A DNA stretch of 64,000 bases from Alphaproteobacteria bacterium (lineage in GTDB: Bacteria > Pseudomonadota > Alphaproteobacteria > JAAXGF01): NCBI GenBank assembly GCA_963555825.3, contig CAUVXB020000002.1:416001-480000 (forward strand), written 5' to 3'. Within the stretch, counting starts at the first letter, position 1. Every line of letters starts with the position of its first letter. The position numbers were made by a program, and so were the translations under genes. Under the pieces are notes generated by a model. That model ran no database searches, was not told the origin of the DNA, and saw nothing but the letters and a program-made list of their open reading frames with translations. Of this stretch, positions 1 to 64,000 are shown piece after piece.

Positions 1-571
1 CCAACTCGTCCTCGCCGGTGCGGCCCTTCATGATCGTCTCGCCCTCGTCCGAGAGGCCGAGATAGCCCAGCTTGTGGCTGCCAGGGAAGACCTGGAGCGC
101 GCCGTTGGCGGCGTCCTGGCGGTCGAAGGCGAGGCCGGTGGTGAGGTATTGGGTCGCCAGGTTCGAGAACAGCTCGGGCCGCTCGCGGAAGCGCAGGTCC
201 TGGTGGAAGCGGTAGCTGGTGTATTTGGCGCCGGCCGGCTTCCAGTGGAGCTGGTTGGCGATCTGCTTGATGTCGCGCCCGAGCAGCGGCTCGAGCAGGG
301 CGAAGTAGCGCGCGTCGCGGCGCAGCGCCTCGAGCACCGGGTTGATCCAGGCGAACCAATAGGCCTGGATGACGATGCGCCGCCGGGCCGCCGGGTCGTT
401 CAGCACCTCGAAGCAGAGGTTGCCGTCGCGCCAGGTCGCGTGGTGCTTGAGGCCCTCGGCATAGACCGCGTCGACCGCCGCCCGCGCCCGAGCCAAATCG
501 TCGCCGCGCAGGAACCCCCGGACGATGGCATAACCCTGTTCGCGCAACGCCGTGACATGTGGCGCCGCCAT
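1..571 (-). CDS. Phytanoyl-CoA dioxygenase (PhyH) family Fe(II)/2OG oxygenase, 3' end outside window
   Basis: Not in ORF track. Manual translation from ATG at 571: MAAPHVTALREQGYAIVRGFL...QLHWKP...YRFHQDLRF...DAANGALQVFPGSHKLG. Contains the HxD iron motif and the NGxLxVxPGSH motif of the PhyH family. Confidence 0.85.
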   Translation of the reverse strand, partial: MAAPHVTALREQGYAIVRGFLRGDDLARARAAVDAVYAEGLKHHATWRDGNLCFEVLNDPAARRRIVIQAYWFAWINPVLEALRRDARYFALLEPLLGRDIKQIANQLHWKPAGAKYTSYRFHQDLRFRERPELFSNLATQYLTTGLAFDRQDAANGALQVFPGSHKLGYLGLSDEGETIMKGRTGEDEL

Positions 572-904
572 ACCCGATCCTCCCGATTGCCCGGCCGCCG
601 ACAGCTAACCCCGAAACACGCGCCGCGTACAGTCCCGCGACGCGCAACCCGGCATCCCGCCTGCGACGGCGGCAAACAATATTGGCCCGACCGCGCCGGC
701 CAGGCCTTCGGCATCGGCCCGGCGATCGGCCGTATCATGGCCGACCTCCCGACCGACCAGTGAGTGGGTCGGGCCAGTGAGTGGGTCGGGACGGCAACAT
801 CGGGTTGGCGTTTGCCCTCGTCTATGGCCTGGATCGTTCGAATTGCCTGGCAGGACTCCATCGGCATTCACCGATCCTAGCCCGCGATCGGTGTTGAAGC
901 TGAA

Positions 905-1054
905 TCAGCGCCCTTCCCGGCCGTCGCCGCCGTCGTTGTTCCGCCGGCCCCGTGCCTCGATGACCTTGACGGCGGCCCAGACGACCGCGATGACGGCGAG
1001 TGCGAGGACGCCGATTTTCAAATAGGCGAGGGCCTGTCCGGCGGCGAAGCTCAT
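905..1054 (-). CDS. Small (49 aa) single-pass membrane protein
   Basis: Manual translation MSFAAGQALAYLKIGVLALAVIAVVWAAVKVIEARGRRNNDGGDGREGR*; hydrophobic helix followed by a basic tail; host-like codon usage. Confidence 0.5.
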   Translation of the reverse strand: MSFAAGQALAYLKIGVLALAVIAVVWAAVKVIEARGRRNNDGGDGREGR

Positions 1055-1124
1055 GGCGAAGGTCGACCGTAAGAAATGGGGAATTGCCTGCAGTGTTCAT
1101 GAAAAGAGGCTCGTCGAGAGAGCA

Positions 1125-3093
1125 CTAGTGTCCCGATTCCGAAGTTCGCATGATTTTCGCCTGCTGTTCAGCGATTTCGATTGTTCGGAGGCAGAAGCGC
1201 TGGATGGCGCCGAGGATGTCATCGGCGGATTTGGTCCATTTGAAGGGTTTGGGGTTCTGGTTTGTCGCAGGTCGATGTAGTCGAGGATGGTGCGCTCCAA
1301 CTCCTTGGTGGAGCGATGGACGCCGCGCCTGATCTGCTTGTCGGTCAGCAGCCCGAACCAGCGCTCGACCTGGTTCAGCCAGGAGGCGCTGGTGGGTGTG
1401 AAATGGGCCTGCCAGCGCGGCCGTTTGGCGAACCAGTCGCGGATCGCCTTGGTCTTGTGGGTCCCGTAGTTGTCCATGACGATGTGGGTCGAGATCAGCA
1501 GGGAGGATGAAACATTTGCCGATGATCCTCCCGTGGCGATGTCGAGGGCCGCGAAGAGAGAGGTCGATGCCGTGGGCTTGTAGTCGTGGCTGCGCCGCTC
1601 CGCCTGCCCGGGGCGCATCGGCAAGCGGGGATGGGAACGGTCCAGGGCCTGGATCTGGGGCGTCGACACAGGAACCAGGGCACGATCGCGGCGCCAAATA
1701 CAGACCGACGATCAGCGCGGAGTCCGAGAAGGGATCGCTCGAGCATGGTCTCCGGCGATGCGCTGCGGCCGAAGGCCCGCCAGATGCGCTCCAACTCCCT
1801 GGTCGCGTCCGGCGGCGTCCTTCCAGCGGCGGCGCTTCCGCGATGGCGATCGCCGATTTGACGCGGCGCGCGGGGCGTTCGTCGCGCGTCGAGGCCCTCC
1901 GCCGCATCGCCGCGCCTGATCTGTGTCCGCGCTCGCCTCGAGACGAACGGCCCGGACGATCGGTCAGCAGCCCCTGGGGCGCGCTGCGACGACGAGAGCG
2001 CCTCGGCAATTCCGCGCGCTCGTTCAGCCAGCCCGAGGCATGATCATCGATCGCGAGGACTGCCGGCGTGCGCGACAGTTCGATGTGCGATGGGCGATTG
2101 TTGCGAGCTGGGCACCGCGGCCGTTTGGCGACGCTCCAGTCCGCTGGAGCGATGGACGCCGCGCCTGATCTGCTTGTCGGTCAGCAACGAACCAGCGTCT
2201 TGGGGCGTGTGAACAGGGCCTCGGCCGTAGTCGCGGATCGCGTCTTGTGGGCAGGCCATGACGATGTGGATGTCGAGATCAGCAGGGACGTTCGCCTCGA
2301 CGAGGTCGAGGAATTTGCGGAACTCTCGGGCCCGATGGCGCGGGAAACATTTGCCGATGATCTCTCCCGTGGCGATGTCGAGGGCCGCGAAGAGAGAGGT
2401 CGTGCCGTGGCGCTTGTAGTCGTGGCTGCGCCGCTCCGCCTGCCCGGGGCGCATCGGCAAGAGGGGCTGGGAACGGTCCAGGGCCTGGATCTGGCTCTTT
2501 TCGTCGACACAGAGAACCAGGGCACGATCCGGCGGCGCCAAATACAGACCGACGATGTCGCGGACCTTCTCCACGAAGAAGGGATCGCTCGACAGCTTGA
2601 AGGTCTCCGAGCGATGCGGCTGCAAGCCGAAGGCCCGCCAGATGCGATGAATGGTCGAGGGCGCGTGGCCGCTCGCCCGCGCCATCGAGCGAAGGCTCCA
2701 ATGGGTCGCGTCCGGCGGCGTCTCTTCCAGCGTCAGCCGGACCGCTTCCGCGATGGCGTCATCGCCGATTTGACGCGGCGCGCCGGGGCGGGGTTCGTCG
2801 TACAGACCGTCGAGGCCCTCCGCCGCATAGCGGCGACGCCACTTGCCCACGGTGTCCGCGCTCGCCTCGAGACGAACGGCGATCTCCTTGTTCTCCAACC
2901 CTTCCGCCGCCGCCAAGACGATCCGAGCCCGCCGCGCAAGCCCCTGCGACGTCTTGCGACGACGAGACAGCGCCTCCAATTCGGCGCGCTCGTCATCGCT
3001 CAAAGAGATCGTCACCGCCACTCTCGCCATCAATCGCGCCTCCTAAAAACAAATAGAGACATAATCATATCAATTTATCGATCAGGACACTAG
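1125..3093 (-). mobile_element. Two degenerate or garbled tandem copies of the IS630-family element
   Basis: Starts with CTAGTGTCCCGATTCC at 1125. About 2260-3093 matches the intact copy; about 1260-2260 has many indels relative to it. Joined head-to-tail to the intact copy through a shared CTAG at 3090-3093. Confidence 0.8.
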
Positions 3094-4214
3094 TGTCCCG
3101 ATTCCGAAGTTCGCATGATTTTCGCCTGCTGTTCAGCGATTTCGATTGTTCGGAGGCAGAAGCGCTGGATGGCGCCGAGGATGTCATCGGCGGATTTGGT
3201 CCATTTGAAGGGTTTGGGGTTCTGGTTTGTCGTGTCGATGTAGTCGAGGATGGTGCGCTCCAACTCCTTGGTGGAGCGATGGACGCCGCGCCTGATCTGC
3301 TTGTCGGTCAGCAGCCCGAACCAGCGCTCGACCTGGTTCAGCCAGGAGGCGCTGGTGGGTGTGAAATGGGCCTGCCAGCGCGGCCGTTTGGCGAACCAGT
3401 CGCGGATCGCCTTGGTCTTGTGGGTCCCGTAGTTGTCCATGACGATGTGGATGTCGAGATCAGCAGGGACGTTCGCCTCGACGAGGTCGAGGAATTTGCG
3501 GAACTCTCGGGCCCGATGGCGCGGGAAACATTTGCCGATGATCTCTCCCGTGGCGATGTCGAGGGCCGCGAAGAGAGAGGTCGTGCCGTGGCGCTTGTAG
3601 TCGTGGCTGCGCCGCTCCGCCTGCCCGGGGCGCATCGGCAAGAGGGGCTGGGAACGGTCCAGGGCCTGGATCTGGCTCTTTTCGTCGACACAGAGAACCA
3701 GGGCACGATCCGGCGGCGCCAAATACAGACCGACGATGTCGCGGACCTTCTCCACGAAGAAGGGATCGCTCGACAGCTTGAAGGTCTCCGAGCGATGCGG
3801 CTGCAAGCCGAAGGCCCGCCAGATGCGATGAATGGTCGAGGGCGCGTGGCCGCTCGCCCGCGCCATCGAGCGAAGGCTCCAATGGGTCGCGTCCGGCGGC
3901 GTCTCTTCCAGCGTCAGCCGGACCGCTTCCGCGATGGCGTCATCGCCGATTTGACGCGGCGCGCCGGGGCGGGGTTCGTCGTACAGACCGTCGAGGCCCT
4001 CCGCCGCATAGCGGCGACGCCACTTGCCCACGGTGTCCGCGCTCGCCTCGAGACGAACGGCGATCTCCTTGTTCTCCAACCCTTCCGCCGCCGCCAAGAC
4101 GATCCGAGCCCGCCGCGCAAGCCCCTGCGACGTCTTGCGACGACGAGACAGCGCCTCCAATTCGGCGCGCTCGTCATCGCTCAAAGAGATCGTCACCGCC
4201 ACTCTCGCCATCAA
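3090..4214 (-). CDS. IS630-family transposase (374 aa)
   Basis: N-terminal HTH; DDE motifs [31 protein letters not shown]. The stop codon TAG is supplied by the CTAG target. Confidence 0.95.
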
Positions 4215-4274
4215 TCGCGCCTCCTAAAAACAAATAGAGACATAATCATATCAATTTATCGATCAGGACACTAG
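3090..4274 (-). mobile_element. IS630-family insertion sequence (intact), CTAG target
   Basis: Ends CTAGTGTCC...GGACACTAG; same element as the copy at 42491-43675 (identical transposase translation). Confidence 0.95.
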
Positions 4275-4427
4275 AGCACAATCCGATCGATTGGAATCGG
4301 TCGGATTGTGCCAGCCCGCGACTGCGGGCCGCCGACCGTTCGGCCACCCTTGATCCCATAAGATTGGCAAGCGCGGCGATTGAGCGCAGGTCAACTTTGC
4401 GAAGCAAAAGTGACCGGACAATGCTCT
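4272..4427 (+). repeat. Structured intergenic MITE/RIME-like repeat, copy A (one stem arm deleted)
   Basis: Imperfect terminal IRs TAGAGCACAATCCGATC / GACCGGACAATGCTCT. The core GGCCGCCGACCGTTCGGCC...GCGCGGCGATTGAGCGCAGGTCA is shared with the copies at 11476, 59112 and 59593. Confidence 0.85.
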
Positions 4428-4550
4428 TCCATTGTCGGGCCGGGACCGACGAAATCCGTCTGCGATCGAGGTCGCGTCGCGAAATGCGTTCCGAAAGTGT
4501 CGGCGCGTTTCGTCCTGACGGGTGGCGCGCTTTGGCGTACAATCACGGCC

Positions 4551-4697
4551 ATGACCGACCTGTTGGGCTTGTATCTTATGATTCTGGCCTTGTGGCTGGC
4601 ATCCGAGCTTGCCGCCAGGGATCTGTCGGGTCCCGCGCCCAAGGACCCCTACCGGCTGGACCGCTGGCGCAACGGCGAAGGCGACCCGGATCAGTAG
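4551..4697 (+). CDS. Small (48 aa) putative membrane protein
   Basis: MTDLLGLYLMILALWLASELAARDLSGPAPKDPYRLDRWRNGEGDPDQ*; hydrophobic N-terminus. Confidence 0.4.
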   Translation: MTDLLGLYLMILALWLASELAARDLSGPAPKDPYRLDRWRNGEGDPDQ

Positions 4698-4715
4698 CCC
4701 GCGTCGGCAAGTGCC

Positions 4716-4860
4716 CTAATCCGGCAACGGCACCCCAGCCTTCTTCAGCATCGCGGCCTGACGGCGCTTGAGGCGGGCGGCGTCGAAGTCCTGGATGAGC
4801 TCCTCGAACAGGGCGTGCCAGTTGATCTCGGCGGCGAGGTGGAGGAACACCGAGCCGAGG
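4716..4860 (-). repeat. Orphan copy (145 bp) of the 3' end of the ABC1 kinase gene
   Basis: Translates LGSVFLHLAAEINWHALFEELIQDFDAARLKRRQAAMLKKAGVPLPD*; collinear with 10115-10259. Confidence 0.92.
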
Positions 4861-4869
4861 GCGCCGCCG

Positions 4870-5760
4870 TTAGTCCGTGTTAGGCGGCAAGCAGCACACC
4901 TGGTCGTAGGGGTAGTGATCGGCGAGCGTGCCGAGGTGCTCGAAGACGTCGAGCGCGACCTCGAAGGCGGCGGGCGTGATCTCGGCGTGCGGCGTCCAGC
5001 AGCCGAGCGCCTGGTAGGTCGCGATGCAGTCGGCCAGAACGTCCTCGTCGATGTCGGGGAAATAAGGCTTCTGCGCCCGGGCGATCTCGGCCGCCGGCGT
5101 CTCGTTCATGTAGAGCCGGGTCTTCCGGTAGGCGCGCGTGAAGGCCCGGGCCATGTCGGTCGCGAGCCATGCCGGCGTGGCGCACAGCGAGGAGAACGCG
5201 ACCGGCCCGATCTTCGGGCCGACCTGGGCGACGACGTGGCCGACGCCGTCCTTGGCGAGCTGCTGAGGGAACGGGCCCTGCTGCTGGACGTACTGGCCCT
5301 GGCCGTCGCGGAACGCCGCATCGATGTCGGCCGGGCCGCCCGGCGTGATCAGCTTGATCCGCTCGAAATCGATGCCCGCCTTGTGGCAGGCGTAGACGAA
5401 CATGGCGCGCGGCTGGCCGCCCTTGAAGCAGACCAGCCCGGCGCCCTCCAGCTTGTCCCAGGTGAAGTCGGGGTCGGCGTCGCGGCCGGTGAGGAAGAAG
5501 CCGTCCATCTCGTTGATCTGGGCGAAATGCCTGACCCGGGGCGTCTCGCCCCTGGCCAGCACCGCGAACCCCTGGCTCGGCGCCGACTGGGCGACATCGA
5601 CCGAGCCGTCGAGAAGCGCCTCGATGGCGGACGTCCCCGGCGGCGAGATCGACCAGTCGGGCTCGAGCCCCTCGTCGGCCAGAAACCCGCCCGACATCGC
5701 CGAGATCAGCGGCGAATAAAACGCCGAAAACAGCGTGAACTGGATGTTGATGGTAGCCAT
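4870..5760 (-). CDS. NMT1/THI5/TauA-like substrate-binding-fold protein with no evident signal peptide
   Basis: FYSPL...GFLADEGLE...ALLDGSVDVA pattern typical of NMT1/SsuA-type PBP2 proteins; RBS GGGAGAG upstream. Confidence 0.75.
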   Translation of the reverse strand: MATINIQFTLFSAFYSPLISAMSGGFLADEGLEPDWSISPPGTSAIEALLDGSVDVAQSAPSQGFAVLARGETPRVRHFAQINEMDGFFLTGRDADPDFTWDKLEGAGLVCFKGGQPRAMFVYACHKAGIDFERIKLITPGGPADIDAAFRDGQGQYVQQQGPFPQQLAKDGVGHVVAQVGPKIGPVAFSSLCATPAWLATDMARAFTRAYRKTRLYMNETPAAEIARAQKPYFPDIDEDVLADCIATYQALGCWTPHAEITPAAFEVALDVFEHLGTLADHYPYDQVCCLPPNTD

Positions 5761-5907
5761 TTCTCTCTCCCTTACCGGTCTGTTCGTTTGCGTTCGTTGT
5801 GCCTGGATCGTGCTCGCCCGCTACCGATCACGGGCCTTCGGCGACGGCATGACGGCCGGCGCCGTTCGTCGGACGACCCGTCGACCCTATGAACTCGAAC
5901 ACGCACC

Positions 5908-6160
5908 CTACTCCGCCAACGGCACCCCCGCCTTCTTCAGCATCGACGTCTGCCGCCGCTTCAACCGCGCCACATCGAAGTCCTGGATCAGGTCTTCGAA
6001 CAGGGCGTGCCAGTTGATCTCGGCGGCGAGGTGGAGGAAGACCGAGCCGAGGCCGATCGCGGCGCGGTCCATGTAGACGAACTCCTGGGGCGGCCGCACG
6101 CCGCCTAGCCGGTCCAGCTCGCGGTGCACCTTGGCGGCGACCTCGCGGCCGTAGACGCCC
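5908..6160 (-). repeat. Orphan copy (253 bp) of the 3' end of the ABC1 kinase gene
   Basis: Translates GVYGREVAAKVHRELDRLGGVRPPQEFVYMDRAAIGLGSVFLHLAAEINWHALFEDLIQDFDVARLKRRQTSMLKKAGVPLAE*; same length as 10115-10367, no indels. Confidence 0.93.
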
Positions 6161-6209
6161 TCGAATCTCGTCTGAATTCAGATCTCGGAGCAAACCGGCA
6201 AATAAAAAT

Positions 6210-6929
6210 CGGGCTGTCCTAGCTAAGGGCGTTTCTGTCTCAAAATAATCCATGTCTTCAATTGGTTAAGCAGTTCTCGGTGGTCACCTCCGTTGAACCG
6301 CCATTCGCACTCCTTGAGGAACAGGTGAAAGCTCTGTTTCGGGACGCCATTGAAGCGCCGTAAATGCCGCTTCGCCTGGTTCCAGAAGTTCTCGATCCCG
6401 TTGATATGGCTCCGCTCGTCGACGAACCGCTCCGAGTGATTGATCCGAACATGGTGGAAGTCCGAAACGTCCAGGGCATCATAGCTCGAAAAGCCGTCCG
6501 TATAGACGATGCTGTCAGGCCGGATCATACGCTCCATAATCGGCATCAACGTGGCAGTCCGGGCATTGGGAATCATCGCCGTGTAGACCTTCCCACCTCG
6601 CTTCAAAAGCCCGAAAACCGGGACTTTTCCGCCAGCGCCTCGACCCCGCTTGCCTTTGCGGCGGCCGCCAAAATAACTCTCATCAACCTCGATCTCTCCG
6701 GCAAAAGGCGAGGCCTTCTCCATTTCCTCGGCAATCACCTTGCGAAGCCGAGTATAAAACGAGGCCGCCGTGTTCCGGTGGACGCCAACCAGTTCGGCTG
6801 CTGCCCGAGCCGTCGTACCCGCAACGAAGTGCTCAATCAGACGACCGCGCTTCCAATCACTGAGCCGGCTTTTCCTCTCGTACATCCCGCCATCCTAGCC
6901 TAAGCATGCCGCTTAGCTAGGACAGCCCC
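6210..6929 (-). mobile_element. IS1595-family (IS1016-like) element, transposase 6223-6885
   Basis: IRs (C/G)GGGCTGTCCTAGCTAAG; 220-aa transposase with EVDESYFGG, YTDG and INGIENFW motifs. Confidence 0.93.
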
Positions 6930-8174
6930 ATCTTTTATTCTTGGCAGAGCGATGTTCCCAATGCCGTCAACCGTAACTTCATTCGGCGGGCCCTTGAGCA
7001 GGCGGTAGAGAGCCTCAACCGCCAGGAGGGTGCCGATGTCGAGGACGCGGTCCGGCTCGATCAGGACACTCAAGGTGTCGCCGGCTCGCCCGCCATCGTC
7101 GACACCATCCTGGCCAAGATCGAGGTCTGCGACGTCTTCCTCCCGGACGTCACCTTCGTGCCCGATAACGCGGCGCGGCGCACGCCCAACCCGAATGTGA
7201 TGATCGAGTACGGCTACGCGCTGAAGGCACCCAGTGCGGCGAAGATCGTCACGGTAATGAACACCCATTTCGGACCACCCACCGAGCTACCCTTCGACAT
7301 GCGCCACCGCCGGTTTCCGATCACCTACGATTTGGCGCCCGACGCGGATCCCGAGACGCGGCGCCGCGTCCGGGACCGGCTGGTCACCGATCTCGCCCGG
7401 GCCATCGCCACGGTCCTCGACGCGCGTCCGGCACCTGTCACGGAGCCGCCGCCGCCCTTCGACCGTAGCCCCACCTTCGACAGCGGCGCGACCTTCGTCG
7501 AGGCGAACGAGCTATTCCCCATGTGGGTCGACGGCGAGGGGGAGGCTCAGCGACGCTTTCCCGTCGGTCCGAAGATGTTCCTGCGTCTGATGCCGCGCGA
7601 CGCCGTACCGCCAATCGAGCGCGCCGCCCTCCTCGAGGTACTCGCAGCCACCGAGCTCTGGCCCCTCGGCTATCAGCGCTACCAGGGATGGGGCATGGGC
7701 ACCAACCGTCTTGGCGGCGGCTATGTTGCCTGCCACCGCGCCGACGACACTCTTATCGGGGCCATCTCTCAGATCATGCTCACGCGGGAAATTTGGGGAA
7801 TCGAGACGCATCTCCTCACCCATGCCGCTTCCCGGCACTGGGTCGACCGGGACTATCCTGTAATTCCAGACACGCTCCTCCGTCAGATTTTCGAGGACGG
7901 ACTCACGCGCTATCTCCGCGTCGCTCGCGAGCATCTCGTACTGTCCCCGCCCTTCGTCGCCGTCGCCGGCGTCGCGAACCTGGAGAACCACAGGCTGACC
8001 CTGTCGCAGACACAGATCAGCAATCAGATCTATGAATCCGCGATTTCGCGCGAAATCCTCATTGATGACCCGGACCGTCCGACCGCCGACTTTCTGTATC
8101 CCTTTTTTGCGGCACTCTACGATGCGGTCGGAGCGCGCTTGCCGCCACCCGAATCATCGGAAACCCACTCATAG
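6930..8174 (+). pseudogene. TIR-like/nucleoside deoxyribosyltransferase-like N-domain protein, detached from its start codon by IS/inversion
   Basis: Frame is open from 6930: IFYSWQSDVPNAVNRNFIRRAL...DQDTQGVAGSPAIVDTILAKIEVCDVFLPDVT...PNPNVMIEYGYAL...LPFDMRHRR. The missing start (ATG ATT ATC...) lies at 9848 on the minus strand. Confidence 0.75.
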
Positions 8175-8253
8175 AACTGTGAGGCCTCGGGCCGGGCGCC
8201 AGCCCGACCTAAGGGCGGGCTAAGAGCGGTGAATCAATCTGCGGAGAGTAATA

Positions 8254-9114
8254 ATGCCAAAACGACATTGCGTTCTTCCTGAGGGTGAAGATGGACCTCG
8301 ATGCAGAATTGGAATTTTGCAGGTCTTTTATCCCTGGAATGAGCCCGAGCTTCTCATCTTGCAAGGCTACAATGTACGCCATCCAGAACAACGACCGCAA
8401 TTTATTGGATTCCACTTCCGACAGGTTTTATTCCGGCTTGTACGTTCGCTGGGGCTTTTGCATCATCAAGCTCGACGCTACGACGGGTTTCTCGACGAAG
8501 GCGGTATCGCTGGCCCAAATCCAATTCTCGCCTTCGAGATTCCCGAAGTGGCGGGCATTGCCGCCGACAGTGTATTCCACTACCTCACCCTTTTCATCGA
8601 CGACCTTGCCCGAATTGTTCCGTATGTCCTCACTAACGAGGGTAATGAACCCATTGAGATCGATGGATTCAGTGGGCTCAAGAAGAGTATCTTGGATGAA
8701 CAGCTGCCTGCTCCGGATACTGTGGGGGATTTGTTTGCGGCGTTGGACCACGACAAATCGTGGTGGTCGCTCGGATTCAAGCGAGGTGAAGGAATACGCC
8801 AAAGGCTCACGCATTATATCGATCTCGTATATTTTCGAGCTAGCACCAAACCAGGTGACGCTAAAATGACTAGTGACATTTCGCTTGTCACATGTGGTGG
8901 ACCTGTCCGCGAAATTGACTTTGAAAGCGTTCTGCAAGAGCTGTTTTTGGACATGTTTGAATGGCTGGACCAAATCGATGTGGCGCTTCTGTCTTGCCTT
9001 TCAGAGAGGCTGAAAGACAAGAACATTTTTTGGAATCCCCTCGATGAACCTATTCCCGCCATTCCGCTACCGGAGCCGGATGCGGCTCGACCTGACGTGC
9101 GTCACTATTTTTAT
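8254..9114 (+). CDS. Putative HEPN-domain protein (Cthe_2314-like); last codons displaced by IS/inversion
   Basis: DSVFHYLTLFIDDLARIV helix and an RxxxxH motif (RQRLTH); lower GC. The original tail LPVCSEI* lies at about 6177-6201 on the minus strand. Confidence 0.55.
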
Positions 9115-9834
9115 GGGGCTGTCCTAGCTAAGCGGCATGCTTAGGCTAGGATGGCGGGATGTACGAGAGGAAAAGCCGGCTCAGTGATTGGAAGCGCGGT
9201 CGTCTGATTGAGCACTTCGTTGCGGGTACGACGGCTCGGGCAGCAGCCGAACTGGTTGGCGTCCACCGGAACACGGCGGCCTCGTTTTATACTCGGCTTC
9301 GCAAGGTGATTGCCGAGGAAATGGAGAAGGCCTCGCCTTTTGCCGGAGAGATCGAGGTTGATGAGAGTTATTTTGGCGGCCGCCGCAAAGGCAAGCGGGG
9401 TCGAGGCGCTGGCGGAAAAGTCCCGGTTTTCGGGCTTTTGAAGCGAGGTGGGAAGGTCTACACGGCGATGATTCCCAATGCCCGGACTGCCACGTTGATG
9501 CCGATTATGGAGCGTATGATCCGGCCTGACAGCATCGTCTATACGGACGGCTTTTCGAGCTATGATGCCCTGGACGTTTCGGACTTCCACCATGTTCGGA
9601 TCAATCACTCGGAGCGGTTCGTCGACGAGCGGAGCCATATCAACGGGATCGAGAACTTCTGGAACCAGGCGAAGCGGCATTTACGGCGCTTCAATGGCGT
9701 CCCGAAACAGAGCTTTCACCTGTTCCTCAAGGAGTGCGAATGGCGGTTCAACGGAGGTGACCACCGAGAACTGCTTAACCAATTGAAGACATGGATTATT
9801 TTGAGACAGAAACGCCCTTAGCTAGGACAGCCCG
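9115..9834 (+). mobile_element. IS1595-family element (inverted copy), transposase 9159-9821
   Basis: Same IRs and identical 220-aa translation as 6210-6929. Confidence 0.93.
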
Positions 9835-10114
9835 TAAAAGATAATCATCACATTACCCCCTGATGTGCCCTCCATTCGCGAAGATGACTTACTGTTTACA
9901 CCGACGGCCACGTTGAGTGAAAGTTACTGCCGAGGGTCGCACCGCGGTGGACCTAGAGCACTTTTCGATCAGTACGCCGAATATTTTGGCATACCCGATG
10001 GCGCCGCAATCAGTCCACCGATGGAATCGGATTAGGTACTTCGTTTGATGGGCCACAGCGGCTTGGCTCACGTCGAACTTTGACGAGATTGCCCTGGCTT
10101 CTGGCCACACCCCC

Positions 10115-11470
10115 CTACTCCGGCAACGGCACCCCCGCCTTCTTGAGCATCGCGGCCTGACGGCGCTTGAGCCGCGCCACGTCGAAGTCCTGGATCAGGT
10201 CTTCGAACAGGGCGTGCCAGTTGATCTCGGCATCCAGGTGCAGGAACACCGAGCCAAGACCGATCGCGGCGCGGTCCATGTAGACGAACTCCTGGGGCGG
10301 GCTCACGCCGCCCAGGCGGCCCAGCTCGCGGTGCACCTTGGCGGCGACCTCGCGGCCGTAGACGCCCGACTTGGTCTCCTCCTGAATGCGCCGGGCGCGG
10401 TCGTCGAGCACCGGGCTGTAGACGAATTGGGCCCACAGGTTGAGCACGTCCAACAGCTCATCGGTCAGGCCGGTGAAGCCCCAGGTCTGGTAGGCATGGA
10501 CCGCGAGATCGCGGTCGTCGTTCTGCAGCGCGTGGTAGAGGTCGATGACGCCGGCGATGAACTTCGGCCGGAAGACGCGGATGCAGCCATAATCCAGCAG
10601 GTTGATCGTGCCGTCGGGGCGCACCGTGTAGTTGCCCAGATGCGGGTCGCCGTGGATGACGCCCCAGTTGTAGAACGGCACGTACCAGGCGTGGAACATG
10701 TTGTGCGCCACGGTGTTGCGCTCGGCGGCGGATCGCCCGACCCAGTCCATCAGGCGGTCGCCCTCGAGCCAGGTCATGGTCAACAACCGGTCGGTCGAGA
10801 GCTCGGCCACTTCCTCGGGCACGTGGACGCCGGGCTCGCGCGCCAGCATGCGGGCGTAGAGCGCCATGTGCCGGGCCTCGAGGTCGTAGTCGAGCTCCTC
10901 GCGCAAGCGGGCGGCGATCTCGGCGTGGATGCGGCTGGTGTCGATCGCCCTGTCGTAGCGCTGGTAGATCGCGAAGACGACCTTGAGCTGCTTCAAATCG
11001 GCCTCGACGACCGAGCGCATGTCGGGGTACTGCAGTTTGCAGGCGAGTTCACGGCCGTCGAGGCCGGTCGCGCGGTGGACCTGGCCGAGCGAGGCCGCCG
11101 CCGCGGCCTGGTGGCCAAAGTCGGCGAAGTGCTCGCGCCAGGCGGGGCCGAGCTCGGCGGCCATGCGGCGTTTGACGAAGGGCCAGCCCATCGACGGCGC
11201 GTTGGCCTGAAGCGCGCTGAATTCCTCGATGTATTCGTCGCGCAGCGCGTCGGGGATGGTCGACATCAACTGGGCGACCTTCATCAGCGGTCCCTTGAGG
11301 TCGCCCAGCGCATGGCGCAGATCGGCGGCCAGTCTGGGCCGGTCGAGCGGCACGCCGAACAGGCGCTCGGCGCCGATGCGCGCGGCGATCGTGCCGATCG
11401 AGGTCGACACGCGGGCGTAGCGCTTGACCCGGCCGCCGAGCGTGTTGTCCTCGGATTGCCGCCGCGCCAT
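10115..11470 (-). CDS. ABC1/UbiB/AarF (COQ8-like) atypical kinase
   Basis: KGPLMKVAQ, AAASLGQVH, KLQYP, EELDY, IHGDPHLGN and LLDYG motifs. Confidence 0.93.
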   Translation of the reverse strand: MARRQSEDNTLGGRVKRYARVSTSIGTIAARIGAERLFGVPLDRPRLAADLRHALGDLKGPLMKVAQLMSTIPDALRDEYIEEFSALQANAPSMGWPFVKRRMAAELGPAWREHFADFGHQAAAAASLGQVHRATGLDGRELACKLQYPDMRSVVEADLKQLKVVFAIYQRYDRAIDTSRIHAEIAARLREELDYDLEARHMALYARMLAREPGVHVPEEVAELSTDRLLTMTWLEGDRLMDWVGRSAAERNTVAHNMFHAWYVPFYNWGVIHGDPHLGNYTVRPDGTINLLDYGCIRVFRPKFIAGVIDLYHALQNDDRDLAVHAYQTWGFTGLTDELLDVLNLWAQFVYSPVLDDRARRIQEETKSGVYGREVAAKVHRELGRLGGVSPPQEFVYMDRAAIGLGSVFLHLDAEINWHALFEDLIQDFDVARLKRRQAAMLKKAGVPLPE

Positions 11471-11475
11471 GCGTT

Positions 11476-11657
11476 TAGACCATTGTCCGGTTACTTTTTG
11501 GTGCGGTCACCTTTGGTGACCTGCGCTCAATCGCCGCGCATGCCAATCTTGATCCCACAAGGACTGGCCGAACGGTCGGCGGCCCCCCTCTTGTTGGGAT
11601 AAGATTGGCGCGGGCTGGTAGGAGCCGGCCGAATTCGATTGATTGGATTACGCACTA
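11476..11657 (-). repeat. Structured intergenic MITE/RIME-like repeat, copy B (full length)
   Basis: Begins at the pepF TAG stop, ends ...CCGGACAATGGTCTA 5 nt before the ABC1 ATG; long stem GCCAATCTT...AAGATTGGC. Confidence 0.88.
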
Positions 11658-13451
11658 ATCGTCTTCTTCGAGCTCGTCGATGAAGCCCGAGATGACGTCC
11701 AGCCCCTTCGACCAGAACGCCGGGTCCGACGCGTCGAGCCCGAACGGCGCCAACAGCTCCTTGTGGCGCAGCGTGCCACCGGCGCGCAGCATCGTGAGGT
11801 AGCGCTCCTGGAAGCCTTGCGCCGAATCCTGGTAGACCGCGTAGAGCGAGTTCACCAGACACTCGCCGAAGGCATAGGCGTAGACGTAGAACGGCGTGTG
11901 GATGAAGTGCGGGATATAGCTCCAGTAGGCGCCGTAACCGTCGTCGAAGCGGATCGCCGGGCCGAGGCTCTCGCCCTGGACGGCGAGCCAGATCTCGCCG
12001 ATGCGCTCGCCGGTCAGCTCGCCGGCGCGGCGCTCGTCGTGTAGCCGGCGCTCGAACTCGCAGAAGGCGGCCTGGCGCACCACGGTGTTGATCATGTCCT
12101 CGACCTTGCCGGCCAGCATGACGCGCCGGCGTTTGGCGTCGTCCTCGGCGCCGAGCATGGCGCGGAAGGTGAGCTGCTCGCCGAACACCGAAGCGGTCTC
12201 GGCGAGCGTCAGCGGCGTGTCGGCCATCAGCGCGCCCCGCTCGGCGGCGAGCAGCTGGTGGACGCCGTGGCCGAGCTCGTGCGCCAGCGTCATGACGTCG
12301 CGCGTCTTGCCCTGGTAGTTGAGTAGGATATAGGGGTGCGCGCTCGGCACGGTGGGATGGGAGAAGGCGCCGGGCGCCTTGCCGGCGCGCACGCCGGCGT
12401 CGACCCAGGCGTTGTCGAAGAAGCGCTTGCCGAGGTCCGCCATCTCGCCCGAAAACGCGCCATAGGCGCCGAGCACGGTGTCGACCGCGGCGTTCCACGG
12501 CACCACCCGGTCGTCGTCGTCGGGCAGCGGCGCGTTGCGGTCCCAATGGTCGAGCGCGTCGACGCCCAGCCAGCGCGCCTTGATCGCGTAATATCGGTGC
12601 GAGAGCCGTGGATAGGCGTTTCTGACCGCGTCGAGCAGCGCGTCGACGACCTCGTCCTCGACCTGGTTGGCCAGGTTGCGCGACGAGATCGGCCGGGCGA
12701 AGCCGCGCCAACGATCCTCGATCTCCTTATCCTTGATCAGCGTGTTGGTGATCAGCGCGAAGCACCGGACATTGGCGCCGAGCACTTCGGTCAGCGCCCC
12801 GGCGGCGCGTTCGCGCAGCGCGGCGTCGGGGTCGGACATGAGGTGCAGCGCCTCGGCGCTGGTCAATTCCTTGCCGTCGATCGGGAAGCGCAGGCCGTCG
12901 ATGGTCTGATCGAACAGGCGCGTCCAGGCGGCGCGCCCGACGACCGATTTGTCGTGCAAGAGCTTCTCGATCTCGTCGGACAGCTGATGGGGCCGGAAGG
13001 CGCGCTGGTCGCGTACCCAGGACGCGTAATGCGCCGCGCCGGGCGTGCCCATCTTGGCGGCCAGCGTGTCGTCGTCGAGCCGGTTGAGCTCGAGCGTGAA
13101 GAACAGGACATGGGCCGAAATATCGGTGATCGCCTCGTGCATGGTCTGGAAGAAGCGGCCGACTTCCGGGTCGTCCACGGCGCCGGCGTGCATCAGCGAG
13201 GCGTAGCTCATGACACGGCCGAGGATCTCCTCGATCGCCTCATACTCGGCGATGGCGTCGCCCAGGCCCGAGCCGTCGATCTCGGCGAGCCGGCCGGCGT
13301 AGCGGCTCTCGAACGCCTCGGCCGACGCGCGCACGGCCGCAAGGTCCTGCTTGAGTTCCGACGACTCGGGTCCCGGATAGAGATCGTTCAGGTCCCAGCC
13401 GGGCAGCATGCCGACCGCCGCCTCTCCGTCATTCACCACCGCATCGCTCAT
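11655..13451 (-). CDS. pepF: M3B oligoendopeptidase F
   Basis: TLAHELGHGVH zinc motif, AETASVFGE, WSYIPHF..PFYVYAYAFG. Confidence 0.93.
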   Translation of the reverse strand: MSDAVVNDGEAAVGMLPGWDLNDLYPGPESSELKQDLAAVRASAEAFESRYAGRLAEIDGSGLGDAIAEYEAIEEILGRVMSYASLMHAGAVDDPEVGRFFQTMHEAITDISAHVLFFTLELNRLDDDTLAAKMGTPGAAHYASWVRDQRAFRPHQLSDEIEKLLHDKSVVGRAAWTRLFDQTIDGLRFPIDGKELTSAEALHLMSDPDAALRERAAGALTEVLGANVRCFALITNTLIKDKEIEDRWRGFARPISSRNLANQVEDEVVDALLDAVRNAYPRLSHRYYAIKARWLGVDALDHWDRNAPLPDDDDRVVPWNAAVDTVLGAYGAFSGEMADLGKRFFDNAWVDAGVRAGKAPGAFSHPTVPSAHPYILLNYQGKTRDVMTLAHELGHGVHQLLAAERGALMADTPLTLAETASVFGEQLTFRAMLGAEDDAKRRRVMLAGKVEDMINTVVRQAAFCEFERRLHDERRAGELTGERIGEIWLAVQGESLGPAIRFDDGYGAYWSYIPHFIHTPFYVYAYAFGECLVNSLYAVYQDSAQGFQERYLTMLRAGGTLRHKELLAPFGLDASDPAFWSKGLDVISGFIDELEEDD

Positions 13452-13588
13452 CCGATTCCGCCCTCCATCGTCGCGCCCCGCCCAATCCTATAGCCATCAC
13501 GCCCGGCGCCGCCATGCCTCAACGCTTGGGCCAGCGGGTGAGTATGTTTAATATCGCCGCCTTGGCCAGCAACAAGATAGTGCGAGGC

Positions 13589-15376
13589 ATGATGCGCGAC
13601 GAGGTGTGGACCAATCTGGCGGCGATGTTTTTCGACTGCGCCGCGGCGGGCGGCGACGCACCCTTCCTGTGGTCGAAGCACGGCGGCGCGTACCGGCCGC
13701 AGTCGTGGCGCGCCATCGCCGACGAGGTCTCGGCGCTGTCGCGCGGCCTGCGCGCGCTCGGCGTCGCGCGCGGCGACCGCGTCGTGCTGGTCTCGGAGAA
13801 CCGGCCCAACTGGGTCGTCGCCGACCTCGCGATCATGGCCGCCGGCGCCGTGCCGGTGCCCGCCTACACGACCAACACGACCGACGATCACGGCCATATC
13901 CTGACCGATTCGGGCGCCACCGCGGCGATCGTCTCGACGTCCGCGCTCGCCGAACGCCTGCTGCCGGCCGCCGACGCCGCGCCCGAGCTGCGCTTGGTCG
14001 TCGCCATGGAGCCTCCCGAGCGCGCCGAGGGGCAAGCGGTCGCGGTCCACGCCTGGGACGAGGTCGTCGCGCGCGGCCGCGCGGCGCCCGACGACGTCGC
14101 CGAACTGGTCGGCCGCCTGACGCGGCGCGACCTCGCCTGCATCATCTACACCTCGGGCACCGGCGGGCGGCCCAAGGGCGTCATGCTCTCTCACGCGGCG
14201 ATCCTGTGCAATATCGGCGGCGCCCACGGGCTGCTGGCCGGGCTCGGCCTGACCGACGAGGTGTTCCTGTCGTTCCTGCCGCTGTCGCATTCCTACGAGC
14301 ACACCGCGGGGCTGCACTTCCCGATCTCGATCGGCGCGCAGATCTACTACGCCGAGGGTGCCGAGACGCTGGCCGCCAACCTGACCGAGGCGCGCCCGAC
14401 GATCCTCACCTGCGTGCCCCGGCTGTTCGAGACCATGCGCCAGCGCATCCTGGCGGGCGTCAAGCGCACCGAGGGCCTGAAGCGCAAGCTGTTCGACGCG
14501 GCGCTCGAGCTCGGCCGCCGGCGCTACGAGGACCCGGCCAGCCTGTCGTTCGGCGACCGGCTGCTCGACCGGCTGGTCGAGCGGCTGGTGCGCGACAAGG
14601 TGCGCGGGCGCTTCGGCGGCCGGCTCAAGGCGCTGATCTCGGGCGGCGCGCCGTTGAACTACGACGTCGGGCTGTTCTTCGTCGCGCTCGGCCTGCCGCT
14701 GTTGCAGGGCTATGGCCAGACCGAGGCGGCGCCGGTCATCTCGGCCAACCGGCCCGAGCGCAACAAGCTGCGCACGGTCGGCCCGCCGCTCGACGGCGTC
14801 GAGGTAAGGATCGCCGAGGACGGCGAGATCCTGGTGCGCGGCGAACTGGTCATGGACGGCTACTGGAACAACGCGGAGGCCACCGCCGAGGCGCTCGCCG
14901 ACGGCTGGCTGCATACCGGCGACATCGGTGTGCTGGACGCCGACGGCTACATCGAGATCACCGACCGCAAGAAGGACATCATCGTCAACTCGGGCGGCGA
15001 CAACCTGGCGCCGCAGCGCGTCGAGGGCGTGCTCGCGCTCGAGCCCGAGATCGCCCAGGCGATGGTGTTCGGCGACCGCCGCCCGCATCTGGTCGCGCTG
15101 ATCGTGCCCGACGCGGACTTCGTCGAGGTCTACGCCGAGACCAACGGCGTCGCCGCCGACCTTGCGGCATTGGCCGCCGACGCCGCCTTCAAGCGTGCGC
15201 TGGGCGCCGCGGTCGAGCGCGCCAACGCGGGCCTCTCGCCGATCGAGCGGATCAAGCGCCACGCCGTCGCCGCCGAGCCCTTCACTGTCGACAACGGCGA
15301 GATGACGCCGACGCTCAAGGTCCGCCGCCACGCCGTCACGGCGCGCTACGGCGCGGTGCTCGAGGGGCTGTATTGA
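13589..15376 (+). CDS. Long-chain fatty acid-CoA ligase (AMP-binding)
   Basis: IIYTSGTGGRPKGVMLSH, QGYGQTE, GWLHTGDIG, TPTLKVRR; start chosen at ATG 13589. Confidence 0.92.
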   Translation: MMRDEVWTNLAAMFFDCAAAGGDAPFLWSKHGGAYRPQSWRAIADEVSALSRGLRALGVARGDRVVLVSENRPNWVVADLAIMAAGAVPVPAYTTNTTDDHGHILTDSGATAAIVSTSALAERLLPAADAAPELRLVVAMEPPERAEGQAVAVHAWDEVVARGRAAPDDVAELVGRLTRRDLACIIYTSGTGGRPKGVMLSHAAILCNIGGAHGLLAGLGLTDEVFLSFLPLSHSYEHTAGLHFPISIGAQIYYAEGAETLAANLTEARPTILTCVPRLFETMRQRILAGVKRTEGLKRKLFDAALELGRRRYEDPASLSFGDRLLDRLVERLVRDKVRGRFGGRLKALISGGAPLNYDVGLFFVALGLPLLQGYGQTEAAPVISANRPERNKLRTVGPPLDGVEVRIAEDGEILVRGELVMDGYWNNAEATAEALADGWLHTGDIGVLDADGYIEITDRKKDIIVNSGGDNLAPQRVEGVLALEPEIAQAMVFGDRRPHLVALIVPDADFVEVYAETNGVAADLAALAADAAFKRALGAAVERANAGLSPIERIKRHAVAAEPFTVDNGEMTPTLKVRRHAVTARYGAVLEGLY

Positions 15377-15402
15377 TTTCCATCTGGGCATAAGGGCTTG
15401 GT

Positions 15403-15858
15403 ATGAGCGACGATCTGACGGTCTATCTTTCGGGTGATATCCACAGCGATTGGCGCGAGCGCATTCGCGAAGGCGTGGCGGCCGCGGGGCTCGACGTGAC
15501 GTTGCTCGCACCGGTTACCGATCATGCCACCAGCGACGCGGCCGGCGTCGCGATCTTGGGCGCCGAGGCGGATGACTTCTGGCGCGACCACAAGGGCGCC
15601 AAGGTCAACGCCATCCGCACGCGCACGCAGATCGAGCGCGCCGATGTCGTCGTCGTGCGCTTCGGCGACGAGTACCGTCAGTGGAACGCCGCCTTCGACG
15701 CGGGCTACGCCGCGGCGTTGGGCACCCCGGTCATCACGCTCCACGACGCCGCGCTCGGCCATGCGCTCAAGGAGGTCGACGCCGCGGCCTTAGCCGTTGC
15801 CGAGACCCTCGAGCAAGTCGTCCGCCTGCTCGCCTACGTCGTCAAGGGAAAGTTGTAG
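15403..15858 (+). CDS. YtoQ-family (nucleoside 2-deoxyribosyltransferase-like) protein
   Basis: VYLSGDIHSDWRE...QWNAAFDAGYAAALG...HALKEVDAAA. Confidence 0.85.
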   Translation: MSDDLTVYLSGDIHSDWRERIREGVAAAGLDVTLLAPVTDHATSDAAGVAILGAEADDFWRDHKGAKVNAIRTRTQIERADVVVVRFGDEYRQWNAAFDAGYAAALGTPVITLHDAALGHALKEVDAAALAVAETLEQVVRLLAYVVKGKL

Positions 15859-15972
15859 ACTGCCATCAACTACCGCTGTTGGTTGTAACGGCGGTTTGGT
15901 CTAAGTTTCGCCACACCGTTGACGCAGGATGCCCGGCCGACGCCCGATCGGCGCCGCCGTGAGCAGACCGAC

Positions 15973-18900
15973 ATGACCGCGAGCCCGCCCGTGACCCCGA
16001 CCGATGCCGCCAACCGTGCCGCGCCCATCTCCTTCGCGCGCTGGGCGCTCGGCGTGCTGGTGCCATTGCTGGCCTACGTGGCGCTTGTGTTCGTCTTGAT
16101 GGGCGAGCGTTCGTGGTCGGTCGGGGCGTATCTGGTGCCGATCGTCTATGTGGCCGTGTTCATCTACCGGTACGGCATACTCAACGGCTGTCGACGAGCA
16201 CACGCGGTCGCGGCGGCGGCGTTTGTCGCCCTGACGGGCGTGGCGTGCTTTGTCTTTCCCGTTCCACCTGGCGTCTTCATCCCAGCGGCGTGGGTCGCCT
16301 ATGTCCTGTTGCCCGGGGTGTGGGTCTGGTATGGAAAATCTAAGTCATTGATTTAGTGCGTTTTTTGTGTCGAGACGAACGGCCGAAATCGGCTATTCGT
16401 GACAATGGGCCGCTCCAAGGCAGGATTTTGTTACGACGGCAGGGTCGAGCAGGGGAAGGTGGGAACGCTCCGCACCGCCAGAAGCGGTACGATGCCGTGT
16501 CTCGAAACCCAACATCGGGAGCATTCCCATGGCAGTATCCCCGCCTCCGGCGCCTTCGTCCATCGATCTTTCCGGCCTGCCTCCTCGGGTCGTCGAGGCG
16601 GCCGCCCGGGTGCTCGCACTGTGTCGCGAGGAGCTTCGTTCCGAGCCGCGCCCCGAGGCGCCCGAGGAGGTCGAGTTGCGGGTGCGTGAGGCCACGAACG
16701 AGTTCGCTCGCGATGTCATGGGCGCCGTCATCGAGAACCGGGACGATGGCGCTTCCCGGATCGAGCGGGACGGGCAGAGCTGGTTCCGGGTCGCGGTGAC
16801 GCCGAAGACGATCATGACCTCGCTCGGTCCGGTGACCTACCGGCGAGCGCGTTACCGCAGCGGCGCGAGCGGGGCATCGCCGGTGCCGGTCGACGAGAGC
16901 CTGGGCCTCGTCGACGATTACCTGACGCGGCCGGCGGCCGAGCTCGGTCTGCTGATGATGGGTCACTGCACGGCCCGGGAAGCGGCGGCGTTCTTTGCGA
17001 AGACCGGCGCCATGACGCCGTCGGTGAGCACCCTGCAGCGCCTGACCCTGAGCATGCACGAATGCTGGGAGAGCCTCGGCCCGGAGACGCTGGGCAGCAT
17101 CCGTGAGGCCGAGGGCATACCGCAGGACGCGACCACCGCCTCGGTCTCCCTCGACGGCGTCATGGTGCCGCTGAGACCCGGCGAGGACGGTCGCGCCAAG
17201 GCCTCCTGGCGCGAGGCTGCCTGCGGCACGGTCTCCTTCCACGACGCCGAGGGCAAGCGCCTGAAGACCCTCTATCTCGGCCGCATGCCGGAGAGCGGCA
17301 AGCTCACGCTGAAGGCGCAGCTTGCAAGCGAAGTCGCACACATCAGGCGAGCACGCCCCGAGATCGGGATCGTCGCTATCGCCGATGGCGCCGCCGACAA
17401 CTGGACCTTCCTGGAGACCCTGTCGCCCGAAACCGAGGTGATCGACTTCTGGCATGCTTGCGAACATCTGCAAACCGCGTCCGACCATGCCGTGGCGCCC
17501 GGCTGGTTCGAGAAGTACCGCGAGATCCTCCGTCACGATCCCCGTGGCGTCGCCAAGGTGATCCGGGCGCTGCGCCACCTTCGCGATGCCGCCGCTGCGC
17601 CGGACCGGGCCGAGACCGAGCGGGAACTCGCCTTCTTCCGCAAGCATCGCCATCGCATGCGCTACCACGCCCTGAAGGAAGAGGGCATCGCCATCGGCTC
17701 AGGCGTGGTCGAAGCTGCCAACAAGACCCTGGTGACACAGCGCATGAAGCGCTCCGGCATGCGCTGGCGGATCGTCGGCGGACAGGCTGTTCTGACCTTC
17801 CGCGCCCTGATCAAATCCGGCCGCTTCGAGCGGGCATGGAAGGCCCTGATCAGCGCAACCGACACACCGGCCAACGACAACATCAGTCCACGTGCAGCAG
17901 CCATGGCAATCGCTGCCTGAACTCAACGAACCAAGCCGCAGACATCACTGCCATGCGAGACTCGCACCCGTTGCCCGGTCCCTTTCCCGCCGTAATCTGG
18001 ATCGTGGCGCCGGTGACGATGGGCGTTCTCCTCGGTTTGGCGCTGTCGATCGCCCATTGGATCGCCTATCCGCACGGCATCCGCTCGTTCTGTCTCTGGT
18101 TCTTGGTCCATGCCGCCGGCGCCGGCGCGGGCGCCGCCCTGCTGGCGTTCTTCATGATCGAGGGTTTGCGCACCGATTACGCCTATCTCGAAGGCATAAT
18201 TTTCTGGTTAGCCGCCTCGCCCCTGGTGATCCTTCCGCATCTCTACCTGACGTGGCTCGCGCATCGACGGACGGCTGTGAACGCCACGCCGGCGACAGAG
18301 CCGAGCTCCTCGAGTCTTCCCGGTCCCCTGTTACGCAACGGGTGCGCCGCGCTTGTCGTCTACGGGGCCGTCGCCGTCGGTCGTGTCGTATCGATTGACA
18401 TGGGTTGGCATGCACTCGCCTGGCCCTACTACGACATGGAGATGGCCGGTGTGTTCGGCTTCTACGATCGGCCCTACGGCGAGGCGCCGATCATGATCGG
18501 CGGGCAGGTTTACTTGATCCCGGCTGAGTGGTTCGACACGGTCGCCGCCAAGGACGAGGACAACGCATTCTATTTCGTCGTCCTGCGCATCCGTTTCGAT
18601 TCGATGGTCGATCGATACGGCGCGCCGCCCGAACTCTTGAGCAGATTTGTCGAGATCAAGCTGAGCGAGGGCCAAACCGAGTTCTCGACCATCCGGAAGG
18701 ACGCCGGGTCCACGGAGGTCGCGTGCAGATCGCGCCATCTGGGCCCCTTGACGACCTGCTGGAACGTCGGCCACGCCATCCCCTTCGTCTGGATACCGCA
18801 GGCCTCCGACTACGCGGCACGGATCGAGCCCGATATCGGCACCGATGGCGTCCTCCTTTTCGACGATGATCCGACGGAACCCGGCTTCGAGATTCGCTGT

Positions 18901-19140
18901 CACAAGTACGAATTCGAATGCGCCATGGTCTTCGACGACGGGCGCATCCAGGTCCTCGTGCGTTTCTCCACGACGCTGTTGCCGTACTGGAACGAGATTC
19001 GCGGGTGGGTCGACTATCAACTCGAGGACACGCGCCGGCGCGCCGAGACGTTCGGCAAGCCGTTCAGGATCGATCTCGATCGGTCACCGATGGATTCGAC
19101 CCGGCACCCGCCTCTTGATGTGAGGCAGCGTCGCCCATGA
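15973..19140 (+). pseudogene. Multi-pass membrane protein with C-terminal soluble domain, interrupted by the ISKra4-like element
   Basis: Removing 16316-17977 rejoins ...VAYVLLPG|PFPAVIWIVAPV... in frame to the stop at 19140. Confidence 0.75.
16316..17969 (+). mobile_element. ISKra4/ISLre2-like (UPF0236-type) IS, transposase 16529-17920
   Basis: IRs GGGTGTGGGTCTGGTATGG / CCATGCGAGACTCGCACCC; 8-bp TSD GTTGCCCG (16308-16315, 17970-17977); motifs ADGA, DFWHA, IGSGVVE..K, RMKRSGMRW. Confidence 0.9.
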
Positions 19141-19560
19141 CCATCGATCCGACAGCCGTCGCAACCGACGTGAGCTGTGACGTGCGGCCCTATCTATGCA
19201 AGGACGACCACTTCCACGGCCTCACCATTTGTTGGCACGAGCGTGAAGCGTTCGCGTCGTTTTCGCCGCCCGACGGCTTCGACCGCAGATTGGCCATAGA
19301 TTCCAGCACGCGCGACGACACCGACTAGTACTTCGGCGGCGCCGAGGAACCGAACGCCTGGTTCGCCTGCTGGGAGTTCAACGGGCTGTGCAACGCCCAG
19401 TTGGAGCGCAACAAAATTCGGCGCAGATTCTGTTCCCTTGGACGCTGCTCCGCCACTGGCGCGGCATCATAGAGGGCGTGCGGCGGAGGCTCGATTCGTA
19501 CTCGTTCCCACGGCACACCCGACGCCGAGACCAAATGTCACGTCATTGTCCATGGGCGTT
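19137..19560 (+). pseudogene. Degenerate paralog fragment of the upstream C-terminal domain
   Basis: Across a stop and a frameshift: AWFACWEFNGLCNAQ../QILFPWTLLRHWRGIIEGVRRRLD resembles upstream FEIRCHKYEFECAM../VLVRFSTTLLPYWNEIRGWVDYQLE. Confidence 0.45.
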
Positions 19561-19625
19561 TCAGCGGGCCAGAAGCATCACGAGATCGTAGTAGTCGATA
19601 TCGGTACTTCGATCGAAACCGATCG

Positions 19626-20330
19626 TCAGAATCCCATCCAGCGGATCAACTTCTTCAAGTGCATCTGCAAGCCCAAATATTGTTCTATTTCGTATGCGGG
19701 ACGTGATCGCTGACCCAACCAATTGACGAACTGAGTCATGCCTGTCCCCACCTGGGCCGTCGCGATCCATTTCGCTTCGACCTTGAACTCGGCCGCCCCA
19801 CCGTTGGTACATGCTTGCAAGGCATCGAGGTCGCGGTAGGTGATTGCAAACAATGGGGAGTCCATGGGGATAATCGGTTTGGGAATCGGGACACCTGGAA
19901 AGTACGGTCTGTTCGGATTCCAGTCGTAATCGTCCCACCATTTAAGGTGGACTTAGCCACCAATCGACGGCATCGGGGTGCCCTTCCAGACGACCAAATT
20001 GGGCGTCACTTCGATCGTGCTTCGATGACTGGCAAAGAACAGGTCGGACGGGCCGACAACCCTAACCGGCTCATTATGCTTCGCACTCGTCCCATTCGAT
20101 TCGATTGATGCGCACAGCTGACGATTGGTCAATTTGCCTGCAATCGGGACTGCGGTTGGTACAGCGGGCCTTATCCAGGGCTTGGGAAAATGCCATATAT
20201 GGGGTTCCCGGCATGCCGTTGGCAAGAATGGCGAACAAGTGACTAATAGGCAATTGTCCGTTCACAAAAGCCCATTCAAATATCGCGCCCCAGGTAATGT
20301 TCTAGACTTTCGATGCGGGCTTCGTGATCA
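19626..20330 (-). pseudogene. Lower-GC hypothetical gene remnant, partly repeated in garbled form at 20560-21150
   Basis: Frame fragments (AFSQALDKAR; GTSAKHNEPVRVVGPSD; SPLFAITYRDLDALQAC) broken by stops and frameshifts; the same blocks recur in order downstream. Confidence 0.4.
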
Positions 20331-20420
20331 CGCGTTTTGATTGCATGGCTGACCCACTCTACCAAGCACGGAAGCAGATGAGACCGTTTTGTCCCGCCAC
20401 CTGGGCCGGGAAGCCATCCG

Positions 20421-20520
20421 ATGACCGCTAACTTCGCCAGCGGCACGGACGCTTGATACGTTCTGATCTACCTTGACCCGCCGTTTAACAGCAACCGGCG
20501 ATGGCAAGGCGGCCGGCGTC
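20421..20520 (+). pseudogene. Remnant of an N6/N4 DNA methyltransferase
   Basis: 20463-20498 encodes LIYLDPPFNSNR (motif IV DPPF), preceded by MTANFASGT and followed by KAAG. Confidence 0.55.
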
Positions 20521-21995
20521 CACGTTCCGGTATTAGATCCGAAAGTTGGTACGCCGGAGAAGCATGCTTGCAAGGCATCGAGGTCGCGGTAGGTGATTGC
20601 AAACAATGGGGAGTCCTTGTGGGGATAATGAGCGGTTTCAGCATCGACCAGCTATCCCGTTGGGAATGGGCCATACCATTGACGTATTCAGTCGGTGCCT
20701 GACCGGATTCCAGTTGTACGCCGCCGCGTAGAATCGTCCCACCATTTCGGTTTCAGCGAAGGTGGACTTAGCCACCAATCGACGGCATCGGGGTGCCCTT
20801 CCAGACGACCAAACCACGGGCGTCACTTCGACAGCTTCATCGACGAAACCGATTTCAAACTGGTCAGGCACGTAAATGGCAATAACCGCCGCGCATGCTT
20901 CGATGACTGGCAAAGAACACGGTCGGACGGGCCGACAACCCTAACCGGCTCATTATGCTTCGCACTCGTCCCAATTCGATTGATCTGACGATTGGTCAAT
21001 TTGCCTGCCAACTCGGCGAGAATGGCATTGACGAGTTCTCTCTCGACCGCCGTTCGGGCCTTATCCAGGGCTTGGGAAAATGGTAGTTCGATCGGAGCCA
21101 ATGGAGGTTCGCGGGGACTATTCCAGCCGCGCCAGACAGGTAATGTTCGAGCCATTCCGCGGCAACGCGGTAGTTCGCATGATTCGTGAGAACGGCAGAG
21201 CAATAATCCCCCACTGAAGCGGCCGGTCGATCCGGCTGCGGCGGACCAAAATGGGACCGCGTATAGCCTTCTGTCAGGGTTGCTCTGACTGGAAGGCGGG
21301 GGGGATGTATCGGGTGGAGTTGTACGCACGGGTTCGGCGGGCGTGTCATGTCGAGGGGATGAGCACCCGCGAGGCCTCGCGGGTGTTTGGTGTAGACCGC
21401 AAGACGGTCCGTAAGATGCTGTCGTTCTCGGTGCCGCCAGGGTATCGCCGAAGCGCGCCGCCGAGGCGGCCAAAGCTGGGTCCGTTCACGGGAATCATCG
21501 ATCGGATCTTGGAAGACGATCGGACCAGCCACCGCAAGCAACGGCACACTGCGAAGCGCATCTTCGACCGCCTCCGGGACGAGTACGGTTTCACGGGCGG
21601 CTACACCATCGTGAAGGACTACGTTCGTGAGCAGGGGCTTCGGTCGCGTGAGGTGTTCGTGCCACTCTCCCATTCCCCCGGTCACGCCCAGGCGGACTTC
21701 GGCGAAGCGATGGCGGTGATCGGCGGCGCGTTACGGAAGATCCACTTCCTTGCCTTCGACCTTCCCCACAGTGATGGTTGCTTTGTTGCGGCCTATCCGG
21801 CGGAGACGACCGAAGCATTCTGCGATGGCCACAACGCGGCGTTTGCCTTCTTCGGCGGCGTCCCCCGATCCATCCTGTACGACAACACCAAGCTGGCGGT
21901 TGCCCGGATCCTGGGCGATGGGAAGCGGCAGCGAACGCGCGTCTTCACGGAGCTTCAGTCCCACTATCTGTTCGAGGACAGGTTCGGCCGGCCGG

Positions 21996-24900
21996 GAGCT
22001 ATAGCTGAATCTTGACGGGGCGGTAAAAAGTTGTTGGCCGATGGCGTGCTTGTACAGGTCTTTGCGGTTCGGTGAAGAATATTTGCCTGTCTCCGCGTTG
22101 CTGGTGGATAAAACCTGATATTACCTATCCTTGGCTTCTCCTTGGCTTCGTTTTTTATGGTGCGATTGCCGCGCAGCGTCGGATATTGAGGCCGAGGGCA
22201 CGCAGATTGACCACGTAGCGCATGGCCGGCATGCCGCGAATGCGTAGGTGAGCCAGGTTCATCTGGTACTTTAATCGCGACATGGTCGCTTCTATGCCGG
22301 CCCGCCATCTGTAGACGTCGCGGAAGGCATCGCTTTGTTCATAAAGCCGGCGCTTTTGGTTGGCAGCCCTGGCCGGGGTATATTGAAAGCGGGAAAATTG
22401 GCCGTCACGCTTGGCCGCCTGCACGGGACATCGCAGTATATCGGGACATTTTTGGCAGATGGAAAGGTCGAAACGGGCCTGCAGCTTGGCTTTGGCGAGC
22501 GAGGCTGAAACCGGTTCGACGTTATTGGGACAGCGCAAGACCAAGCCTTCTTCGTTGAGAGTGAAATCCTCCAACGTCAACCGTCCCGAGACGGCGCCTT
22601 TCGGCGGTCGCGCGGGCGCCACGAGATTGATGTTCTGTTCGCGCGTCAGAGCCATGTTGTCACTGGAACCGTAATGTGAATCACCCAGCATCACCGCCGG
22701 CGTCAGCGCGCGCTCGCTCAGATCATCCAGCGCATCGGCCAAGCGATGGCCGTCATGCACCGTCATCTTGTGGACCTCCACGTGGGTGATGAGGTCCGGT
22801 GTCGCGGCAACCGCCTCGTTACTGACATCTTCACAATAGGTTTCGACGATCTGCGCCATGTATCCTTGACCCTTGTGCGCGTTGTAGCTCGCGTCCGGGT
22901 CGGCCGGATTGCCGACGGTATCGCACGGCACATCCTTTGGATCTCGAATCGCGGCGCGCGTTGCGTCACGATCGCCATACTCATCATCAACGATCTCGAA
23001 CTGATCGCGCAGAACCCTCTCCAGGATCGCAAAACTGAAAAGCTTTGCCGCCGCCGTGTCACGGAATTGCAGCACCAGGGCTAGGAGATACTGACCCGCT
23101 TCGCCGAGGCGCCGTTTTGAAACACTCGGCGCCGTATTCGCGAACGCGCCATTACCCTCGCGATCGACATAGCGGCGGATCACCTCCTTGCTGATCTGCT
23201 CGTGCAGACCGGGATGATATCGCTCAAGCTCACGGGCAAACTTCGAGATGCTCTCAACAACGATACCAAGTCGTGTCAGCGCCCGCATTGCCGAACGAAG
23301 GGCCGTCGAATCCATGCGTTGGTGGCTGGTATCGACAGAGAACCCCTGCACCAGCCGATCCGTCAAACACCGGAACAGCAATTCATCGAGACCTTGTTCG
23401 ATAAACAGACGGCGATAGTTGCGCAGGGTTTTCTCACAGAAATAGCTGTCCGCTTCGCTGCGCACGTCCAAGGCATAGTGCCACGCCATATTGAAGGCCA
23501 GGGCCTCGACGGTCTCTGCATCGCTCAGATCGTGCAGCTGCTGCAAAAGCAAGACCCCGATGACAACGTGTAGATCCTTCGATGGTCGGCCCATGCGTTC
23601 ATCAAGGTGACGGCAAAGATCGTCAACCGGAAGTTCGACAAGCAGATGGTTCCGAAAAACCCCGGCCCAGGATTGCTCCATCAGGCGCCGACGTTTGTCC
23701 CCGAAATCGGACCAGCGATCAAACAATTCCCCAGTCCGTCGGTCGCGTAAAGTAAACATGCACAATTATAATCCAGCCGACTCTCATGAGGAATCGACTT
23801 TTTACCGCCCCGTCGAATCTTGGTGATGGAGAATGAAGGCGGCGTATCCTGGCGTTGATGAAGACGCCAATTTTCCGAAGAAAGGGATACGCCATGAAAG
23901 ACGATACAGTTGTTGCGTTGCGCCAGCCAGAGTCATTTTCCGACGATCCGCTGACGGAGATATTGCGCGCCGGCGCCCGGCAGTTGCTTGGCCAGGCGAT
24001 TGAAGCGGAAGTTGCCGCCCATATTGAAGCCCATGCCGATTTGACCGACGCTTCGGGCCGGCGCCGTATTGTCCGTCACGGGCACATGCCGGAACGCGAG
24101 GTTCAGACCGGGATCGGAGCTGTGACGGTGAAGCGGCCAAGAGTGCGAGACCGAGATCCACAGGCCACGGGCGGGCGCATCCGTTTCACGTCATCGATCC
24201 TGCCGCCTTATCTCAGGCGCGCCAAGTCGGTCGAGGCGCTTCTGCCCTGGCTTTATCTGAAGGGCATCTCCAGCGGCGACTTTTCGGAGGCCCTGGCGGC
24301 GCTGCTGGGACCGGACGCGCCGGGCCTGACGGCCAGCACCATTGGCCGGCTGAAAGCGGTCTGGTGGGACGAATACGAAGCCTGGCAAAAGCGCGACCTT
24401 TCGGCTCGGCGCTACGTCTATTTTTGGGCCGACGGGGTCTACTTCTCGCCTCGCATGGACCATGACAAACAGTGTGTTCTGGTGATCATCGGCGCCGACG
24501 CCATGGGCAACAAGGACATCGTCGGCATGGTCGACGGTTATCGAGAGAGCGCGCAAAGCTGGAAGGAACTGCTGCTTGATCTCAAGCGCCGGGGCTTGGA
24601 GACCGGCCCCGAGTTGGCCGTCGGCGACGGCGCCTTGGGCTTCTGGAAGGCGCTACGCGAGGTTTACGGAGAGACCAGGGTGCAGCGTTGCTGGGTCCAC
24701 AAGACCGCCAACGTGCTCAACCAGATGCCCAAATCCCTGCAGGCCAAAGCCAAGGGCCATCTGCACGACATCTGGATGGCCGAGACTAGGGCCGACGCCG
24801 AAGCCGCCTTCGACTTCTTCATCGCAGCCTACGGCGCAAAATACCACAAGGCCGCAGAGCGCCTGGTCAAGGACCGTGAACGCCTGCTGAGCTTCTACGA

Positions 24901-25181
24901 CTTCCCGGCCGAGCACTGGAAGCACATCCGCACCACCAACCCCATCGAAAGCACCTTCGCCACGGTGCGCCTGAGGACCGTGAAGACCAAGGGGTGCCTG
25001 AGCCGCAAGACGGCGCTCGCCATGGCCTTCAAACTGATCTTGAGTGCCAGGCGGAAATGGCGGAAGCTGGACGGATCAAATCAACTCGCCGAACTCGTCG
25101 AAGGAGTGCCGTTCAAGGACGGAATCAAGATAACCAAACACGCCGCCTGATAGCTCCGTCACCAACTTTCGGACATAGCTC
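21996..25181 (+). mobile_element. IS256-family element, transposase 23894-25150
   Basis: IRs GAGCTATAGCTGAATCTTG / CAACTTTCGGACATAGCTC; 9-bp TSD GCCGGCCGG; motifs WADG, VGDGALGF, QRCWVHK, RTTNPIES. Confidence 0.92.
22014..23814 (-). mobile_element. IS1182-like (IS4/IS5 superfamily) element, transposase 22155-23765
   Basis: IRs GACGGGGCGGTAAAAAGT / ACTTTTTACCGCCCCGTC; 7-bp TSD GAATCTT; motifs GRPS, MDST, DPDASY, GDSHYG, YRWRAGIEATMSRLK. Confidence 0.88.
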
Positions 25182-25995
25182 GCCGGCCGGGCAAGGGCAA
25201 CGACAAGGGCAAGGTCGAGGGACTGGTCGGCTTCATCCGGCGGAACTTCCTGGTCCCCGTCCCGCGTGCCGAGAGCTTCGCGGCCCTCAACGATGCTCTC
25301 GCCGAACAGTGCCGCCGGCGCCAGGCGGCGCGGCTGCGGGGCCACAAGGAGACCATCGGCGAGCGTCTCGAGCGGGATCGTCAAGTTCTCTTGCCATTGC
25401 CGCCTGCTCCCTATGATGCCTGCGATAAGCGCCCTGGACGGGCGAGTTCGCTGTCGCTGGTGCGTTACCGCAGCAACGACTATTCCGTGCCCGTGGCCTA
25501 CGGCCACCGTGAGGTGCTCATCCGGGGCTACGTCGATGAGGTGGTGATCAGCTGCGGGGCCGAGGTGATCGCCCGGCACCGCCGGTCCTACGACAGCGAG
25601 GACCTGATCTTCGACCCGCTGCATTACCTGCCCTTGATCGAGCAGAAGATCGGCGCCCTCGACCAGGCCGCGCCATTGGCGGGCTGGGACCTGCCCGAGG
25701 CCTTCATCACTCTGCGGCGGCTCCTCGAAGCTCGTATGGGCAAGGCAGGCAAGCGCGAGTACGTCCAGGTGCTCCGTCTACTGGAGACCTTCCGGCTCGA
25801 GGAGGTCGAGGGTGCGGTCGGCGACGCCCTGCGGCTCGGCGCAATCGGCTTTGATGCGGTGAAGCACCTGGTACTGTGCCGCATCGAGCGGCGGCCGCCC
25901 AGGCTCAACCTCGACGTCTATCCGTATCTGCCGCGCGCCCGGGTCGCGATGACGTCCGCCAAGTCGTACATGAGCCTGCTGTCGGGGCTCGGCGC

Positions 25996-26760
25996 ATGAC
26001 CGACACACCGCAAGTGCTGCTCGCCCACCACCTCAAGACGCTGAAGCTGCCGACCTTCCTGCGCGAGTACGACAAGATCGCCCGGCAGTGCGCCTCGGAA
26101 GGCGTCGATCACGTCCGCTACCTGTTGAGACTCGCCGAGCTCGAGCTGATCGACCGCGAGCGCCGCATGGTCGAGCGGCGCATCAAGGCGGCGCGCTTCC
26201 CCGTGGTCAAGAGCCTCGACAGCTTCGACTTCAAGGTCATCCCCTCGCTCAACAAGGCGCTGGTCCTGGAGCTGGCCCGCTGCGAGTACATCGAGCGCCG
26301 CGAGAACCTCATCGCGCTCGGCAACAGTGGGACCGGCAAGACCCACATCGCCCTCGGTCTCGGCCTGGCGGCCTGCCAGAAGGGCCTCTCGGTCGGCTTC
26401 ATCACCGCCGCCGCGCTGGTCCACGAACTCATCGAGGCCCGCGATGACAAGCAGCTGCTGAGGTTCCAGAAGAAGCTCGCCACCTACAAGCTTCTGATCG
26501 TCGACGAACTCGGCTTCGTGCCGCTGTCGAAGACCGGCGCCGAGCTGTTGTTCGAGGTGTTCAGCCAACGCTACGAGCGGGGCTCGACCCTGGTCACTAC
26601 CAATCTGCCCTTCGACGAATGGACCGAGGTGTTCGGCTCCGAGCGCCTCACCGGCGCGCTCCTCGATCGCCTCACCCACCACGTCAACATCCTCGAGATG
26701 AACGGTGACAGCTACAGGCTCAACCAGAGCCGCAGGCGTCAAACCCCGACTGCTAACTGA
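25996..26760 (+). CDS. istB: IS21 helper AAA+ ATPase IstB
   Basis: GNSGTGKTH Walker A, LLIVDELG Walker B, LLDRLTHH; ATGA overlap with istA. Confidence 0.95.
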   Translation: MTDTPQVLLAHHLKTLKLPTFLREYDKIARQCASEGVDHVRYLLRLAELELIDRERRMVERRIKAARFPVVKSLDSFDFKVIPSLNKALVLELARCEYIERRENLIALGNSGTGKTHIALGLGLAACQKGLSVGFITAAALVHELIEARDDKQLLRFQKKLATYKLLIVDELGFVPLSKTGAELLFEVFSQRYERGSTLVTTNLPFDEWTEVFGSERLTGALLDRLTHHVNILEMNGDSYRLNQSRRRQTPTAN

Positions 26761-27004
26761 ACCGACCACCCAGCCCACGCTTGACCCCGTGGGCCCACAG
26801 GTCCCTCCCGCGCGCGCCGCCGCGTCAGCCTGTTGAGGGCACGCCGCGTCGCGCGCGGGGCCCTCCCGTGGACTACGGGGACAAGCCCGCAGCCGCCAAG
26901 CGGTCCCTTCTTACACCGCCGAGGTGGTCCCTTTTTGCTCCGCCATTGACAATTCGCCGCGACGATCTTTTCGGCCGTCTCCCTGACGTCGGCGAGGTAC
27001 TGAG

Positions 27005-28424
27005 TGTATCGCACCCGGTTCCTTGGACACAAGTTTGTCTCATGCGGCGGGCCTGAGTGACATCGCGGTGTGCCACGCCTGACGAGCTTGAGCGGGGCTC
27101 AGGTAGCCGTTCTTCTCCACGATCCACTGGGCATTGTACTGTTCGACGAACCCGCGGACGGCGTTCCGCAGCTCCGCGATGTTGCGGTAGATGCGGCCAT
27201 GGATGATCTGTTCCTTGAGCGTGCGATTGAACCTCTCGGCGACGCCGTTGGTCTGGGGCTGTTCGACGAAGGCGTAGGACGGCTGGATGCCCCAGAACTT
27301 GATCTGGTTGGTGAAGTGGTCCGACAGATACTGGGAGCCGTGATCCATCCGCAAGGCCAGCCCCCGCGCCGCACCGGCGGAGGTCGAGGCATACAGCCTC
27401 GCAAGCCCCATGGAGATCGGCTGAAGGGCGGCGAAGCGGTCGCCTCGCTTGCACACATGCCAGCCGACGCACTCGGCGTTCCAATGCTCGATGGCGGTGA
27501 ATATCCAGCCCCAGCCGTCGTCCACCGTGAACACCCGAACGCCGTCCGTGCCCCACATGAGGTTGGGGGCATGGGTGATGATCTCACCGACATGGGGATT
27601 TCCGCCACGGCGGCGGCAGCGATGGGGCGAGAGCAGGTTGTTCTCGCGCATCACCCGGAGCCCCCGCTTGCGGGAAACACGGATGCCACGACAGACCCGA
27701 AGCCGAGCCCAGACCTTGCGGTGTCCCTCGCCCTCCCAGGGGGATGCCTCCAGGTCGGCCTCGATGGCCACCAGCAGAGCCTCGTCCGAGATCGAGGGCT
27801 TCGGTCCCCGGCGCTTTGCTGGTGGGCGCTCAGCGGTGGCCTGCTGCCGGGATTTCATGGCGTAGAACGAGGAACGGGCAAAACCCCAGGCCGCACAGAC
27901 CCGCTGGAGGCCGTAGGCCAAACCCGTGCCGGGAGAGGTGGCGGCACTCATCGCCGCGACCTCCGCCGCCCCAAAGGGCCGGACGTCTCCGTCTTGGCCT
28001 CCAGCAGTTCCACCTGCATGATCAACTCCCCGATCCGCTTCATGGCGATGTCCAGTTCCGCCTTCACCGGATCGCCCTTGCGTTCCTTGAGCGAGGCATC
28101 GATCCCGGCGATCGCCTTCTCACGCCACTGCTCGAGCCGGAAAATCTCCACGCCCAACTGCCGCGACAAAAGTTCCACCGGCTCGCCACGCAAAAACCGC
28201 AGGGCAACCTCACGCTTGCGCGTCACCGTCCACCGCTGGCCAAGTCCCAGCGGGCCTGCCGGCGAAACCTGGCCCGGGGAAAACGTGGACGAGCCAAGCT
28301 CGCCCTCGTTTACCACAGGCCCATCAACAGCAACTTTGTTCTCAAAATTGTCGGTCATGTTCCGGTCCTCCTTGGACACTTCGATTAAGCCAATTCTGTG
28401 TCCAAGGAAATCGGGTCCGACTCA
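27005..28424 (-). mobile_element. IS3/IS481-like element (orfA 27948-28379, rve integrase-core orfB 27040-27951)
   Basis: IRs TGTATCGCACCCGGTTCCTTGGACACA / (rc) TGAGTCGGACCCGATTTCCTTGGACACA; flanking direct repeat GGCGAGGTACTGAG; motifs WGTD, DHGSQY, NGVAERFNRTLKE. Confidence 0.88.
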
Positions 28425-28792
28425 GGCGAGGTACTGAGGGTCACAACCGGACCCGAGGGGTGGATGATGAGTTGGCATTGTTCGTTCCTCTCAACAATCT
28501 CCGCAGTGGCGTCGCGCCACGTTGGATGTCGTGGATTCTCTAAATGCTGGAATTTTTCCTACCATCGGATGGGAATATGTCAAGAACATAAACGGAACTT
28601 ACAATTCATCCGTGCATCGAAGGCCGGGCGGTCGCGTGCCGCCTGGTGCCGATTACACCGTGGCGAAGCGACAAGCAGCGACTGGACGTGCCGCAGACGG
28701 CACGGGCCGCTGTAATCCACCCGGAAATGCGCTATATCAGGGATGGGCGCCGGCGCGGCGGCTGATGCCGCCGGCGCCCAGGAGGAACTTCG

Positions 28793-31700
28793 ATGGCGCT
28801 CGCGGCGGTCAGCCTCGACGACAAATACGCGCTCGACGAGGGGCGCATCTATCTCACCGGCACCCAGGCGCTGGTCCGGCTGCCGATGATGCAGCGCCAG
28901 CGCGACGTCGCCGCCGGGCTGAACACGGCATGCTTCATCTCGGGCTATCGCGGCTCGCCGCTCGGCGGCTTCGACCGCGAGCTGTGGAGCGCCAAGCGTT
29001 TCGTCGAGCGCAACCACATCCACTTCCAGCCCGGCGTCAACGAGGACCTCGCCGCGACCGCGGTGTGGGGCAGCCAGCAGGTCGGCCTGTTCCCGGGCGC
29101 CAAATACGACGGCGTCTTCGCCATGTGGTACGGCAAGGGGCCGGGCGTCGATCGCTCGGGCGACGCGCTCAAGCACGGCAACATGGCCGGCACGGCGCCG
29201 GCGGGTGGCGTGCTCGCGCTGGCCGGCGACGACCACGCCTGCAAGTCGTCGACCCTGCCGCACCAGTCGGAATACGCCTTCATGGACGCCCAGATCCCGG
29301 TGCTCAACCCGGCCGGCGTGCAGGAGTTCCTCGACCTCGGTCTCTACGGCTGGGCGATGTCGCGCTACGCCGGGACCTGGGTCGCCCTGAAAGCGGTCGC
29401 CGAGACGCTCGACAGCTCGGCCTCGGTCACGGTCGACCCCGCGAGGGTGACGATCGCGCTGCCCGACGATTTCGAGATGCCGCCGGGCGGCCTCAACATC
29501 CGCTGGCCCGACGCGCCGATGGACCAGGAATACCGGTTGCACCGCCACAAGGTCTATGCCGCGCTGGCGTTTGCCCGCGCCAACCGCCTCGACCGCACGG
29601 TGATCGACGCGCCGCGACCCCGGCTCGGCATCGTCACCACCGGCAAGTCGTACCTCGACGTGCGCCAGGCGCTCGACGATCTCGGCATCGACGATGCGCT
29701 CGCCGCCGAGATCGGCATCCGGCTCTACAAGGTCGCCATGCCGTGGCCGCTCGAGCCCGAGGGCGCGCGCGCCTTCGCCGAGGGGCTAGAGGAGATCCTC
29801 GTCGTCGAGGAGAAGCGCGCCTTGATCGAGAACCAACTCAAGGAGCAGCTCTACAACTGGGACCCGGCGGTCCGCCCGCGCGTCATCGGCAAGTTCGACG
29901 AGGCCGGCGAGTGGATCCTGCCCTCGGTCGACGAGCTGACGCCGGCGCGTGTCGCGCGCGCCATCGCCGCGCGCATCGGCCGTTTCTTCACCTCCGAGAC
30001 GATCGTCCAGCGGCTCGCCTTCCTCGAGGCCAAGGAGAAGGCGATGGCGGGGCGCGCCGCGCCGATCGAGCGCATGCCCTACTTCTGCTCGGGCTGCCCG
30101 CACAACACCTCGACCAAGGTGCCCGAGGGCAGCCGCGCGCTGGCCGGCATCGGCTGTCACTACATGGCGATGTGGATGGACCGCGAGACCGACACCTTCA
30201 CCCAGATGGGCGCCGAGGGCGTCACCTGGGTCGGCCAGGCGCCGTTCACCGACACGCCGCACGTCTTCCAGAACCTCGGCGACGGCACCTATTTCCACTC
30301 GGGCTTGCTGGCGATCCGCGCCGCGCTGGCGGCGAACGTCAACATCACCTACAAGCTGCTCTACAACGACGCCGTGGCGATGACCGGCGGCCAGCCGGTC
30401 GACGGCCAGCTCAGCGTGCCACAGATCACCCACCAACTCTACGGCGAGGGCGTGCGCCGCATCGCCGTGGTCTCGGACGAGCCCGAGAAATACCCGCGCG
30501 ACACCGATTTCGCCGACGGCGTGACGATCCACCACCGCGACGAGCTCGACCGCCTGCAGCGCGAGCTGCGCGAGCTGTCCGGTACCTCGGTGCTGATCTA
30601 CGACCAGACCTGCGCGACCGAGAAGCGGCGCCGCCGCAAGCGCGGCACGATGCCCGACCCGGCACGCCGCGTGGTCATCAACACGGCGGTCTGCGAGGGC
30701 TGCGGCGACTGCGGCATCGCCTCGAACTGCCTGTCGGTGATCCCGGTCGAGACCGAGTTCGGCCGCAAGCGCGTGATCGACCAGTCGTCGTGCAACAAGG
30801 ACTTCTCCTGCCTCAACGGCTTCTGCCCGAGCTTCGTCACCGTCGAGGGTGGGTCCTTGCGCAGGCCGCAAGCCCGCGTGCGCGACGTCGTCGCCGAACT
30901 GCCAGAGCCCGACCTGCCGGCGCTCGAGACGCCCTACGGCATCCTGATCACCGGCGTCGGCGGCACCGGCGTGGTGACGATCGGCGCGCTGATCGGCATG
31001 GCGGCACATCTCGAGGGCAAGGGCGTCACCGTGCTCGACATGGCCGGATTGGCGCAGAAATACGGCGCCGTGATCAGCCATTTGCGCATCGCCCGAAGGC
31101 CCGGGGACATCCACGCCGTGCGCATCGCCGCCGGCGGCGCGCGACTTCTTCTCGGCTGCGACCTGGTGGTCGCCGCCGGCTTCGATTCGCTCGCCAAGGG
31201 GACGCCGGGCGAGACCCACGTGGTGGTCAACGCCCACGAATCGCCGACCGGCGCGTTCACGCGCGATCCGGATCTCGAGTTTCCCGGCGCCGAGCTGCGC
31301 CGGCTGGTCGCCGACGTGGCGGGGTCCGGCAACGTCGAGTTCCTCGATGCGACGCGGCTCGCCACCGCGCTCTTGGGCGACTCGATCGCGACCAACCTGT
31401 TCCTCGTCGGCCTGGCCTACCAGAAGGGCCTGGTGCCGGTCTCGCACGAAGCGATCGAGCGCGCCATCGAGCTCAACGGCGTCGCCGTCGAGGCCAATCT
31501 GCGCGCGCTGCGCTGGGGCCGGCTGTGCGCCATCGACCGCGACGCGGTCGAGGCGGCGGCGGCCGAGGCGGCACCCGCGTCGGCCGAGGCACCAATGTCG
31601 GCGAGCCTCGACGAGATCGTCGCGCGCCGCACGGCCGACCTGACCGGCTACCAGAACGCGGCCTATGCCGGGCGCTATTCCGGTCTGGTCGAGCGCGTGC

Positions 31701-32263
31701 GCGAGGCCGAAACGGCATCGGCCGGCGGCATGACCGGCCTCGCCGAGGCGGTCGCGCGCTATTATCACAAGCTGCTCGCCTACAAGGACGAATACGAGGT
31801 CGCCCGGCTCTACACCGGCGATGCGTTCCGCCGCCAGATCGCCGAGCAGTTCGAGGGTGATTTCAAACTCCGATTCCACCTGGCGCCGCCACTGATCGCC
31901 GCGCGCGACCCGGACAGCGGCCACCTCAAAAAATCGGCCTACGGGCCGTGGATGATGGCCGCCTTCCGCGTCTTGGCCAGGTTCAAGGGGCTGCGCGGCA
32001 GCGCCTTCGACCCGTTCGGCTACGCGCCCGATCGGCGCACCGAGCGCCGCCTGATCGTCGAGTATGAGGCGGTCGTCGAGGCGCTGATCGCCGGCCTCGA
32101 CCACGACAACCACGCGCTCGCCGTCGAGATCGCGACGATCCCCGAGCACATCCGCGGTTACGGCCACGTCAAGGCGGCGCATCTCGCCACCGCCAAGGCG
32201 CGCGAGGCCGACCTGCTGGCCGCCTTCCGCAAGCCCAGCCCCCACGCCGACGCGGCCGAGTAG
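28793..32263 (+). CDS. Indolepyruvate ferredoxin oxidoreductase family, fused alpha/beta
   Basis: SGYRGSPLGG, NEDLAAT, FCSGCPH, GDGTYFHSG (TPP binding), CEGCGDC ferredoxin motif, GVGGTGV, AYKDEYEVARL. Confidence 0.95.
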   Translation: MALAAVSLDDKYALDEGRIYLTGTQALVRLPMMQRQRDVAAGLNTACFISGYRGSPLGGFDRELWSAKRFVERNHIHFQPGVNEDLAATAVWGSQQVGLFPGAKYDGVFAMWYGKGPGVDRSGDALKHGNMAGTAPAGGVLALAGDDHACKSSTLPHQSEYAFMDAQIPVLNPAGVQEFLDLGLYGWAMSRYAGTWVALKAVAETLDSSASVTVDPARVTIALPDDFEMPPGGLNIRWPDAPMDQEYRLHRHKVYAALAFARANRLDRTVIDAPRPRLGIVTTGKSYLDVRQALDDLGIDDALAAEIGIRLYKVAMPWPLEPEGARAFAEGLEEILVVEEKRALIENQLKEQLYNWDPAVRPRVIGKFDEAGEWILPSVDELTPARVARAIAARIGRFFTSETIVQRLAFLEAKEKAMAGRAAPIERMPYFCSGCPHNTSTKVPEGSRALAGIGCHYMAMWMDRETDTFTQMGAEGVTWVGQAPFTDTPHVFQNLGDGTYFHSGLLAIRAALAANVNITYKLLYNDAVAMTGGQPVDGQLSVPQITHQLYGEGVRRIAVVSDEPEKYPRDTDFADGVTIHHRDELDRLQRELRELSGTSVLIYDQTCATEKRRRRKRGTMPDPARRVVINTAVCEGCGDCGIASNCLSVIPVETEFGRKRVIDQSSCNKDFSCLNGFCPSFVTVEGGSLRRPQARVRDVVAELPEPDLPALETPYGILITGVGGTGVVTIGALIGMAAHLEGKGVTVLDMAGLAQKYGAVISHLRIARRPGDIHAVRIAAGGARLLLGCDLVVAAGFDSLAKGTPGETHVVVNAHESPTGAFTRDPDLEFPGAELRRLVADVAGSGNVEFLDATRLATALLGDSIATNLFLVGLAYQKGLVPVSHEAIERAIELNGVAVEANLRALRWGRLCAIDRDAVEAAAAEAAPASAEAPMSASLDEIVARRTADLTGYQNAAYAGRYSGLVERVREAETASAGGMTGLAEAVARYYHKLLAYKDEYEVARLYTGDAFRRQIAEQFEGDFKLRFHLAPPLIAARDPDSGHLKKSAYGPWMMAAFRVLARFKGLRGSAFDPFGYAPDRRTERRLIVEYEAVVEALIAGLDHDNHALAVEIATIPEHIRGYGHVKAAHLATAKAREADLLAAFRKPSPHADAAE

Positions 32264-32274
32264 CATCGCCCGAT

Positions 32275-33006
32275 TTGCCCAAGCTCGTCATCTTCGACGT
32301 CGACGGCACACTGTTGCACAGCAACGCGGCCGACGAGACGTGCTTCGTCCGCGCCTTCGCCGAGGCGCTCGACATCGCCGCGATCGACACCAACTGGCTG
32401 GCCTACAAACACACCACCGATTCAGGCATCACCGAGCAGGTCTTCCGCGAGCGGCTCGGGCGCGGCCCGAGGGCCGATGAGATCGCGCGGCTCCAGGACC
32501 GCTTCGGCGCGCTGCTCGGCGCCGAGCTGGCGCGCCGGCCGGATGGCGCCGCGCCGGTCGCCGGCGCCGCCGCGATGCTCGCCGCCCTGCCCGACGGCTG
32601 GGCGCCGGCGATCGCGACCGGCGGCTGGCGCGCCACGGCACGGCTCAAGCTGGCGACCGCCGGGCTCGACGTCGCCAATATTCCATCGGCCTTCGCCGAG
32701 GACGGGCCTTCGCGCGCGCGCATCGGTTCGACCGCTTGGCGGCGCGCGCGCGAGTACTACGGCGTCGCCGCTTTCGATCGCGTGGTCTGCATCGGCGACG
32801 GCGCCTGGGACGCCCACGCGGCCGCCGAACTCGGCCTGCCGCTGGTCGGTGTCGCCAGCGGGTCGGGCGCCAGCACGCTGTACAGCGAGGGCGTCAGCCA
32901 TGTGATCGTCGATTTCACCGACGTCGGGGGCTTCGCCGAGGCGCTCGAGCAGGCTACGGTGCCGGTCGCGGGCCGGCGCACCAAGCGGCTGGCTGCAACG
33001 GACTGA
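32275..33006 (+). CDS. HAD-family hydrolase
   Basis: FDVDGTL motif I, ATG motif II, IGDGAWD motif IV. Confidence 0.88.
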   Translation: MPKLVIFDVDGTLLHSNAADETCFVRAFAEALDIAAIDTNWLAYKHTTDSGITEQVFRERLGRGPRADEIARLQDRFGALLGAELARRPDGAAPVAGAAAMLAALPDGWAPAIATGGWRATARLKLATAGLDVANIPSAFAEDGPSRARIGSTAWRRAREYYGVAAFDRVVCIGDGAWDAHAAAELGLPLVGVASGSGASTLYSEGVSHVIVDFTDVGGFAEALEQATVPVAGRRTKRLAATD

Positions 33007-33011
33007 ACCGC

Positions 33012-33743
33012 ATGCAGGACTACGACGACCTCGCCCATGACTACGCCGCGCACCGGCGCGCCGAGCCGATCGTCGTCGCGGCGCTGATCGCGGGCGGCGC
33101 GGTCGGCCGGGCGACGCGGGTGCTCGAGGTCGGCTGCGGCACCGGCAACTACATCGGCGCGATCGCGGCGGAATCCGGATGTTCGATCGCCGGTGTCGAC
33201 GTCTCGACCGAGATGCTGGCCTTCGCGCGCCATCGCTGCATCGGCGTCACGCTGACCGAGTGCCCCGCCGAACGGCTCGCATTACCCGACGGCGCGCATG
33301 ATTTCGTCTATACGGTCGACGCGATCCACCACTTCGCCTCGACCAGCGCGTACTTCCGCGAGGCGGCGCGCGTGCTCGCGCCGGGCGGCCGGATCGCGTC
33401 GGTGACGCACTCGGCCGAGTTGTTGCGGGCGGGCGCCGTGTTGTCGCGCTACTTCCCCGAAACGATCGAAGCCAACATCGCGCGCTATCCGCCGCTCAGC
33501 CAACTCAAGGACGAGATGGCGTGTGCCGGTTTCGCCGAGATCGACGACCAGGTGGTCACGTTCGAGGCCGAGATCACCGACGCCGAGATGTACGCCAGCA
33601 AGGCGAACTCGACGCTGCATCTGATCTCGAAAGAGGCCTTCGAGCGCGGCATGGCGCGGATGAAGCACGATCTCACCAGAGGCCCGATCGCGGGAACGCG
33701 CGCCTATCTCGTCCTCTGGGGCGCCAAGGCACCGGGCCCGTGA
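33012..33743 (+). CDS. Class I SAM-dependent methyltransferase
   Basis: VLEVGCGTG, GVDVSTEML, REAARVLAPGG; start ATG 33012. Confidence 0.88.
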   Translation: MQDYDDLAHDYAAHRRAEPIVVAALIAGGAVGRATRVLEVGCGTGNYIGAIAAESGCSIAGVDVSTEMLAFARHRCIGVTLTECPAERLALPDGAHDFVYTVDAIHHFASTSAYFREAARVLAPGGRIASVTHSAELLRAGAVLSRYFPETIEANIARYPPLSQLKDEMACAGFAEIDDQVVTFEAEITDAEMYASKANSTLHLISKEAFERGMARMKHDLTRGPIAGTRAYLVLWGAKAPGP

Positions 33744-34138
33744 AGCGCTGCGCCTGCGGCGTCCTGGTCCGCGACGGCCGGGTCCTGTTGGGCAAACGCG
33801 CCGCCGGCCGGGCGCTCTATCCCGGCGTCTGGGACGTCTTCGGCGGCCACCAGAAGGCCGGCGAGACAATCGCCGAGACGCTGGTGCGCGAGCTCGCCGA
33901 AGAGCTCGACGTGACGCCGCTCGACTATGTCGAGCTCGCCGTGCTCGACGAGCCGCAGCCGGACGTCTACGGCGCGCGCGCCTATCATTTCTTCGTCGTG
34001 ACCGCGTGGCGCGGCCCGGGCCCGACCATGCTCGGCGACGAGCATACCGAAATCGGCTGGTTCACGGTCGATCAGGCGCTCGCCCTGGACCTCGCGCTCC
34101 CCGCTTACAGGGACCTGCTACAATCGATCGAAAGGTAG
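33740..34138 (+). CDS. NUDIX hydrolase
   Basis: GGHQKAGETIAETLVRELAEELDV Nudix box; GTGA overlap with the methyltransferase stop. Confidence 0.88.
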   Translation: MKRCACGVLVRDGRVLLGKRAAGRALYPGVWDVFGGHQKAGETIAETLVRELAEELDVTPLDYVELAVLDEPQPDVYGARAYHFFVVTAWRGPGPTMLGDEHTEIGWFTVDQALALDLALPAYRDLLQSIER

Positions 34139-34153
34139 GCTGCTTGTCGCCCC

Positions 34154-36310
34154 GTGAACGGCATGAAGATGCGCGCTGGCCTCATTCGTCTCGTCGTTGC
34201 CGCCGTCCTTGCGGTCGCGTCGCCCTGCGCGCTTGCCGCGCAGGCCGGCGATGGACCCCGGGCGTGGGCGGTCGACCCGGCGACGCCGGGCGACGACCGG
34301 CCGCCGGTCGGCCGGTCCCTGTTCGATGCGCTGGTCACCGAGGTGGTCGACGGGGCGCCCGCCTACCGGGTGCCGTACCCGTTCGCCGCGCTAACCGACG
34401 CGATCGCACGCCACGCGCCGGTCAGGCAGCTCCTCGTCCCGATGGGGCGCGCGTTGCAGCGCCACGCCGCGGCGCCCGATTTCTTCCGTCACCCGCGCAT
34501 CGTCCTCGCCGTCGACAGCGAGGGCGGGAGCACCGGCATGCGGTTCAAGGACCGCCTCTACCTCGGCTATCAGGAGAAGACCGAAAGCATCGAGGTGATC
34601 AGCTACAACGCAGCCGCCGGCCGCTTCGAGTTCCAGATCGTCGAGGACTACGCGGCCGGCAAGACGCCCCGCGTGGTCTACGCCAACCGGACGCTGTGCA
34701 TCGGCTGCCACCAGAACCAGGGGCCGATCTTCTCCGAGCCCTTGTGGGACGAGACCAACGCGAACCCGGGCGTCGCCGAACGCCTCGCCGAGGTGCGAGC
34801 CGACTTCCACGGCGTGCCGGTCGCGCCCGGACCGCGGGCGATGGAGACCGCGCTCGCCGTCAACCGCGCCACCGACCGCGCCAACCTGTTCGCCGCCTAT
34901 CAGCTGCTGTGGCGGGAGAGCTGCGGCGACGGGCCGCCTGGCATTCGCTGCCGCGCCGCGCTCTTCGCCTTCGCGCTGCAATACCGCATGAGCGGCGCGC
35001 GGCACTACGACGCCGGGTCGCCGCGCTTCGCCGACGAGCTCGCGCCGTGGCTGCTGGCGCAGTGGCGGACGCGCTGGCCGGCGGGGCTCGCCATCCCCGA
35101 CCCCGGCATCCCGAACCGCGATCCGATCGCGTTCGGCGACCGCGTCCCCGCCGAGCTCGATCCGCTGACGCCCAGGCCGCCGCTCGAGGTTTGGCCGCTT
35201 TCGGAGACCAGCGACATCGGCCGGCTGATCGCGGGCCTCGCGGAATTCCTCGCCCCCGCCGACGTCGCGCGGCTCGATGAATTCCTGTTCGAGCAAGGGC
35301 GGAATATGAACGGCCCGCGACGGAACTTAAGCGCATCCTGCGCGATGACCGGCTACGACCTCGCCGGCTGGGCGTATCGCGTGCGCTTCCAATGCGGCGG
35401 ATCGGAGCCCGACGAATTTTCCGTGGACGGGCAATTCTACATCAAGGAGGGCGAGCCGCTCCGGGGCAAGGTCAACCGCCTGTGGATCGAAGGCGCCGAG
35501 ACGTTCGACGAGATCGACCTCGCGGGCGGCGGGATCGCGCAACATGACGGCCAATTCACCGCCGCGTTGCGGCTCAGGCAAAGTTTCGGCGGCCGCCACC
35601 CCCGACGAGCGGACGGCGCCGCCCTCGAGAGCCTGACGCTCAGCTGGCGCGCGCTCGGCGAGGAGCTCACCGACCCCTCGGCTGAGACGTCGCGCCAGGC
35701 CGATACCGGCGACGCATCGCTCGCGGTGATCGACGATTTCGCGCCGGTCCACGACGCGATCGCCGCGATGGCGAACGACAGCGCGGCAGGCCGGCTCGAC
35801 GTCTTCGCCGCCAAGCCGTTCCGCCGCGCGGACCTGATGCGCGCGCTGTTCGCCGAATTGGCAATCGCGCCGTTCGCGTCGTGCTGCGAGGCTGACGGTG
35901 GCCTGCCGCCGATCGCTTTGCCGCGAGACCGGGCGACCACCGAATCCGGCTCGGGGGTGCTGTCGACGTTCTTCCGTTATTGTGCACGCTGCCACGGCTC
36001 GGCCGACCGCTTCCCGCCGAACTTCCTGCACGGCGATGCCCAGCGGGTTTCGGCCAATCTGACCCATTGCGCGCCGCGGCTCTACTACCGCCTGCGCATG
36101 TGGCGGGCGCAACCCGGGAACCGGGCCAAGACGCCGATGCCGCCCGTCGGCTTCCTACAGGAGCTGAATATCTCCGCCATGCGCTGGCGCGACGGCCCCG
36201 AGCTCGCGAGCCTCGATCGAAATGTCGAAGCCATGCTGGGGATCGAGGCCGAGAGCGTTGTGAGCGGCGACTACGAAGACCTGCGCGGGTGCCTACCCGA
36301 CGCCGAGTGA
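34154..36310 (+). CDS. Secreted/periplasmic protein with two CxxCH heme-c motifs
   Basis: Signal peptide; CIGCH and CARCH motifs; TPMPP possible distal Met ligand. Confidence 0.7.
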   Translation: MNGMKMRAGLIRLVVAAVLAVASPCALAAQAGDGPRAWAVDPATPGDDRPPVGRSLFDALVTEVVDGAPAYRVPYPFAALTDAIARHAPVRQLLVPMGRALQRHAAAPDFFRHPRIVLAVDSEGGSTGMRFKDRLYLGYQEKTESIEVISYNAAAGRFEFQIVEDYAAGKTPRVVYANRTLCIGCHQNQGPIFSEPLWDETNANPGVAERLAEVRADFHGVPVAPGPRAMETALAVNRATDRANLFAAYQLLWRESCGDGPPGIRCRAALFAFALQYRMSGARHYDAGSPRFADELAPWLLAQWRTRWPAGLAIPDPGIPNRDPIAFGDRVPAELDPLTPRPPLEVWPLSETSDIGRLIAGLAEFLAPADVARLDEFLFEQGRNMNGPRRNLSASCAMTGYDLAGWAYRVRFQCGGSEPDEFSVDGQFYIKEGEPLRGKVNRLWIEGAETFDEIDLAGGGIAQHDGQFTAALRLRQSFGGRHPRRADGAALESLTLSWRALGEELTDPSAETSRQADTGDASLAVIDDFAPVHDAIAAMANDSAAGRLDVFAAKPFRRADLMRALFAELAIAPFASCCEADGGLPPIALPRDRATTESGSGVLSTFFRYCARCHGSADRFPPNFLHGDAQRVSANLTHCAPRLYYRLRMWRAQPGNRAKTPMPPVGFLQELNISAMRWRDGPELASLDRNVEAMLGIEAESVVSGDYEDLRGCLPDAE

Positions 36311-36340
36311 GGCCGCCGGCTCAGCCAGCACAACCCGCCA

Positions 36341-36406
36341 TAAACGTAAGCAGTATACATATATACGAGTAGCGAGCCGCCGTTAAATGTATACTGCTTA
36401 CGTTTA
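36341..36406. repeat. AT-rich perfect 20-bp inverted repeat between convergent genes
   Basis: TAAACGTAAGCAGTATACAT-N26-ATGTATACTGCTTACGTTTA. Confidence 0.85.
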
Positions 36407-36424
36407 ATGAGGGGCGCCGCCAAC

Positions 36425-38041
36425 TCAGCCGGCGCGGATCATGTCGGCGGCCTTCTCGCCGATCATCATGGCCGGTGCGTTGGTATTGCCCGAGACCAGC
36501 CGCGGCATGATCGAGCAGTCGACCACGCGCAGCCCCTCGACGCCGTGGACGCGCAGCTCGGCGTCGACAACGGCGGCCGGGTCGCCGCCCATCTTGCAGG
36601 TGCCGACCGGATGGAAGATGGTCGAGCCGGTCTCGCGCACATAGGCCAGCAAATCGTCGTCGCCGACCACATCCGGGCCGGGCTTCAGCTCCTCGGCGAT
36701 ATGCGGTCTTAGCGCCGGTTGGCGGGCGATCTCGCGCGCCAGCTTCATGCCCGCCACCATGGTATCGCAGTCGAGCTGGGCCGACAGATAATTGGGCTGG
36801 ATCGCCGGCGGCGCCGTCGGGTCGGGCGAGGCGATCGTCACCGTGCCCCGGCTCTCGGGGCGGAGCTGGCACACCGATGCGGTGATGCCGGGAAAATTGT
36901 GCATCCCCGGATCGCCCGACTGCATGCCCGAGACCGGCCGGTCCGAGCTGAACGGCAGCAGGTGGAACTGGACGTCGGGGGTCTCGAGTTCGGGCCGGGT
37001 GCGCGCGAAGACGCCGACCTGGCCGGCGCAGATCGTCATCGGCCCGGTGCGGAACAGCGCATAGCGAAGCGCGATGCGCAGCTTGCCCCAGACCGACCCG
37101 AGCTCGTCGTTGATCGTGCACGGCTTGAGGCAGCGGTAAACGTTCTTGGCCTGCAGGTGGTCCTGCAGGTTGGCGCCGACGCCGTCGAGCGCGTGCACCA
37201 CATCGATGCCGTGTTCGCCGAGCAGCGCGCCCGGTCCGATGCCCGAGAGCTGCAGGAGCTGCGGCGAGTTGATCGAGCCGCCCGAGAGGATCACCTCGCG
37301 CCGGGCATGCGCGGAACGCGGCGCGCCGTCTTGGCTGTATTCGACGCCGACCGCGCGCCGGCCCTCGAAACGCACCCGGCTGGCCAGCGCATGGATGTCG
37401 ATGCGCAGGTTGGGCCGCTTGCGCGCCGGCTTGAGATAGCCGACCGCGGCGCTGCAGCGTCGGCCATTGCGGCTGGTCAGCTGGTACGGGCCGGCGCCTT
37501 CCTGGGTCGGTCCGTTGAAGTCGTCGTTGCGCGGCAGCCCGGCCTCGACGGCGGCCTCGATATAGGCGTCGCAGACCTCGCGGTCGTCGGTCAGGTTGGC
37601 GACGCCGAGCGGCCCGCCGACGCCGTGCAGCGAGTCGGCGCCGCGCTCCTGGTCCTCGGACTTCTTGAAGTAGGGCAGCACGTCGTCCCATGCCCAGCCG
37701 ACATTGCCGAGCTGGCGCCAATGGTCGTAGTCCCGGTGCTGGCCGCGGATGTAGATCAGGCCGTTGATCGATGACGAGCCGCCGAGCACCTTGCCGCGCG
37801 GCCAGATGTGGGTACGGCCGTTGACGCCGGGGTCGGGCTCAGTCGCGTAGTTCCAGCTCAGCTCGGGGTCGAACATGGTGCGGAAATAACCGACCGGAAT
37901 GTGGATCCACGGGTTGCGGTCCTTGCCGCCGGCCTCGAGCAGCAGCACCTTGTTGTTGGGATCCTCGGTGAGCCGGCTGGCGACAGCGCAGCCGGCCGAG
38001 CCGGCGCCGACGACGATGTAATCGAATTCCTGATCGCTCAT
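36425..38041 (-). CDS. GMC oxidoreductase (choline dehydrogenase-like)
   Basis: DYIVVGAGSAG, RGKVLGGSSSING, GVGANLQDH, HPVGTCKMG, GNTNAPAMMIGEK. Confidence 0.93.
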   Translation of the reverse strand: MSDQEFDYIVVGAGSAGCAVASRLTEDPNNKVLLLEAGGKDRNPWIHIPVGYFRTMFDPELSWNYATEPDPGVNGRTHIWPRGKVLGGSSSINGLIYIRGQHRDYDHWRQLGNVGWAWDDVLPYFKKSEDQERGADSLHGVGGPLGVANLTDDREVCDAYIEAAVEAGLPRNDDFNGPTQEGAGPYQLTSRNGRRCSAAVGYLKPARKRPNLRIDIHALASRVRFEGRRAVGVEYSQDGAPRSAHARREVILSGGSINSPQLLQLSGIGPGALLGEHGIDVVHALDGVGANLQDHLQAKNVYRCLKPCTINDELGSVWGKLRIALRYALFRTGPMTICAGQVGVFARTRPELETPDVQFHLLPFSSDRPVSGMQSGDPGMHNFPGITASVCQLRPESRGTVTIASPDPTAPPAIQPNYLSAQLDCDTMVAGMKLAREIARQPALRPHIAEELKPGPDVVGDDDLLAYVRETGSTIFHPVGTCKMGGDPAAVVDAELRVHGVEGLRVVDCSIMPRLVSGNTNAPAMMIGEKAADMIRAG

Positions 38042-39562
38042 GATGCGATGATGCGGCGAAGTGCCGGCCGTGGCTACCCGAATCCGCGTCTCAGGCGATG
38101 CCGCCGACGTCCGTCATGGCCCCATCCACGCCGCCTGCCCCGGAAAACCGATGCCCGGCCATGGCGGGGCCAGGCGCGCGCCTTGCACAGCGGCGGCGCC
38201 GGTGGGACGCAAGCGGGGCCGTCGCCTGGCGACGTTCCGGTTTGAGATGTGATGCACCGAACGCGCAACGCGGACTCGAATGTCGACTTTCGGAGTACCA
38301 ACGGACGCTCAGGCCTACCCCTTGGAATGTCCGGGTATAGCTGCCGCCTCAACCGGTCGATGCAACACAAGCGTTGAATCTCTCTGCCGGTGTTTCAAAC
38401 CCCAAGGTTTTGCGTGGCCGTTCGTTGAGCTGACGCGCCACTTTGTTCAGATGAGCCTGCGAGTATACCGACACGTCGGTGCCTTTGGGGAAGTACTGTC
38501 TGAGCAGGCCATTAGTGTTCTCATTGGAACCCCGTTGCCACGGGCTTTGCGGATCACAGAAGTAGACATCGATGTCGGTCGCCAAGCTGAACCGGCGATG
38601 GTCCGCGAGTTCCTTGCCCCGGTCCCAGGTCAGGGACTTGTAGAGCTCGGTCGGCAGCTTCCTCGCCTGCCTGATGAGCGCGGATACCACTGTCAGGGTT
38701 TCCTTGTTGGCAACCTTTACCAACATCACGTAACGCGTTTGACGTTCGACCAGGGTCGCGATGTAGCTGTTCTTCGATCCCGACAACAGATCACCTTCCC
38801 AGTGACCCGGCACCGCCCGATCTTCGACCGAGGCCGGGCGCTCACGGATCGACACCATGTCCGTGATTTGACCCCGGCCAACGGCTTTCCGGCGCGCCTC
38901 TTTCGAGCGTCGGATCGTGCGCTTCGATCGAAGATGCTGAAGCAGCTCCTTCTTAAGCACACCGCGGGCTTGAACAAACAAACTGCGATAGATCGTCTCG
39001 TGAGACACCTGATAAGACCCAGCTCCTGGATGCGCTCGCTTGAGCCATCCGGCGATCTGCTCCGGTGACCAGTTCAACCCGAGCTTCATCGCCACCACCC
39101 GCCGCATCCCCGAACTCAGTGCCAGCTTACATCGCTTCGGGCGTCGCGCTCGAGCCCAGGCCATGTCATCGGCAAGCGCGGCACGATACTGATCATAACC
39201 GCCATTGCGGCGAACTTCCCGGCTCACCGTCGAGGGCGACCGGCTCAGCAACAACGCCATCGATCGGATCGAGTGCCGGGCCACGATCCCCCGTGAGATC
39301 TCCTCGCGTTCCCATAGGCTCAACGCCAGCCGCGAGCGCCGTCGTGGCGAAGGCCGGATCCCGCCGTGCGGCGATAGTTGGAAATAAATCGACGACGACG
39401 GCTTACCAAACACCCGACCAATCGCCTTCAACGACTCCCCGCGTTGCCAGCGGTCCCAAAGCTCCGTCTTCTCTGCCGAACTGAACCCTCGACCATTTCT
39501 TCGCGTCATCTGCATACACTCCATCTCTTCGTTCAAGATAAAGTGTTGCGTCGACCCATTGA

Positions 39563-42120
39563 TACCAGTGAGCCTATGAAATCACCTTCATGATCCATGG
39601 ATAGGCGCAGAGGGTTCGCATACGATCCGGTTCTGCGATGAGGTCGATCCATGCTTGGCAACAGGCGTCGATGATGGCCTCGGTGTCGTCGAGGACGCGG
39701 AGCGATAGGAAGCGTTCGCGTAGGTAGAGCCAAACCCGCTCGACGGGGTTGAGTTCGGGACGAGCTATAACCGAATCTTGTGTACGGCGTTGAAATGAAG
39801 GCGGCGTATCCTGGTGATTGTTGATGTCACCACTTGAGCTAAGCCAAGGAAGGATACGCCATGAAAGAGAATACCGTTGTTGCTTTTCAAAACCCATCTG
39901 ATTTTCAGAAAGATCCGTTGACGGAAGTCCTACAAGCTGGAGCTCGCGAGTTGTTGGCCCAAGCCGTTGAGGCCGAGGTCTCCGTGTTTTTGGGTAGCCA
40001 TGCGGCGCTTGTTGACGCCGCCGGCCGCCGCCGGGTTGTCCGCAATGGATATCTGCCGGAACGCTTCATCCAGACCGGGATCGGCCCGGTGAGCGTGCGC
40101 CAACCCCGTGTGCGGGACCGGGGGGACGGCGCCATCCGCTTCACGTCGGCGATCCTGCCGCGCTATCTGCGCCGCGCCAAGAGCCTGGAAGACCTTTTGC
40201 CATGGCTGTATCTGAAGGGCATTTCCACCGGCGACTTCGGGGAAGCCTTGGCGGCGCTCCTGGGGAGCTCCGCGCCGGGGCTTTCGGCCTCCACGATCAC
40301 CCGGCTGAAAGAGGTCTGGGGGGTTGAGGCGGAGCGCTGGCAACGGCGCGACCTCACGGCCAAGCGCTACGTCTATTTCTGGGTGGACGGCATCTATTTC
40401 AGCGCCCGCATGGAGGAAGAGAAGCAGTGCATCCTGGTGATCGTCGGGGCCACGGACAAGGGACAGAAGGAACTGATCGCCATCGCCGACGGCTATCGCG
40501 AAAGTGAGCAGTCCTGGCTCGAAGTTCTGCTCGATCTCAAGCGGCGCGGCCTTGAAATGGGTCCGCAACTGGCGCTCGGCGACGGCGCGCTCGGCTTCTG
40601 GAAGGCGCTCCGCCAAGTCTACCCAGGCGCCCGCGAGCAACGCTGCTGGGTTCACAAGACGGGCAACGTCTTGAACAAGCTGCCCAAGGGTCTGCAAAAG
40701 AAAGCCAAGGGGCGCCTGCAAGACATCTGGATGGCCGAAACCAGGAAGGATGCCGAGAGCGCCTTCGACTTCTTCCTGGAAGCCTACGGGCCGAAGTACG
40801 ACAAGGCCGCGGCCTGCCTGGCCAAGGACCGCGACGTCCTGCTGACGTTCTACGACTTCCCCGCCGAGCACTGGAAGCATGTACGCACGACCAACCCCAT
40901 CGAGAGCACGTTCGCCACGGTTCGTCTGCGCACCTACCGGACCAAGGGCTGCCTGTCGCGCAAGACGGCGATGGCCATGGTCTTCAAACTATGCCAGTGC
41001 GCTCAGAGAAAATGGAGAAAACTCGATGGATCGAACCATCTCGCCGAGATCATTCGCGGCGTCAAATTCGTAGATGGAGAACGCCAGGATCGCGCCGCCG
41101 CATGATCAGCCCATACACAACTTTTGACAATAGCTCTTCGGGACTGTAAGGCGGCAACAGCGCCAAGGTGACGTTGTCGGGGACGGTGAGGGCGCGCTCG
41201 TCGTGCCAACCGGCGCCGTCGCACATCATGACGGCGTGCGCATCCTGGTCCAGGGTATCGGCGAAGTGTGCGAGAAACAGGTCCATGACCTTGGCGTTGA
41301 CGCTCGGCATCACCAGGGTGACGTCGTCGCCGGTGTCCGGGCGCACGGCGGAGAAGATGTAGGCCCACTGGTAGCCGATTTGACGCGTCCCGGGGGCACG
41401 CTCGCCCCTGCGCCACCACCGGTGACACACCCGGCCCTTGTTGCCGACGCGCGCTTCATCCTGAAACCACAGCTGTAGGCGCTTGTCGGGATGCGCCGCG
41501 GCGGTCGCCTTCAGGATGTCGCGAAGCCCCCTTTTTTGAAGCGCTCCTGCGCTTCGGCGTCCCTTCGCGGGTGGCTCGGGCGCGCCTTCTGGCGGGAAAA
41601 TCCCATCCGCCGTAGAACCCGGGTCATGCTCGAGGGGTGGTAGGTCTTGGCGAAGCGCTCCTCCAGCCAGCGGCACAGATCGGCCCGGGTCCAGGCGCAA
41701 ACCCCGTCGCGCTCAGGCTCCGGCCCGGCGATGATGACCGCCGCCAGCGCCGCTTCCTCGTCTGCCGTCAGCCGCCGCGGCGAGTAGCCCTTTGGACGGT
41801 CGTGAAGCCCCTCCAATCCCTTTGCATTGTAACGAACAACCGCGTCGCGAAGCGTTTGGCGATCCATCCCCGCAAGCCGCGCGGCATCAGCCCGGGGCAT
41901 CTCCTCCAAAGCATTCGCGATCCCATAGGCCCGCGCCGCCGCTCGACCGTACGATTCCACGCGAGCCCAGCGCCGAAGCTCCAAAGGCGTCAAATCATCC
42001 CGTATCTTGAGTGCTGATCCCATGACATCCCCCACATCTGGTGGGAGACCATAGAATCACAATCCGCCATCATCCGCCATCAATGAATATCCCGAGAGTC
42101 AATTCAGGCGCTCACTGGTA
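39563..42120 (-). mobile_element. Second IS630-family element (two-ORF, -1 frameshift type) interrupted by IS256
   Basis: IRs TACCAGTGAGC / GCTCACTGGTA; HTH ORF 41511-42035; slippery AAAAAAG at about 41532-41538; WFQDEAR, CDGAGWH, LPPYSP|ELNPVERVW rejoins in frame. Confidence 0.88.
39762..41136 (+). mobile_element. IS256-family element, transposase 39861-41105
   Basis: IRs GAGCTATAACCGAATCTTGTGTA / TACACAACTTTTGACAATAGCTC; 8-bp TSD TTCGGGAC. Confidence 0.93.
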
Positions 42121-42248
42121 TGAGACCGCCGCCGAGAACGGACATCCGGACGCGAATCGCGGCGTGTCCTCGGACAGCGCTAATGGACTCGCCCTCTGAG
42201 TTTCCATCGACTGTCTTCACCAATTCATTCGAGTCGGGGGGCGCTCCC

Positions 42249-42445
42249 GTGTCAGGTGAGGACATTGAACGCAGGCTTGCCGCCATCTTGTCTGCCGATG
42301 TGGTCGGCTGCAGCCGGCTCATGGGTAAGGACGAAGCCGGCACGCTCGCCGCGCCCATCGCGTTGCGTAAGGAGTTGTTCGCCACCACGGTTGCTGAGCG
42401 TCGCGGCCGCATCGTCAAGCTGATGGGCGATGGGACGGTCTTCGA
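42249..42445 (+). pseudogene. N-terminal fragment of a class III adenylate/guanylate cyclase
   Basis: ERRLAAILSADVVGCSRLMGKDEAGTLAA...GRIVKLMGDG, then truncated. Confidence 0.75.
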
Positions 42446-42490
42446 ACAACCCCTACCCCGATCCTTAACGATCCAATTCCGCCAGGGAGG

Positions 42491-43675
42491 CTAGTGTCCT
42501 GATCGATAAATTGATATGATTATGTCTCTATTTGTTTTTAGGAGGCGCGATTGATGGCGAGAGTGGCGGTGACGATCTCTTTGAGCGATGACGAGCGCGC
42601 CGAATTGGAGGCGCTGTCTCGTCGTCGCAAGACGTCGCAGGGGCTTGCGCGGCGGGCTCGGATCGTCTTGGCGGCGGCGGAAGGGTTGGAGAACAAGGAG
42701 ATCGCCGTTCGTCTCGAGGCGAGCGCGGACACCGTGGGCAAGTGGCGTCGCCGCTATGCGGCGGAGGGCCTCGACGGTCTGTACGACGAACCCCGCCCCG
42801 GCGCGCCGCGTCAAATCGGCGATGACGCCATCGCGGAAGCGGTCCGGCTGACGCTGGAAGAGACGCCGCCGGACGCGACCCATTGGAGCCTTCGCTCGAT
42901 GGCGCGGGCGAGCGGCCACGCGCCCTCGACCATTCATCGCATCTGGCGGGCCTTCGGCTTGCAGCCGCATCGCTCGGAGACCTTCAAGCTGTCGAGCGAT
43001 CCCTTCTTCGTGGAGAAGGTCCGCGACATCGTCGGTCTGTATTTGGCGCCGCCGGATCGTGCCCTGGTTCTCTGTGTCGACGAAAAGAGCCAGATCCAGG
43101 CCCTGGACCGTTCCCAGCCCCTCTTGCCGATGCGCCCCGGGCAGGCGGAGCGGCGCAGCCACGACTACAAGCGCCACGGCACGACCTCTCTCTTCGCGGC
43201 CCTCGACATCGCCACGGGAGAGATCATCGGCAAATGTTTCCCGCGCCATCGGGCCCGAGAGTTCCGCAAATTCCTCGACCTCGTCGAGGCGAACGTCCCT
43301 GCTGATCTCGACATCCACATCGTCATGGACAACTACGGGACCCACAAGACCAAGGCGATCCGCGACTGGTTCGCCAAACGGCCGCGCTGGCAGGCCCATT
43401 TCACACCCACCAGCGCCTCCTGGCTGAACCAGGTCGAGCGCTGGTTCGGGCTGCTGACCGACAAGCAGATCAGGCGCGGCGTCCATCGCTCCACCAAGGA
43501 GTTGGAGCGCACCATCCTCGACTACATCGACACGACAAACCAGAACCCCAAACCCTTCAAATGGACCAAATCCGCCGATGACATCCTCGGCGCCATCCAG
43601 CGCTTCTGCCTCCGAACAATCGAAATCGCTGAACAGCAGGCGAAAATCATGCGAACTTCGGAATCGGGACACTAG
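42491..43675 (+). mobile_element. IS630-family element (intact), transposase 42551-43675
   Basis: CTAG at both ends; identical translation to 3090-4214. Confidence 0.95.
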
Positions 43676-43677
43676 AT

Positions 43678-46600
43678 ATGACGAAGCTAAAGGACCTCGA
43701 GACGCTCTACAGGAAACGAGCGATCACCCGCCGCGACTTCATGGAAGGCGCCCTCGCCCTCGGTGTTTCGGTCACGACGGCGACCCAGCTGATGTCCAAA
43801 GCCGAGGCGGCGACGCCGAAGAAGGGCGGCACCTTCCGCCTTGGTCTCGTCGACCCGGCGACGTCGGACACGCTGGATCCCGCCACCTACATCTCGAACC
43901 ACACGCAGATCGGCATGAACTTCGGCGTCTTGAACAACCTGACCGAAGTCGCGACAAACGGCGAACTGATCCCCGAACTCGCGGAGAGTTTCGACGCCTC
44001 GGATGACGCCGCGACCTGGGTGTTCAAACTGCGCAAGGGCGTCGAATTCCACAACGGCAAATCGTTCGAGGCCGAGGACGTCATCGCTTCGGTCAATCAC
44101 CACCGCGGCGAAGACTCCAAGTCCGCCGCCAAGCCGCTGCTCTCGGAACTGGTCAACGTGCGCGCCGACGACAAGCACACGGTCGTCTTCGAACTGGCGG
44201 GCGGCAACGCCGACTTTCCGTTCATCATGAATGACTATCACATTCCGATCATGCCGGCGAAGGACGGCAAGCTCGATTGGCAGGACGGTACCGGGACCGG
44301 CGGCTACATCCTGACCGGCTTCGATCCCGGGGTCAGGATGACGATGAAGCGCAACCCCAACTACTGGAACGAGGGCCGCGCGCACTTCGACGAATGCGTT
44401 CTATTGGCGGTTGCCGACGTGGCGGCCAGACAGAACGCACTCATAACCGGCGACATCGACGCGATGAACCGTGTCGATCGCAAGACCGCGAAACTGCTGG
44501 CCAAGCGCCCCGGGATCACCGTCGAGGAAGTCACCGGAACGCAGCACTACACGATCCCGATGAACACCACGGTGGCGCCGTTCGACAACAACGACGTGCG
44601 ACTGGCTCTGAAGCTGGCGATCGATCGCGAAGCGTTGGTTAGCAGCCCGTTGACGAAGTCTTCCCTGGACGAAGTCGGCATGGTCTGATTCTCTGGTGTC
44701 CTGGCCTGAAGGGGGGTTCGCTGATGGCGATGGGACAGCAGAAGGATCGTCAGGGGGACTTGATGGTGAGCTGGTCGGAGATGCCGCGCTCGCCAGGTCA
44801 TGTATTTTACGACCGCCTGCAGTTGGTACTGATCGAGGGCGGCTTCGACGGCTTCGCCGAGGCGGTCTGCCAGCCCTATTACGCGGCCAGGATGGGGGCG
44901 CCTTCGGTGCCACCCGGGCGCTACTTCCGTATGCACCTGGTGGGCTACTTCGAGGGTATCGACTCTGAGCGTGGGCTGGAGTGGCGGTGCTCGGATTCCC
45001 TGTCGCTACGGGAGTTCCTGCTGTTGGAGAGGCGGGAACGGGTGCCGGACCATTCCTGGCTGTCACGGACCCGCGCGCGCCTGCCCCATGAAGTCCACAC
45101 GGCGGTGTTTGACTGGGTCCTGGCGCTGATCGCCGAGGCGGGTCTGGTGAAGGGCGAGCGCATCGGGGTGGATGCCTCGACCATGGAGGCCAACGCGGCG
45201 CTGCGCAACATCGTGCGGAGGGACACGGGCGAGGGTTACCGGGGGATGCTGGAGCGCTTGGCCCAGGAGAGCGGTATCGAGACACCCACGGCTGAGGACC
45301 TGGCGCGTCTGGACCGCAAGCGCAAGGGCAAGAAGCTCTCGAACCAGGACTGGGTTTCCAGGAGCGACCCCGAGGCCAAGATCGCCAAGATGAAGGACGG
45401 CACCACGCACCTGGCCTACAAGCCCGAGCACGCGGTGGATCTGGACACCGGCGCGGTGGTGGCGGCGGAGCTGCACCCGGCCGACGAGGGCGATACGACA
45501 ACGCTTCCCAAGACCCTGGCGGCGGCCGAGGCAAACCTCGAGGCGGTGGATGTGGCGCCGACGGCCGAAGATCCGGCCGAATGTGTGACCGATAAGGGCT
45601 ACCACTCACGGTTGGTCTTGAAGGCGCTCGACGACGGCCCCTGGAAGAGCCGGATCTCCGAGCCCAAGCAGAAGGGTTTTGCGCGCTGGCACGGAGATGA
45701 TGCGGCTCGCCGGGCGGTCACCAACAACCGGACCCGGCTGTTATCGGGGGTGGCCAGGGAAGCCTTCAAGCTGCGCGCCGAGATCGTCGAGCGCTCCTTT
45801 GCCCACAACCTCGATCGCGGCGGTATGCGCCGGACCTGGCTTCGGGGCCGCGAGAACGTGCACAAGCGATACCTGCTTCACGTCGCCGGCCACAACCTAT
45901 CGTTGCTGATGCGCCAACTCATCGGCGCCGGCACCCCGAAGGAGGCCGTGGCGGGCGGAATTGGCGCCTTGTTCGTGCTTGTTACGCCCGCTGGAGCCGT
46001 CCTGGTCGTTCAGATCGTCCTCATCGTCTCGGAGGATGGCGAAACCGCCTTCGCCGCGATATGCTTCGCCGTGGCGTGAAACCCGGTCAATGACGCCTTT
46101 TTCAACGGGCTGTTAGGACCATACTTCGCGGCCACGGTCTGGTCGCCAACGACCATCCAATCGCACCGCCGAACCGGTACTACGCGGGCGATCTCGAGCA
46201 ACGTGCCTACGATCCGGACAAGGCCAAGTGGCATCTGAAAGAGTCCGGCATGGATTCACTCAAGGTGAAGCTATCGGCCGCCAATACGGCCTTCGAAGGC
46301 GCCATCGACACCGCCGTCCTCTACAAAGAACACGCCGCCAAGGCGGGCATCGATATCGAAGTCGTGCGCGAGCCCAACGATGGCTACTGGAGCAGTGTCT
46401 GGATGAAGAAGCCGTGGTCGATGAGCTATTGGGGCGGGCGCCCCACCGAGGACTGGATGTTCTCGATCGGCTACGCGGCGGGCGGCCCATGGAACGAGTC
46501 CTTCTGGGGCAACGACCGCTTCATGGAGCTGCTGCTCGCCGCCCGCGCCGAACTCAACGACGACAAGCGGCGGGCCATGTACTACGAGATGCAGTAGCTC

Positions 46601-46744
46601 GTTCGCGATGACGGCGGGTCGGTCATTCCGATGTACGCCAACTACATCGACGCCCGCTCCGACAAGGTTGCGCACGCGCCCGAGGTGGCGTCGAATTGGG
46701 AACTCGACGGCTGGAAGCTTCTCGAGCGTTGGTGGTTTGCCTGA
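43678..46744 (+). pseudogene. Family-5 peptide/opine ABC substrate-binding protein (Tat signal), disrupted
   Basis: RRDFM twin-arginine motif; KLRKGVEFHNG; rejoins ALV|RTILRGHG across the IS at 44643-46116; internal TAG at 46595-46597; ends ERWWFA* at 46744. Confidence 0.88.
44643..46112 (+). mobile_element. IS1182-like element, transposase 44724-46079
   Basis: IRs CAGCCCGTTGA / TCAACGGGCTG; 4-bp TSD TTAG; motifs PDHS, VDASTMEANA, DPEA, DKGYH, VERSFA. Confidence 0.9.
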
Positions 46745-46829
46745 TCCGGTCGTCCCGCTCGTGAAGGGGGCGGACCCGTTGGTCACCGCATTGCGGTCGC
46801 CCGGGGCGCGCATGTAGGCGGGCCGGAAC

Positions 46830-47632
46830 ATGACGGAAGCGTCGGAACATCGGCCGGCGCCGCGCGACGGCGGCGGCCGTCGCGCGGCGGTCGTCGAGTT
46901 GCCGGATTGCGCGCTCGCCTACCTGCAGGAGGGCGCGGGGCCGGATATTGTCTGGATTCCCGGGGCGTCGGGCGAACCGTATCGAAGGTCGTGCCACCGT
47001 GGCCGATCTCCGTTCATGCCGCGGACTGTGCCGCGCTAATCCGCCAAGTCTGTGATCCGCCGGTCATCTTGACGGGCCTCTCCATGGGCTCGTTGATCGT
47101 CCAGGAGATGGCCGTCACCTATCCCGAGTTGGTGAGAATCGCCATCCCCATGGGGACCAGCGGGCGCAAGAGCGGCTTCTTCCGCGAATGGGAGGAGGCC
47201 GAGATCGCCTTCGCCGCGGCCGGCCATAGCTTGCCCGCGGATTTTTCTGTCGCACACTATGCGGCGCTTACCTATCCATCAGAGGTGCTCGGTGACGATG
47301 CCCTGTGGCGGCGGTGCAAGCCCTACGTATCCGGCGCCTATGAGTCGAGGGACCCGAAAATGCTCGCCGCACAATGGCAAGCCTGCGTCGAATACGATGC
47401 CCTCGATCGCTTGCCACACTGCGAGGTCCCGATCCACGTCGTGGCATTCTCGCAGGACCTGCAAACGCCGCCATCGCGCGGCCGGGTCGTGGCCGAGGCC
47501 GCCAAGCACGGCAATTTCCATCTGCTCGAAGGCCTCGGTCACTTCTCTCTCTTCGGTCACAAGCCGGATGTGGTCAATGCCTGCATACGTGGGATCATCG
47601 ACAGCTACGATCGTGGCTCTTCGGGAAACTGA
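46830..47632 (+). pseudogene. Alpha/beta hydrolase with internal deletion/frameshift near 46965
   Basis: N-part LAYLQEGAGPDIVWIPG in one frame; GVGRT...GLSMG...QD...GLGH in another. Confidence 0.75.
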
Positions 47633-47637
47633 ATCTG

Positions 47638-47734
47638 ACTTCCGCTTCGGATCAGACTCGGACGTTCGGGACGGCTGCCTGTTGCGTTTGCTCCTGGGGG
47701 TAAAGCAAACGAATTGCGGCGAAAGGCGGACGTT
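47638..47734. repeat. Paired 28-29 bp imperfect palindromes, related to those at 38280-38341/42133-42145
   Basis: ACTTCCG-N14-CGGACGT, GCGTTTG-N15-CAAACGA, plus a half-site GCGGACGTT. Confidence 0.55.
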
Positions 47735-47776
47735 CGGGGCGCCGGTCGCGGCCGCTTGCGGACCGGGACGCTACGC

Positions 47777-48109
47777 CTAAACCGCCTTCTCGAACCAGCG
47801 TTCGCCGGCTTCGCCGTGCTCGTCGATCGAGTGCTTGTAGCGTTCGACCTGGTCGGGCGTCGATGGCGTCTGGTGCGCCGCCTTCCAGTCGCCGTAGGGC
47901 ATGCCGTAGACGATCTCGCGCGCCGCGTCGTAGCCGAGCCTGACGCCGCGTTCGGCGGCCGCCGCGTCGTACCATTTCGCCAGGCAGTTGCGGCAGAAGC
48001 CGGCGAGCGTCATGAGGTCGATGTTCTGCACGTCGGAGCGTTCGCGGAAATGGTGCACCAAGCGGCGGAACGCCGCGGCCTCGACCTCTGTGCGCGTCTT
48101 TTCGTCCAT
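47777..48109 (-). CDS. DUF1244-family protein
   Basis: EAAAFRRLV.H..ERSDVQNIDLM.LAGFCRNCL..WY...AREIVYGMPY..WKA.HQ. Confidence 0.88.
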   Translation of the reverse strand: MDEKTRTEVEAAAFRRLVHHFRERSDVQNIDLMTLAGFCRNCLAKWYDAAAAERGVRLGYDAAREIVYGMPYGDWKAAHQTPSTPDQVERYKHSIDEHGEAGERWFEKAV

Positions 48110-48147
48110 GGCAATTCCTCGATTGCGGTGTCGGGCGTCAGTTTACC

Positions 48148-49293
48148 TCAGCCGGTGTCGAGGCCGTTAACGGTATCGACGATCAAGTGGTCGACCACCG
48201 CGCGCAGCGCCTCTTGCGCGTCGGCGCCGGCATCGCGCGCGGCGCGAAAGACGTCGAGCTGGCGGTCGGCGCTGGTGCCGCGCGCGGCGATCTCGCGGGC
48301 GTGCTCGAGCTCGGCGACGCAGTCGAGCCGCTCGGCGTCCTCGCGCACCAGGTCGATCAACTCGTCGACCAGGCCGGCGAAATCGACCAGTTCGCCCTTG
48401 CCGAAATCGACCAGCGAGCCCTCGACGCCGTAGCGCTGGGCGCGCCAACGGTTCTCGTCGACCAGAATTCGCGGATAGATGCGCCAGCGCTGGTTGTTGC
48501 AGCGCAGGCGGTAGAGCATGCTGAGTATGCATTGCGTCATCGCCGCAACGGTGACCGCGTCGTCGAGACGCGTGCAGACGTCGGCGATGCGCATCTCGAG
48601 CGTCGGATAGCGCGCGCTCGGGCGCATGTCCCACCACAGCTTGGTGGCGTCCTCGATCAGCCCGGCGGCGACCATCTGGCCGACCATCCGCTCGTACTCG
48701 GCGTAGCTCTCGTAACGGTCGGGCAGGCCGGTCCGCGGCAGGGCGTCGAACACGGTCAAGCGGTACGACTTCAGCCCGGTGTCCTCACCGCCCCAGAACG
48801 GCGACGAGGTCGAGAGCGTCAGGAGATGCGGCAGAAAATAGACCATCTGGTTCAGCAAGTCGATGCGCAGGTCGTCGTCGGCGATACCGACGTGGACGTG
48901 CATGCCGCAGATGAGCAGGCGCCGCGCGACGCCCTGCAGGTCACGCGCAATGACCTCGTAGCGCTCCTTCGCGACGTGCTGCTGGTCCTGCCAGCGGGCG
49001 AACGGGTGCGTCGAGGCGGCGATCGGCGCCAGACCGTGATGCGCCGCGGCCTGGGCGACCATGGCGCGCAAGTGAGCGAGATCCGCGCGCGCTTCGCGCA
49101 CGGTCTCGAACGGTCGCGTGCCGACTTCGACCTGGGCGCGCATCAGCTCGGGGCTGACCTGACCCTCGAGCAGCGTCTCGCATTCGGCCATCAGCGAGGC
49201 TGGCGGATCGGACGCCAAGTCGCCGGTCTCGCGGTCGACGAGCAGATACTCCTCCTCGATGCCAACGGTGAAGGCCGGCGCCTCGATCGCCAT
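48148..49293 (-). CDS. YbdK-family carboxylate-amine ligase (glutamate-cysteine ligase 2)
   Basis: [53 protein letters not shown]. Confidence 0.93.
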
Positions 49294-49294
49294 G

Positions 49295-50116
49295 TCACCC
49301 CTCGGCGGCGCGGTAGATGGCGGGGTCGGCGAGTGGCACGGCGAACGCCGCCGCCATGATGTTGGCCCAGGCCTCGGCGCCGTGATGCGTGTCGATCAGG
49401 TCCTGGCGGATATCAATGGTGACATGCGGCCGATCGGCCGGCAGCGCGTGCGCGGGGATCGAATAGGGCATCGGCGCGCGGCCCGAGTAGGGCTCGTTGT
49501 CGCCGACCGAGATCGACGGGTCGGCGGCCAGCGCCGCGATGACCGGCAGCGGCATGCGGCCGTCGGCGATCCACAGAACACCGACATGCCAGGGCCGCTC
49601 GTAGCCGTCCATCACCGGGGTGAAGCTGTGCATCGAGATCACCGCGGCGGGGCCGCCGTGGTGCGCCTCGACGCGCGCGATCGTCTCGTCGACGGCCTCG
49701 TGGTAGGGCGTGAAGCAGGCCGCCTGGCGCGCCGCCCTTTCGGCCTCGCCGAGCGCCTGATTGCCCGGCACCGCGACGCCGTCGCTGACGCGCGGAATCG
49801 AGCCGGCCTCATCGAGCAGCCGGTTGCAGTCGATCACCAGCCGCGAATAGCCGGCCAGCACGGCGGGCGCGTCGAGCAGCGCGGCCAGCCGCCGTGTGAC
49901 GTCGGCGGCGCCGATGTCCCAGCCGATGTGCCGCCTGATGACGGCGCCATCGAGGCCGAGGCCATCGAGCGCCGCCGGCACTTGGCAGCTCGCGTGATCG
50001 CAGAACAGGACGACGCGCGCCCGGCCGTCCGCGTTGACGATCTCGAAGGGCGGCGGATCGTCGGCGCCGAGCAGCGGCGCGCGCGGCGTTTCGAGCTGGA
50101 CGACGTCGGCGGTCAT
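49295..50116 (-). CDS. N-formylglutamate amidohydrolase family
   Basis: [43 protein letters not shown]. Confidence 0.9.
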
Positions 50117-50215
50117 GGCCGCCACTATAGCGCAAACGGCGGTCAGCGCGAGGCGTTCGAAGCGCCGATCGGCACGGCTTGTACGCCGCCCGCGCCGCCC
50201 CTACAATCCGCCCGC

Positions 50216-51481
50216 ATGTCCAGCCCGACGACCACCCCCCGCGCGCTTCTGCGCGCCTTGTTCGACACCGCCGTCGCGGCCGTCGACCCGGCGCATTGCG
50301 TGCCGCCCGGCCTGCCCGAGCCGCCCGCCGGGCGCACCGTCGTGGTCGGCGCCGGCAAGGCGGCGGCGGCGATGGCGCGCGCGGTCGAGGATCATTGGTC
50401 CGGGCCGCTCTCCGGCCTCGTCGTCACGCGCTACGGCCACGCCGTCGCGACCGAAGCGATCGAGGTGGTCGAGGCCGCCCACCCGGTGCCTGACGCCGCC
50501 AGCCGCGCCGCCGCCGGGCGCATCCTGGACGCGGTGCGGGACCTTGGCGCCGACGACCTCGCGCTGTGTCTGATCTCGGGCGGCGGCTCGGCGCTGCTGG
50601 CGCTGCCGGCCGAGGGCGTCGCGCTCGCCGACAAGCAGGCGCTCAACCGCGCGCTTTTGCGCGCCGGCGTGACGATCGGCGAGATCAACTGCGTGCGCAA
50701 GCACCTTTCCGGCATCAAGGGCGGCCGGCTGGCCGCCGCCGCGGCGCCGGCGCGCGTCGTCGCATTGCTGATCTCGGACGTGCCGGGCGACGACCCGTCG
50801 GTCATCGCCTCGGGCCCGACGGTGGCCGATCCGTCATGCTTCGCCGACGCCCTCGCGGTGCTCGACCGATACGCCATCGAGACGCCGCTGCGCGGCTTTC
50901 TCGAGGCGGCCGATGACGAGACGCCCAAACCGGGCGACCCCCGTTTGGCGCGCGCCGAGACCCGGCTGATCGCGCGCCCCTCCGACGCGCTCGACGCCGC
51001 CGTGGCCGCCGCGCGGGCCGCCGGTTACACGCCGCACGTCCTGGGCGACAGCCTCGAGGGCGAAGCGCGCGAGGCCGCCACCAAGCACGCCGAACTCGCC
51101 CGCCAGGCAGTCGCCCGCGGCCGAACGGCCGCGATCATCTCGGGCGGCGAATTTACCGTGACCATCAAGGGCGCCGGGCGCGGCGGGCCGAACGCCGAAT
51201 ACGCGCTGGCGCTGGCGCTCGCGCTCGATGGTCTGGCGGGCGTCCACGCCATCGCCTGCGACACCGACGGCATCGACGGCAGCGAGGACAATGCCGGCGC
51301 CGTGATCGGCCCCGAGACGCTGACGCGCGCCGCCGCGCTCGGCGTCGACGCCGCGGCGCGGCTCGCCGACAACGACTCCTACGGTTTCTTCGCCGCGCTC
51401 GGCGACCTGGTCGTCTCGGGCCCGACGCTGACCAACGTCAACGACTTCCGCTGCATCCTGATATCCCCTGGCACGGCCTAG
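50216..51481 (+). CDS. Glycerate kinase type 2 (MOFRL, TtuD-like)
   Basis: VVGAGKAAAAMA, HPVPD, LISGGGSAL, SDVPGDD..IASGPT, DTDGIDG, TLTNVNDFR; start ATG 50216. Confidence 0.92.
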   Translation: MSSPTTTPRALLRALFDTAVAAVDPAHCVPPGLPEPPAGRTVVVGAGKAAAAMARAVEDHWSGPLSGLVVTRYGHAVATEAIEVVEAAHPVPDAASRAAAGRILDAVRDLGADDLALCLISGGGSALLALPAEGVALADKQALNRALLRAGVTIGEINCVRKHLSGIKGGRLAAAAAPARVVALLISDVPGDDPSVIASGPTVADPSCFADALAVLDRYAIETPLRGFLEAADDETPKPGDPRLARAETRLIARPSDALDAAVAAARAAGYTPHVLGDSLEGEAREAATKHAELARQAVARGRTAAIISGGEFTVTIKGAGRGGPNAEYALALALALDGLAGVHAIACDTDGIDGSEDNAGAVIGPETLTRAAALGVDAAARLADNDSYGFFAALGDLVVSGPTLTNVNDFRCILISPGTA

Positions 51482-51516
51482 GCCGGCGCGCTAAGCTGGC
51501 GCGGGGATAGGAAAAA

Positions 51517-52947
<1,431 letters not shown>

Positions 52948-53053
52948 CGGACGACGCGAGGATCGTCCGCGCCGATGCTCCGCCTGGCACCCGGTGTCGC
53001 CATCGCGCACAGCATTCACGAACTAAAGCGCGGCTGAGCTGCATAGAAGATTG

Positions 53054-53117
53054 AAAAGGTGTCAGACACCATTATAGTTACGTACAATTGATATGTTAAA
53101 AAGGAGTCTGACCCCTT
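53054..53117. repeat. REP-like pair of short palindromes in an AT-rich spacer between convergent genes
   Basis: AAAAGGTGTCAGACACC (53054-53070) and AAGGAGTCTGACCCCTT (53101-53117). Confidence 0.55.
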
Positions 53118-53159
53118 AATAAATATATTGCTGAGGGCCATCATCGGCCGAAAAAAGAG

Positions 53160-53714
53160 CTAAATCGCCTCGCCCTTGAGCTTTTCGCGCAGCAGCTCGA
53201 TGCGTCTCTCGATCATCGGCATGTTGGGATTGACCTCGAACGCGCGTTCGAACCATTGCAGCGCGCGCGCGTCGTCCTCGAGCGCGGTGTAGATCAGCCC
53301 CATGCCCAACAGCGCGCCGAAATGGCGCGGTTCGAGGCGCAGCGTCGCCTCGACGTCGCGCACCGACGCCGGATACTCCTCGATCAGGTAATAGAGCGTG
53401 GCGCGCTTGTTCCAGCCCTCGGCGAAGTCGGGCGCCGCCTCGATGATCGCGTCGAAGCTTTCGAGCGCGGTGTCGAACTGGCCGTTGCCCATGGCGGCGA
53501 TGCCGAGCGTCATCAGCTCATCGATCGTCGCGCTGCCCGATTCGGTCCAGATGCGCCAGATCGTGCCCTCGATGCGGCGCGACGCCGCGAGGTCGTCGGC
53601 GGCGAGCAGCTGCTCGAACAGGGCGTCGAGGCGGGGGTCGTCCTGGCGCGCCTCGGCCGGCGCACCGACGACAAACGCCCAAAGGACAACGATGACGAGA
53701 ATCCGGCGCATCAT
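53160..53714 (-). CDS. Secreted tetratricopeptide repeat protein
   Basis: Signal peptide; PDFAEGWNKRATLYY, L.LEPRHFGAL.G.GLI TPR pattern. Confidence 0.88.
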   Translation of the reverse strand: MMRRILVIVVLWAFVVGAPAEARQDDPRLDALFEQLLAADDLAASRRIEGTIWRIWTESGSATIDELMTLGIAAMGNGQFDTALESFDAIIEAAPDFAEGWNKRATLYYLIEEYPASVRDVEATLRLEPRHFGALLGMGLIYTALEDDARALQWFERAFEVNPNMPMIERRIELLREKLKGEAI

Positions 53715-53755
53715 GACGAAGGAATATAGCGCCCGATCCCGCCCCGGACCAGACC

Positions 53756-55063
53756 CTAGGGTATCAATTCTTCGGGACCCAGCGCTCGGGGCCGCGGACC
53801 GCCGGTCGCCCAGTCGACCAACTCGACCGGGTGGACGACCGGCATCCGCGCCGCGCCGGCGAGCTGGGTGATGCAGCCGATATTGCCGGCGGCGACGACC
53901 GAGGCGCCGGTCGCCTGGAGGTTGGCGACCTTGCGCTCGCGCAGGCCCTGGGCGAGCGCCGGCTGCATCAGGTTGTAGGTGCCCGCCGAGCCGCAGCAGA
54001 GATGGCCCTCGGCGACCTCGCGCAGATCGAAGCCGGCGGCCCGGAGCACCTGCCTGGGCTCGGCGGTGACGCGCTGGCCGTGCCGCAGCGAGCAGGCGTC
54101 GTGGTAGGCGACGACCGGCCGGGGCGCATCACTCGCCCGGGTTGCGATGTCGAGGCCGGCGAGTACCTCGCTGACGTCCTTGGCGAGCGCCGAGACAGCC
54201 GCGGCACGCTCGGCCCACGCCGCGTCGCCGCGCAGCATATGGCCATAGTCCTTGACCGTGGTGCCGCAGCCCGAGGCGTTGATGACGATGGCGTCGAGCC
54301 CGGCGCCGTCGATCTCGGCGCACCAGGCGGCGATGTTGGCCTTGGCGGCGTCGTGCGCTGCTTCGGTGCGGCCCATGTGGTGGACCAGCGCGCCGCAGCA
54401 GCCGATGCCTCGCGCCACCACCACCTCGCAGCCCAGGCGGGTCAGTACGCGCACCGTCGCCTCGTTGATCTCGGGCGCCAGCACCTGCTGGGCGCAGCCC
54501 GAGAGCAGCGCGACGCGTTTCCGCCGCGCGCCGGCCGCCGGGAAGACCTGCGGCGTATCGACGGGCGAGGCGCCCGGAATGCGCCCCGGCGCGAGCCCCG
54601 CCATGGCGCCGAGCCGGCCCGGCAGCAACCGTGCGAAGGGCTTGAGCACCAGCGCGCCGATCAGTGCGAAGCGGAACAGGCGAGGGCTCGGCAGCACCCG
54701 GGCGAACACGTCGCGCAGGCGCCGGTCGAGCCACGGCCGCCGGTAGGTCTTCTCGATATAGCCGCGCGCGTGATCGACGAGGTGCATGTAGTCGACGCCC
54801 GACGGGCAGGTCGTCACGCAGGCCAGGCAGGAGAGGCAGCGGTCGATATGTGTCACCACCTTCTTCGACGCCGGCCGGCCGTCCTCGAGCATGTCCTTGA
54901 TGAGATAAATACGCCCGCGCGGGCTGTCGAGCTCGTCGCCGAGCAGCACATAGGTCGGACAGGTCGCCGTGCAGAACCCGCAATGCACGCATTTGCGCAG
55001 GATTCCGTCGGCCTCCGCGATGTCCGGATCGGCGAGCTGGGCGAGCGAGAAGTTGGTCTGCAT
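53756..55063 (-). CDS. glcF: Glycolate oxidase iron-sulfur subunit
   Basis: MQTNF start, CVHCGFCTATCP, CLSCLACVTTCP, two CCG domains. Confidence 0.95.
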   Translation of the reverse strand: MQTNFSLAQLADPDIAEADGILRKCVHCGFCTATCPTYVLLGDELDSPRGRIYLIKDMLEDGRPASKKVVTHIDRCLSCLACVTTCPSGVDYMHLVDHARGYIEKTYRRPWLDRRLRDVFARVLPSPRLFRFALIGALVLKPFARLLPGRLGAMAGLAPGRIPGASPVDTPQVFPAAGARRKRVALLSGCAQQVLAPEINEATVRVLTRLGCEVVVARGIGCCGALVHHMGRTEAAHDAAKANIAAWCAEIDGAGLDAIVINASGCGTTVKDYGHMLRGDAAWAERAAAVSALAKDVSEVLAGLDIATRASDAPRPVVAYHDACSLRHGQRVTAEPRQVLRAAGFDLREVAEGHLCCGSAGTYNLMQPALAQGLRERKVANLQATGASVVAAGNIGCITQLAGAARMPVVHPVELVDWATGGPRPRALGPEELIP

Positions 55064-55081
55064 GGCTATTCAAGCCGATCG

Positions 55082-55801
55082 TCAGGCATCATCTGATATC
55101 GCTGCATCAGAGCCCTTCCTGTCAGCGGTTTCATCCACGACATCACGAAGTAGCCAACTCAGTTTCCCAATTGCCGAGTTATTGAAGTGCTCGAGAAGAT
55201 GACCATTGGGGTCGCATTCCTGCGCCTCATCCAATAGCCGTTGAAATTTGCTACAAAATCTTCCGAGAATTTCCGGCCAATCCATAAATCCTTTCAATGT
55301 TTGAATTGTCGTCACATGACTTCCCCGTACGAAATAATGTATCAGAAGTTTAAAAAACGCGTCCTTTTCTCCGCTCTTCAGTTTATCGAATGTGGATTCC
55401 ATTGCTGTTGAATTGGCTAGTCGACGACACAAATCGATAGCCATTGAATTTAACTCATCTATTGTAAGTTCCGCGACACGTAGAAATGTATCCCGCCTCG
55501 CATGCAGTTCGTTGGCCGAAATTGCTTGTGCCTGTCGTTCCGCTTGTTCCACAGAGCGCCTCAATTCCTCTGCTTGCTGCCTTAATACTCTGTTGTTTAG
55601 TCTCAATTCTTTGTTTTGTTGAAAATATCCGACTATGAGCCAGATAAAAAACAAGGGCGCGAACAGTCCCGCGAAAAAATCTCCAATCTCGTTCGGGAGC
55701 AATGAAAGAAAATTATCGAGACCAATGAAAGAGAAAAAATACCAGGCAGACAGGCATACCCAAATCGTGCTGAATCCGAATCCAAAAATGGCAAGGTTCA
55801 T
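55082..55801 (-). CDS. Low-GC hypothetical membrane protein (2 TM + coiled coil) inserted in the glc operon
   Basis: NEIGDFFAGLFAPLFFIWLIVGYFQQ.KELR..N..L..QAEEL; RBS GGAGGT; AT-rich codons. Confidence 0.8.
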   Translation of the reverse strand: MNLAIFGFGFSTIWVCLSAWYFFSFIGLDNFLSLLPNEIGDFFAGLFAPLFFIWLIVGYFQQNKELRLNNRVLRQQAEELRRSVEQAERQAQAISANELHARRDTFLRVAELTIDELNSMAIDLCRRLANSTAMESTFDKLKSGEKDAFFKLLIHYFVRGSHVTTIQTLKGFMDWPEILGRFCSKFQRLLDEAQECDPNGHLLEHFNNSAIGKLSWLLRDVVDETADRKGSDAAISDDA

Positions 55802-55818
55802 CGTTTACCTCCAACCAA

Positions 55819-57045
55819 TCATACGCCCGCGTACATGCGGCCGGGGTTGAGGATGCGGCGCGGATCGAAGCCGCCTTTAACGCGCCGCGTAAGGTCGGCG
55901 AGCGCGGCTTCCTGGGGCTGGAATACGGGGATTGCACCGCGCAGGCCGGCGTCGGCGCGCACCAGCGTCGCGTGGCCGCCGCAATCGGCGATGGCATCGC
56001 GCACCGCCGCCGCGCCGGCGTCGTCAGACGCCGGCAGGCTCAACCACACCAAGCCGCCGCCCCAGTCGTAATAGGCGGTCGCGTCGGTTGCCGCGGCGAT
56101 GCGCGCAACGACCGCGGCGCCTTCGCTCGGCGGCACCGAGAGCCGCCAGACGACGCGATCGTCATCGCCGGTAAGCGGCGCGGCGTCGCGCAGCTCGCGC
56201 CACAGCACGCCCGAGTTCATGCCGTGCAGCTCCTCGACGGCAGCGCCGTCGGCGCCCAGCAACTCGCGCAGCGCCTGGCAGCGGTGTTCGGTCGAGGCCG
56301 CCGGGCCCTCGACGCGCACCGCGGTAACCGCGGCGCCGGCGTCGGCGACGTAACCGACCGCCGATTTCGCCGCGAGCCGCGTGGGCAGATGCGCAGCCGA
56401 CGCCACCTCGTGCGGGCTGGCGAGCGCCGCACGCATCGCGTCGCCCGCCGCGGCGTCGTCGAGGCCGAAGACCAACACGGTGCGCGTCTTCTCGGGCGCC
56501 GGCAGCACCTTGAAGGTCAGCTCGGTCATCACCGCGAGCGTGCCCCAGGAGCCGGCGAACAGCTTGCACAGGTCGTAGCCGGTGACGTTCTTGACGACCC
56601 GGCCGCCGGCCTTGATCGCCTCGCCGCGCCCGGTCACCGCCTCGACGCCGAGGAAATGGTCGCGCGCGGCGCCGGCCTTGACGCGCCGCGGGCCCGAGAG
56701 GTTGCAGGCGAAGACGCCGCCGATCGTGCCGCGGCCCGCGTCGCCGCCCATCAGCGGGCCGAGGTCGGGCGGCTCGAAGGCGAGCTGCTGGTCGTGCTCG
56801 GCGAGCAGCGCCTCGATCTCGGCCAGCGGCGTGCCGGTCCGGGCGCTCATGACCAGTTCGGCGGGTTCGTAGAGCGTCACCCCGGCGAGACCCGAGACGT
56901 CGAGCAGATGGGCCGCCTGGACCGGCCGGCCGAGCCCGCGCTTGGAGCCCGCGCCGACGATCTCGAGCGGCGTTTCTTCTGCCACCGCCCATTCGACCGC
57001 CTCGCGCGCCTGATCGGCATCGGCCGGCGTGAGCACGTCGGCCAT
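55819..57045 (-). CDS. glcE: Glycolate oxidase FAD-binding subunit
   Basis: YEPAELV, TIGG, GAARDH.LG, GGRVVKNVTGYDL.KL, DWGGGLVW, FDP..ILNPGR. Confidence 0.93.
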   Translation of the reverse strand: MADVLTPADADQAREAVEWAVAEETPLEIVGAGSKRGLGRPVQAAHLLDVSGLAGVTLYEPAELVMSARTGTPLAEIEALLAEHDQQLAFEPPDLGPLMGGDAGRGTIGGVFACNLSGPRRVKAGAARDHFLGVEAVTGRGEAIKAGGRVVKNVTGYDLCKLFAGSWGTLAVMTELTFKVLPAPEKTRTVLVFGLDDAAAGDAMRAALASPHEVASAAHLPTRLAAKSAVGYVADAGAAVTAVRVEGPAASTEHRCQALRELLGADGAAVEELHGMNSGVLWRELRDAAPLTGDDDRVVWRLSVPPSEGAAVVARIAAATDATAYYDWGGGLVWLSLPASDDAGAAAVRDAIADCGGHATLVRADAGLRGAIPVFQPQEAALADLTRRVKGGFDPRRILNPGRMYAGV

Positions 57046-57060
57046 GCCGGTCACCGGGAC

Positions 57061-57090
57061 GTAGGGGCGGGTTTGAAACCCGCCCCTACA
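57061..57090. repeat. GTAG-type REP palindrome
   Basis: GTAGGGGCGGGTTTGAAACCCGCCCCTAC between glcD and glcE. Confidence 0.75.
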
Positions 57091-57126
57091 GTGTCGCGCA
57101 CGTAGAAAATTGACGACGCCATCGCC

Positions 57127-58614
57127 TCAAAACCGGGGCAGGTCGGCGAACGCCACCTTGCCCTTGTGCACGTGCATGCGGCCAAGTTCGGCGCAGCGGT
57201 GCAGCGTCGGGAACACCTTGCCGGGGTTGAGGTAGCCGTCCGGGTCGAAGGCGCATTTGAGGCGCTGCTGCTGATCGAGGTCGGCCTTGGAGAACATCGT
57301 CCCCATCAGGTCGCGCTTCTCGACGCCGACGCCGTGCTCGCCGGTCAACACGCCGCCGACGGCGACGCAGAGCTTGAGGATATCGGCGCCGAATGCCTCG
57401 GTCTTCTCGAGCTCGCCCGGGTTGTTGGCGTCGTAGAGGATCAGCGGGTGCAGGTTGCCGTCGCCGGCGTGGAATACGTTGGCCACCGCGAGGCCGTATG
57501 TCTCGCTGAGCTCACTGATGCGTTTGAGCACCTCGGGCAGGCGGCCGCGCGGAATCGTGCCGTCCATGCAGTAGTAATCGGGCGAGATGCGCCCGATCGC
57601 CGGGAACGCCGCCTTGCGTCCGGCCCAGAAGCTCTCGCGTTCGGCCTCGGATTGGCTGACGCGCAGCGTCGTCGCGCCGCAATCCTCGGCGATGCCCCGG
57701 ACCCGGCCGATCAGCTCGTCGACCTCGACTTGCGGTCCGTCGAGTTCGACGATCAACAGCGCCTCGACGTCGAGCGGGTAGCCGGCGTGGCAGAACGCCT
57801 CGGCCGCCTCGACCGCCGCGCGGTCCATGATCTCCATACCGCCCGGGATGATGCCGCCGGCGATCACCCGGCCGACGCAGTCGCCCGCCGCCTCGATCGA
57901 CGGGAAGCCGATGAGCAGCGCGCGCGCCGTCGCGGGCTTCTTGAGGATGCGCACAGTGATCTCGGTGATGACGCCCAGCAGCCCCTCCGAGCCCGCCGTG
58001 ACGCCCAACAGATCATAGCCTTCCGCATCGAGATGCTTGCCGCCGAGACGCACGACCTCGCCGCTCATCAGCACCATCTCGACGCCCAGCACGTTGTTGG
58101 TGGTGACGCCGTACTTCAGGCAATGCACGCCGCCCGAGTTCTCGGCGACGTTGCCGCCGATGGTGCAGGCGATCTGGCTCGACGGGTCGGGCGCGTAGTA
58201 GAATCCGGCGTGCGCCACCGCCTCGCTGATCGCCTGGTTGGTGACGCCCGCCTGGGCGACGACGCAGCGGTTCTCGTAGTCGATGTCGAGGATGCGCTTG
58301 AACTTGCCGAGGCCCAGGGTGACGCCGTCGGCGAGCGGCAGCGCGCCGCCCGAGAGCCCGGTGCCGGCGCCGCGCGGCACGACCTTGACGGCGCGCTCGT
58401 GGCACATCCGAAGAATTTGCGCCACCTGCTCGGTAGTCTCGGGCAGCACGACGATCATCGGCAGCTGGCGGTAGGCGGTCAGCCCGTCGCATTCGTAGAC
58501 GCGCAGGGCGTCGGCGTCGGCGATCACCGACTCGGCGGGCAGCAAGCCGCGCAACGCCTCGACGAGCTCGCCGCGCCGCGCCAGCACCTCGCTGTCCGGT
58601 TTGGGCATCTGCAT
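57127..58614 (-). CDS. glcD: Glycolate oxidase subunit GlcD
   Basis: PRGAGTGLSGGA, PDPSS..ACTIGGN..ENSGG.HCLKYG, HAGDGNLHP, TGEHGVG.EK, LNPGK. Confidence 0.95.
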   Translation of the reverse strand: MQMPKPDSEVLARRGELVEALRGLLPAESVIADADALRVYECDGLTAYRQLPMIVVLPETTEQVAQILRMCHERAVKVVPRGAGTGLSGGALPLADGVTLGLGKFKRILDIDYENRCVVAQAGVTNQAISEAVAHAGFYYAPDPSSQIACTIGGNVAENSGGVHCLKYGVTTNNVLGVEMVLMSGEVVRLGGKHLDAEGYDLLGVTAGSEGLLGVITEITVRILKKPATARALLIGFPSIEAAGDCVGRVIAGGIIPGGMEIMDRAAVEAAEAFCHAGYPLDVEALLIVELDGPQVEVDELIGRVRGIAEDCGATTLRVSQSEAERESFWAGRKAAFPAIGRISPDYYCMDGTIPRGRLPEVLKRISELSETYGLAVANVFHAGDGNLHPLILYDANNPGELEKTEAFGADILKLCVAVGGVLTGEHGVGVEKRDLMGTMFSKADLDQQQRLKCAFDPDGYLNPGKVFPTLHRCAELGRMHVHKGKVAFADLPRF

Positions 58615-58662
58615 CAGCGGGCCCCTTTCAGCGCCGCATAGTGCGGCACGCCCCAAGCCGCG

Positions 58663-59097
58663 TCAACGCGGCGGCGTCGGCACAATATCGGGACGATCGA
58701 CGCGCGCGCGCGGCAGGACGTCGCGCAGGTCGCACCAGGGCATCTTACTCTCGGCGCAGAGATGCCATCGGGGCGCCAGGTCCTCGGGCCGATCGAGGCT
58801 GCCGAAGTAGACCCAGAGCGTCGCCTCGCCGTCGTAGCGGCCGAACAGCGAACAGCCGCAGCCGTCGCAGAAGCCGCGCTCCATGACGTTGGACGAGCGG
58901 TACCATTTGGGTTCACCGCGGCGCAGCACCAGCGCCGCGCGCGGCCATTCGCCCGAGACGCTGAAGATCGAGCCTTGCGACTTCTGGCACATGCGGCAGT
59001 GGCAATAGCCGACGTCGCGCGGCGGCTCGGTCAGCTGGTAGACGATGGCGCCGCATTGGCAGGCGCCGGTGATCGGTAGGTCCTGATCGCCCATCAC
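58663..59097 (-). CDS. GFA (glutathione-dependent formaldehyde-activating/CENP-V) family protein
   Basis: GACQCGA, CHCRMCQK, RGFCDGCG. Confidence 0.88.
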   Translation of the reverse strand: MMGDQDLPITGACQCGAIVYQLTEPPRDVGYCHCRMCQKSQGSIFSVSGEWPRAALVLRRGEPKWYRSSNVMERGFCDGCGCSLFGRYDGEATLWVYFGSLDRPEDLAPRWHLCAESKMPWCDLRDVLPRARVDRPDIVPTPPR

Positions 59098-59111
59098 ATT
59101 CCCCTCGTCAA

Positions 59112-59270
59112 TTTTCCGGTCACCTTCGGTGACCTGCGCTCAATCGCCGCGCATGCCAACCTTATGGGATAAAGACCGGCCGAACGGTCGGCGGCCCCCT
59201 CTCTTGTCCCAATAAGACTGGCGCGGGCTGACAAAATCCTGTCGATCGCCAACGGTCGCGCATGCTCGCG
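59112..59270 (-). repeat. Structured intergenic MITE/RIME-like repeat, copy C
   Basis: + strand GGTCACCTTCGGTGACCTGCGCTCAATCGCCGCGCATGCCAACCTTATGGGA...GGCCGAACGGTCGGCGGCC...TCCCAATAAGACTGGCGCGGGCTG; termini degenerate. Confidence 0.88.
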
Positions 59271-59359
59271 CAAATGCGGCGACGACGCAATTCGCGGCGT
59301 GGCAGTGCGATGTCGATGATCGGGGGGTCGCCGCCGGGCGGACGCGGCGACGCGCGGTG

Positions 59360-59485
59360 TCAGCCCTGGCGCGCCTTGAAGCGGGGGTTGCGCTTGTTGA
59401 TCAGGTAGACGCGGCCCTTGCGGCGCACGATGCGGCAATCGCGATGGCGCTTCTTGGCCGACTTGAATGAGTTCAGAACCTTCAT
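59360..59485 (-). CDS. rpmJ: 50S ribosomal protein L36 (Zn-independent type, 41 aa)
   Basis: [41 protein letters not shown]. Confidence 0.95.
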
Positions 59486-59592
59486 GGCCCGATCGATCCG
59501 AATTGGCTGTCTGCTGGAGGCGCGCACCCTACGCACGGCGGGCTGCCCTGTCAACGGCGGAAATGGCGGATTTTGGGGTATGGTGGGGTTGT

Positions 59593-59774
59593 TTTTTTGT
59601 GCGGTCACCTTTTTGTGCGGTCACCTGAAGGTGACCTGCGCTCAATCGCCGCGCATGCCAATCTTATGGGATCAAGACCGGCCGAACGGTCGGCGGCCTG
59701 CCTCTCTCTTGTTCCAATAGGATTGGCGCAGGCTGGAAGATACTCATCGACCCAGTCGATCCAATTGTGCCCTA
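59593..59774 (-). repeat. Structured intergenic MITE/RIME-like repeat, copy D
   Basis: Starts at the TAG stop of the hydrolase (CTAGGGCACAATTGGATCGACTGG); same core; tandem TTTTTGTGCGGTCACC x2 at the other end. Confidence 0.88.
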
Positions 59775-60659
59775 GCCGAAGAAGTCGAGCATTTCGGCGA
59801 GCGTCGCTTCGGGCGCCTCCTCGGCAAGGTAGTGGCCGCAGGCGAGCGCGCGGCCCGAGACCGGGCCGTCGGCGACCTCGCGCCAGGTCGCGAGCACGTC
59901 GTAGGTGCGGTGCACCAGCCCGGCGTCGCCCCACAGCGCCAAGAGCGGGCAGGCGATGCGGCGCCCGGCCTCGCGGTCGGCGCGGTCGTCGACCAGATCG
60001 ACGGTCGCGGCGGCGCGGTAGTCCTCGCAGGTCGCGTGGATCACCGCCGGGTCGGTGAAACAGCGTTCGTACTCGGCGAGGCACGCGGGGTCGGCGACCG
60101 CCTCGATACCGTGCGGGCCGGCCGCCGCGCCCCGGCCGCGCAGGTAAAACGACGGGTCGGCGCCGATCAGCGTCTCGGGAAACGGCTCGGGCTGGACCAG
60201 GAAGAACCAGTGGAAGTAACCGAGCGCGAAGGCCATGTCGGTGCGCTCGTACATGGTCAGCGTCGGCGCGATGTCGAGCACCGCGGCGCGCGTCACACGC
60301 GCGGCGTGATCGAGGCACATCCGATGCGTCACCCGCCCGCCCCGGTCGTGCCCGGCGACGGCGAAACACTCGAACCCCAGCCCGGCCATCAGCGCCACCT
60401 GGTCGCCCGCCATGGCCCGGAAGCTGTACGCCTCGTGCCGGGCGTCGCTCGCCGGTTTCGCGCTGTCGCCATAGCCGCGAAGATCGCTCATCACCACGGT
60501 AAACCGCTCGGCGAGCGCCGGCGCGATCTTGGCCCACATGACATGGGTCTGTGGGTAGCCGTGCAGCAGCAACAACGGCGACCCCGCCCCGCCAATGCGA
60601 TAGGCGATCTCGACCCCGGTCGCGACCGTCTGCTTGCGGAACTCGAAGCCGTCGAGCAT
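59772..60659 (-). CDS. Alpha/beta hydrolase, fluoroacetate/haloacetate dehalogenase-like
   Basis: HGYPQ, GHDRGGRV (Asp nucleophile plus two Arg), YFHWFF, CEDYRA, CGHYLAEE. Confidence 0.85.
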   Translation of the reverse strand: MLDGFEFRKQTVATGVEIAYRIGGAGSPLLLLHGYPQTHVMWAKIAPALAERFTVVMSDLRGYGDSAKPASDARHEAYSFRAMAGDQVALMAGLGFECFAVAGHDRGGRVTHRMCLDHAARVTRAAVLDIAPTLTMYERTDMAFALGYFHWFFLVQPEPFPETLIGADPSFYLRGRGAAAGPHGIEAVADPACLAEYERCFTDPAVIHATCEDYRAAATVDLVDDRADREAGRRIACPLLALWGDAGLVHRTYDVLATWREVADGPVSGRALACGHYLAEEAPEATLAEMLDFFG

Positions 60660-60690
60660 GGCGCGTCTCCCCCCTCGGCTGTGCGTCCGG

Positions 60691-62936
60691 CTACGTGCCC
60701 TCGTCCGGTTCGTAGTCTCCGAACTTGATCTCCGCATCGGGCAGGGCCTCACGCAATGCGTCGACGTCCTCGCGACGCACCGGACAACCTGTAACGATCA
60801 CCCGCTTCAAATTCGTCAGCCCGTGCAGGGGCGCCAGATCATTGACCTGGGCGCCTTCGAGGTAGAGCCATTGCAGGCTTGTCAGCGCGGCCAGGGGTGC
60901 CAGGTCTTGGACCTGGGTGCCTTCGAGGTAGAGCATTTCCAGGCTTGTCAGCGCAGTCAGGGGCGCCAGGTCTTGGACCTGCGTGCCTGCGAGGGAGACC
61001 GTTTCCAGGTTTGTCAGCGCGGCCAGGGGCGCCGAGTCTTGGACCTGTGTGGCGTAGAGGTTGAGCTCTTTCAGTCTTGTCAGCCCGGCCAGAGGAGTCA
61101 GGTCTTGGACGAGTGTGGAGTGGAGGTTGAGCTCTTTCAGTCTTGTCAGCCCGGCCAGGGGCGTCAGGTCTTCGAGCTGTGTGCCGTGGAGGTAAAGCCC
61201 TTCCAGGCTTGTCAGCGCGGCCAAAGGCGCCAAGTCTCGCACCGGTGTTTTATTGAGGTCGAGCGACTTTAGGTTTTTCAGGTCGGCCAGGAGCGCCACG
61301 CCTTCGATGTCGCTGTCGGCGAGATCGATTTTCTCGACCTGCGGATAGTCTTCCCGCGTCACGTCTTCGACATCTATGTTCAGAGCCCGGGCGATCGCTT
61401 CCCGGATGATCTTCGCTTCGTCGGGAGCGCCGAGGTCCGCAATGACAACCGCCTCCTCTGGATACGGAATATGCATTAGCGCACCCAGGTTTCGATCCGC
61501 GAGCAGGTGGAGATATCGATGAAAGCTGGCCGTTTCGACGACTTCGCGGAATCGTTCCGGAACCCGGTCTAGGACCGCCTCGCGCTCCTGCTCCGCAGTC
61601 TCGTCGCGCTTGCCCACCGCCGCCTCGGCGTGCGCCTCGTCGCCACCGCGCGCTCTGCCTAGGGCGTCGATCTCGGATTGCGAAAGGCGAAGGAAGGGCT
61701 CTTCATCGGGGTCTCGCGCCACCGCCGCGGACCAGGCGCGGAAAAAGCCGTTCCCGTCTTCGAACCGATCAACGTCTCCATGCGGTAGGGTGGTGGGCCG
61801 AGGATACGGCGCAGCAGGAAATCCTGGACGCCTTGTTCCGGGGTCAGCGGCTCGACACCCGTCGCCGCGATAAGCTTGGAGCGGCGCACGCCCGTGGCGT
61901 AAATCAACACGGAGTTGACCAGTCGCTTGACCTCGCGCGGCGAGCGCTTCGCTAGGTCGATGATGACGGGCTCCAGCGCGTCTTCCCGGTGCTCCAGGCT
62001 TTTCCAGGTCTCGTTCCTGGCGACGATCCCGGCGAAGAACGTTTCGACCTCCCCCTCCGTGGGCGCGAGCGTAATTTCGACCTGGAACATCTTGGCCAGG
62101 TAGTCGCGCGCCTTTTCTTCGTCTACGCCCATCTCGCCGTACCGTTTGACGACGAGCTGATCGACGACGGTCTTATCGACGCCGACCACGAACATCAAAC
62201 GCTCGATGTTGAGGTAGAGCTTCAACGCCTCGAGCACTTGGAGCGCGACATCCGGCATGCAGCGGTCGAGGTCGTCGATGAAGACGACCAGGCGCTCCTT
62301 TTCCGCAAGCGAGCTCTCCACCCACGCGCCCATCACCTTTTCGAATTCGTTGAGATAGGCGGCCGCCGGGGACACCGTCTCTTCCAGGTCTTGCGCGATG
62401 TCCTTGAGCGCCGCCAAGTCTGCCTCGACGACGCCAACTGAAACCTTCGTGCTGGTAAGAACCTTGATGACGCTGCGGCCCAGGAAGCGGCCGAGGTCCT
62501 TGGCGTCGCGGGTAAACGACTCGAGGGTGTAATCCTCGTCCGACAGGCAGGCCAGGATTACCTCGGCGACCAGCCCGCGCCACACCTCCTCGCGCTCGTG
62601 GTATTTCCACGGATAGAACCAGGCGGTGCGCACGATGCGGACGTCTTCGTCGTTCTTCAGCTCCGTCTTGGCCCACTGGTTCCACTGGTCGAGCCGGCCC
62701 TCCAGCCAGCGCATCGCGGATGTTTTGCCGGTGCCCCAGTCGCCGTAGATGGCGGCCGCGAAGGGTGTCTCGGTCCCCGGATGACGCAGGATCTCGAAGA
62801 GCGGCCCGACCTGGCGCGCCAAGTCGAAGGTGTCGGCGTCCGGGTCGTCGGACGCGAGCGCCGAGTCAGGGACGATCGTGAGTGTAGGCGGTTGCGTGAC
62901 CCAATCGGGGATTTCGGGTTTGTCGTCGTTGGCCAT
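60691..62936 (-). pseudogene. KAP-family P-loop NTPase fused to leucine-rich repeats, split by a 1-bp frameshift at 61742-61746
   Basis: IYGDWGTGKTS, WFYPWKY, LVVFIDDLDRC, YLAKMFQV, SPREVKRLVN. Adding one base to the A5 run gives TGTAFFRAWSAAVARDPDEEP, leading into about eight 22-aa LRRs (LxxLxxLxxLxLxxTxVxDLxP). Confidence 0.8.
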
Positions 62937-63124
62937 GGCTTCGGCTCCCGCGTGGCGCGTCCAACCCATAATGCCATGGCCCGCGCCTAAGTTAAGCGAT
63001 TACTCGAAACTTCAACCACGTGGCCGTCCCGATTGGCGACGTCGCGGTCTCCGCCGGTTTGCCGAGCGAACACTGCCCGCCAGGATCACCCGGCGATCGA
63101 ATGAAAGATCATGCAAATTTAATA

Positions 63125-63149
63125 GTTGCGAATGATTGTCAATCGCAAT
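63125..63149. promoter_or_regulatory. Putative Fur-like iron-responsive operator
   Basis: GTTGCGAATGATTGTCAATCGCAAT, an AT-rich imperfect palindrome upstream of the Fe3+ binding protein gene. Confidence 0.55.
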
Positions 63150-63335
63150 ACAGAGGAAGCAACGCCTGTCGAACCGCGTCGCGATCCACGCGGTTTGATC
63201 CATGTCTTGGCGCGGCGCAGCGCGCGGGTCAGATATGCCGTCTTGGCGGTTGACCGGCGGGCGCGACCGGGGCGACTGTCGTGGCGCGGCGCGGCCAAGG
63301 GGGCCGTGTCGCCGTGTTTAGGGAGTGAAGCGTCG

Positions 63336-64000
63336 ATGAAATCAGTGTCTTCGGCCTTGGGGCTCGCCGCCCTCGCCTGTCTGTTGGCCGCCGCGCCGGC
63401 CGTCCGGGCCGCCGAGGTCAACGTCTATTCGGCGCGCCAGGAGGTGCTGATCAAGCCGCTCTTGGAGGCCTTCGAGGCGGCCACCGGGATCACCGTCAAC
63501 GTGGTCTCGGGCAAGGCCGACGCGCTGCTCACGCGGCTCGAGCGCGAGGGCGTCAACAGCCCGGCCGACCTGCTGCTCACGACCGACGCCGGCCGGCTGG
63601 TGCGCGCCCGCCAGGCGGGGCTTTTGCAGCCGGTGACCTCGGCGCTGCTCGAGGCCAACATCCCGCCGCAATACCGCGAGACCGAGGGCCACTGGTTCGG
63701 CCTCTCGGTGCGCGCGCGGACGATTATCTATGCCCGCGACCGGGTCACGGCCGACCAGCTATCGACCTACGAGGCGCTCGCCGGGACCGAGTGGCGGGGC
63801 CGCGTTTGCGTGCGCTCGTCGAACAGCGTCTACAACCAATCGATGCTGGCGGCGATGATCGCGCATTCCGGCATCGCGGCGACCGAGACCTGGGCCGCCG
63901 GGCTGGTCGCCAACTTCGCGCGCAAGCCCCAAGGCGGCGACCGCGACCAGATCCGCGCCGTCGCCGCCGGCGCCTGCGACGTCGCCATCGCCAACACCTA
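63336..64000 (+). CDS. Fe(III) ABC transporter substrate-binding protein (FutA/AfuA-like), runs off window
   Basis: Not in ORF track. Manual translation MKSVSSALGLAALACLLAAAPAVRAAEVNVYSARQE...EGVNSPADLLLTTDAGRL...WFGLSVRAR...CVRSSNSVYNQS...GGDRDQIRAVAAGACDVAIANT; RBS GGGAG. Confidence 0.9.
   Translation, partial: MKSVSSALGLAALACLLAAAPAVRAAEVNVYSARQEVLIKPLLEAFEAATGITVNVVSGKADALLTRLEREGVNSPADLLLTTDAGRLVRARQAGLLQPVTSALLEANIPPQYRETEGHWFGLSVRARTIIYARDRVTADQLSTYEALAGTEWRGRVCVRSSNSVYNQSMLAAMIAHSGIAATETWAAGLVANFARKPQGGDRDQIRAVAAGACDVAIANT

Follow-up and report, generated by a model that had tools for sequence, protein, structure and literature searches.

Diverged 3' ends of an ABC1-type kinase gene repeated between co-oriented genes in an alphaproteobacterial genome

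Downstream of a gene for an ABC1-type atypical kinase, an alphaproteobacterial genome carries two further, diverged copies of the 3' end of that gene, with unrelated genes placed between the copies. The explanation that we prefer, with middling confidence, is that two successive homology-anchored insertions pushed the resident kinase gene end downstream, probably without the need for a dedicated recombinase. Gene ends displaced after the import of DNA are a known kind of footprint, which is encountered here without any integrase.

Layout of the array and its insertion sequences

The features in Table 1 belong to the window, i.e., the whole stretch of 64,000 nt that was analysed (C2:416001-480000).

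Table 1. Features of the kinase locus (positions in the window).
Feature	Position	Strand	Description
Three adjacent or nested IS630-family copies	1125-4274	-	Pfam DDE_3 and HTH domains; bound the far side of the array
Dispersed repeat copy (~150 nt)	4272-4430	.	~219 BLAST hits genome-wide
Flank downstream of tail C	4431-4713	+	48-aa ORF (4551-4697) convergent on the array
Orphan tail C	4714-4860	-	3'-terminal ~145 nt of a kinase allele and 2 nt beyond
NMT1/THI5-like (SsuA-like) solute-binding-type gene	4870-5760	-	296 aa; Pfam NMT1 E 3.5e-7
Orphan tail B	5906-6160	-	3'-terminal 253 nt of a kinase allele and 2 nt beyond; 91% to tail A
IS1595-family element, copy A	6210-6929	-	inserted 10 codons ahead of the cargo 2 stop
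Cargo 1	6930-8174	+	intact form 416 aa; N-terminal TIR/nucleoside-deoxyribosyltransferase-like fold; GC3 0.78
Cargo 2	8254-9106	+	294 aa when intact; helical protein; GC3 0.50
IS1595-family element, copy B	9115-9834	+	Pfam DDE_Tnp_IS1595 E 2.1e-34
Spacer, kinase stop to cargo 1 start codon (unit E1)	9843-10114	-	272 nt
Live ABC1-type atypical kinase gene	10115-11470	-	451 aa; Pfam ABC1 E 4.2e-54

The kinase protein scored under the cut-offs of the NCBIfam UbiB models. The final 253 nt of its gene (tail A, 10115-10367) recur in full as tail B and over their last ~145 nt as tail C, and matches to these tails occur at these three places only in the 6.04-Mb genome. A repeat search returned a 146-nt family of three members (4714-4859, 5906-6051, and 10113-10258; 87% and 90% identical to the reference copy) and a 255-nt family of two (5906-6160 and 10113-10367; 91%), both direct and gapless, with all three copies co-oriented. 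Tail C is 90% identical to tail A and 87% to tail B. In the alignment, homology ends 2 nt past the stop codon (TAGGG) in all three tails, and it starts sharply at -253 for tail B and at about -145 to -150 for tail C. The first nucleotide of tail B lies 17 nt past the stop of cargo 2, with an in-frame stop upstream of the tail, and tail C begins 10 nt past the stop of the NMT1-like gene. A block of 29 nt is identical in the three tails, and 20 nt of it are identical in all five alleles, i.e., the tails and the live ends of sister strains L096 and L097.

The two IS1595 copies form a 722-nt perfect inverted repeat, and their 8-bp target duplications are swapped (ATAAAAAT / ATCTTTTA around copy A, ATCTTTTA / ATAAAAAT around copy B), which shows that the DNA between the copies was inverted. 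Copy B is inserted within codons 3-5 of cargo 1, which is thereby severed from its own start codon, and the final 10 codons of the likewise inverted cargo 2 are found at 6209-6178 on the minus strand. Contigs of a public sponge metagenome (run X1) join position 6209 to 9106 on opposite strands, and 6930 to a kinase tail; these joints represent the IS-free, un-inverted form of the locus. When the inversion is undone, the order becomes kinase, TIR-like gene (cargo 1), Rx4H helical gene (cargo 2), tail B, NMT1-like gene, and tail C, with all cargo co-oriented and with compact units of 1.2 kb and 2.75 kb, in which no mobility-gene remnants were found. The initial annotation, made from the sequence alone, had described the two co-oriented, indel-free repeats of the kinase end, the IS1595 inversion, the common orientation of the cargo after its reversal, and a window devoid of integrase, and each of these points held. 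Profile searches of the whole genome gave 45 PF00589 and 4 PF00239 matches, none of them in the window; the nearest are at C2:67,957 and C2:601,578, and no tyrosine or serine recombinase was found within about 175 kb of the array.

The IS630 family that bounds the array has 82 BLAST hits in the genome, whereas the flank between the dispersed repeat and tail C occurs only once, with a 92%-identical version in run X5. The dispersed repeat is not locus-specific, and another copy of it separates pepF from the kinase gene (11477-11657).

The intact cargo 1 protein is present, 100% identical, in a protein collection (P0003). Its predicted structure (AF2 pLDDT 87.5) matched TIR-STING 7un8 (E 1.6e-4) and NDT 9emx (E 1e-3) in Foldseek, and the E-value against Pfam CAP12 TIR was only 0.23. 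Cargo 2 contains an invariant R182-x4-H187; a Foldseek search with it gave no match at E <= 0.001, and alignment to HEPN-type chains (VIA-align) reached Z 5.5-6.5 at most, which is within noise for helical bundles. The NMT1-like gene is the sole gene of unit E2, and its protein stayed under the cut-off of TIGR01728 (E 4.6e-5). A lone gene of binding-protein type with native-like codon usage (GC3 0.94) is what an arbitrary fragment of a sister chromosome would be expected to contain. The spacer of unit E1 has no homology to the post-stop DNA of the other four contexts.

Divergence of the gene ends and the related loci

Over the final 48 codons, tail A differs from tail B and from tail C by 12 synonymous and 5 non-synonymous changes each, and tails B and C differ by 12 and 8, corresponding to dN/dS values of 0.10, 0.10, and 0.17, respectively. 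The live alleles of A, L096, and L097 give 0.08-0.19 when compared with one another. dS is 0.30-0.56, and the tails are free of indels and stops across 145-253 nt at a dS of about 0.45. Pairwise, the five alleles are identical at 126-130 of 145 positions (87-90%) and thus about equidistant, whereas the next best relative reaches at most 78.5%, which points to sister strains as the donors. On the sequence comparison, the orphan tails diverged as parts of working genes and not as decaying local duplicates. By the copy that is the odd one out, the 27 variable sites fall into 12 runs (permutation P 0.005). The mosaic structure and the mostly synonymous differences noted initially were thus confirmed, and the proposed test for neutral decay revealed none, dN/dS of the tails being the same as between live sister alleles.

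In sister strains L096 and L097, homology to the window ends 3-4 nt past the kinase stop, and the DNA right behind it differs and includes a type II-A retron (in L097, the 94% sister strain) and a PIN/Phd pair; the cargo differs both between the units and from that of the sister strains. Five different sequences follow the stop, and 9 of the 10 pairs lack similarity above shuffles in the 200 nt after it. L096 and L097 have 18 differences over 782 upstream sites, none over the adjoining 152, and 18 over the terminal 151 nt (Fisher P 1.5e-6), which makes this end about five times as diverged as the gene body. Such excess divergence indicates that the end of the gene moves together with whatever lies downstream. 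Compared with L096, the live gene has 73 differences over 1018 sites of the body but 2 over 193 in 10452-10260, where it is almost identical to the sister alleles just ahead of the divergent tail. This near-identical block extends upstream of the start of tail B, which has 5 differences there, and fits a donor tract that entered from the gene body, with tail B as the resident allele; its low divergence could instead reflect constraint.

Possible explanations for the orphan gene ends

According to the preferred explanation, the orphan tails would be former kinase gene ends. DNA of a sister strain from the same genus-level clade would twice have recombined into the 3' part of the kinase gene, and each donor tract would have supplied a new gene end plus whatever followed it in the donor, the NMT1-like gene first and the TIR-like and Rx4H pair later. 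The left join would have been made by homologous recombination inside the kinase gene. The right join may have formed by illegitimate recombination within the resident tail, near -145 the first time and at -253 the second, moving the resident tail and all DNA behind it downstream each time. The presumed route is homology-facilitated illegitimate recombination of linear DNA, or a close equivalent, as proposed for T6SS and Rhs orphan arrays in the relevant part of PMC5361080, where it is also reported to be rare, which counts against this explanation. Patchy conversion among alleles would later have produced the mosaic tails, and afterwards two IS1595 copies landed at either end of the gene pair, which was thereby inverted. 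Several observations sit less well with homology-anchored insertion. Random donor ends would rarely be so tidy as to leave orphan tails 10-17 nt past the cargo stops, a compactness that suits a cassette or att-site model better. The start of tail C coincides with position -152, where the live alleles show their first polymorphism, which is what one would expect of a fixed crossover core, and illegitimate recombination alone does not make a boundary at which five contexts diverge 2-4 nt past the stop.

It is possible, albeit unlikely, that two small integrative elements, each with a kinase-end mimic as attachment site, entered serially via a tyrosine or serine recombinase, in which case the tails would be attL/attR-type repeats and the integrase would have been lost or would act in trans, for which the 45 PF00589 matches offer candidates. 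Direct repeats of a target gene 3' end are the classic footprint of such events, as illustrated by icd and the icdC fragment flanking e14 in the section of PMC13626634 concerned, and tandem accretion of integrase-less cis-mobilizable elements (CIMEs), which stack beside integrative conjugative elements (ICEs), is described in part of PMC5704250. Moreover, tail C begins where the live alleles start to diverge, the block common to three copies (or its 20 nt common to five) could act as core, the units are compact with tails close behind the cargo stops, and L097 carries as cargo a defence system (the retron) of the sort that islands typically hold. However, a recombinase gene is absent from both units and their wide surroundings, and none was found in the 3.7 kb after the L097 kinase or among 61 ORFs that follow the kinase in 26 non-syntenic relatives; no phage or viral contig contained the kinase tail or a kinase relative, and the units lack remnants of mobility genes. 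Furthermore, tail B starts away from the putative core, and serial integration predicts three unrelated sources per tail segment, whereas pairwise-shared blocks are seen.

The interpretation put forward initially, an integron-like array growing at the gene end, is partly sustained: serial insertions that push older gene ends downstream fit the layout, but the variable number of tails expected in relatives was not found, a second tail being present in 0 of 156 related loci, among them L097 with 3.7 kb of DNA past its kinase. Its mechanism, in which circles of cargo plus tail loop out via the tails and re-enter any kinase tail by a single crossover (through RecA or another enzyme), appears improbable, and the evidence speaks neither for nor against units that circulate as integron-like cassettes. 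The alternation of tails with co-oriented, compact cargo agrees with it, crossovers inside tails would give mosaics, orphan length would equal the homology carried by the circle, and an integron parallel has been drawn for integrase-less T6SS arrays in part of PMC5361080. Conversely, the tails have no significant attC-type fold (z -2.4 to +1.4), 145-253 nt at about 90% identity are a poor RecA substrate, and the origin of the first unit is left unexplained. The imported-looking block of the live gene extends upstream of the repeat, which a single crossover inside the repeat cannot yield. No joints of tail-tail deletions or circles occurred in the contigs of runs X1, X15, and X18, which cannot show rare forms and were compared over tails B and C only.

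Local tandem duplication of the gene end in this genome, followed by neutral decay and insertions between the copies, is very improbable for the kinase, although it may apply elsewhere. The genome scan suggested with the initial annotation yielded three other genes with their own orphan 3' ends, whose products are an SMP-30/gluconolactonase-like (SGL) protein, a TPP enzyme, and a PG_binding protein. No recombinase gene was found between the copies at these loci, which also counts in favour of the preferred explanation. The SGL tail is duplicated together with its 288-nt downstream region (93%), with a junction on 7-nt microhomology, and the TPP and PG_binding orphans have dN/dS values of 0.63 and 0.68. 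For the kinase orphans, local duplication is disfavoured by their low dN/dS, intact reading frames, distances from the live tail as large as those of sister-strain alleles, and unshared DNA past the stop codon. An assembly artefact, in which a single array was put together from alleles of strains living side by side, is hardly credible. Run X5 does contain, next to a near-identical strain, another one of about 92% identity. Nevertheless, contigs of X1, X15, and X18 (runs from three studies, one of which runs may be the source of the assembly) span the three joints flank-tail C, tail C-NMT1, and NMT1-tail B, each with no more than one difference, and an X1 contig links 6209, immediately ahead of tail B, to 9106, where cargo 2 ends.

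Comparison with known systems

Phage 21 integrates in icd of Escherichia coli, as does e14. At e14, the incoming DNA provides a slightly different 3' end, the old end becomes a co-oriented orphan beyond the insert, the gene still works, and the differences are mostly synonymous or conservative (as described in part of PMC13626634). The kinase gene displays the same footprint and would have been kept working by a new 3' end, with the old one orphaned; e14, however, has its own integrase and excises, whereas the kinase array has two stacked units and no recombinase gene. Tandem accretion of ICEs or IMEs and CIMEs at a target gene 3' end is described for the ICESt1 family, whose members may lack an integrase (PMC5704250, in part). 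In such accretions the att cores are nearly identical and one or more of the elements normally carries an integrase, in contrast to kinase repeats of 145-253 nt at 87-91% identity with no integrase found at the locus or in relatives. The att repeats of ICE/IME/CIME accretions are short.

Integron arrays and the kinase array are alike in their ordered, co-oriented, compact gene units split by a repeated element, but the latter has no IntI, attI, or structured attC, and its repeat is a coding gene end. Rhs and CdiA loci form displacement arrays, as do T6SS effector-immunity loci. In the T6SS arrays, new 3' modules arrive via recombination in the conserved upstream part, older 3' pieces and their downstream genes are shifted as orphans, and homology-facilitated illegitimate recombination without an integrase is proposed, as far as the relevant section of PMC5361080 goes. 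The kinase array shares with these displacement arrays the older 3' pieces shifted downstream and the lack of an integrase. In those arrays, selection retains the displaced ends, which are hypervariable toxin domains accompanied by immunity genes, whereas the end displaced here is a conserved enzyme tail with a few conservative changes, and its cargo is unrelated to it. By analogy, the kinase array resembles e14 with icd and icdC, or the displacement arrays of Rhs and T6SS loci.

Displaced ends of the kinase gene

At the locus C2:420,714-427,470 an ABC1-type kinase gene is followed by two orphan copies of its own 3' end, tails B and C, which are co-oriented with the live gene end (tail A, 10115-10367), align to it without gaps and end at the stop codon, as the initial annotation had described. 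These are the only kinase tail matches besides the live one in the whole two-contig genome of 6.04 Mb, which thus holds three, all at the array. In all three copies homology ends in TAGGG, 2 nt beyond the stop codon, and it sets in abruptly but at different points, -253 for tail B and about -145 to -150 for tail C (counted back from the kinase gene end). A block of 29 nt, a candidate crossover core, is invariant across the three tails, and within it 20 nt are invariant across all five alleles when those of two sister strains, L096 and L097, are included. An in-frame stop precedes tail B and the stop codon of the NMT1-like gene lies 10 nt upstream of tail C, so neither orphan belongs to a longer kinase reading frame; for annotation, short 'kinase fragment' ORFs downstream of a gene are to be read as footprints and not as genes. 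The locus shows inserted DNA flanked by direct repeats of the target gene's 3' end with the kinase gene itself intact, and a conserved upstream anchor with co-oriented orphan 3' pieces stacked downstream, without a recombinase.

Coordinates of features at the array, at other orphan gene ends and downstream of the kinase in sister strain L097 (window positions unless a contig or locus is named)
Feature	Position	Strand	Description
ABC1-type atypical kinase gene	10115-11470	minus	Pfam ABC1 E 4.2e-54
Orphan tail B	5906-6160	minus	last 253 nt of kinase gene + 2 nt; 91% identical to live tail A
Orphan tail C	4714-4860	minus	last ~145 nt of kinase gene + 2 nt; 90% identical to tail A, 87% to tail B
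Two identical IS1595-family copies	6210-6929 (A) and 9115-9834 (B)		mutually inverted
TPP enzyme orphan end (L177)	C1:304730-304899 / 315134-315303		last 170 nt, 96%, dN/dS 0.63
PG_binding_1 protein orphan end (L179)	C2:330521-330844 / 332841-333164		last 324 nt, 86%, dN/dS 0.68
SMP-30/gluconolactonase-like (SGL) orphan end (L176)	C1:27990-28155 / 30749-30914		166 nt, 93%, dN/dS 0.22
Retron of L097	L097:1122-3030	minus	reverse transcriptase + NDT-like effector
PIN/Phd pair of L097	L097:3588-4207		toxin-antitoxin pair

Over the last 48 codons dN/dS was 0.10 for A-B, 0.10 for A-C and 0.17 for B-C (dS 0.46-0.47), as for the live sister alleles of L096 and L097 (0.08-0.19), two kinases of 93-94% protein identity from metagenome contigs. 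Neutral decay, for which the initial annotation had proposed this comparison, was not seen, and neither a dN/dS near 1 nor indels, internal stops or shared flanks mark the copies as local duplicates. Judged by their sequences, the orphan tails are not decaying local duplicates, and duplication of the gene end in place is a very improbable origin of the array. The five alleles are roughly equidistant (126-130 of 145 positions identical) and no tail from a further relative exceeds 78.5%; the orphans thus derive from sister lineages within the clade.

The mosaicism that had been noticed between the tails was borne out, as the odd-copy-out assignments cluster along the 27 variable positions (12 runs, P 0.005). 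Several tail blocks are common to L096 or L097, and the mosaic is a population-level one. Between L096 and L097, 18 of 782 sites differ upstream, none of 152 in the adjacent block and 18 of 151 in the last 151 nt (P 1.5e-6); similarly, the window kinase and that of L096 show 73 differences over 1018 body sites, 2 over the 193 sites of 10452-10260 and 19 over 142 tail sites. These counts indicate an older history for the last ~150 nt than for the remaining sequence, and show that this end travels with the downstream DNA. Tail C begins where the live alleles first become polymorphic, at -152. Since the live alleles are all identical over the ~190 nt before that site, a crossover anywhere in this block would leave the same apparent boundary.

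Array order, assembly support and cargo

Elsewhere in the genome, copies of the IS1595-family element carry 8-bp target duplications. At the array these are swapped, with IS copy A flanked by ATAAAAAT and ATCTTTTA and IS copy B by ATCTTTTA and ATAAAAAT, which is the signature of an inversion through recombination between both copies. Reversing the inversion by script gave the order kinase, 272-nt spacer, cargo 1, cargo 2, 17 nt, tail B, 145-nt spacer, NMT1-like gene, 10 nt, tail C, with all parts co-oriented. The IS elements had hit cargo 1 (416 aa) at codons 3-5 of its start MIIFYSWQSD, and cargo 2 (294 aa) 10 codons ahead of its stop. Contigs from a sponge metagenome (run X1) show the predicted IS-free joints, 6209 to 9106 on opposite strands and 6930 to a kinase tail, and thereby uphold the co-oriented order that had been deduced from the sequence. 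Moreover, an intact cargo 1 protein is on record (P0003, 416 aa, 100% identical), and together these data indicate that the IS events are recent and polymorphic.

Contigs of three studies (runs X1, X15 and X18) span the junctions of flank with tail C, of tail C with the NMT1-like gene and of that gene with tail B, with 0-1 differences. The array is thus not an artefact of assembly, an explanation to which we give hardly any weight, though one of these runs may itself be the source of the assembly. One X1 contig carries an additional C after 4871, where the NMT1-like gene has its stop codon, and this would change the end of the ORF in that population. In a further run, X5, two strains were seen at window 4431-4708, one near-identical at low depth and the other ~92% identical at higher depth and with a mosaic kinase tail of its own; gaps in X5 cover across 4431-9112 carry no weight.

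The names given to the cargo in the initial annotation fared differently. Cargo 1 has a family made up of more than 500 proteins, all unnamed, and its model (pLDDT 87.5) has a flavodoxin-like N-terminal domain that matches solved structures in Foldseek, namely TIR-STING 7un8 (E 1.6e-4, 169 columns, TM ~0.36 on target) and nucleoside deoxyribosyltransferase 9emx (E 1e-3). Sequence models were non-significant (Pfam E 0.23), and the term TIR-like holds for the predicted structure at the level of the fold only. Cargo 2 has 81 relatives and a helical model (pLDDT 90), and its R182-x4-H187 motif is invariant in 37 sequences. Neither Pfam nor PADLOC detected anything in it, Foldseek returned no match at E <= 0.001, and its VIA Z scores against HEPN-type chains (5.5-6.5) lie within the noise for helical bundles, by which the predicted HEPN-like nature is plausible but unproven. 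The GC3 of cargo 1 (0.78) and cargo 2 (0.50) can be set beside those of the kinase gene (0.94) and the NMT1-like gene (0.94), which is native-like. In a survey of 400 other genomes of the class, relatives of cargo 1 were found in 8 and of cargo 2 in 1, never together, and a conserved two-gene system was rejected on these counts.

Relatives of the locus and other orphan gene ends

Among species representatives the bacterium is the sole member of its genus, and the closest kinase after its own has 79% identity. Of the three close relatives recovered, one has useful downstream DNA. Tail copies in variable number, as had been expected for relatives, did not materialize: a second copy was present in 0 of the 156 loci with a tail (of 160 related loci), 96 of which have at least 3 kb of downstream sequence. 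The 3 kb downstream of the kinase are common to 62 of 101 relatives and match pntA/pntB-type genes, which in this genome lie 700 kb away. A general hotspot across the wider family was rejected on the basis of both results.

In L097, a sister strain with a 94% identical kinase, the DNA past the stop codon carries a type II-A retron (RT_II-A E 6.9e-117, NDT_II-A E 1.3e-69), a PIN/Phd pair and a dispersed repeat; the kinase site thus holds defence-type genes in this strain too, and no second tail occurs within 3.7 kb downstream. L096 has unrelated DNA past the stop and a different upstream neighbour, an M81/MlrC-type peptidase (L096:399-1892), where pepF is found in our genome, in the related locus L115 and in 64 of 80 relatives, from which it follows that both kinase flanks have been rearranged within the clade. 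Homology of L096 and L097 to the window ceases 3-4 nt past the stop. When the first 200 nt past the stop were compared, the five contexts formed 10 pairs, of which 9 were no more similar than shuffles and one, A-L097, had an uncorrected P of 0.005. The post-stop DNA of L096, considered as a homologue of the flank of tail C, showed no homology to it.

A search for further orphan 3' ends, suggested in the initial annotation, proved productive. The genome was compared with itself in 60-kb windows, after which pairs were screened for a stop codon in common and for unequal reading frames upstream; besides regaining the kinase pairs A-B and A-C, the scan yielded three further orphan ends that are convincing by eye, with no recombinase gene between the copies. 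The TPP enzyme orphan lies 10 kb downstream of its gene and ends 1-2 nt past the stop, and the interval consists mostly of IS copies. The PG_binding orphan, 2.3 kb downstream, is separated from its gene by TetR, NAD_binding_10 and anthrone-oxygenase cargo of lower GC3, and the sequence immediately upstream of this orphan is matched by a further fragment of 101 nt at 328265-328365, such that the locus may be a second array. The SGL orphan, comprising the last 153 nt and 13 nt beyond, lies 2.6 kb downstream. Its two copies enclose a cyclase-TPR gene flanked by 288-nt inverted repeats of SGL's own downstream region, and a 7-nt microhomology (CGGGCGC) marks the join between the orphan and an inverted copy of that region; illegitimate joins leaving orphan gene ends thus occur in this IS-rich genome (82 IS630 and 18 IS1595 hits).

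Candidates with more than 4 genome copies (C2:253604, C2:1043729, C1:1934910 and C2:427504) were set aside, as was C2:1649811, a pair only 87 nt long. The pair C2:2195859-2196136 / 2212001-2212278 was rejected as a gene-end repeat, being instead a MITE-like element of ~278 nt with terminal inverted repeats (CTAGCCCGG..TTCTCACCA.GGACAGG) that is also found at L179:10391-10971. The kinase upstream region has an inverted copy at 4272-4430, which was likewise dismissed as a part of the array or a copy of the kinase promoter; together with 11477-11657 it represents a dispersed repeat of ~150 nt with ~219 BLAST hits genome-wide (72-100% identity) and an internal hairpin-like inverted repeat. This repeat adjoins genes flanking variable DNA in L097 and at C2:2417718, and may be a substrate for many rearrangements. 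The IS630-family element is 1185 nt long, and most of its 82 BLAST hits are at 100% identity. Its copies often stand head to tail in tandem groups of 3-4 with overlaps of a few bases, for example at C1:236430-239976 and C2:2333166-2336710; three adjacent or nested copies at window 1125-4274 bound the array.

Routes to the array and comparison with known systems

No recombinase gene lies in the window (C2:416001-480000), in agreement with the initial annotation, as it holds none of the genome's 45 PF00589 and 4 PF00239 matches; the nearest are at C2:601,578 and C2:67,957, about 175 kb and 350 kb away, and no tyrosine or serine recombinase is found within or beside the element or its neighbours. 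Pfam scans of the array ORFs detected DDE transposases only. Downstream of the kinase in relatives, 139 ORFs were delimited in the first 4.5 kb of 39 relatives without the common neighbour, and 61 of these, from the loci of 26 relatives, were scanned with near-duplicate loci and later ORFs left out, yielding one DDE transposase and no recombinase. Rfam and tRNA scans of 1-16000 were empty, which dismissed an RNA gene in the region, and a phage origin was rejected since the tail 29-mer had 0 matches in viral contigs, which contained neither a kinase tail nor a relative of the kinase.

Any model must unite diverged alleles of sister strains and leave the gene intact. Our favoured explanation, to which we assign an even chance, is the homology-anchored insertion of linear donor DNA. 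A crossover would take place in the conserved block upstream of the tail, and an illegitimate join would follow inside the resident tail, at about -145 in one event and later at -253, by which the resident gene end and its downstream DNA would be displaced. Such insertion would explain the lack of recombinases, the native-looking and lone NMT1-like gene, the imported-looking block past the start of tail B, where B has 5 differences, and the other orphan ends in the genome. A published account (PMC5361080) puts forward this route for orphan arrays of the T6SS and Rhs type. Three features speak against it, namely the tidy gaps of 10-17 nt from cargo stop to tail, the coincidence of the tail C start with the polymorphism boundary, and the divergence of the five contexts right at the stop.

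All three would suit site-specific accretion at the gene end, a doubtful though not negligible candidate for which parallels are described in reports on e14 in icd with icdC (PMC13626634) and on CIME arrays (PMC5704250). They would also suit the circles and cassettes envisaged in the initial annotation. In one form of that idea, units of gene(s) plus a kinase tail of 150-250 nt would loop out and re-enter by tail-tail recombination, driven by RecA or a recombinase encoded elsewhere, such that an ordered array would grow at a strain-variable defence/accessory hotspot. Of this integron-like growing array, the serial displacement stood and the integron-like cassettes remained unproven: neither an IntI-type integrase nor attI lies beside the array, and fold predictions for tails A, B and C on either DNA strand (z -2.4 to +1.4) gave no common attC-type hairpin and no significant support for a folded, palindromic single-strand site. 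A tail-tail joint was absent from the X1, X15 and X18 contigs over 4431-9112, a stretch chosen to contain a single IS1595 copy, in which contigs rather than raw reads were compared and only tails B and C are represented, with tail A outside. An X5 joint of 4782 to 5975, skipping 1192 nt, was rejected as a deletion product of tails B and C in view of A-type letters at 6094-6113, and more likely reflects that strain's own live, mosaic allele. Circles and cassettes are an unlikely origin of the array, and it is similarly improbable that the kinase gene end would be the site of a cassette system devoid of an integrase gene, with the other orphan-end genes as further docking sites.

If no dedicated recombinase is involved, the locus would offer a clean natural example of how homology of a conserved gene traps foreign genes, here of the defence type, alongside. 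Each insertion event would leave a dated scar, the displaced gene end. A genome-wide search for scars of this kind could count past acquisitions and put them in order, and the scars would also account for the last ~150 nt of a core gene being far more diverse than the remainder. If a recombinase does take part, the locus would contribute an attachment site within a protein-coding gene, where integrase-less mini-elements are stacked, in a bacterium rich in IS elements. Sponge metagenomes contain close matches to this bacterium.

In the arrays of Rhs and T6SS effector-immunity genes the displaced ends are polymorphic toxin domains accompanied by immunity genes, whereas here they are conserved kinase C-termini (5-8 changes per 48 residues), and the cargo consists of an NMT1-like gene and the pair of TIR-like and Rx4H proteins. 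The kinase locus is a variant of an already known kind of footprint.
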